From: Candidatus Saccharimonadota bacterium
GTDB taxonomy: Bacteria; Patescibacteriota; Gracilibacteria; UBA1369; 2-02-FULL-48-14
Length of the DNA: 32,000 nucleotides
Assembly (NCBI GenBank): GCA_016699145.1
Contig: CP064962.1
Coordinates: 360,001 to 392,000, forward strand
Reading direction: 5' to 3'
Shown here: piece by piece, positions 1 to 32,000 of the stretch
Layout of the letters: each line of letters opens with the position of its first letter
How positions within the stretch are numbered: position 1 is the stretch's first letter
The notes under the pieces: generated by a model
Told to the model about the DNA's origin: nothing
The model's input: the letters and a program-made list of their open reading frames with translations, nothing else
Database searches by the model: none
Program-made: the position numbers and the translations under genes

Positions 1-144
1 CACCACCTCCGGTTTTTGGGCTTCCAACTCGGCTTTTACACTGGAGTAATCTTCAATCCGAACTTTAGAAATCACGGCTTCCGGCGCAAAGGCCTCCAAA
101 AAATGCTGCGCAATGTATCCTTGGCCAAAAATAAGAATTTTCAT
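1..144 (-). CDS. NAD(P)-binding Rossmann-fold protein (sugar epimerase/reductase-like), 5' part only, continues past window start
   Basis: Minus-strand ATG at 144-142 opens MKILIFGQGYIAQHFLEAFAPEAVISKVRIEDYSSVKAELEAQKPEVV and is still open at base 1. IFGQGYIA is a GxGxxA/G dinucleotide-binding start. It is absent from the ORF track because no stop lies in the window. Confidence 0.45.
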   Translation of the reverse strand, partial: MKILIFGQGYIAQHFLEAFAPEAVISKVRIEDYSSVKAELEAQKPEVV

Positions 145-156
145 AAGGAAAAAATC

Positions 157-675
157 TCACAGAGAGTCCCAATAGTCAAATTGCAAATAGCTCAAATGCT
201 CTCCAGGAATCAGGGCAAAGTGCAAATGTTTGCGCTCGCCATCGGTTTCTTCGCTATACGCCTCCCCTAAAAACCCCAAGATTTGCCCTGTTTTCACCTC
301 ATCGCCCACAGAAACAGTCAAGGAGGAACGATCCACATGTCCATACAAAGCCAAAAGAGTTTCCCCTTGCAAAGAGTAACGAAGCACCAAAACCCCACCA
401 TAACCCTCCACTTCGCTTGCCGCAAAGACCTCTCCATCGGCAATCGAAAACACCGGCACATCCTCGGACAAATCGCCAGCTTCCACATCCACCCCGGTGT
501 GGTACCCCTTAAAACGCTCCGGTTGCAAGCTTCAAGTAGGTGAAACTTTATCCGAGGATGGAAAGGCAGATCCGTCAAAACCAAATTCAACCCTTCTTGT
601 AAATTTTTCTCCAGCAAATACAACGGGAAATTTATCGATCATCAGAAGAAACCATGGACAAGTCATCGATAGCAT
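157..675 (-). pseudogene. M23 (LytM-type) metallopeptidase split by an in-frame TGA
   Basis: ORF 157..528 has the M23 motifs YHTGVDVE (HxxxD) and HLHFAL (HxH). My own translation shows the same frame open upstream of its TTG: ...MIDKFPVVFAGEKFTRRVEFGFDGSAFPSSDKVSPT-TGA(534-532)-SLQPERFKGYHTGVD. It runs back to ATG 675 or GTG 711, above which TAG/TAA close the frame. Confidence 0.55.
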
Positions 676-835
676 TGACTGTAATGGGATTGGCGTAACA
701 ACAAGATGCACCTACCATTACGGTGAAAATGAAAAGACAGTAGCAACAGACCTGGTGTCGGATTTACTTCTTGCAGCAAATTCAGCATGCGATGCCTTTA
801 GAGCAGTGCAGCAAACGCCGTTCACACCCACTTTT

Positions 836-1381
836 AATGAACCTCCCCGAGCTTACGCTCGGGGTTTCAGCCTAGTTCAAGCTGCGCTTGGCCCGCATCT
901 TCTTCGCCCTGTTGTTGGATATACTTTCGAATGACCTCCTCGTTAATCCCAACTGTGGAGGCAAAGTAACCTGCCGACCAAATACTTCTCGTCCCCCAGT
1001 ACACTTTTCTAAGAAACGGAAACTTTATGTTCAACTCACGAGCTGTGTTGGCTTTTATTATTCTCACCACCTCTCCCCTGCTATTTGTGGAGGTATGGAA
1101 ATTAAAATATGTACATGGTCTAAATCCGTGTTTACCTCTTTCACCACCAGTTCCGGATAGTACTTCGGAATATCCTTCATCACTTCCTGCAGAAAAGCCA
1201 ACACACCTTCGTTGAATATCTTCCGACGGTATTTGGTCGGCCAAACTAAGTGATAGTCACAGATGAAAACTGCGTGTGAGCTTTTTCGTAGCTTCTTCAT
1301 GCCTCCACTTTACACCACCACGAAGATGCGGGCACCCACTACATCCCTCGGGCTTACGCCCGGGGAACTACGTCAGTTGAT
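836..1381 (-). mobile_element. IS200/IS605-family element, tnpA-only, copy 1 (about 545 bp)
   Basis: Identical by eye to 19352..19897 except a 1-nt deletion near 1077. Subterminal hairpins: CCCCGAGC-TTAC-GCTCGGGG (845-864) and CCC(T)CGGGC-TTAC-GCCCGGGG (1345-1365). Homology with copy 2 ends at 836/837 and 1381. Confidence 0.85.
867..1300 (-). pseudogene. tnpA: IS200/IS605 Y1 (HUH) transposase TnpA, frameshifted
   Basis: Track ORFs 1064..1300 and 867..1244 together equal the intact 144-aa protein at 19382..19816 (HVHILI HUH motif, SAGYFASTVG catalytic Tyr region). Copy 1 reads ctcccctgct where copy 2 reads ctcccactgct, which shifts the frame. Confidence 0.85.
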
Positions 1382-1395
1382 TAGATCCATTTGAT

Positions 1396-2178
1396 CTAAT
1401 TTGCTCCTAGTTTACTGCTAGACAGATACTCAATCTTGCCGGTATCTAGATGAAGCGCAAAAGTTGAAAAGTAATCGCTATCCGTACTAGGACCGATATA
1501 ACTCAACGTATCCTCATCTATCCATTGAGCTGAAAAGCCTACGTTATAATAAGGCTCTATTGCTTCAATGTCATAGGGATCCACTGAAACAAAATGGCTA
1601 TCTTGAAAATTTAAAACGTAAATCAGAGTACTGTGTGGAAAAGCCGCAGTAACATTGTCATTGATCGCAGTGATCACCAGTTGATCATAATCAGGACTCC
1701 AATTTCCTATCGAGGCACGCGTCTCCTTTGAAAAAGTGACTAGCGTGCTGACTTCATCTGTATAACGAGAATACAATTTGATAGAGGCCATATCGTGATC
1801 AACTCCTTTCGGTAAACCGTCATGAACTCCATATACGAAAAAATCCTCGTTGACAGATGAAATTTTTTCATTCATATGATAAGAGCCATCGAGAGGATAA
1901 GAACAGTGAACCTCTTCAGGACAAATCATTGGATCTCCATCCTTGTCCAGGAATTGAATAGTACAAGTAGAATCTTCACAAGTATTGGTCACCTTAAAAG
2001 TATTCCCTTCAAAAAGGGTGCTCGTCTGCAAAGGATGCACCAAGGAGTAATCACTCGTAGAAAAAATCTTAATGTCCTTGTCTTGAGCAATTGAATTTCC
2101 ATGAATAGGAGCTTCTTTGGAACAAGAAGCAAAGAGAATGAATATAGCGATAATGAGCAAGGAGTATTTTTGAACCAT
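1396..2178 (-). CDS. hypothetical lipoprotein
   Basis: ORF 1396..2247 trimmed to internal ATG 2178. MVQKYSLLIIAIFILFASC-SKE is a signal peptide plus lipobox. Confidence 0.6.
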   Translation of the reverse strand: MVQKYSLLIIAIFILFASCSKEAPIHGNSIAQDKDIKIFSTSDYSLVHPLQTSTLFEGNTFKVTNTCEDSTCTIQFLDKDGDPMICPEEVHCSYPLDGSYHMNEKISSVNEDFFVYGVHDGLPKGVDHDMASIKLYSRYTDEVSTLVTFSKETRASIGNWSPDYDQLVITAINDNVTAAFPHSTLIYVLNFQDSHFVSVDPYDIEAIEPYYNVGFSAQWIDEDTLSYIGPSTDSDYFSTFALHLDTGKIEYLSSSKLGAN

Positions 2179-2190
2179 TGTTTGTAGTAA

Positions 2191-2217
2191 GGCTACCCAC
2201 TCGGGTCTAGTACCCTT
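2191..2217. repeat. 27-nt intergenic element, copy 1 (most diverged)
   Basis: GGCTacCCACTCGGGTCTAGTACCCTT. It lies 12 nt upstream of the lipoprotein ATG (2178) and contains the TAG stop (2209-2207) of the preceding gene. Confidence 0.7.
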
Positions 2218-2482
2218 GAATGAAGGCCATGAATAGGTAGTAAGCAACAGTAAAAAAACTCAACTTTGCAAACTCTACAAAAAGAGCAATTAAGAATAAA
2301 AAGGGTTTAAACCCCTTGAAACTTCCCCAGTAGTCTTGCTCGTCTAATTGCTCATGAAAAGCATTTAAATAGGTATCCTTATAAGCTAACCAAACATAAT
2401 AGCCGGGGATGATTGGCGCTACAAATGCCATACTTTTATAAAACATAGGATGTTTATAGCTTATTTTTTGAAGATAAGTCAT
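2207..2482 (-). CDS. small hydrophobic membrane protein, hypothetical
   Basis: 91-aa ORF with hydrophobic helices (FVAPIIPGYYVWLAY, FLFLIALFVEFAKLSFFTVAYYLFMAF). It is bounded by repeat copies 1 and 2. Confidence 0.45.
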   Translation of the reverse strand: MTYLQKISYKHPMFYKSMAFVAPIIPGYYVWLAYKDTYLNAFHEQLDEQDYWGSFKGFKPFLFLIALFVEFAKLSFFTVAYYLFMAFIQGY

Positions 2483-2516
2483 GAGAATCAGGCGCCCAAA
2501 TTGGAAGGGTTACAAC

Positions 2517-2543
2517 TGGCTGGCTAAGCGGATCTAGTACTCT
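2517..2543. repeat. 27-nt intergenic element, copy 2
   Basis: TGGCTGGCTAAGCGGATCTAGTACTCT. It lies 34 nt upstream of ATG 2482 and abuts the stop (2544-2542) of the preceding gene. Confidence 0.75.
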
Positions 2544-2877
2544 AAGCCTTTTTCCGTAAAAAACTAATAAACAAACCGATAAAATAACCAAATACAAAAT
2601 GCTGGAAACTACCGAGCAGAGCAAGCACCATCAAATCTGTTGTCATGGACGCTCCTGCTAAAAAAGGGAGCGGAACGGATGTCATAATCAAACTGGCGGG
2701 CAAGTACCAAAATACCGGGAGAAAAGTCAGGCCATCCGCTGCATTTTCAGGAGAAATGAGGCTGCCCAAAAGCAATACAACCCAAAAGACCAAATCAAGA
2801 CTTAAAAATATTATTCCTAATCGGAAAGGAAGTTTTTTCATAATTTTTATTAACATCTCCCAGAGATAGTACCACAA
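2542..2877 (-). CDS. small polytopic membrane protein, hypothetical
   Basis: 111-aa ORF, largely hydrophobic. Alternative starts at M8 and M13 (MKKLPFRLGIIFLSL...). Confidence 0.45.
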   Translation of the reverse strand: MWYYLWEMLIKIMKKLPFRLGIIFLSLDLVFWVVLLLGSLISPENAADGLTFLPVFWYLPASLIMTSVPLPFLAGASMTTDLMVLALLGSFQHFVFGYFIGLFISFLRKKA

Positions 2878-2929
2878 TCGCTTCCTTCTCCCTAGGAAAG
2901 TGAGTCATAGGCTTTCAAACTGCCCGAAC

Positions 2930-2956
2930 TGGCTGGCCACTCGGGTCTAGTACTTT
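2930..2956. repeat. 27-nt intergenic element, copy 3
   Basis: TGGCTGGCCACTCGGGTCTAGTACTTT, between genes 2997..3461 and 2542..2877. Confidence 0.75.
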
Positions 2957-2996
2957 TTAAGCTATTTGATTACATCATTTACAGTTAATCAATGAC

Positions 2997-3461
2997 CTAA
3001 GACTTAGTATAATAAATTAATTGTGCCGGTTGATCATTGAAAACTTCATCTACAGGTAGCTCTAAAATAGGAGAACCTATTTCAGCACCCAATCTTGATT
3101 TTACAAAAATATTCCCTTCTATTTTACTTACTAATCCGGCATGTAGAATTTTAGGCCTGCCATTGGGATTGCACCAAACTGCAATATCTCCAATTTTAGG
3201 ATCTTTAGTTATTTTATAATCTCTATCAATCACAGCCTCCAGATCATGTGACCAAGCAAAGTATGCTTTATTACGTGCACCAATCCAAAACAGTACAGTC
3301 CCTCTACAATTTGGCGTACTAGTTTCTTCATCCAAGGCAGCTAATGCTAACTCAAATCTCCTTGTGAAGTCTGCAGTCGTAGTCACCTCATTTGGTCCAA
3401 TATCACCAAGAGTATCGTCACCCACATTATCCTGATAATATTCCGCAACTCTGCTTCTCAT
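2997..3461 (-). CDS. hypothetical protein, weak NlpC/P60-like (papain-fold hydrolase) features
   Basis: 154-aa ORF. NCRGTV (compare DCSG) followed about 55 aa later by GDIAVW...ILHAGLV (compare GDLVFF...HVGIY). Motif-level resemblance only. Confidence 0.45.
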   Translation of the reverse strand: MRSRVAEYYQDNVGDDTLGDIGPNEVTTTADFTRRFELALAALDEETSTPNCRGTVLFWIGARNKAYFAWSHDLEAVIDRDYKITKDPKIGDIAVWCNPNGRPKILHAGLVSKIEGNIFVKSRLGAEIGSPILELPVDEVFNDQPAQLIYYTKS

Positions 3462-3603
3462 AAGCTTTAAATATTTATCGCATAATTATAACATATTACT
3501 TCGACAATAAATAGAGGCCTTGTTTATAACACAAACAACATTATTTGAGGTTTTTGACTTAACTTCTCGGACTATATGTGTCCACTTTTGGGGTACAGAT
3601 CAT

Positions 3604-3630
3604 TGGCTGGCTAGTCGGGTCTAGTACCCT
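3604..3630. repeat. 27-nt intergenic element, copy 4
   Basis: TGGCTGGCTAGTCGGGTCTAGTACCCT, in the divergent gap between 2997..3461(-) and 3660..4457(+). Confidence 0.75.
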
Positions 3631-3647
3631 TAGACCTGTTTCCATGG

Positions 3648-3653
3648 TATAAT
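3648..3653 (+). promoter_or_regulatory. extended -10 (TGgTATAAT) placed for a leaderless transcript
   Basis: catgGTATAATctactgATG: TATAAT at 3648-3653, then 6 nt, then ATG 3660. No room for a Shine-Dalgarno sequence. Confidence 0.4.
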
Positions 3654-3659
3654 CTACTG

Positions 3660-4457
3660 ATGGAAAGAGAAATAGAAAATTTAGATCTCAGCAAAATACC
3701 ATACAAAGTTGAGGTGGTAGCGCCACATCTGCAAAAGCCAGGACTTAAATTCTCTTTACAGACCACTCCAGGTGTAACAGTTCTAGACTTATTAAGAGAA
3801 GGGATATTAAATACGGAGATCTTTGAAAGATTTGGCTTCGTTGTAATCGAAGATTATAAGATTAATGTTGAAGTGGAGGAAGAAGAAAAACCACCTATAG
3901 CCTTCGGTGAACTAGGGGATGCCTACAAATGCGACGAACAGGGACTTCACCAAGACAATGTCCCCGTAAGTATTAAAGAGAAGCCTTTGATCACGCTAAG
4001 AAGTGCTGACCGGGGAAGAATATCGGATACTATTGTGGCGGTTCCCAACCAAGAACTAATAAAAGCAATGGTTGATTTCATCAATAAGCTTGGCCCAGAT
4101 GAAATTAAAGAACTATCACCAGACCCTTTGAATATAGAGAGCTTCAGGAATTTGATAAAAGATGCTGGAATAGAGCTAAAGCCTCGCGACTTGAGCGAAC
4201 TAATCGTTAAGTTATTGCCTTTTAGAACCTATACAAGCTATGGAAATCCAGAACTGTACCGTGCCTTGAATCGAGCTATAGAAGCCCTCTTATATCGACA
4301 TAAATGGAAATCACATCAACTTCTAATTATAGACAATCAAGCCATGGTACATGCAAGAAGTTTACCTCCAGAGCTTGATACCAGTGAAATTACTGAAAAA
4401 TCTTATCTATTACGAAGGATAGTTACCTTGGAAGAAGGAAGAGGATTTAGACTTTAG
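3660..4457 (+). CDS. hypothetical protein, possible TauD/clavaminate-synthase-like Fe(II)/2OG oxygenase
   Basis: 265-aa ORF. GLHQDN (HxD) and LLIIDNQAMVHAR near the C-terminus resemble the facial triad and distal His/Arg of this fold. Weak, motif-level only. Confidence 0.5.
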   Translation: MEREIENLDLSKIPYKVEVVAPHLQKPGLKFSLQTTPGVTVLDLLREGILNTEIFERFGFVVIEDYKINVEVEEEEKPPIAFGELGDAYKCDEQGLHQDNVPVSIKEKPLITLRSADRGRISDTIVAVPNQELIKAMVDFINKLGPDEIKELSPDPLNIESFRNLIKDAGIELKPRDLSELIVKLLPFRTYTSYGNPELYRALNRAIEALLYRHKWKSHQLLIIDNQAMVHARSLPPELDTSEITEKSYLLRRIVTLEEGRGFRL

Positions 4458-4464
4458 AACAAAA

Positions 4465-4539
4465 TGGCTGGGGTGGAGGGATTCGAACCCCCGAGTGATG
4501 GATTCAGAGTCCATTGCCTTACCACTTGGCGACACCCCA
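4465..4539 (-). tRNA. tRNA-Gln (anticodon CTG), CCA encoded
   Basis: Folded by hand from the reverse complement. Acceptor TGGGGTG/CACCCCA, D arm GCC-AAGTGGTAA-GGC, anticodon stem ATGGA/TCCAT with loop CTCTGAA (CTG), T arm GGGGG-TTCGAAT-CCCTC, then G-CCA. Confidence 0.9.
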
Positions 4540-4599
4540 TCGGTTTCGATGGGTCGCCCCATCAAAGCCTGGGAAGAATACAAAAGTCAGATCAGAAGA

Positions 4600-5472
4600 T
4601 CAAGGGCGGGAACCTGCCCAACGAACAGAATAGTGAAGAAGCTTATCAAAAGAGTCTCCACACCGTGTTGATTTCACCCGCTGAGTAATGATGACTTGTT
4701 CCGACAGAGCTCTTATCACTCCTAAGGAAGTAGCAGCCCATAGTACTCGCGCGCTACATTCACCAGACTGATCCTTATTGAACTCAATAGGCTGAAGATC
4801 CGTCACAGAAAGAGTGATTCCTCTCCTGGGATAATAAGGCTCAGTAGAGATTCTCCAACTCCCAACCAACCAACCCTCTAAATGACTGCCATAGTTCCAA
4901 GGGCCAGAGTTATGGATATCTGCATGAAAAAAGACCTCACGAGCAGGTGGAGCTTGACCTAGCAAACAAGATCGGACAGCCTCGACACCTAAAACAGAGG
5001 GTATTAAACGCATATCATCATAAAGAGACGATGCAGGCAAGGTCAGTGTAGATGCTCTCGCAGGAGAGGGGTCGAATTTACGAGGACCATATACCCATCT
5101 GTCGACGTCGGGACAAAGTTCCAAACAAGGAGATGATGATAAGGTGCAGTGCAAATTAGTGATATCCTCCTCTACCTGCCCATCATGACGTGGGTCACAT
5201 AATTCGGATGCATACCTTAGTCCTCTCAAGATACCCTGCCTATAGATCCGCAATTTAGGAACTGTAATATTCTCTAAGGGCAATTGAAACGTTTGACCAG
5301 TCCGAAGATCGGAATAAGTCAAAGAAGCAGCCTCCTCTGGAATATCCCCTGCTTGTTGATGAGGAAATCGGTTCTGATCCCATCTGCCTATCTCTTGATC
5401 TTTTGCATCGAGAATCAAACCTGCTTTTAAAGACATAAAACAAAAAAATAAGCCAACATCGTATCCCTCCAT
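4600..5472 (-). CDS. hypothetical protein (no recognisable motif)
   Basis: 290-aa uninterrupted ORF starting 25 nt after the gmk stop. An internal start at MSLKAG is possible. The length argues for coding, but I recognised no family. Confidence 0.5.
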   Translation of the reverse strand: MEGYDVGLFFCFMSLKAGLILDAKDQEIGRWDQNRFPHQQAGDIPEEAASLTYSDLRTGQTFQLPLENITVPKLRIYRQGILRGLRYASELCDPRHDGQVEEDITNLHCTLSSSPCLELCPDVDRWVYGPRKFDPSPARASTLTLPASSLYDDMRLIPSVLGVEAVRSCLLGQAPPAREVFFHADIHNSGPWNYGSHLEGWLVGSWRISTEPYYPRRGITLSVTDLQPIEFNKDQSGECSARVLWAATSLGVIRALSEQVIITQRVKSTRCGDSFDKLLHYSVRWAGSRP

Positions 5473-5494
5473 TGTGGGAAGTCAAGCGCTTAGA

Positions 5495-6085
5495 TCACTG
5501 CAACTGAGCCTCAATGGCCTGTTCCGTGTCTGCGACAAGCTTTTCAATTTCCCCCTCAATGCTCACAATCACCACGTCACATTCGTTCTGCCATTCCATC
5601 TCTTTCATAAAACTTTGACGGCGTCGCTCCAATTCCTCGGCAGGCAAAGTGCTGCGTTTTAAAATGCGATGTTGAAGCGTCTCCCATCCATCCACCGTCA
5701 AAAAAATGGACCGTAAATGGCTGGCTGGAATCAGATCACGAATGGAACGGAGCCCTTGAACATCCACCTCACGAATCACAGTTCGCCCCTCTCGAAGAGG
5801 CTGCAAAATGGCCTCTTTCAAAGTGCCATAATAATTTTCACCATGCACCACCGCCCACTCCAAAAACTCTTCCCGCTGCATACGAGCCTGAAAATCCTCC
5901 TTGCTGACAAAATGATACACTTCACCCCCTCTTTCACCCGGTCGCGGATCACGCGTGGTGCACGAAACCGGAAACGCAAATTCCGGATGACGCTCACGAA
6001 GTGCCTTAAGCACCGTCCCCTTTCCAGAACCAGATGGTCCCAGAATAAGAATCAACTTTCCAGCCCCTTGTACTAATTCTTCCAC
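5495..6085 (-). CDS. gmk: guanylate kinase
   Basis: P-loop GPSGSGKGT, then FPVSCTTRDPRPGERGGEVYHFVSKEDF and EWAVVHGENYYGT. GTG start at 6085. Confidence 0.9.
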   Translation of the reverse strand: MEELVQGAGKLILILGPSGSGKGTVLKALRERHPEFAFPVSCTTRDPRPGERGGEVYHFVSKEDFQARMQREEFLEWAVVHGENYYGTLKEAILQPLREGRTVIREVDVQGLRSIRDLIPASHLRSIFLTVDGWETLQHRILKRSTLPAEELERRRQSFMKEMEWQNECDVVIVSIEGEIEKLVADTEQAIEAQLQ

Positions 6086-6091
6086 TATGGT

Positions 6092-6097
6092 ATACTA
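6092..6097 (-). promoter_or_regulatory. -10-like hexamer TAGTAT 6 nt upstream of the gmk GTG
   Basis: The minus strand reads TAGTAT-accata-GTG. The spacing matches the elements at 3648 and 14791. Confidence 0.3.
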
Positions 6098-6129
6098 TTA
6101 AGATTTTTCTGACGCAATTTACAGGAAAA

Positions 6130-6480
6130 TCGCAGAAAGAGAAAGGGACTTAAGAAGAATTCTAAGCCTCAAAGTCTCCCTCCCTCTCTGCTCGAACGCT
6201 TTCGGGACACGACTGCGTTCACCCTAAAAAGATTTCCAACGCCGCGCGTAAAAACGCATCTATAAGGGAGTCAACCCGATCACTCGGGAAAAACAAAAAT
6301 AAAAAAGCAGACGAGGATGCTCTAACGAATAGACTCCTCTCCCTGATCGCTCGGACCACTCCAAACGATCACCCGGAGACGTAGAAGACTATCCACTAGA
6401 GCTTACGCAAGAGACCGGTGCTCCCACCTCTGCACTCGCCACTATGGCACTCGCATGTGAACACGGAACCGGTCTTTTGA
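6130..6480 (-). ncRNA. unassigned candidate structured RNA in a 435-bp non-coding gap
   Basis: No ORF in the track. GC is richer than the surroundings. On the minus strand: an 8-bp long-range pair AGACCGGT(6474-6467)/ACCGGTCT(6419-6412), a GNRA hairpin CCCGA-GUGA-UCGGG (6275-6288), GAACGC/GCGTTC (6195-6221), a purine/pyrimidine hairpin (about 6138-6190), and a stem plus U-run near 6296-6345. Confidence 0.2.
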
Positions 6481-6486
6481 TGTCCG

Positions 6487-6511
6487 AAAAAGGCGCTTCG
6501 CCCTTAGCGCC
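6487..6511 (-). terminator. possible weak intrinsic terminator after the PPIase gene
   Basis: Minus strand GGCGC-taagggcgaa-GCGCC followed by TTTTT. The GC stem is short. Confidence 0.35.
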
Positions 6512-6520
6512 CACGGCCGC

Positions 6521-6955
6521 TTACTTGATTTCTAAAAGTTCCACTTCAAAAATCAAAGCAGCTCCTCCTGGAATGGCTCCAGGAACGCCGTAGTCGCCGT
6601 ACCCCATATCAGAAGGGATGGTGAGTTTGCGAGTGCCGCCCACCTTCATGCCAAGCATACCTTCGTCCCAACCTTGAATCACATAACCCTGGCCAAGCTG
6701 AAACTCAAATGGTTCGCCACGGTCTTTGGAGCTGTCGAATTTACTGCCGTCCTCGAGGGTTCCCGTGTAGTGCACCACGAGGGTGTTCCCTTTTTTAGCC
6801 GCTTCACCGGTGCCTTCGATGAGATCTTCAATTTTGAGTTCAGTAGTCATGGTTTCTTCGGAAGTATTAGGGGATGAATCGGTCGTGGGAGCCTGAGCCG
6901 TGCCGCACGCAGTGAGTAAAAAAAGCGCGAGTAAGAGTGGAGCGAATCCTTTCAT
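6521..6955 (-). CDS. FKBP-type peptidyl-prolyl cis-trans isomerase, lipoprotein
   Basis: Lipobox LLTAC-GT. FKBP core [60 protein letters not shown]. Confidence 0.85.
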
Positions 6956-6973
6956 GGCGTGAAAGATTTAAGA

Positions 6974-7441
6974 TTAAAAAGGAAGGTCGTCGAGAGTCAC
7001 AGCAGCCTCTTCGGGAGTTTCACTGGTGGAAGGGGTCTGAGACTTGATCGCACTGCTGTTGCTGGAACGTTCATAAGTTGCATCCACGCCTTCCCCAGTA
7101 GGAGCTCCACTGCGATCCAAAAGGATGAGTTGCTCGGCCACAATTTCCATTTTGCTGCGCTTATGACTGTCTTCGCCTTCCCATTCTCGGGTTTGCATGC
7201 GACCTTCCACAAAAATCTTTCGGCCTTTTTTTAGGTAAGCTTGAGCGATTTCAGCCAATTTGCCCCAAAGCACAATGTTGTGAAATTCAGCCTTTTCTTG
7301 TTTTTGTCCGGCCTTATCGATCCAAGTGCTATTGGTCGCAATACCAAAGGAAGCCACCATCTGTCCACTGGAAGTTTGACGGACTTCAGGATCACGAGTC
7401 ACGTTCCCAATCACTTGAGCACGGTTGAGAGAATACGCCAT
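6974..7441 (-). CDS. ssb: single-stranded DNA-binding protein
   Basis: OB-fold N-terminus (LNRAQVIGNVTRDPEVR...FHNIVLWGKLAE), a disordered tail, and the acidic tip DDLPF. Confidence 0.9.
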   Translation of the reverse strand: MAYSLNRAQVIGNVTRDPEVRQTSSGQMVASFGIATNSTWIDKAGQKQEKAEFHNIVLWGKLAEIAQAYLKKGRKIFVEGRMQTREWEGEDSHKRSKMEIVAEQLILLDRSGAPTGEGVDATYERSSNSSAIKSQTPSTSETPEEAAVTLDDLPF

Positions 7442-7547
7442 AAACGGTAGGGGTTTAAATCGGCCTTACTTTAGCCACGAAAGGGCAAAAAGAGCAATCT
7501 ATTTATTTTTGACAAAATACTGTAAAATGTTCATTAACAGAAATAAT

Positions 7548-8060
7548 ATGGAAATGAAAGAATCCAACAAGGATAGAGAACCTGCAAATAAAGAAAGAGA
7601 ACAGGAAATAAGAACCATCGCGCGCGAGCTGTACCTAGACTTATTACGTACTTACTACGGCGTCACTCTCGAAGAAGTGCAGAGCCAACAAAAGGAAAGA
7701 GACAAAGAACCCAGAAGAAAAGGTCGCCCCCTGAGTGCTTTCCCAAAAGAAACCAATGAAGAGCCTGGGTTTCGTGTGACACATTTTGGAATAGATAGGA
7801 TTCAGATTGCGTTCCCAGAAGAGACAGAAAATGGGAAAGAATCCAAAAAATGGCACTACCCACTGCTAATAACATGGTCTCTAACAAGCACAGGAGAAAT
7901 TCGAATAAGCCGGAATAAAATAGATCCAGAAAGCAAAACCTTCGAGCGAATCACAGGAGAAGTGGCCCTAAAAAGCCTACTGGACTTTCTAGAAGCTAAA
8001 GAAGTCTTGAAAAATACCATCGCTGAGTTCAAGCGGCGTCTTGGGAGTTCAGAGGAGTAA
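7548..8060 (+). CDS. hypothetical charged protein
   Basis: ORF 7425..8060 trimmed to ATG 7548, because its 5' part overlaps the ssb start and its upstream region. No motif recognised. Confidence 0.45.
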   Translation: MEMKESNKDREPANKEREQEIRTIARELYLDLLRTYYGVTLEEVQSQQKERDKEPRRKGRPLSAFPKETNEEPGFRVTHFGIDRIQIAFPEETENGKESKKWHYPLLITWSLTSTGEIRISRNKIDPESKTFERITGEVALKSLLDFLEAKEVLKNTIAEFKRRLGSSEE

Positions 8061-8164
8061 AAAGAACTTCCAAAGGCTCACGACTGTGGTACTCTAAAGC
8101 CGCTTTCAGATAAAAAAAGCCCAAAAGAAGGGTCAAAAGCAAGAGAACAATTTGAAGAACTTTC

Positions 8165-9364
8165 ATGGAACAGGATTTAAAAAAATACATTTTTCAAACA
8201 GGACATGGCAAGGGACTGGCCAAAATAGAAATCGAGTCCATTTCCACGCCAAGTGCCATTGTCGACGAGGTGGAGGACGGCTTTGTAGTGGAAGGAGAAT
8301 GGGCCGACCCCATCGCCCATTTGAATCGCTTGGGGGGCACGGTGCGCATCTTAGAAGTGATACAAGCCGGGCCTTCGACCATGCCACTCAACTTTGAAGA
8401 ATGGGTGAGTAAAGCCGTGGAAACAGAAGTCAAAAACAAAGAAGGAAAAATTAGGTATGGAGTGAGTATGCACCCCAAAAGCGAAAAAGTCCTGACAAAA
8501 ATCTTAATTGGCAGCAAAAAGCGCCTCAAAGACAAGCTGGGCAACGTGCGTTTCGTGAACAAGAACTTCCAAAACCTCTCGTCCGTACAAGCCTGGCATG
8601 AGCATTTATTGGAAGACGGAGCCATTGAACTGCAACTTTTTCAAGGAGAAACAAAGTGGTACCTCGCCAAAACCGTAGCTATTCAAGATTTCGAATCCTA
8701 TTCCCACCGCGACTACAATCGCCCGGCTCGCAACGCCAAAAACGGGATGTTTCCACCCAAGCTTGCTCAAGTGCTCATCAACCTGGCTCTCGGCGCCCGC
8801 CAACCCTCGCCCGAAGTGACCATTGTGGATCCCTTTTGTGGCAGCGGCACCGTTTTACAAGAAGCCTGGCTCATGGGTTGCAAGGCTCAAGGTTCAGACA
8901 TTTCGGCTGCAATCATCGCAGACGCCAAGGAAAACCTCGATTGGTTGCATTATGAATATCGACTCGAAGGCTCCATGCCCACTTTCACCAAAGATGCGAC
9001 CCAGCTCACCAAAGCAGACCTGCCCGACGGCCTTTTCTTTATTGTTTCCGAAACCAGTCTCGGACCCGCCATCAGCAAGCCCCTCCCCGCCCATCATTTG
9101 AAAAATGTGCAAGAAGAACTTGAGAAGCTCTACGATGCTTTTTTTTCTAATCTGAAAAAAATCGCCCCAGCCGGCACCGTGATGGTCTTCACCGCCCCCT
9201 ATCATCGCCAGGGCAATGAACGCCTCTTCCTCCCCCATCTTCCCAAAATTTTAGCAAAGCACAGCACCATCGTGCCACTGTCCGATCACGAACGCCCTTC
9301 CCTGTTCTTCGAACGCAAGGATCAACGGGTGAGCCGCGAGATTTGGAAAGTGCAAATGGGATGA
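8165..9364 (+). CDS. SAM-dependent methyltransferase, UPF0020/Trm11-RlmL-like (probable RNA m2G methyltransferase)
   Basis: PPKLAQVLINLA...IVDPFCGSGTVLQEA is the characteristic motif I (DPFCGSGT) of this family. 399 aa. Confidence 0.7.
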   Translation: MEQDLKKYIFQTGHGKGLAKIEIESISTPSAIVDEVEDGFVVEGEWADPIAHLNRLGGTVRILEVIQAGPSTMPLNFEEWVSKAVETEVKNKEGKIRYGVSMHPKSEKVLTKILIGSKKRLKDKLGNVRFVNKNFQNLSSVQAWHEHLLEDGAIELQLFQGETKWYLAKTVAIQDFESYSHRDYNRPARNAKNGMFPPKLAQVLINLALGARQPSPEVTIVDPFCGSGTVLQEAWLMGCKAQGSDISAAIIADAKENLDWLHYEYRLEGSMPTFTKDATQLTKADLPDGLFFIVSETSLGPAISKPLPAHHLKNVQEELEKLYDAFFSNLKKIAPAGTVMVFTAPYHRQGNERLFLPHLPKILAKHSTIVPLSDHERPSLFFERKDQRVSREIWKVQMG

Positions 9365-9441
9365 TCCCCTCACCCAAAAATTCATTTGCAGGAGCCAAAC
9401 CGCTTCGCTATACTCCCTCTGCATTTTCAAGTGCCGCACAT

Positions 9442-9516
<75 letters not shown>

Positions 9517-9572
9517 CATTTGATATATTAAACATTTTATTTTATAATACCAACTTATTACTCTGAGAAACC

Positions 9573-10403
9573 ATGCTATTCTCTGGTGAATTCATTCCAG
9601 AAGATAAAATTGATCCGAGGCCGATTGCCGAGGGAACTCGAGTGCGCGTGCATCGTTTGCAAGGCCACGATGGACTTAATGGACGAATTTTACGAGTTCC
9701 AAGAGATCCTGAACGAGATCATCACGAGACGGTTCAGATGGAACTACTAAAGGGAGGGCCTCTGACAAGTTTTTTGCCTGATCCTGAAACCGTTCGTGCT
9801 AGGATCGGGGATAGAGTAAGGAATTTGGTTACGAGCCTAGAGGTTACTTCCTCTTTGCATCGAGTGGTACCTAGCGCAGAAAGTTTCGCTTATGAACTGC
9901 AAGCCAAGGGGGATATAGACGCTCAGATTCACTACTTGCAACAACTGAGAGGGTTCGTTGATGCTTGTAAGAACACTTACAAGCAGTCCTGTATCCTTCC
10001 CGACTTGATTGGAAGAGGGAATGTTGTTTCTGACTCCAATGGAATTTGGCTGCTCGACTTCAACAACATCTCGGGACAATGGACGGTAGGTCCAGAAATT
10101 CAGGTGCCTTTGGATGATCAAGGTCTACCCATTTTTGACATGGGTTTGCAGTTGCTTCACAGTATTGAGAAAAAGCTACTCACACAGCGTGGAACTAATC
10201 TATCAACCGAAGCCTTCAACAGAAAGTACAGCCAAGAAAGAAGGCCTCAGAGAACCGAGCTTCCAAAAGAACTTCTGGAAACTCTTGTCAGCGCAGACGA
10301 TCTCAAAAAAGATCCATTCTACGGAGCCTTACGCTTTAGAAAACGTAGGCAAAAAGTTCAGTCTATCTTGGATAAGATGATGAGAGACAGGATGGTCCAT
10401 TAA
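9573..10403 (+). CDS. hypothetical protein, possible atypical kinase-like fold
   Basis: 276-aa ORF. ILPDLIGRGNVVSDSNGIWLLDFNNIS resembles a catalytic loop (D..G.GN) plus a DFx metal-binding motif. Weak. Confidence 0.5.
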   Translation: MLFSGEFIPEDKIDPRPIAEGTRVRVHRLQGHDGLNGRILRVPRDPERDHHETVQMELLKGGPLTSFLPDPETVRARIGDRVRNLVTSLEVTSSLHRVVPSAESFAYELQAKGDIDAQIHYLQQLRGFVDACKNTYKQSCILPDLIGRGNVVSDSNGIWLLDFNNISGQWTVGPEIQVPLDDQGLPIFDMGLQLLHSIEKKLLTQRGTNLSTEAFNRKYSQERRPQRTELPKELLETLVSADDLKKDPFYGALRFRKRRQKVQSILDKMMRDRMVH

Positions 10404-10468
10404 CATCTCCTAAAAGAGCAAATACCTGACTGAACAGAAGATTTCCTTTGAGTGCAGCCCAATTCAGA

Positions 10469-10500
10469 GTTCTGAACTTGTCCACAAGGGGGAGCCATTT
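10469..10500 (+). repeat. decayed copy 1 of the tRNA-Asn 3' end
   Basis: GTTCtGAActtgTCCAcaaGGGGGAGCCATTT, compared with tRNA GGTTCGAATCCAATCGGGGGAGCCA. Confidence 0.75.
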
Positions 10501-11121
10501 AGGCTAACTTCTTCACCGTTTCCTCAAGAGCAGCTCGAATCAACTTTTCGAGCAAAGTAGACTCACCTCCATCGGCTGCTGCAAGAGCTTTCACATATTT
10601 GGTTCTACCCACTTTAGTTCCCACTTTCAGCTCAATCGGAGGCAAATTGAGTTTCAACAAAATCATACTGATCAAAAGGCGTCCGATTCGACCATTGTAG
10701 TCAAAAAATGGGTGAATCCATAGAAAACGGTGATGCATCCAAGCTAAAAACTCTACAAGCTCATCCAAAAACTTTTTATCCTCCAAACCAGGCAAAGATT
10801 TAATCCTAATTTTCAAATCTTCGGAAAAATCTTCCATCATCTGGGGAACTTGAAAGAAACGGGGTGGGTTGTGCTTTGAAACGGTCACTTCAATCGTTCT
10901 AAATTTCCCAGCCATGTCAGGGAAATCCATCCAAACCCCACATGATGAACTTCTCTCAAGAAAGCAGGTGTGAAAAGCAACTTGTCCTTAGCTTGAGATT
11001 CCAAAACAAAATCCCAAGCCTTCTTAATTCCTTCAATTTCCAAAGGAATAAGTTTTGATCTTGGAATAATACCAAAAGCCGTCTCTTTATAACTCGTTTC
11101 TCCTTTTCTTTTGCTCTTCAT
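10499..11121 (-). pseudogene. Fic/DOC-family protein (AMPylase-type toxin) split by a frameshift
   Basis: Track ORFs 10885..11121 (...FLREVHHVGFGW) and 10499..10930 (MDFPDMAGKFRT...WIHPFFDYNGRIGRLL) are the two halves of one Fic domain. The span is 623 nt, which is not a multiple of 3. The frames meet near 10925-10940. The Fic motif is HPFFDYNGRIGR, which is the canonical HPFx(D/E)GNGRxxR with G changed to Y. Confidence 0.7.
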
Positions 11122-11297
11122 ACAGAGGGAAACTTACGAAGCACCTGTCTCACCATTCTAAGCGTTGTTTCGGGATTTTCAGTTTTGGTCGTACGATAAA
11201 TCATCTGTTCCTCAAAAGAACTCATGTACTTTGCTCTTTTTTGGGGAGAAGCTTTTTGATACTTCCTGAACGCATTGAGAATGTTTTTGATGGGCAT
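11118..11297 (-). CDS. 59-aa putative Fic antitoxin carrying an inhibitory (S/T)xxxE(G/N) motif
   Basis: Own translation: MPIKNILNAFRKYQKASPQKRAKYMSSFEEQMIYRTTKTENPETTLRMVRQVLRKFPSV. TTKTEN fits [ST]xxxE[GN]. Its TGA overlaps the Fic ATG (ATGA at 11121-11118). It is below the track's 60-aa cutoff. Confidence 0.5.
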   Translation of the reverse strand: MPIKNILNAFRKYQKASPQKRAKYMSSFEEQMIYRTTKTENPETTLRMVRQVLRKFPSV

Positions 11298-11316
11298 ATA
11301 AACTTAGTGTATTTTG

Positions 11317-11357
11317 ATTATAGCAAAATGCAAAATGAACGTCATGCACATTGTGCA
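11317..11357 (-). promoter_or_regulatory. candidate promoter and operator of the Fic module
   Basis: The minus strand reads TGcTATAAT (-10 at 11322-11317), 19 nt before ATG 11297. A 13-nt palindrome TGCACA-T-TGTGCA at 11345-11357 lies just upstream. Confidence 0.35.
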
Positions 11358-11396
11358 CTTCCCCAGAAAAGGGGGTTGGGTTCTTGCTGCACAAAA

Positions 11397-11430
11397 GTTC
11401 GGATTGCATCAAATACGGGGAGCCATTTAG
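11397..11430 (+). repeat. decayed copy 2 of the tRNA-Asn 3' end
   Basis: GTTCGgATtgcaTCaaatacGGGGAGCCATTTAG. It retains T-loop-like GTTCGgAT as well as the terminal GGGGAGCCA. Confidence 0.75.
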
Positions 11431-11476
11431 TTTTGCAGATTAAAACCGCACCCAGCCAAGTTGGACGATCGAACTT

Positions 11477-12358
11477 CTATTTGAGCAAAGAAGCAAGGTT
11501 TGCAGAAAAAGGACCGTATAACTCCACTCGTGGACCTGCCATCCTATTGAGATAAAAAGTGGCTGCCTCTTTGCTTTCATATCCTTCCTCGGCATAGATG
11601 GAAATGAAATTCACTTCACGGTCTGAGTTTTCTAGGTAGAATCGTTTCGGCTCCCCTTCCTCATTACGGATAAGCACGTAGCCTTCTGGAGCAAGGTTAT
11701 TAGTAATATTTCCTCCAGCTGAATACTCACTTTCGTATTGAATCACTTCGGTGAGAAGAAAATATTCCTCTAGGGTAGAAAATCCCAAATCAAAAACTTC
11801 CGTGTTCAGTTGATTGTCAGAAGAATCGTACGCCGAAACCTCCATCGAATTGAAGAAACTATACAGGTCTTTTTCAAATTGATCCCATGCTTCTACGTAA
11901 TCAAGTCCGAAAACCAAAAAGTACGTTGACTCTCGTATATTCACATAGTAACACCACGCCCCTAATCCACAGGGGAGCTCAAACCATTTCCCAGAAGTGA
12001 GCTCGGGCAAGGCAATAAGTCGCTCTTCGTCGTCATCAGTGATTTCAAGATTACCCTCCACCGCAAGATCCATAATTGACCCTTCTTTTTGATTTTGCAG
12101 CTCTATATCCGCTCCGCCAATGTAAGCCTCTACAGCATTCCAACCTTCGGGCAGAGTGAAGCTGAGTCCCTCAACATTAACAATAGATTCACCTTCTTGA
12201 TTTACAAAAAGTCCCTCTTCATTGACTCTGCCTCGGAGCTCATAATCTTCCTTCACCTCTTCTTCGTAAGGCTCCACCATTTCCTGTTCGTAAGCTTGGC
12301 TACAAGCAGGAAGAATAAGAAAGAACAAAAAGCCGGAAATAAGTTTTGGATGTGACAT
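11477..12358 (-). CDS. hypothetical acidic lipoprotein
   Basis: ORF trimmed to ATG 12358. MSHPKLISGFLFFLILPAC-SQ is a signal peptide plus lipobox, followed by a Glu-rich linker. Confidence 0.6.
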   Translation of the reverse strand: MSHPKLISGFLFFLILPACSQAYEQEMVEPYEEEVKEDYELRGRVNEEGLFVNQEGESIVNVEGLSFTLPEGWNAVEAYIGGADIELQNQKEGSIMDLAVEGNLEITDDDEERLIALPELTSGKWFELPCGLGAWCYYVNIRESTYFLVFGLDYVEAWDQFEKDLYSFFNSMEVSAYDSSDNQLNTEVFDLGFSTLEEYFLLTEVIQYESEYSAGGNITNNLAPEGYVLIRNEEGEPKRFYLENSDREVNFISIYAEEGYESKEAATFYLNRMAGPRVELYGPFSANLASLLK

Positions 12359-12484
12359 AAAATTCAGTGAGTAAAACAAGTATACCCCCATCACGCTCCC
12401 GCCAATAGTGCATTATACCGGCACTTTTAAAAGCTTCCCCATTTCTCAGATTTCGCCATACCATTCAGTTCGCATACTAACCCT

Positions 12485-12739
12485 TTAGTTTTGATGATTA
12501 TCCACATCGAAAACAATCAAATTTCCTTGTCCATCAAAAACACCTAGAGCTCGAAATTGGCGATTGATACGAAAATACCAAATGCCACTTCCCTTTGGGT
12601 TCCTTTCTTTGAAGCGTACTTGGACTGCACTGCCTTCGAGCAGATATCTTTTTGCTTTTTTATACTGTTCAAGAAGCCCCCTCTTTTGCAAGTAGGGTAG
12701 AACGTCCTTTTTTTCAAAAATGTTAGGGACTTCAGGCAT
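12485..12739 (-). CDS. RelE/HigB-superfamily type II toxin
   Basis: 84 aa. The C-terminus GIWYFRINRQFRALGVFDGQGNLIVFDVDNHQ matches the ...yRi...R....d...l.i..i..H pattern. The start lies 3 nt after the antitoxin stop. Confidence 0.6.
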   Translation of the reverse strand: MPEVPNIFEKKDVLPYLQKRGLLEQYKKAKRYLLEGSAVQVRFKERNPKGSGIWYFRINRQFRALGVFDGQGNLIVFDVDNHQN

Positions 12740-12741
12740 AT

Positions 12742-12996
12742 CTACAAATTCAACAGTTCTTCTTTAGGAGTATTCCGAGCCTGTTCTGCCAAAGAAAGCA
12801 TCTCATGGCCCACCTCTTCCTTGGGGAGTTCAATCAAATCGGGTCGAATGAGCATTTCATACTCTTCGACATCAAGAAGCACGGCAATAGGTGCATTATT
12901 GGAAAAAATATATTTTGGCCCTCGCTGAAGACCCTGCAAAGACTCTTTCGTTTTAGTCCTAAGATTCGTCACAGATATAACCTGTTGTCTTAACAT
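12742..12996 (-). CDS. Phd/YefM-family antitoxin
   Basis: MLRQQVISVTNLRTKTKESL...PKYIFSNNAPIAVLLDVEEYEML is the typical Phd/YefM N-terminal pattern. I prefer ATG 12996 over the TTG at 13014. Confidence 0.65.
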   Translation of the reverse strand: MLRQQVISVTNLRTKTKESLQGLQRGPKYIFSNNAPIAVLLDVEEYEMLIRPDLIELPKEEVGHEMLSLAEQARNTPKEELLNL

Positions 12997-13000
12997 AATT

Positions 13001-13018
13001 AAATTTGTTAACAAATTT
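13001..13018 (-). promoter_or_regulatory. 18-bp perfect palindrome, candidate TA operator
   Basis: AAATTTGTTAACAAATTT lies 4 nt upstream of the antitoxin ATG and downstream of a TATAAT (minus strand, about 13028-13033). Confidence 0.45.
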
Positions 13019-13070
13019 GTATATAAATTATATATTAAATATCATACCAATGCAAATAAAGCTCTAATTG

Positions 13071-13094
13071 CTTCCAGCTTGGGGGAGCCATTTT
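13071..13094 (+). repeat. decayed copy 3 of the tRNA-Asn 3' end
   Basis: cTTCCAgcttGGGGGAGCCATTTT, compared with tRNA aATCCAatcGGGGGAGCCA. Confidence 0.7.
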
Positions 13095-13124
13095 ATAGAT
13101 AATACCGTGAGTAGAAATAGAATG

Positions 13125-13556
13125 CTACTCTTCAGCAGGATAGAAGTTGATACCTTCGAGTTCCCACACGTCCGATTTGAAATCGTAAGACCAAATCACA
13201 TCCACTAAGCCCCTACTTTCATCGCTGAAAATACTGGAACCCGTCAAGGTGATGTGGGCATGACGTCCTCCATAGGCTGCATCGTAAAGAGCCCAGTTAA
13301 CAGAGGTACTCTCGAAAGTAACCTGGCTCAATCCTTGAAAAGTGGGGCTCTGAACCAAGGCTTCAAAGTCTTCATAGGAAGTGATTTCCTGAAGAGTATC
13401 GCTGGTCTGTGCATAAGCAGCTTCAGGATCCACTTTAGCGAGCTCTATAAAGGCTTCTGTTTTCAGTTTTCCTTCCTCTGGTCCAAACATAGGAGCGCCC
13501 GTGCAGCCCATTAAGAAAAAGCTACTAAGCAAAACGGTGGCGAGAAGTTTTTTCAT
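13125..13556 (-). CDS. hypothetical lipoprotein
   Basis: ORF trimmed to ATG 13556. MKKLLATVLLSSFFLMGC-TG is a signal peptide plus lipobox. Confidence 0.6.
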   Translation of the reverse strand: MKKLLATVLLSSFFLMGCTGAPMFGPEEGKLKTEAFIELAKVDPEAAYAQTSDTLQEITSYEDFEALVQSPTFQGLSQVTFESTSVNWALYDAAYGGRHAHITLTGSSIFSDESRGLVDVIWSYDFKSDVWELEGINFYPAEE

Positions 13557-13605
13557 AAAAATCAAGTTTAAGCCCGGCACCAATTTACTCTTTTTTAATA
13601 AGCAC

Positions 13606-13625
13606 GCAATCCAGATCTGGATTGC
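13606..13625. promoter_or_regulatory. 20-bp perfect palindrome in a divergent intergenic region
   Basis: GCAATCCAGATCTGGATTGC, between 13125..13556(-) and 13743..14753(+). Confidence 0.35.
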
Positions 13626-13693
13626 CAATCTATTTTTCGTAATGAACAATGGAAGTAAACCCTCCAAAGGCCATATTGAGTTCTTGTCCTTCC

Positions 13694-13714
13694 CTTTTTT
13701 TGAGATAGTCTCTA
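13694..13714. repeat. solo copy of the 21-nt MITE-like terminal repeat
   Basis: CTTTTTTTGAGATAGtCTCTA matches 20 of 21 positions of 26924-26944. It lies 28 nt upstream of ATG 13743. Confidence 0.6.
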
Positions 13715-13742
13715 GAGTTTACTAGCCTCAACGGACTGGTTA

Positions 13743-14753
13743 ATGAAAAAAGGAACACCCTATCTGACAGCACTCATACAAAAATTGGCTCCAAAAGTGG
13801 GCGCAAAAGTCATAATTGAACCAAAATGGAAGATTGTGGCGCAAATACGCTATAAAAATGGAGTGAATCGCTACCTTCGTTTTTATACGCTAGACCTCAA
13901 TCCTGTCGGAGCATCCGATATCGCAAAGGACAAAGGGTTTGCAAAATTTTTCATGCAAAAAATGGGTTATCCAATAGCCAATGGAAAAGAATTTTTTAAA
14001 CCTTCGTGGGCAAAAGCCATTGGAAGCAAAGATACCGCCAAAACAGCTCTTGGCTATGCAAAAAAGATCGGGTATCCCTTGATTGTAAAACCAAATTCTT
14101 CCAGTCAGGGCTACGGAGTCACCTTGGTCCATAATTCAAAAGAGCTGCTGAGCGCACTGAACCACGCTTTTCAGGATGATCGTGTCGCTCTTGTTGAAGA
14201 GTACAAACCTGGAAAGGATTATCGAGTGGTGACTCTGGATGGGAAGATCATTTCCGCGTACGAAAGAATTGCACTTTCAGTGACTGGCGACGGGAAAAAG
14301 AATATTGGTGAACTTCTTTTGGCTAAACAGAAACTGTTTAAAAAAAAGAAACGAGACACACGAATCGACATTCACGATCCACGCATTTTAAAAACCTTGA
14401 AATCGAAAGGCAAAAACTTGAAAACCGTGCTAGCGAAAGAGGAAAAAATAACCCTACTGCCAAACGCCAATCTTTCAACTGGCGGTGAATCAAAAGATGT
14501 AACCGAAACCATCCATCCAAAATTTAAAAAAATAGCGATCTCTCTAACAAAAGACATGGGCCTCAGAATAGCCGGGGTCGACATCATGGTGACTCAAGGG
14601 GAAATCACCGAGGCTCCAAAGAAAGACGGCTATTACATTATTGAGATCAACGCCGCTCCTGGACTCGACCACTACGTGACCACTGGAAAAGCACAGAAAA
14701 AAATCGTAGAAGCCATGTACCTCAAAGTGCTAAAGGCAATGAAGAAAAAGTGA
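13743..14753 (+). CDS. stand-alone ATP-grasp enzyme resembling the N-terminal ATP-grasp half of cyanophycin synthetase
   Basis: GYPLIVKPNSSSQGYGV, EEYKPGKDYRVVTLDGKIISAYERI, GDGKKNIGELL, NLSTGGESKDVTETIHP, GLRIAGVDIMV, YIIEINAAPGLDHY. No Mur-ligase-like C-terminal domain is present. Confidence 0.7.
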   Translation: MKKGTPYLTALIQKLAPKVGAKVIIEPKWKIVAQIRYKNGVNRYLRFYTLDLNPVGASDIAKDKGFAKFFMQKMGYPIANGKEFFKPSWAKAIGSKDTAKTALGYAKKIGYPLIVKPNSSSQGYGVTLVHNSKELLSALNHAFQDDRVALVEEYKPGKDYRVVTLDGKIISAYERIALSVTGDGKKNIGELLLAKQKLFKKKKRDTRIDIHDPRILKTLKSKGKNLKTVLAKEEKITLLPNANLSTGGESKDVTETIHPKFKKIAISLTKDMGLRIAGVDIMVTQGEITEAPKKDGYYIIEINAAPGLDHYVTTGKAQKKIVEAMYLKVLKAMKKK

Positions 14754-14790
14754 TTGCAGTGTAAGACTGGGTTAAAAAGCAAATAAAAGC

Positions 14791-14796
14791 TATAAT
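14791..14796 (+). promoter_or_regulatory. -10 TATAAT placed for a leaderless transcript
   Basis: gcTATAATgacaccATG: the hexamer, then 6 nt, then ATG 14803. Confidence 0.4.
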
Positions 14797-14802
14797 GACA
14801 CC

Positions 14803-15459
14803 ATGAAAAAAATTCTCCTCTTGGCTCTCTGCATTTTCCTTTGTGCGTGTTCAAATACGCAAAAGGTAGGAAAACCCATTAAAGTCAAAGTAATACGACT
14901 GACTCCTGTTTCTATTGCAGAAGACCCCTTCAATCCCAATGCATTCGCAGCTGATCTCGAGCAAACGCTGGAGGGTCCTACAAATATGATCGATATTTTT
15001 TACAGCTTCCCCTATGGCTATCTCAGCCATTTCACCAAGGAAGAGCGTGAAGAAATAATGCAGCACGAAGAAGCTTATTTTCTCGTCGATGAAAAGAATC
15101 ACTACCTAAGCTTCGACATCCCTGCTACCCAAACCGACGATTTTGTCTTCAAAGTTTTTATCGACCAAGATGAAAATTGGCTCATCGCTCACTCTGAACA
15201 CATATGTCCAGCCCACTGTACACAATACCTGAGCTTCTACCGATTCAAAGAAGGAGAATGGATCGATGTCAGCGCAAGTTATTTGCCTCAGTTGGATTTG
15301 GCCTTTGACGTAGAAGACAATGGAAAAAACTTCTTCTACTATCATCAAATTTCTCAAGAAGGAGCAGAAATAAAAATCATAGGAGGAAGCAGTGAGGACA
15401 AGCCGCCGGCACTCCCCTTATTCAAATGGAATGGAGTGAGTTTTGATGTCTCCAATTGA
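14803..15459 (+). CDS. hypothetical lipoprotein
   Basis: MKKILLLALCIFLCAC-SN is a signal peptide plus lipobox. 218 aa. Confidence 0.65.
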   Translation: MKKILLLALCIFLCACSNTQKVGKPIKVKVIRLTPVSIAEDPFNPNAFAADLEQTLEGPTNMIDIFYSFPYGYLSHFTKEEREEIMQHEEAYFLVDEKNHYLSFDIPATQTDDFVFKVFIDQDENWLIAHSEHICPAHCTQYLSFYRFKEGEWIDVSASYLPQLDLAFDVEDNGKNFFYYHQISQEGAEIKIIGGSSEDKPPALPLFKWNGVSFDVSN

Positions 15460-15947
15460 TCAAAATGATTATCGAATTTTTCCGAGTTCGTAACCTAGCT
15501 GGGCTCACCTCAAACATGCAAATCGGGCTGTTAGTCCTCGCCTACCTCGTGACCACGGTTTGGGTTTACATGCACTGGAAAGCCACAGGTGAGTTCTTTG
15601 GCAGCAGTGGAAGCTTTCAAAGTATTTTTGCACCCTTCTACGAAGAAATGATTTTCCGTGGTTTAATCCTGGGTGGACTCGCTTCCCTATACAGCAAAAG
15701 AACCGCCATTTGCTTGAGCAGTTTTCTATTCGGAATTTGGCACCTCAAAAACTTCCCTATCCATTCGAGTGAAGCCCTTATCTACCAGGTGCTCTACACT
15801 GGATTGATCTTGGGACCTTTGCTGGCTTGGCTAGCTCTGCGTGTGAAAAGCATATGGCCTGGGGTACTCATCCATGCGACCAACAATCTGCTTTCCCCCT
15901 TGAGCTGGTGGATCATAGGGTTGTTGGGCTATCAAAGTCTTTTCTAA
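15456..15947 (+). CDS. CPBP-family intramembrane glutamic endopeptidase (CAAX protease/Abi-like)
   Basis: FYEEMIFRGLIL (EExxxR), FGIWH and HATNN motifs on a polytopic membrane background. The TTG at 15456 overlaps the upstream stop. ATG 15465 is an alternative start. Confidence 0.75.
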   Translation: MIKMIIEFFRVRNLAGLTSNMQIGLLVLAYLVTTVWVYMHWKATGEFFGSSGSFQSIFAPFYEEMIFRGLILGGLASLYSKRTAICLSSFLFGIWHLKNFPIHSSEALIYQVLYTGLILGPLLAWLALRVKSIWPGVLIHATNNLLSPLSWWIIGLLGYQSLF

Positions 15948-15956
15948 TCCAATACG

Positions 15957-17095
15957 TAGTTTCACGAATTTCAAGTACAGCTCAGGGGAAAAGGAAGAGG
16001 GAGTAGAGTAGAGATACTTTACTTCTTCACCCCAACTCCCTCATGGAACAATATAACATGACGAAAGGCATTCGTGGACTGAGAAGATTACTTCGGCAGT
16101 TTAACGAAGCTACTTTAAAGCCCTGGCAGAGAGACGTACTTAGAGAAAGAATCCTTATTTTGGATTGGTACGACCATAATGGAAAGAATAAAGCCAAGAC
16201 TGCCAGGGCTTTTGAAACTTCTAGAAGCCACGTACAAAAGCTGGTGAAGGCCAGAAAGGAAGAAGGACTGGGTGGTCTTATTCCGAAAATAACAGGACCC
16301 AATAACAAACGTGGATTTAATCTCACCAGTGAAGAGAAACAAGAGATTGAACGCTATGCAAGGATGTTTCCAGATTGGAGCCACAAGAAGCTTCACATGT
16401 TTCTTCACCAGCACAGCATTTCCACCTTGTACCGCTATTTGGCAGCAAAAGGATTACTGGTTCGTAATCGCTGCCCCGGGTTTCACAAGAAACCAAAACC
16501 TAGGTCTGCTTGGAAAGTCCAAAGAAAGAAACTCCCCAAGGACTACCAAATCTTAAAACCTGGAGACTTGGTAGTCCTAGATTCCATCGTTGAGTTTGTG
16601 GACAGCGCCTTCAACAAACTGTACTTCATTACCTGTGTGGATGTGGCCACCAGGATAGGTTTTGCACTCGTAACCAAGCACCACAGTTCCAAGGCGGCCA
16701 AAGCTTTGCTGGAAAAGATGGAAGAAGTGCTCCAGACCAAGATTAAAGCTGTTTTAACAGACAACGGCAGTGAGTTCCTGGCGTACTTCCATAAAGCCTG
16801 CCAGCAGCAAGGGATTGAGCACTTCTTCACTCGCCCCAGAACACCAAAAGATAATGCGATTTGTGAGCGATTCAACCTTACTTTGCAACAACACCTCTAC
16901 TGGAGAGTGGACTTAACCAGTCCCATTTACAAGATTAATGAGGTGCTCGCGGATTGGCTCGTGGAGTATAATTGCCTTCGTCCACATGAATCTCTCAATA
17001 TGAGACCTCCAGTTGCTCACTACTTTCATCTATTCTACTCCCCTCGCCCCATCCCCGAGGTGTACTTGAAACTATGGAACCGGACATCCAATTGA
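15957..17095 (+). mobile_element. IS481-like insertion sequence (single DDE/rve transposase) with long imperfect terminal inverted repeats
   Basis: The left end TAGTTTCAcgaatttCAAGTACAgCTCaGGGGAaaaGGaaGAGGGAGTAGAgTAGA (15957-16012) pairs with the reverse complement of 17025-17074 (TAGTTTCAAGTACAcCTCGGGGAtggGGcGAGGGGAGTAGAaTAGA). The transposase ORF reads through the right repeat and stops 21 nt beyond it. The exact termini are uncertain. Confidence 0.6.
16043..17095 (+). CDS. DDE transposase, integrase-core (rve) domain, IS481-family-like
   Basis: 350 aa. N-terminal HTH-like region. Catalytic residues in VVLDSIV, VLTDNGSEF and NAICERFN, with C-terminal YNCLRPHESL. Confidence 0.8.
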   Translation: MEQYNMTKGIRGLRRLLRQFNEATLKPWQRDVLRERILILDWYDHNGKNKAKTARAFETSRSHVQKLVKARKEEGLGGLIPKITGPNNKRGFNLTSEEKQEIERYARMFPDWSHKKLHMFLHQHSISTLYRYLAAKGLLVRNRCPGFHKKPKPRSAWKVQRKKLPKDYQILKPGDLVVLDSIVEFVDSAFNKLYFITCVDVATRIGFALVTKHHSSKAAKALLEKMEEVLQTKIKAVLTDNGSEFLAYFHKACQQQGIEHFFTRPRTPKDNAICERFNLTLQQHLYWRVDLTSPIYKINEVLADWLVEYNCLRPHESLNMRPPVAHYFHLFYSPRPIPEVYLKLWNRTSN

Positions 17096-17107
17096 CGTAT
17101 GCAGCCT

Positions 17108-17133
17108 GGTTACGATATAATACATTCGTAACC
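17108..17133 (+). promoter_or_regulatory. -10 box nested in a perfect 8-bp inverted repeat, candidate TA promoter/operator
   Basis: GGTTACGA-TATAATACAT-TCGTAACC, ending 12 nt upstream of ATG 17146. Confidence 0.45.
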
Positions 17134-17145
17134 AATCTAGATCTT

Positions 17146-17361
17146 ATGATTAGCGCTCGATCAACCATTTCATTTACGGACAACAATTGGACGAAGCTGA
17201 AAAAGGAGGAAAATAAAAGTAAGCTGGTTAATAAAGCTTTAGAGTTTTATTTTGGATCTAAAAAACTGCTCAAACAAAAGGAAGAGGAATTCATTCTGAA
17301 CGAACTCGCCCACTTTGAAAGCACAGGTGAGGTCTACTCATTTGAAGAAACCTTCAATTAA
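17146..17361 (+). CDS. putative antitoxin of the RelE/ParE module
   Basis: 71-aa ORF (track ORF 17074..17361 trimmed to ATG 17146) immediately upstream of a RelE/ParE toxin. No family motif recognised. Confidence 0.5.
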   Translation: MISARSTISFTDNNWTKLKKEENKSKLVNKALEFYFGSKKLLKQKEEEFILNELAHFESTGEVYSFEETFN

Positions 17362-17386
17362 CACTCAATCAAGCCGAGCTTTAAAA

Positions 17387-17650
17387 ATGCAAATTGTTTT
17401 CCTCAGACAAGCACATCGGTTTATTAAAAAAGCTGATAAACCCCTAAAAGAAAAAATCCGCGAAGAAATCTTGAAAATAGGCGAGAATCCTAAGCTCGGA
17501 GAGCCTCTTACAGGGAAGCTCAAAAAACTAAGATCGCATCATTTCGGATTCATACGAACTCAATATAGAATTGCCTATGAAATAAAGAACAATCTGATTA
17601 TTATAGCGATTGGAACTCGTGAAAATTTTTACAGAGATTTGATAGATTAA
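17387..17650 (+). CDS. RelE/ParE (StbE-like) type II toxin
   Basis: MQIVFLRQAHRFIKKADKPLKEKIREEILKIGENPKLGEPLTGKLKKLRSHHFGFIRTQYRIAYEIKNNLIIIAIGTRENFY is the typical RelE/ParE pattern. Track ORF trimmed to ATG 17387. Confidence 0.7.
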   Translation: MQIVFLRQAHRFIKKADKPLKEKIREEILKIGENPKLGEPLTGKLKKLRSHHFGFIRTQYRIAYEIKNNLIIIAIGTRENFYRDLID

Positions 17651-18511
17651 TTTGAAGAAATTCGCATCAAAGGCTTAAGAACCGGCAGAATCAAAAGGAT
17701 CAAATTGACCAAAATCAGAGGCTGAACCCAGTGATAAACATAATTTGAAGCCAGCAGTAAAACCAAGAGAAGGGTTTCTCCAATCAAAAGTTTTGTGCTG
17801 GGATGCTCCGAAAAAAAGTTGTCGCATAAAATCTTAGTCAAACACTTAAGCTCTCGCTTCTTTTCAGAAGCAGACTGCCCTTTTTTTGGAATCGGAATTA
17901 AAGACAAAAGAAAGTAGCTGTGAGGAATAAGATAACCATAAAGAGTGCCCGCCACCAAAGCATTCAAAAGATCCAAGTATCCTTCATTTTGTGGATGAAG
18001 ACTAAAGACAGAAAATCCATCCCAATTCATATGAATCCAACCAAAAACAACCAGACTGAGCAGCATCGTACTATGGTATAAAACCTCCATCCAAATAGGA
18101 CACTTCTTCACCAAAAAAAAGCGGCAAAAGAAAAATGAAAAGAAGGCCCACTGCAAAAGGAACTTCACTGACGTCCATATGACTCAAGTACCAATAACAA
18201 AGAACCACAAAACAAGTGACCACTCCTTGGCGCGTGACTGGCTGAATGAGTTTTTCCTTAAAAAAACTGTACATCAAAATACCAAGCAAGGTGAAAAAAA
18301 TCATGCCAAACGAATTGAGGTCCCACAGCCACTCCCCTTCTTTAAGATAAATACCAAGAGAGGTCAAAAGGTAAGCCATTACACCAATAAGAATGGTCAC
18401 AATCAAATCATAGTTTTTATAACTCGGCCGCCAATTGAGAAAGCGTAAGACTTGGAGGAAGAAACCCGTTCCAAAGCTAAGCACGAGTTGTGTTTCAGTC
18501 ACCATGGTCAA
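17647..18511 (-). pseudogene. polytopic membrane protein split at an A8/T8 homopolymer
   Basis: ORFs 18071..18511 and 17647..18168 overlap in different frames. Removing one T from the T8 run (plus strand A8 at 18113-18120) fuses them: ...LLPLFLVKKCPIWMEVLYHSTMLL... gives a protein of about 288 aa. Confidence 0.5.
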
Positions 18512-18641
18512 AAGTATAAATCAAATTCCTTAGCTCAGCCAGACCACAGACTCAATCTTTCCCTAGATCTCCTTTTAGACTAGGAGCTGTTAACATAAAT
18601 ATAGGAGTGGTGTAGAGTGAAGTTACTCTAACCCTAACGCC

Positions 18642-18995
18642 ATGTACCAGATGCTAACGGATGAACAGTTCAAACTGATCCAGCCTTATTTTCCAAAGCC
18701 CAGAAAGCCTGAAAAGATTCCACTGAAACGTTGCATGGATGCCATTTGTTATGTACTTAAAACAGGGTGCGCATGGAGACAAATGCCCTACGATTACAGA
18801 GAAAAAGAGAATGACTGGCACACGATTTATACAAGATACAAACGGTGGAGCGAATCTGGACTTTTTGGACAAATGCTTAGAGCACTTGAAGTAGCAGATG
18901 TACTTCAAGTGCGAATAGCTTTCCTGGACAGTACAACAAATAGAGCGCACCACAGTGCAGCGGGAGCCATGAAAAAAAGGGGCCACAAGCGTTAG
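18642..18995 (+). CDS. IS5-family transposase OrfA (copy A), ending just after an A7G slippery run
   Basis: MYQMLTDEQFKLIQPYFPKPRKPEKIPLKRCMDAICYVLKTGCAWRQMP... is the typical IS427/IS1031-type N-terminus. A -1 slip on AAAAAAAG (18972-18979) reads ...KKKGPQALGRSRGGYTTKIHMIAGD into OrfB. Confidence 0.8.
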   Translation: MYQMLTDEQFKLIQPYFPKPRKPEKIPLKRCMDAICYVLKTGCAWRQMPYDYREKENDWHTIYTRYKRWSESGLFGQMLRALEVADVLQVRIAFLDSTTNRAHHSAAGAMKKRGHKR

Positions 18996-19030
18996 GCCGA
19001 AGTAGAGGTGGGTACACTACAAAAATTCAC

Positions 19031-19351
19031 ATGATTGCTGGAGATCCAGATCATGGGATGCACTTTGTTTTAACAGGTGGTGAAGTGAGCGATGTGAAAG
19101 TTGGAAAACAAATTTTGAGAGATTATTCGTTTCCAAAAACAGTAGATCATTTGGCTATGGACAAAGGTTATTCATGCTACAAAGTTCTGGAGCTGTGCAA
19201 AGAAAAAGGCATAACTCCAGTCGTTCCTCCAAAGGCAAAAATGAAATTTCCGTGGGAATACAACAAGAACATTTATGCCTACCGCAACGAGATTGAACGC
19301 CTATTTCACCGAATGAAAAATCACAGAAGAATTTCAACTCGCTATGACAAA
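19031..19351 (+). pseudogene. IS5-family transposase OrfB (DDE), copy A, C-terminally truncated
   Basis: Identical to copy B OrfB up to ISTRYDK. The track ORF then reads into the IS200-like hairpin (MNLPELTLGVSA). Confidence 0.8.
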
Positions 19352-19897
19352 ATGAACCTCCCCGAGCTTACGCTCGGGGTTTCAGCCTAGTTCAAGCTGC
19401 GCTTGGCCCGCATCTTCTTCGCCCTGTTGTTGGATATACTTTCGAATGACCTCCTCGTTAATCCCAACTGTGGAGGCAAAGTAACCTGCCGACCAAATAC
19501 TTCTCGTCCCCCAGTACACTTTTCTAAGAAACGGAAACTTTATGTTCAACTCACGAGCTGTGTTGGCTTTTATTATTCTCACCACCTCTCCCACTGCTAT
19601 TTGTGGAGGTATGGAAATTAAAATATGTACATGGTCTAAATCCGTGTTTACCTCTTTCACCACCAGTTCCGGATAGTACTTCGGAATATCCTTCATCACT
19701 TCCTGCAGAAAAGCCAACACACCTTCGTTGAATATCTTCCGACGGTATTTGGTCGGCCAAACTAAGTGATAGTCACAGATGAAAACTGCGTGTGAGCTTT
19801 TTCGTAGCTTCTTCATGCCTCCACTTTACACCACCACGAAGATGCGGGCACCCACTACATCCCTCGGGCTTACGCCCGGGGAACTACGTCAGTTGAT
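19352..19897 (-). mobile_element. IS200/IS605-family element, tnpA-only, copy 2 (intact tnpA)
   Basis: Same 546-bp unit as 836..1381, with the same two TTAC-loop hairpins (19360-19379 and 19861-19881). Its left junction lies inside IS5-like copy A. Confidence 0.85.
19382..19816 (-). CDS. tnpA: IS200/IS605 Y1 (HUH) transposase TnpA
   Basis: 144 aa. DYHLVWPTKYRR, the HUH motif HVHILI, and catalytic Tyr context SAGYFASTVG. Confidence 0.9.
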   Translation of the reverse strand: MKKLRKSSHAVFICDYHLVWPTKYRRKIFNEGVLAFLQEVMKDIPKYYPELVVKEVNTDLDHVHILISIPPQIAVGEVVRIIKANTARELNIKFPFLRKVYWGTRSIWSAGYFASTVGINEEVIRKYIQQQGEEDAGQAQLELG

Positions 19898-19899
19898 CA

Positions 19900-20032
19900 G
19901 ATTTCAATCACTATCCCCCTTCTTGGTTTGCAAAAAGAGGCCTTTTGGATGAAGTTATGCTCCAACGTCTAAAGGCGGGGAGCAAATTATTATCTATAGG
20001 AGCAGGCCCCGCCCTTTCAGAAAGATTTTTAG
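19900..20032 (+). pseudogene. class I SAM-dependent methyltransferase, 5' fragment (upstream of the IS insertion)
   Basis: Own translation: DFNHYPPSWFAKRGLLDEVMLQRLKAGSKLLSIGAGPALSERFL. Motif I is LLSIGAGP. The frame is open right up to the IS200-like junction at 19898. Confidence 0.65.
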
Positions 20033-20090
20033 GAGCTGTTAACATAAATAGAGGAGTGGTGTAGAGTGAAGTTACTCTAACCCTAACGCC

Positions 20091-20453
20091 ATGTACCAGA
20101 TGCTAACGGATGAACAGTTCAAACTGATCCAGCCTTATTTTCCAAAGCCCAGAAAGCCTGAAAAGATTCCACTGAAACGTTGCATGGATGCCATTTGTTA
20201 TGTACTTAAAACAGGGTGCGCATGGAGACAAATGCCCTACGATTACAGAGAAAAAGAGAATGACTGGCACACGATTTATACAAGATACAAACGGTGGAGC
20301 GAATCTGGACTTTTTGGACAAATGCTTAGAGCACTTGAAGTAGCAGATGTACTTCAAGTGCGAATAGCTTTCCTGGACAGTACAACAAATAGAGCGCACC
20401 ACAGTGCAGCGGGAGCCATGAAAAAAGGGGCCACAAGCGTTAGGCCGAAGTAG
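20091..20453 (+). CDS. IS5-family transposase OrfA (copy B)
   Basis: Same protein as copy A up to GAMKK. The A-run here is A6 (20421-20426) rather than A7, so the tail differs (GATSVRPK). Confidence 0.8.
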   Translation: MYQMLTDEQFKLIQPYFPKPRKPEKIPLKRCMDAICYVLKTGCAWRQMPYDYREKENDWHTIYTRYKRWSESGLFGQMLRALEVADVLQVRIAFLDSTTNRAHHSAAGAMKKGATSVRPK

Positions 20454-20478
20454 AGGTGGGTACACTACAAAAATTCAC

Positions 20479-20868
20479 ATGATTGCTGGAGATCCAGATC
20501 ATGGGATGCACTTTGTTTTAACAGATGGTGAAGTGAGCGATGTGAAAGTTGGAAAACAAATTTTGAGAGATTATTCGTTTCCAAAAACAGTAGATCATTT
20601 GGCTATGGACAAAGGTTATTCATGCTACAAAGTTCTGGAGCTGTGCAAAGAAAAAGGCATAACTCCAGTCGTTCCTCCAAAGGCAAAAATGAAATTTCCG
20701 TGGGAATACAACAAGAACATTTATGCCTACCGCAACGAGATTGAACGCCTATTTCACCGAATGAAAAATCACAGAAGAATTTCAACTCGCTATGACAAAT
20801 TAGACCTGATGTATGCCTCCTTTATCTCCCTCTGCCTTGTGGCACTTTTACTCAAAGTCTTATGTTAA
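20479..20868 (+). CDS. IS5-family transposase OrfB (DDE domain), copy B
   Basis: MIAGDPDHGMHFVLTDGEVSDV...LAMDKGYS...YRNEIERLFHRMKNHRRISTRYDKL is the typical IS5-family DDE C-terminal region. The frame is open from 20422. It lies at +1, not -1, relative to OrfA in this copy. Confidence 0.8.
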   Translation: MIAGDPDHGMHFVLTDGEVSDVKVGKQILRDYSFPKTVDHLAMDKGYSCYKVLELCKEKGITPVVPPKAKMKFPWEYNKNIYAYRNEIERLFHRMKNHRRISTRYDKLDLMYASFISLCLVALLLKVLC

Positions 20869-20874
20869 CAGCTC

Positions 20875-21387
20875 TTAGTTGCATTGGGCGTAGCTCCAGA
20901 AAACATCGTACTTGCAGATCTCGAAGAGCACATAATGCCAAACGGTTTTGCTCGACACATTTTCGATGCCAGTTCTTGTGATTGGCCAGATTTTGGAACT
21001 CGTTTTGACTTCGTCATATATCCGGAATCTTTTTCTATCATTAACAGCCACTACGAAGATTTTGAAAATGGAATGAATCCTAAAGTAACAGGGATTAATT
21101 ATGGTTACACTGAAGAAGATTATTTCCGAATCTTTGAGGGAGCGGAGTTTTGCAATGAAGTATTTAAGATTGTGTCACCTGCACTATCTGGTACTTGGCA
21201 TCTTATACAAAACGGCTTAGAACAATTGAAACCTGGCGGAGAACTTCGCGCTTCACTAGTCGGACCCCATGCAATAAAAGAACAAGAACCCTATCGACAA
21301 CTCGAATACCTTCGTGAGCATCTCCACAGGCAGTTTGGTGCAACAATCAAAAATGGAGAGATCTTGAAAGTTATGCTCCCTAAATAA
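20875..21387 (+). pseudogene. class I SAM-dependent methyltransferase, 3' fragment (downstream of the IS insertion)
   Basis: Track ORF 20884..21387 (GVAPENIVLADLEE...FDFVIYPESF...LKPGGEL). Deleting 20033-20878 joins it in frame to 19900-20032, giving ...SERFL-VALGVAPENIV... Confidence 0.7.
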
Positions 21388-21451
21388 ACAAGTTCTAGTG
21401 GGGCCACTAAGGTAGGATGTGGCAAGGGCTTTTTTATGGTAAGCTCTGATT

Positions 21452-21952
21452 ATGAAAAAGGATAACTACGCATTCATCGACAGCCAAAATCTGAATTTGA
21501 GCATTAAAGAACTTGGATGGAAGTTGGATTTCAGAAAATTTAGGCAATACCTCAAAGAGAAATATAAAGTCTCAAAAGCCTTCCTGTTTCTGGGGTTCAT
21601 CGCTGAAAACAGCGATCTTTATAAATCCCTCCAAGACGCAGGTTTTATCCTCATTTTCAAACCCACGCTCACCTATAAAGACGGCCATACAAAGGGAAAC
21701 TGCGACGCAGAATTGGTTTTACAAACCATGATCGAATTCAAGAACTATCAAAAAGCTCTGCTCGTCACAGGTGACGGAGATTTCCACTGTCTTGCAAAAT
21801 ATTTGATCCAAGAAAATAAACTTGAAAAACTCTTGATCCCAAACCAAAAGAAGTATTCCGCACTTCTAAAAAAGTTTCCTTCCGAGTTTTTGGCTTTCAT
21901 TAATGACCTGAAGCCCAAACTGCATTACACAAAAAAGAAGAGAACCCAGTAA
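21452..21952 (+). CDS. NYN-domain (LabA/PIN-like) protein
   Basis: YAFIDSQNL, KGNCDAELVLQTM and LVTGDGDFHCL are the acidic-residue motifs of NYN/LabA-type nucleases. Confidence 0.7.
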   Translation: MKKDNYAFIDSQNLNLSIKELGWKLDFRKFRQYLKEKYKVSKAFLFLGFIAENSDLYKSLQDAGFILIFKPTLTYKDGHTKGNCDAELVLQTMIEFKNYQKALLVTGDGDFHCLAKYLIQENKLEKLLIPNQKKYSALLKKFPSEFLAFINDLKPKLHYTKKKRTQ

Positions 21953-22113
21953 GGACGGACCCTTAAAAGGCGCTCTTCGTGGTGATTACAAGACCATTAT
22001 AGTAGGGTCTGCTCTTTCAAGCAAGGCAGTTATAGTTACCTGCTAACGTCAAAGCAACCCTATTCAGATGGCCTGGTCTTTTAATTTAAAGATAAAATAG
22101 CTAAGGTAAACCC

Positions 22114-23670
22114 ATGCGCAAAGGTTCAAAAATTCGCACTAGCCTGGTCATCGCTCTAGCGGCGCTAACAACAATGATTTGGGGAACTAAAAAAGCAGTG
22201 GAGTTTTCTGTAGAACCGAGCGGCGACAAAGACTGTGGTTTTATTTATTACCGTGAAACAGACGGTACAAAAGCAACTCAGATGGAGGTGACTTACGAAG
22301 GCGAAATGATCAATGACGCGAGTTGTCTCAATCAAACACCGATCTATGGCGTAGTGACGGTTAAGGATTCAACAGACATTTTCAATGCCCTCAGTTTTGC
22401 CAAAGAAAACGACCTGAAAATTTCACTGGCGGGCCAACAACACAGCATGGGTGGACAGTCTTTCATTCGAGGCGGCTTGATCTTAGACATGAAAGGGCTC
22501 ACTGCAATGGAGATGACGGAGTCCGGCACTTTAAGCGTTCAGTCCGGAGCCACTTGGGCTGAGGTACAAGAATTTTTAGATCCTATGGGGCTTTCCGTGA
22601 AAGCAATGCAGTCCATCAATATTTTTACGGTGGGAGGAACACTGAGTGTGAATGCTCACGGAACAGCACACAATCCAGGACAAGTAGGAGCTACAGTTCG
22701 TTCCCTTCAAGTCATGCTTCCTTCGGGCGAAATCGTGACCGCAAGTCTCACGGAAAACGAAGACTTATTCCGACACACATTGGGTGGCTACGGGCTATTT
22801 GGAATCATTCTGAGCGCAGAACTGGAAGTGGTGCCCAATATCATGCTGAACCATGAAATAGAATACATGGACTACAAAGATTTTCCTGCGTACTACGAAG
22901 CAAATATTGAAGGGGATGAGGAGAGTGAACTCTTCTTTGCACGACTTTCGGTTTCACCTTTTTCCTATCTCACCGAAACGGTGGTTCACGACTTAAAGCG
23001 CACCGATTTTGAAGGAGAGTTACCCCCCATGCAACCCGAGGAGCACACGACTTTCAAACGATTCGTTTTGAATTTTTCAAAGACAGGAAATCTAGGACGT
23101 TGGTTCCGCTGGATCTTAGAAAAACACGTGGATGCTTATCAACTGCCTTGCACTCGAAATACGGCCATGAGCCAAGCCGAGCAAATTTGTTTAAGCAGCC
23201 GAAATCAAAACATGTACGATCCAAGGGCTTATCTCAAAACCAATGTGCCGAGCACCGACATTTTACAAGAATACTTTTTGCCACATGAGCACTTTGTGGA
23301 GTTCATCGACGGTCTACGTGAAGTGGTGAAAAAAAACGACGCAAATTTACTGAATGCAACCATTCGTATTGTGAACAAAGATGAAATCAGTGCCCTACCC
23401 TACGCCAAGGGCGATCGTTTTGCCGTGGTTCTCTACTTCAATCAAAAACTAAGCGAAAAAGACAGTGAGACATTAGAAAAAACCACCCTCGATCTAATTG
23501 ATTTAGCGGAGAGTTTGGATGGAACTTTTTACCTCCCCTACCAGCTGTATTATTCAAAAGAGCAACTGCAGTTGGCTTACCCTGAAATTGACGACTTTTT
23601 TGCGGAGAAATTAGAGATGGATCCAGAAGAAATTTTGAGCAACAAATGGTATGAAAAGTACAAACAGTAG
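22114..23670 (+). CDS. membrane-anchored FAD-linked oxidoreductase (PCMH/FAD_binding_4 type)
   Basis: N-terminal TM (LVIALAALTTMIW). SLAGQQHSMGGQSF, SINIFTVGGTLSVNAHG and GGYGLFGIILSAELEV are typical of the FAD-binding domain of ALO/DprE1-like oxidases. Confidence 0.7.
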   Translation: MRKGSKIRTSLVIALAALTTMIWGTKKAVEFSVEPSGDKDCGFIYYRETDGTKATQMEVTYEGEMINDASCLNQTPIYGVVTVKDSTDIFNALSFAKENDLKISLAGQQHSMGGQSFIRGGLILDMKGLTAMEMTESGTLSVQSGATWAEVQEFLDPMGLSVKAMQSINIFTVGGTLSVNAHGTAHNPGQVGATVRSLQVMLPSGEIVTASLTENEDLFRHTLGGYGLFGIILSAELEVVPNIMLNHEIEYMDYKDFPAYYEANIEGDEESELFFARLSVSPFSYLTETVVHDLKRTDFEGELPPMQPEEHTTFKRFVLNFSKTGNLGRWFRWILEKHVDAYQLPCTRNTAMSQAEQICLSSRNQNMYDPRAYLKTNVPSTDILQEYFLPHEHFVEFIDGLREVVKKNDANLLNATIRIVNKDEISALPYAKGDRFAVVLYFNQKLSEKDSETLEKTTLDLIDLAESLDGTFYLPYQLYYSKEQLQLAYPEIDDFFAEKLEMDPEEILSNKWYEKYKQ

Positions 23671-23689
23671 ATTTACTAAACACCACCCC

Positions 23690-24481
23690 ATGATTCAAGT
23701 TAAAAATTTATCCAAAAAATTCGGCGACATCACCGCCGTCAACGACATCACCTTCGAAGTAAAGTCGGGTGAAATCTTTGGTTTCCTTGGTCCAAACGGA
23801 GCCGGAAAGTCCACCACCATCAAAATCCTCACCACCTTGCTCTCCCCCAGCGAGGGCCACGTGACTTTAAACGGCCACGACCCCGAAAAAGACGCGGATG
23901 CGGTGAGGCGCTGTTTTGGAATCGTCTTCCAAGATCACAGCCTGGATGACGAGCTCACGGCCTACGAAAACATGGAACTGCACGGCATCCTTTACGATGT
24001 GCCCGCTGTGACTCGCAAAAAACGCATCGATGACCTGCTGCGCTTCGTGGACCTCTTTGACCGAAAAGGCGACCTCGTGAAAGAGTACTCCGGAGGAATG
24101 AAACGTCGCCTCGAAATTGCACGCGGACTCCTGCACCATCCCAAAATCATCTTTCTCGACGAACCCACGCTCGGGCTTGATCCTCAGACCCGCAATCACA
24201 TGTGGACCTACCTCAAAAAATTGAACAAGGAAGAAGGCACGACGGTCTTCTTCACCACTCACTACATGGAAGAAGCGGAAAAAAACGCGCAGCGCATCTG
24301 CGTGATCGATCATGGAAAAATCATCGCCTCCGGCTCCCCTGCTGAGCTCAAAAAGCAAACCGAAACCGACTCGCTGGAAGACGCCTTCCTCAAACTCACC
24401 GGGAACGCCATCCGTGACGAAGGCGCTTCCACCGCCGACATGAACCGTGCCATGGCCCGCATGTGGGGTGCACGTAAATAA
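23690..24481 (+). CDS. ABC transporter ATP-binding protein (ABC-2/DrrA-like)
   Basis: Walker A GPNGAGKST, signature YSGGMKRRL, Walker B IIFLDEPTLGLD, H-loop TTHYMEEA. I prefer ATG 23690 over 23651, which overlaps the upstream gene. Confidence 0.9.
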   Translation: MIQVKNLSKKFGDITAVNDITFEVKSGEIFGFLGPNGAGKSTTIKILTTLLSPSEGHVTLNGHDPEKDADAVRRCFGIVFQDHSLDDELTAYENMELHGILYDVPAVTRKKRIDDLLRFVDLFDRKGDLVKEYSGGMKRRLEIARGLLHHPKIIFLDEPTLGLDPQTRNHMWTYLKKLNKEEGTTVFFTTHYMEEAEKNAQRICVIDHGKIIASGSPAELKKQTETDSLEDAFLKLTGNAIRDEGASTADMNRAMARMWGARK

Positions 24482-24542
24482 CAAGCGAACCCGAAGGGTT
24501 TGCTAAGCAATAACGTGGCGTAGCCACAACAACATAACAACC

Positions 24543-25271
24543 ATGAAAAAAATCTACATTCTTTGGCTCCGCGAAATCAAACGCTACCTGCGCTCCAAGT
24601 CCCGCATGGTGGGTTCTCTGGCTCAACCTCTGCTCTATTTGCTCGCCCTGGGCTATGGCTTTGGCAGCGTGTTTCAACAAGCAGGAGAAGGCAATTACCT
24701 CAATTTTCTGGCACCCGGAATCATTGGAATGAGCATCATTTTTACCGGAATTTTTTCGGGAGTGGCCGTGATCTGGGATCGCCAATTCGGCTTCCTTAGA
24801 GAAATGGTCGTGGCTCGTACTTCACGCCTCAAACTCATGATGGGCCGAACCTTAGGAGGAGCCACCATCGCCACTCTTCAAGGGGTGTTGGTACTTGCAC
24901 TTTCCATCCTCTTCGGCTTCCGACCCGAAAGCTGGCTCGGCATCCTTCCTTCTATTTTGATCATGTTCCTCCTCGCCCTGCTCTTCACTTCTTTGGGAAT
25001 CATGATCGCTTCCCTTCTCGAAGACATGCAAGGCTTTCAACTCATCATGAACTTCCTCGTGATGCCGCTCTTCTTTTTTTCAGGAGCCCTCTACCCGCTC
25101 GAAGGCTTGCCCAAGGTGCTCGACATCATCGCCAAGATCAATCCACTCTCCTACGGAAACGATGCCCTGCGCGGCGTACTGATTGAAAACAGCCATTACG
25201 GACTCGGCCTCGACCTCGCGGTGCTTGCCGGATTTTCGCTGATCTTCTTAGCGCTGGGGACTCACTTTTAA
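24543..25271 (+). CDS. ABC-2 type transporter permease
   Basis: 242 aa with about 6 hydrophobic helices, immediately downstream of the ABC-2-like ATPase. FGFLREM and NPLSYGNDALRG are typical of this family. Confidence 0.8.
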   Translation: MKKIYILWLREIKRYLRSKSRMVGSLAQPLLYLLALGYGFGSVFQQAGEGNYLNFLAPGIIGMSIIFTGIFSGVAVIWDRQFGFLREMVVARTSRLKLMMGRTLGGATIATLQGVLVLALSILFGFRPESWLGILPSILIMFLLALLFTSLGIMIASLLEDMQGFQLIMNFLVMPLFFFSGALYPLEGLPKVLDIIAKINPLSYGNDALRGVLIENSHYGLGLDLAVLAGFSLIFLALGTHF

Positions 25272-25355
25272 GAAGATTCAGATTTAAAAAAGGGCCTCTA
25301 GACATTGCAAATGCCCTAGTGGATAATCAGTACTCCACGTAAAATCGATAAGACC

Positions 25356-26354
25356 ATGAAAAAAATCCACGTCCTCTTTTCACTGCTGATCCTCGCTCTT
25401 TCCGTAAACTTTGCAAGTGCTCAAACAATGGAGCGTACAAAGATCATCAACAATTCCGTGGTAAAGATTCAAAATCTCAGAGCTCAAAAGCTTGTTTACG
25501 ACGAAACAGTATGGCCCGTAGACGAATTCAATCTAGTCTCCATGTTCGGGCCTCGATCTCAATCAGGTTCCTATGACTTCCATCGAGGGATCGACATTTC
25601 AGGAACTCTAGGTGATCCCGTCTACTCGATTGCCGACGGTGTGATCTACCGTGCCTACGAGGCCGATGATCCAAACAATCCATACAAAAACAGCGGCAAT
25701 ACAATCGTCGTCATGCATGAGGCGGATCTAGAATTTCCCTTCCATGATGGCACCTACACCAAATATTTTTCGCTCTATGCTCACTTAGACTCTCTGTCAG
25801 TTGAATTGGAATCAGGAGACGGAACTTATCAAAACATTTCCAAAGGAGATTTAGTGGGAACCCTGGGACAGTCCGGAACAGCCACTTTCCCTCACCTCCA
25901 CTTTGAAACAAGAATCGCGACCTTGTGCACTCAGCAAACCCAAGAAGACAACCCAAACATGAGCTGTGCCAGCACGTTTTCTCAACCAAGAGATCCCCAC
26001 GTTAACCCTCTCCTTTTCTTGGAATATCCCGACAATAACAGCACTCTACTCAAAATAAAGAGCGAAAATCCTTTGCAATTATTGGTGAGTTTTGAAGATG
26101 AAGAGATGGATTTCAACCAATTGATCGTCACTCGAAATGGTGAGCAAAAAGTCATCAACTTCAATCTCCGCACAGGAATAGATCCAGAAAACATCGACAA
26201 TCCAAGTTACAACGGAGTCACGATCACCACCTTTCCATTCACAACAAAGAATCCACGACACCGATTGCAATTCGACATTCCATCTTTCGACGGTTACGAC
26301 ACCATCGAGGTCACAGACATTTGGGGACACGGCTTCAAATGGACCCGCCAGTAA
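25356..26354 (+). CDS. secreted M23-family metallopeptidase (intact)
   Basis: Signal peptide MKKIHVLFSLLILALSVNFASA. FHRGIDISG (HxxxD), YAHL and FPHLHFE (HxH). Confidence 0.85.
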   Translation: MKKIHVLFSLLILALSVNFASAQTMERTKIINNSVVKIQNLRAQKLVYDETVWPVDEFNLVSMFGPRSQSGSYDFHRGIDISGTLGDPVYSIADGVIYRAYEADDPNNPYKNSGNTIVVMHEADLEFPFHDGTYTKYFSLYAHLDSLSVELESGDGTYQNISKGDLVGTLGQSGTATFPHLHFETRIATLCTQQTQEDNPNMSCASTFSQPRDPHVNPLLFLEYPDNNSTLLKIKSENPLQLLVSFEDEEMDFNQLIVTRNGEQKVINFNLRTGIDPENIDNPSYNGVTITTFPFTTKNPRHRLQFDIPSFDGYDTIEVTDIWGHGFKWTRQ

Positions 26355-26379
26355 AAGTGTTCATACCACCGCTCACACC

Positions 26380-26736
26380 ATGAATATCATCGCCCGCATT
26401 CTTCAAGTTGTTTTAGGACTTTGGCACCTGATGGGTGGCATTTACGAGTCTCAAAACCATCAAATACTGCTCAATAAATGGGCCTTAGAAGCTGCGCCTT
26501 TCTTTGTTTGGATGAGCCTCGGTATTGTACAAATTGTACTTTCAGTTTTGCTCGTTGTTTCCCTCCCAAAGAAGCTCAAAACCGTAGCGGCTGTTTCAGC
26601 CGTGGGCCTCGCTCTCATCGACCTCTTTGGAATCGCCATCTATTCCACCTACGTGGGCATCGGCATGCTGTGGGCCATCATCCCGGCTGTGGTGCTTATT
26701 TTTATTGCTTACTGGAGAAGAACAAGAAGCCTCTAG
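26380..26736 (+). CDS. small 4-helix membrane protein, hypothetical
   Basis: 118-aa hydrophobic ORF. Its TAG stop (26734-26736) lies inside the left terminal repeat of the MITE-like element. Confidence 0.55.
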   Translation: MNIIARILQVVLGLWHLMGGIYESQNHQILLNKWALEAAPFFVWMSLGIVQIVLSVLLVVSLPKKLKTVAAVSAVGLALIDLFGIAIYSTYVGIGMLWAIIPAVVLIFIAYWRRTRSL

Positions 26737-26944
26737 AGGCTATCTCAAAAAAAGGGAAGAGCAAGAACGCAGAGTGTTTTAAGCTGAAAGAGCTGAAGAC
26801 GAAGGAGGCTTAGCTGGGCTAAGTCGACTGAGGATGAAGCTTTTGTAAGCAAAATAATCCAGTTCTTGCCTTTAAGAGTAGAAAGGACGGGCACGAAATC
26901 AGTGCCGTCCTAAATACTCTGGTCTTTTTTTGAGATAGCCTCTA
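26734..26944. mobile_element. MITE-like element, 211 bp, 21-bp perfect terminal inverted repeats
   Basis: TAGAGGCTATCTCAAAAAAAG (26734-26754) is the exact reverse complement of CTTTTTTTGAGATAGCCTCTA (26924-26944). If the repeats start at GAGGC, each is flanked by TA. Interior hairpins: GCTTAGC-tgg-GCTAAGC (about 26808-26824), AGGACG(G)GCAC-gaaatca-GTGCCGTCCT (26884-26911), and gcaagaac/gttcttgc. Confidence 0.5.
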
Positions 26945-26945
26945 T

Positions 26946-27812
26946 TCACTGCACATCGTAGAAGTGAGCGTACTCAGAACTCCAGGGATCGTCGCTCCAA
27001 AATAAGGTTTCAAAGTACTCGGTGTCTTCGTAAGTCAACGCTTCGTTGGAATCGTAATAACCGATGGTGTCGTCGTCCACCCAATCCACCGCAAAGTAAG
27101 GCCCGTTATTAGGCGTACAATCGGGCATCACAGGAAGATTGTACTTGCTCTTTTGAACGAGCTTCCCATCTTCAATCGTCAAAATAAAAACTTTAGACTC
27201 TTCAGGGTAGTTCACAGGATCAGATTCGTTGCGGGCAAGAATGCCCAACTTGGTCTGGCTCTCGTTCCAACCAAAGAAACGAAGTCCACTACACCAGGCT
27301 TCGCTATAATCCACCGCAGTGAAAGACATCAAAACAGTTTGAGTGCCTTCCTTCACATTGTAAGAGATCAGCTGCGACTCGTCATCCGACCAAGTGTCGA
27401 CGTAGAGCCAATATTTTTCATCCTTCGTCATGGTTTGCTGAAAAGAGGATCCACCAGGATTCGTACGGTCCCACAAAAAAAGCTCACCCACTTCATCGGG
27501 AACGCGCACTTCCCTTCCATCGAGCCATTCAAATTGAAGCCATCGATTATAAGGATCATCACAGAAGTAATACCCTGTCCCCACTCCATAAACTTCAGAA
27601 TAACCACCCGGACAATTTTCAACCATGGCCACTTCTTCACCTTCCCAAATAAGGTATTTGGTCAAACTAGTGGCAATGTGATCCCAATTTGTTGCAACAA
27701 AAGTTTCGTCTGCAAGCTCCTGCACTTCCTCAGCTTCTTCCACAATTGTCTCTTCTGGAGTACAAGCCGTGACCGTTAAAACAAGCAGCAAAAGAAAGAT
27801 AAATTTTGACAT
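26946..27812 (-). CDS. hypothetical acidic lipoprotein
   Basis: ORF trimmed to ATG 27812. MSKFIFLLLLVLTVTAC-TPEE is a signal peptide plus lipobox, followed by a Glu-rich linker. Confidence 0.6.
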   Translation of the reverse strand: MSKFIFLLLLVLTVTACTPEETIVEEAEEVQELADETFVATNWDHIATSLTKYLIWEGEEVAMVENCPGGYSEVYGVGTGYYFCDDPYNRWLQFEWLDGREVRVPDEVGELFLWDRTNPGGSSFQQTMTKDEKYWLYVDTWSDDESQLISYNVKEGTQTVLMSFTAVDYSEAWCSGLRFFGWNESQTKLGILARNESDPVNYPEESKVFILTIEDGKLVQKSKYNLPVMPDCTPNNGPYFAVDWVDDDTIGYYDSNEALTYEDTEYFETLFWSDDPWSSEYAHFYDVQ

Positions 27813-27910
27813 AAGAAATTTTAAACAAAGCAAGTATATACGAAGACTTCCATTTTTGTTACTTTTTAAGTATGAACCAGGAAAAGGACCCATTCAAATA
27901 ACCCATTTTT

Positions 27911-28438
27911 ATGTCTGAAACTCTCCTCAAAACCCTAAAGGCTCGCTTCGAAAAAAACATGCACCGTCACAAAGGGCTCGACTGGGCCAAAGTAGAAGCT
28001 AAACTGAAAGCCGATCCTAAAAAACTCGGGGCCCTCCAGCAGATGGAAGAAACGGGCGGTGAACCCGACGTCGTGGGCCAAGACAAAGGCAGATTTCTTT
28101 TTTACGATTGTTCCACCGAAAGCCCAGCGGGCCGCCGAAGTCTTTGCTACGATCCCGCAGCCTTGCATGCTCGAAAAGAGCACAAGCCCAAAAACAGCTC
28201 GATTGAAATGGCTGCCGACATGGGCATAGAACTCCTCACCGAAGAAGAGTACCGCGCACTTCAAGAACTCGGCAAATTCGACCAAAAAACTTCCAGCTGG
28301 ATCAAAACTCCTGCTGAAATTCGAAAACTCGGAGGCGCCCTTTTTTGCGACCGCCGTTACGACCACGTCTTCACCTATCACAACGGCGCGGAATCTTACT
28401 ACGCCGCTCGAGGTTTCCGTGGCTCACTGAGAGTTTAG
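27911..28438 (+). CDS. DUF4256-like protein
   Basis: 175 aa. RFEKNMHRH...WAKVEAKL...METGGEPDVV...YDCS.ESPAGRRSLCYD matches my recollection of the DUF4256 family. No function known. Confidence 0.6.
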   Translation: MSETLLKTLKARFEKNMHRHKGLDWAKVEAKLKADPKKLGALQQMEETGGEPDVVGQDKGRFLFYDCSTESPAGRRSLCYDPAALHARKEHKPKNSSIEMAADMGIELLTEEEYRALQELGKFDQKTSSWIKTPAEIRKLGGALFCDRRYDHVFTYHNGAESYYAARGFRGSLRV

Positions 28439-29817
28439 AGACCTCTCAAGAAATCCCACATTTCACCGCCTGTTTGACGAGGCCACGTGTGAGGATAATA
28501 CTCGCCTGAATATTCATCATAATCCACTCCATGAGGACAAAAGAGCACGGGGGCATCTTCCAAACAGCCGCGATATTCCACGCAATTGCCCCAAGTGGGC
28601 TCCACAGGATCGCTTTCGGTGGAACAAACATTCTGCTCCAAATAATCGTCGCGCGCAGCCAACCCTGAACTGAAGGAAGCCAGCGTGTCATCGGGGTTGT
28701 GCCACTGCATCGCCGCAACCGGCCCGCTGCACGTGCCGGTGCTGCGCGCACCTCCCAAAGTGGCGACTCCACGAAGCACGTCCCCGCGAGCGCAAGCCAA
28801 GCTGTTCACAAACCATCCGCCGAGCGAATGTCCCGCCGCATACACTTCATCGAGGTCGATACAATAGCTTTGCGTGAGCTCTTCAAACATCACATCAAAA
28901 AACGCATAATCACGCAAAGTGTCTGCTCTATCCCCAGAGTTGGACCAAGTGAAACTGGACCCACTACGAAGTCCAGCTGGATACACAAAAATCGCCTCTC
29001 CTTCTCCCGCACGTTCAAAGCCGTAATAACTCTTCACCAGTGTGTTTGGACTGGTTCGGCCATGAAAGGCAAAAAGCAGAGGGATGGGGGTGTTTTTATC
29101 ATAATGACTGGGCACCGAAACAATGGCCGCCCGCTCAATTCCATCCACCATAAAAGTGCTGGGAGCCGAACTGGGCGCATCCAAACCGCAACCCGCCGAA
29201 AGCGAGCGGCGCTCTCTGGAAAAATCCTGAACTCCACTGTAAAGCCGCAGCATTTGATGCACCATAAAAGCCATCTCATCGCGCTGAGCCAATTCATTTG
29301 GGAAATACGCATATTTGGAAAAAATCCCATTCACATGCACAAAATCGGCGTAAGGTTCATACCACTGTTCGCCCGCCTCGGCATGAGGCAATCCAAAAGC
29401 TTGGATCGAAATTTTAAAAGCCTCCACCAAATTCACCGACTGTTCAGGATGGTAAAGACCGTCGGGGTAACCTTGCGCAATGCCCAGCGCCTTTGCTCGG
29501 CACACATAAGGAGCAAACCATTCTTCTTTCACATCCGGGAAACAATTCAAATCCACTTCTTCTGTCGTTTCGCCCAAAGCCGCAAAGACAATCTTCAAAA
29601 ATTCCGCTCGATTCACCTGAGCTTCCGGACGAAAAGTACCGTCTCCATAGCCCTGCAAAACGCCCTGTTCTTGCAAAAACAAAATGCTTTCCACATAAGG
29701 ACTTTCTTCCACATCCAAAAAAGCAGCGTGCACGAAAGGAGTGGAAAAATTCCCAAACACCAGGAGCAGGCCCGTAAAAAGAGCAAAGATTTTTTTCACA
29801 GCAGGATTATACACCAA
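28435..29817 (-). CDS. cell-surface esterase: N-terminal signal peptide, SLH-domain pair, and C-terminal PHB-depolymerase/LpqC-like alpha/beta hydrolase
   Basis: Signal FALFTGLLLVFGNFSTPFVHA. SLH-like repeats FLDVEESPYVESILFLQEQGVLQGYGDGTFRPEAQVNRAEF and FPDVKEEWFAPYVCRAKALGIAQGYPDGLYHPEQSVNLVEAF. Hydrolase features FAFHGRTS and the nucleophile elbow AAGHSLGGW. Confidence 0.75.
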   Translation of the reverse strand: MVYNPAVKKIFALFTGLLLVFGNFSTPFVHAAFLDVEESPYVESILFLQEQGVLQGYGDGTFRPEAQVNRAEFLKIVFAALGETTEEVDLNCFPDVKEEWFAPYVCRAKALGIAQGYPDGLYHPEQSVNLVEAFKISIQAFGLPHAEAGEQWYEPYADFVHVNGIFSKYAYFPNELAQRDEMAFMVHQMLRLYSGVQDFSRERRSLSAGCGLDAPSSAPSTFMVDGIERAAIVSVPSHYDKNTPIPLLFAFHGRTSPNTLVKSYYGFERAGEGEAIFVYPAGLRSGSSFTWSNSGDRADTLRDYAFFDVMFEELTQSYCIDLDEVYAAGHSLGGWFVNSLACARGDVLRGVATLGGARSTGTCSGPVAAMQWHNPDDTLASFSSGLAARDDYLEQNVCSTESDPVEPTWGNCVEYRGCLEDAPVLFCPHGVDYDEYSGEYYPHTWPRQTGGEMWDFLRGL

Positions 29818-29831
29818 GTCAGGGAGACTTC

Positions 29832-29863
29832 AAAAAAGGGACTCCTTGCGGAGTCCCTTTTTT
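29832..29863 (-). terminator. intrinsic terminator (bidirectional shape) after the surface-protein gene
   Basis: AAAAAA-GGGACTCC-ttgc-GGAGTCCC-TTTTTT. Perfect 8-bp GC-rich stem with a tetraloop and a T6/A6 run on each side. It lies 18 nt past the stop at 29881. Confidence 0.75.
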
Positions 29864-29880
29864 ATTCAATGCTCTAACAA

Positions 29881-32000
29881 TCACTCCATGGACAAAAGAT
29901 CAGAAAGAATGTTGAAGGCATAGCCGCGAGTAGCGACGGCTCCAGGCATAAAGTATTCCTCCTGAACCAATTCGAGCTCATCGGCTGCATCCACATAAGG
30001 GGTGTACCAATATTCTCCGCTCTCCTCTTCTGTAACCTGAATGTCATTGGTGTTCAAAATCATCTTGAGGATTTCGGCATTGTTGGCCACCTCCCCAGGG
30101 TGGAAGCTGCCATCGGGGTAACCGCTGATCCATCCCTCTTCTTTTGCAAAGCAAACGTAAGGGGCATACCAATCATCGGTCACATCGCTGAAACAGTTGT
30201 TGTACACCGCAGGATCAGGCTCATCCCCAACCGCCAGAACCACAATCTTCATGAGTTCTGCGCGGTTCATACCGTTTTCTTCCTGAACACTTCCATCAGG
30301 ATATCCATCGATCACTCCACGTTCGTAGAGGTCCAGGATTTCTTCATAGTAGTCATCGGAAGAAGAAAGATCGCTGAAAGGATTTTCAACTACTTCTCCT
30401 ATCCCATCATTTTCATCTTCAAGCTCGTCCGCGTCATCATCGTCGTCACTGCTGCTGGAACTGGAAGAAGATGAACTTCCACCCCCTCCACCGCCATGAG
30501 AACCTCCTCCTCCACTACCGCCACCGGAACTGGCGCTAGCCGCAGTGACGTTGGTCATAGCAACACTAGTGTCGGTCGCAATGTCATCGGCAGCGGTTCC
30601 TTCGTTTTCAACTTCCAAAGAACTCACGTCATCCGTTCCATCTGTAAAGGCAACGAGACCGGCAAGGATAATATTAGCCGTGCCAGCCGTAATGTCCCCC
30701 GTAGCGGTACAAATCACCACTTGAGAAGCATCCGTACAAGAGAAGCTACCCGCACCCGCAAACGTTTCAGAGCTCAAAGAGACTCCAGACACATCCATGA
30801 GCGCAGGGAAAGTGATGTCCACTGTATCTGCTGCATCCAAAGCAGTGGGCAAAGTCAAGGTCACCGTAGTGAGGCCCGGATCTCCTTCTACAGAATTGTC
30901 TCCAAGTGTTACACTCGCTGCTGCATCGGCAGCGGTTACATCCGTCAAAGCAACCACAGAATCAGTCGCAATGTCATCGGCAGCCGTACCTTCGTTTTCA
31001 ACTTCCAAAGAAGTGATGTCCGTGGTTCCAGCATTGGCTCCAGTGATTCCCGTAAGAACAATGTTTCCGGTACCCACATTAACAACACCATCTGCAGTAC
31101 AGGTCACCAGTTGAGTAGAAGGAGAGGTACAAGCAAAGTTTCCAGCTCCACCAAAGGTCTTAGAACCAAAAGCCACTCCAGAAACATTCACGGAAGTAGG
31201 AAACAGAATATCCACTGTATCAGCCGCATCCAAAGCAGTTGCTAAGGTTAAAGTCACCGTAGTGTTTCCAGAAGCTCCAACCACTGAGTTTTCACCAAGT
31301 ACCACACTTGCGGCAGCATCAGCAGCGGTCACATTCGTAAGCGCCACTACGCTGTCGGTAACAATGTCCTGGGCATCCAAACCTTCATTTTCAACTTCAA
31401 AAGAGGTGATGTCGGTGGTGCCGACATTCGCTCCAGTGATTCCTGTAAGAATAATGGTTCCAGTACCCGCAGTGATCGTGCCTGTTGCCGCACAAGTCAT
31501 AATCTGAGAAGACGGGGTACAGCTAAAGTTTCCACCTCCTCCAAAAGTCTGAGAACCATATACCACCAGAGAAATATCGACATACGAAGGGAAGGTAAGC
31601 TGCACGGTATCATCAGCATCTAAAGCAGTGGTTAATGTAAAAGCCACTGTAGTGTTTCCCGAAGCTCCAACCACTGAGTTCCCTGCTAAAGTTACACTCG
31701 CTGCCGCATCTCCAGCTGTCACATTGGTTAAAGCAACCGCCGTATCAATACCAATATCAGCGGTATCGCCTCCTTCTTCTTCAATTTGGAAATTGCTGAT
31801 GTCAGTGGTATCCGTATAAAAACTAGTGATTCCTGGGATCACAATGGTACCCGCGGCAGAAGTGAAACTACCCCCACTCACCGTACAAGTCACCAGTTGA
31901 GCTGAACTGGCACAAGAAATGGTGGGGCTGCCACCAGCCTCAGTCAAGGTATCAGTAGCAGCAACAGGAGTTACCAAAGCAGACACATTGATATAAGAAG
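29881..32000 (-). CDS. giant repeat-containing surface (S-layer-type) protein, C-terminal 706+ aa; 5' end lies beyond the window
   Basis: The frame stays open to base 32000. The GTG at 31986 is internal, since the upstream codons read ...SYIN like the repeat. At least 4 units of about 130 aa, then SSGGGSGGGGSHGGGGGGSSSSSSSSSSDDDDDADELEDE (about 30406-30534), then two SLH-like repeats (FSDLSSSDDYYEEILDLYERGVIDGYPDG...; FSDVTDDWYAPYVCFAKEEGWISGYPDGSFHP...). Confidence 0.8.
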   Translation of the reverse strand, partial: SYINVSALVTPVAATDTLTEAGGSPTISCASSAQLVTCTVSGGSFTSAAGTIVIPGITSFYTDTTDISNFQIEEEGGDTADIGIDTAVALTNVTAGDAAASVTLAGNSVVGASGNTTVAFTLTTALDADDTVQLTFPSYVDISLVVYGSQTFGGGGNFSCTPSSQIMTCAATGTITAGTGTIILTGITGANVGTTDITSFEVENEGLDAQDIVTDSVVALTNVTAADAAASVVLGENSVVGASGNTTVTLTLATALDAADTVDILFPTSVNVSGVAFGSKTFGGAGNFACTSPSTQLVTCTADGVVNVGTGNIVLTGITGANAGTTDITSLEVENEGTAADDIATDSVVALTDVTAADAAASVTLGDNSVEGDPGLTTVTLTLPTALDAADTVDITFPALMDVSGVSLSSETFAGAGSFSCTDASQVVICTATGDITAGTANIILAGLVAFTDGTDDVSSLEVENEGTAADDIATDTSVAMTNVTAASASSGGGSGGGGSHGGGGGGSSSSSSSSSSDDDDDADELEDENDGIGEVVENPFSDLSSSDDYYEEILDLYERGVIDGYPDGSVQEENGMNRAELMKIVVLAVGDEPDPAVYNNCFSDVTDDWYAPYVCFAKEEGWISGYPDGSFHPGEVANNAEILKMILNTNDIQVTEEESGEYWYTPYVDAADELELVQEEYFMPGAVATRGYAFNILSDLLSME
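30564..32000 (-). repeat. in-frame tandem coding repeats, period about 390-393 bp (130-131 aa), at least 3.7 units in the window
   Basis: The VALTNVTA(G/A)DAAASV anchor recurs at aa 84, 214, 345 and 475 (VAMTNVTAASA), which is nt 31737, 31347, 30954 and 30564. Each unit also holds TALDAxDTV, FGGxGNFxCT...C and TDITSxEVENEG. Confidence 0.85.

Follow-up and report, generated by a model that had tools for sequence, protein, structure and literature searches.

Behind tRNA-Gln in the stretch of DNA analyzed here (the window, 32,000 nt in length) lies an array of small units, each closed by one copy of a conserved 28-bp element. These copies most likely represent the conserved arm (P half-site plus common core) of an integrative-element site at the 3' end of tRNA-Gln, served by a clade-specific large serine recombinase (LSR). 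The reading draws on the equivalence of tRNA and element junctions, the link of the element to tRNA-Gln, a quasi-palindromic attP, the adjacency of LSR genes and the tRNA, and the compactness of the single-ORF units, each established at the level of sequence. The layout of element-bounded single-gene units behind tRNA-Gln is common to many Peregrinibacteria (CPR) genomes. The genomes of CPR bacteria are tiny, a host-dependent lifestyle is presumed, and gene gain and loss in these organisms is little understood. The present results point to a clade-wide, sequence-defined stacking of accessory genes behind two tRNA genes, and they provide the 28-bp element as a search key to such variable regions in any Peregrinibacteria assembly. 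The features of the array are listed below from the tRNA outward.

4465-4539, minus strand: tRNA-Gln(CTG), detected with ARAGORN and matching the Rfam tRNA family with 64 bits
3660-4457, plus strand: TauD-family gene (Pfam TauD, E 5e-7), cargo of unit 1, antisense to the array
3604-3631, minus strand: element copy D, AAGGGTACTAGACCCGACTAGCCAGCCA, ending unit 1, with two mismatches to the cross-species consensus
2997-3461, minus strand: gene for a 154-aa protein with a weak CHAP match, cargo of unit 2, the ORF making up 72% of the unit
2930-2957, minus strand: element copy C, ending unit 2
2888-2929, minus strand: P'-type half-site, GTTCGGGCAGTTTGAAAGCCTATGACTCAC..., opening unit 3, the inverted partner of the element
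2542-2877, minus strand: gene for a small membrane protein without Pfam match, cargo of unit 3, its stop abutting copy B
2517-2544, minus strand: element copy B, ending unit 3, with six mismatches
2207-2482, minus strand: gene for a small membrane protein without Pfam match, cargo of unit 4, its stop being a TAG within copy A
2190-2217, minus strand (the array orientation): element copy A, farthest from tRNA-Gln, with the degenerate core GGGTAGCCT
1396-2178, minus strand: lipoprotein gene without Pfam match, starting about 12 nt past copy A

The tRNA is followed by four units of 327-861 bp, each with one closing element. In three of the four, the only ORF is co-oriented, poor in promoters, and placed tightly against the element; in unit 2, this ORF stops 39 nt ahead of copy C. 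A homologue of the unit 3 cassette is present in locus L003 (67% at the amino acid level), and a stop at the same element offset as the TAG of unit 4 recurs in seven units across loci. The lipoprotein gene represents the oldest cargo or, alternatively, the original flank. No element was found beyond it, and an IS200-like Y1 transposase remnant adjoins the array farther out. The G+C content of the array region is 0.38-0.39, compared to 0.47-0.50 around it. Upstream of the tRNA are gmk and a 290-aa ORF without Pfam match.

Most of what the first-pass annotation had described in this region was reproduced. It had reported four co-oriented copies of the element and none elsewhere in the window: its degenerate 27-mer finds exactly four sites at up to three mismatches and none in 100 shuffles, the 12-nt core CGGRTCTAGTAC is confined to the four copies, and a scan of the 32 kb at up to seven mismatches adds no others. 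Its position and strand for tRNA-Gln, the terminal CCAGCCA matching the element and the distance of 835 bp agree with our analysis, as do the TAG stop codons inside copy A (2209-2207) and abutting copy B (2544-2542) and the distances of about 142, 52, 34, and 12 nt from element to next start. Two values were revised, since related genomes give an element of 28 nt rather than 27 and the diverged copy starts at 2190 rather than 2191. The description of the unit 2 product as NlpC/P60-like is reduced to a sub-threshold CHAP match (E 0.006, 17 bits versus a cutoff of 26).

Read in tRNA orientation, the consensus of the 28-nt element from related genomes is AAGGGTACTAGACCCGAGTGGCCAGCCA. Its last seven nucleotides are identical to the last seven of tRNA-Gln, CCAGCCA (4465-4471). 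An ungapped comparison with the consensus of the 3'-terminal 28-mer of tRNA-Gln gives 16 of 28 identical positions, including GGGT.C.A..CCC and CCAGCCA; at this level of identity, the element does not itself represent a fragment of a tRNA. True partial copies of tRNA-Gln do bound some units, with 18 nt exact in L022 and a close variant in L017. A common core of 7 bp would fit a tyrosine recombinase as well. Exact pattern matches number 60, in 47 loci from 35 assemblies, and the full 28-nt consensus is present in all. Nearly all of these assemblies are Peribacteria, Peregrinibacteria, or Gracilibacteria MAGs, across which the element is almost invariant.

No structure or transcription signal was detected in the element, in line with the earlier statement that it is neither palindromic nor an attC site nor a terminator. 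The fold of the 28-mer is not significant against shuffles (z -0.7 and -0.1), its stem comprises only 3-4 bp with uncompensated variants, and paired inverted attC-like core sites that fold to a hairpin are absent. A search of the window and six loci against Rfam at E <= 1 returned true tRNAs only. A scan for sigma-70 promoters (two hexamers at a spacing of 16-18 nt) and intrinsic terminators (a GC-rich hairpin ahead of a T run) gave totals at or under shuffle expectation, and no call coincides with any of the four window copies; the consensus scan likewise called no promoter at a long-form copy in L037. Several further candidates were considered and rejected: a sigma-54 promoter (spacing and strand wrong, as judged by eye), a dif/Xer-like site (no dyad symmetry in the 28-mer), an IS200/IS605 end (left end not conserved, hairpin weak), and a tRNA minihelix (acceptor strand without partner).

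The element is tightly linked to one tRNA. Sixteen tRNAs were found in the 47 loci, 15 of which are tRNA-Gln, and the element is 3' of the tRNA-Gln and co-oriented with it in all 15 of these genome loci and likewise in four metagenome loci. The search of relatives suggested in the first-pass annotation thus ties the element to the 3' flank of tRNA-Gln, always in the same orientation. The same annotation had noted that copies scattered upstream of unrelated genes would indicate a generic promoter; one complete genome does carry copies in four further regions whose 8-kb blocks are free of tRNAs. Of these four regions, three or more look like the right ends of large islands rather than generic promoters.

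Comparisons between loci reveal that tRNA and element ends share the DNA that follows them. The TauD unit of the window is 85% identical over 817 nt to sequence in L043, and the homology stops at the core TGGCTGG; past this point is the tRNA body in the window and another diverged element in L043. A similar relationship is seen between the tRNA end of L036 and the element end of L044 (74% over 545 nt, aligned from position -5) and, within L022, between the tRNA end and an element end (97% over 133 nt). As the same DNA follows in register after the ...CCAGCCA of either a tRNA or an element, the two ends behave as interchangeable recombination junctions in these alignments. This extends to the P'-type half-site of the window (2888-2929), of which 40-43 nt are also found after the element in L010, L035, and L037 (95-98% identical) and in near-identical form directly after tRNA-Gln in L048. 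The distal motif of P', TATGACCC, was located with at most one mismatch in 15 of 121 junction flanks, where 0.9 would be expected, and stands at +21 in 11 of the 15. A recognizable P' half-site is therefore present at about 12% of junctions, such that most small units, if circularized, would be without a canonical attP.

The content of the arrays is variable and the architecture of their units uniform. In genomes with a common tRNA-Asn/MTase/SSB/gmk/tRNA-Gln block, the DNA 3' of tRNA-Gln is hypervariable. L023 and L047 carry one cassette with different neighbors on both sides, and the homology is confined between the two bounding elements; the leading elements are 100% identical and the whole cassette 76%. 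A scan of metagenomes anchored on gmk found no relative of the same species, the best match being 77% identical, and no record matched any of three window proteins looked up by exact sequence. Among 46 units of 200-1400 nt between junctions, 39 contain a single co-oriented ORF, with median gaps of 25 nt ahead of the start codon and 4 nt from stop to element, and stop codons are found repeatedly at the same positions within the element. Among the cargo are genes for lipoproteins, membrane proteins, secreted proteins, and toxins as well as defence genes. Together, the tRNA-Gln link, the exchange of junctions, and the variable content support the original description of the region as a cassette-like array.

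The candidate enzyme is an LSR encoded near the tRNA. The L056 protein combines Resolvase, Recombinase, and Zn_ribbon_recom domains, and its family comprises more than 120 clusters at 54-98% identity. Homologs are encoded in L128-L134 and L137; four distinct ones lie 1.1-2 kb 3' of tRNA-Gln, where the junction bears a P' site. Beside tRNA-Ser, where a related LSR is encoded, the TGACCC P' motif is retained at about +24. On contig JABJMC010000005.1, a 17.4-kb island is bounded by tRNA-Gln and an LSR gene (37.7-41.1 kb) and, at its other end, by a co-oriented element (23.59 kb); this is the one contig on which both island ends were seen, with 3.7 kb of the middle unread. Joining the island ends rebuilds an attP of about 60 bp with the inverted half-sites GGGTACTAGACCCG...GCCAGCCA and GGGTCATAGACCTG...GCCAGTAA. 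It is quasi-palindromic (outer 14 nt 11/14, inner 8 nt 6/8), and the element corresponds to one half-site. A direct repeat GACCCGAG in P' was considered and rejected, the motif being an inverted copy of the outer part of the element. The earlier proposal of a recombination system that targets tRNA ends is strengthened by the serine recombinase that adjoins the tRNA end of such islands.

The same annotation had advised looking for a recombinase beside other copies, and one is encoded near tRNA-Gln in other genomes; the 32-kb window itself contains no recombinase gene or LSR homolog. Pfam analysis of 191 ORFs (at least 180 aa) from the 47 element loci gave no recombinase family among those shared by at least two ORFs. 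A scan of viral contigs with the element pattern gave no matches and hence no free attP. No conserved B' half-site was detected in the flank that follows 'empty' tRNA-Gln ends, which is atypical for an LSR attB. The distal motif stands at the same spacing in the element (P half) and the tRNA (B half); in characterized LSRs, it is placed differently in attP and attB. We infer that the LSR is the enzyme for the element sites and acts in trans on the window units, and the small units are presumed to be mobile rather than residues of larger elements.

A mechanism can be proposed on this basis. The 3' end of tRNA-Gln (4465-4471, CCAGCCA) would be the primary attachment point, providing a B half-site and the common core. 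The outer part of the element, GGGTACTAGACCCG, would be the recombinase recognition motif, mimicking the tRNA T-arm in register, and the inner part, GCCAGCCA, which matches the acceptor end of tRNA-Gln, would be the place of strand exchange. DNA of the form element|P' integrating at the tRNA end would yield tRNA|P'...cargo...element|old flank, and repeated integrations would push older units outward to give the order tRNA, unit, element, unit, element. The ORFs of the window units are probably read from upstream, as in integron cassettes.

We weighed three other explanations. It is unlikely, though conceivable, that the junctions are real and made by another enzyme, with the LSR a mere neighbor: either a tyrosine recombinase for which CCAGCCA is a 7-bp overlap, or a single-strand HUH enzyme that recognizes the small hairpin and cuts about 11 nt downstream. 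An overlap of 7 bp, the length of the identity between tRNA and element, is usual for tyrosine recombinases, and the second half-site is missing at most junctions; Phage_integrase, however, does not appear in the list of families obtained from ORFs of the element loci. Also in favor of another enzyme are the geometry common to T-arm and element, a 7-nt loop at a constant distance from the CCA end, and the adjacent Y1 transposase remnant. Yet this remnant has flanking hairpins of its own that are unrelated to the element, and the element stem of 3-4 bp forms no significant fold and changes without compensation. The attP of about 60 bp with two half-sites, and the LSR repeatedly beside the P' end, fit an LSR instead.

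The remaining two explanations dispense with recombination at the element. A cis-regulatory signal (part of a promoter, operator, or 5'-UTR) of genes for secreted and membrane proteins, with the proximity to tRNA-Gln incidental, seems very unlikely to us. It would account for the median position 25 nt ahead of co-oriented starts, which by eye are without Shine-Dalgarno sequences, and for an element far more conserved than neighboring coding DNA (100% versus 76%). About a quarter of copies are moreover preceded by a conserved module of about 100 nt, in which direct repeats of TGTCTCA are spaced by 10 nt and a -10-like box stands 13 or 20 nt ahead of the element. The element itself has no -35/-10 pair, however, and no promoter was found at the window copies or at a long-form copy. 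Several copies face the 3' ends of convergent genes or are followed by the next copy after 33-100 nt, and the ORF of the preceding gene extends into the element. A regulatory role also leaves unexplained the identity to the tRNA 3' end, the exclusive tRNA-Gln link, and the exchange in register. We give hardly any credence to the element as an RNA mimic of the tRNA 3' half, through which tRNA-processing enzymes would cut a tRNA-Gln co-transcript into single mRNAs. The register of GGG, 7-nt loop, CCC, and 7+1+3 nt ending in CCA, with 16/28 identity, resembles a tRNA, and the units run in the same direction as tRNA-Gln without promoters of their own. Against this, the acceptor strand has no partner, the fold falls short of significance (z -0.7), variants disrupt the stem with no compensating change, and Rfam gives no match even at E <= 1; RNA processing alone also cannot yield homologous DNA in register at different junctions. 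The LSR attachment site remains our preferred reading.

A broader interpretation is offered more tentatively, as a possibility that we hold to be somewhat less probable than its negation. Peregrinibacteria may possess an LSR-based functional counterpart of integrons, with the 3' end of tRNA-Gln as fixed entry site and single-gene cassettes that each end in a T-arm-mimicking 28-bp half-site. The module of about 100 nt, at the right end of large recombinase-carrying islands, would be a promoter that reads the array. The recombinase, by pairing the tRNA-side junction with alternative elements, would pick up, deposit, and shuffle cassettes, and a parallel system with its own recombinase would operate at tRNA-Asn within the window. 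If single cassettes are mobile, a serine recombinase would here perform cassette capture in convergence with integrons. Its two sites, with one half-site that mimics a tRNA, would also make a compact natural pair for this recombinase family.

The element-bounded cassette layout at tRNA-Gln is apparently new to the literature, as no account of it turned up in full-text searches by sequence or by related concepts. Among known systems, the tycheposon arrays of Prochlorococcus (10.1101/2020.12.28.424599) share with it the integration at a tRNA site, newcomers that push older units out, a repeated attachment sequence between units, and a hypervariable tRNA flank; some elements of this type also use large serine recombinases. 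The repeats of tycheposons are partial tRNA copies, however, and their units are multi-kb with an integrase or its remnants (10.1101/2020.12.28.424599). In the Peregrinibacteria array, by comparison, the units are separated by a 28-bp non-tRNA arm that has only seven contiguous nucleotides in common with the tRNA and is nearly invariant class-wide; most of these units consist of one ORF (0.3-1.3 kb) and lack a recombinase.

The array resembles integrons in its compact, co-oriented, mostly promoterless single-ORF units, which end in a site that may overlap the stop, as well as in its one primary insertion point and its accessory cargo of toxins, membrane proteins, and secreted proteins. It differs in its primary site, the 3' end of a tRNA, and in its candidate enzyme, a serine recombinase; a tyrosine integrase of the IntI type was not found, and the element has neither a palindrome nor a folded attC-like structure. 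In the SCC elements of staphylococci, Ccr large serine recombinases integrate at the 3' end of rlmH. These elements are similar in pairing a serine recombinase with the 3' end of a conserved gene and in forming tandem arrays, some units of which have no recombinase and lie between short direct repeats; their target is protein-coding, though, their units measure several to tens of kb, and their repeats derive from the target, with no conserved 28-bp half-site. A parallel at the level of sites is with phage LSRs such as those of phiC31, Bxb1, and A118, whose attP sites of about 50-60 bp consist of two half-sites with proximal and distal motifs. Like these, the system described here has a quasi-palindromic attP, a short core common to attB, and a recombinase gene at one end. 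Unlike these, it shows no conserved B', its target is the 3' end of a tRNA, and its P half mimics the T-arm at equal spacing.

A search of the window with the degenerate 27-mer (up to three mismatches) returned exactly four copies of the element, all on the plus strand and all within 2190-3631, while 100 shuffles returned none. This agrees with the first-pass annotation, which had also reported no copy elsewhere in the window: a 12-nt core is unique to the four, and a relaxed scan (up to seven mismatches) made no addition. Its distances and stop-codon positions were correct on recheck, as was the identity of the element end CCAGCCA, in tRNA orientation, to the last 7 nt of tRNA-Gln. Two of its details are revised, as the copy placed at 2191 starts at 2190 and related genomes show the conserved unit to be 28 nt rather than 27 nt. 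The gene described as NlpC/P60-like is called CHAP-like here, its sole domain support being a sub-threshold CHAP match. The array has a G+C content of 0.38-0.39, compared with 0.47-0.50 in its surroundings. Its opposite-strand gene has a TauD-family match in Pfam, and the cargo other than this and the CHAP-like gene has no Pfam match. Units are defined as the DNA between successive junctions, a junction being the end of the tRNA or of an element.

Layout of the tRNA-Gln array, in tRNA orientation
4465-4539, minus strand: tRNA-Gln(CTG)
Unit 1, next to tRNA-Gln: TauD-family gene, antisense; closed by copy D
3604-3631: element copy D, 28 nt
Unit 2: CHAP-like gene; closed by copy C
2930-2957: element copy C, 28 nt
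Unit 3: full P' half-site at its start (2929-2888), followed by a gene for a membrane protein; closed by copy B
2517-2544: element copy B, 28 nt
Unit 4: membrane protein whose stop codon is the TAG within copy A
2190-2217: element copy A, 28 nt
After copy A: lipoprotein gene, last in the array

The element is linked to tRNA-Gln well beyond this window. A single scan of 185,579 species-representative genomes with the pattern GGCTNNCYANNCGGRTCTAGTAC gave 47 loci in 35 assemblies, and the full consensus AAGGGTACTAGACCCGAGTGGCCAGCCA was present in every match. Nearly all are Candidatus Peribacteria, Peregrinibacteria or Gracilibacteria MAGs, with a few contigs under other bin labels. Copies run co-oriented, 1-7 per run, at spacings of 60-5,000 nt. 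ARAGORN found 16 tRNAs on the 47 loci, of which 15 are tRNA-Gln (CTG or TTG) and the last a tRNA-Asn syntenic with the window; the elements lie 3' of tRNA-Gln and in its orientation in 15/15 loci. Given that a Peribacteria genome carries 46 tRNA genes (PMC4736985), this link cannot be chance. In metagenome loci anchored on gmk, the block tRNA-Asn, methyltransferase, SSB, gmk, tRNA-Gln is conserved, and the DNA 3' of either tRNA varies from locus to locus with few exceptions, some loci having elements and others none.

On the basis of comparisons between loci, the element ends are predicted to be recombination junctions. Over 817 nt, the window's TauD unit and locus L043 are 85% identical, and the homology ends at TGGCTGG, beyond which lies the tRNA body in the window and another, diverged element in L043. 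Likewise, DNA past tRNA-Gln in L036 matches DNA past an element in L044 from position -5 over 545 nt. The second cassette past the tRNA in L023 (625 nt) and the first one past a long-form element in L047 (628 nt) are homologous from leading to trailing element and not beyond on either side. In L022, one 133-nt stretch follows both the tRNA and an element (97% identity). This unit is non-coding, begins with TTGAAA, a hairpin and TTTCAA, and has no Rfam match. It occurs twice in L022 and once in L017, after the second element, and closes with a copy of the tRNA-Gln 3' end (exact over 18 nt in L022, a close variant in L017). L053 has two tRNA-Gln(CTG) genes (3918-3992 and 7148-7222) 3.2 kb apart around a small island, the distal one slightly diverged and ending in CCAACCA; this looks like an integration that brought a full tRNA copy.

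One contig allowed an attP, the joined ends of an integrated island, to be reconstructed.

Features of JABJMC010000005.1
41,012-41,086: tRNA-Gln
37,730-38,998: large serine recombinase (LSR; L129)
23,590-23,617: co-oriented long-form element (L016)

The tRNA-Gln with the LSR and the element bound a 17.4-kb island, of which 3.7 kb in the middle was not read. Its ends join as AAAAGGGTACTAGACCCGACTGGCCAGCCA | TTACTGGCATGTTTACAGGTCTATGACCCACATT. The right half, reverse-complemented, is AATGTGGGTCATAGACCTGTAAACATGCCAGTAA, so the joined site is a quasi-palindrome of two half-sites, each with one outer (GGGTACTAGACCCG or GGGTCATAGACCTG) and one inner motif (GCCAGCCA or GCCAGTAA). The element is the predicted P half-site. 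Of 121 non-redundant junction flanks, 15 contain the P' outer motif TATGACCC with up to one mismatch, where 0.9 would be expected; in 11 of the 15 it sits at +21. A recognisable P' site is present at only ~12% of junctions. No conserved B' half-site was found. Ungapped, 16 of 28 element positions equal the consensus tRNA-Gln 3' 28-mer (GGGT.C.A..CCC plus CCAGCCA), so that the element mimics both the T-arm and the acceptor end of the tRNA, with register preserved. Beside tRNA-Ser, a recombinase of related type retains TGACCC at ~+24 after the tRNA, which suggests that the outer motif is tied to the enzyme family and the inner core to the target tRNA. Recombinase-carrying islands (L056 ~10840, L004 ~1470, L129, L137) also have a third, partial outer-motif copy, TACTAGACCCG, directly oriented and lacking the CCAGCCA core, ~100-140 nt in from their tRNA-proximal end. 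L140 has it too, next to tRNA-Ser; an accessory or regulatory role in binding is possible.

The candidate enzyme was found in L056 as a 430-aa protein with Resolvase, Recombinase and zinc-ribbon domains, encoded 1.1 kb 3' of tRNA-Gln. Its island also carries terminase and ParB-methylase genes and shares 60-83% protein identity with the sequence that precedes long-form elements of L027 and L021; in L035, a recombinase C-terminus remnant directly follows a long-form element. The family comprises >120 clusters (54-98% identity), some members being named Candidatus Peregrinibacteria. Members P0004, P0013 and P0028 each lie 1.2-2 kb from tRNA-Gln(TTG), gene 3' end toward the tRNA, and their loci share a conserved P' sequence past the tRNA CCA, e.g. 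TTACTGGCATGTTTACAGGTCTATGACCCAC. No recombinase was found in the 32-kb window, so any recombination activity there would be in trans.

Among 63 inter-junction units, 46 are 200-1400 nt long; 39 of these hold a single co-oriented ORF (at least 60% of the unit, usually 86-99%) and three an opposite-strand ORF. A median of 25 nt separates the junction and the start codon, and a median of 4 nt the stop codon and the element. Stop codons fall at fixed element positions, with TAG at 9-11 in seven units and a GACTAG-variant TAG at 19-21 in four. Random decay of large islands would not give such tight, oriented packing, which recalls integron cassettes. For the small units, one possible route is integration in the form of small circles; another is deposition or pick-up during excision of a large island that uses a different element copy as partner. 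The very small units, namely P' plus element (127 nt, L046) and spacer plus element (58 nt, L069; 61 nt, L027), fit either route. Core decay in the window is strongest in copy A, the one most distant from the tRNA; this fits accretion with the newest unit next to the tRNA. Just past the last unit, the stretch 841-1375 holds an IS200-like Y1 transposase gene (Pfam Y1_Tnp on 1064-1300) disrupted by frameshifts or stops, together with the GC-rich hairpins that flank it (~841-870 and ~1330-1375). On the other side, a 290-aa ORF without Pfam match (4600-5472) separates gmk from tRNA-Gln; it looks like an insertion 5' of the tRNA, given that L010, the nearest relative, has gmk immediately next to the tRNA.

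Fold, Rfam, promoter and terminator tests all speak against the element as a signal in RNA or in expression. The 28-mer has no folding advantage over shuffled versions (z -0.7), and its variants disrupt a 3-4 bp stem without compensation. Rfam matches at E <= 1 were tRNAs only, and no promoter or terminator consensus site falls on the window copies. Outside the window, roughly one copy in four is a long form (L037 2350-2491, L008, L013, L017, L021, L025, L035, L044, L047 and others), with a sharply bounded conserved module of ~100 nt upstream. This consists of CCC-T5-ATAC followed by direct repeats of TGTCTCA with a spacing of 10 nt (as many as four in L009), and then a -10-like box that precedes the element by 13 or 20 nt. 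By eye the module looks like a regulated promoter reading through the element, although the consensus scan does not call it. Convergent genes are what several of the long forms face. The direct repeats resemble binding sites of the response-regulator or arm type. The module marks the right end of large islands and heads several cassette runs.

A second array in the window seems to follow the same logic.

Features of the tRNA-Asn array
9442-9516: tRNA-Asn(GTT)
10489-10497, 11417-11425 and 13082-13090: three co-oriented repeats of the tRNA-Asn 3' end (GGGGAGCCA + TTT)

The units that these repeats delimit carry a Fic/DOC toxin, lipoproteins and toxin-antitoxin-like pairs, within ~17.4 kb (9517-26945) inserted relative to L010. 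A separate, different LSR overlaps the tRNA-Asn 3' end in L059 and L067. GTTCTGA is the arm motif of one window repeat (10468-10497), and its inverse TCAGAAC lies ~45-50 nt past the tRNA-Asn junction in L010 and L056. The island also contains two copies of a ~97-nt sequence (18579-18676 and 20030-20125), ~74% identical to the start of L022, and the window a DDE (rve) transposase gene at 16043-17095.

A literature text search found no description of this system. A simple partial-tRNA repeat was rejected as an account of the element. The array shares its unit architecture with integrons but differs in that no IntI was found and a folded attC is absent, and it was not accepted as an integron on these grounds. 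Tycheposon islands (10.1101/2020.12.28.424599) follow the same logic of tandem integration at tRNA genes. That the system is a serine-recombinase counterpart of the integron is a tentative proposal, which we consider possible yet somewhat doubtful.
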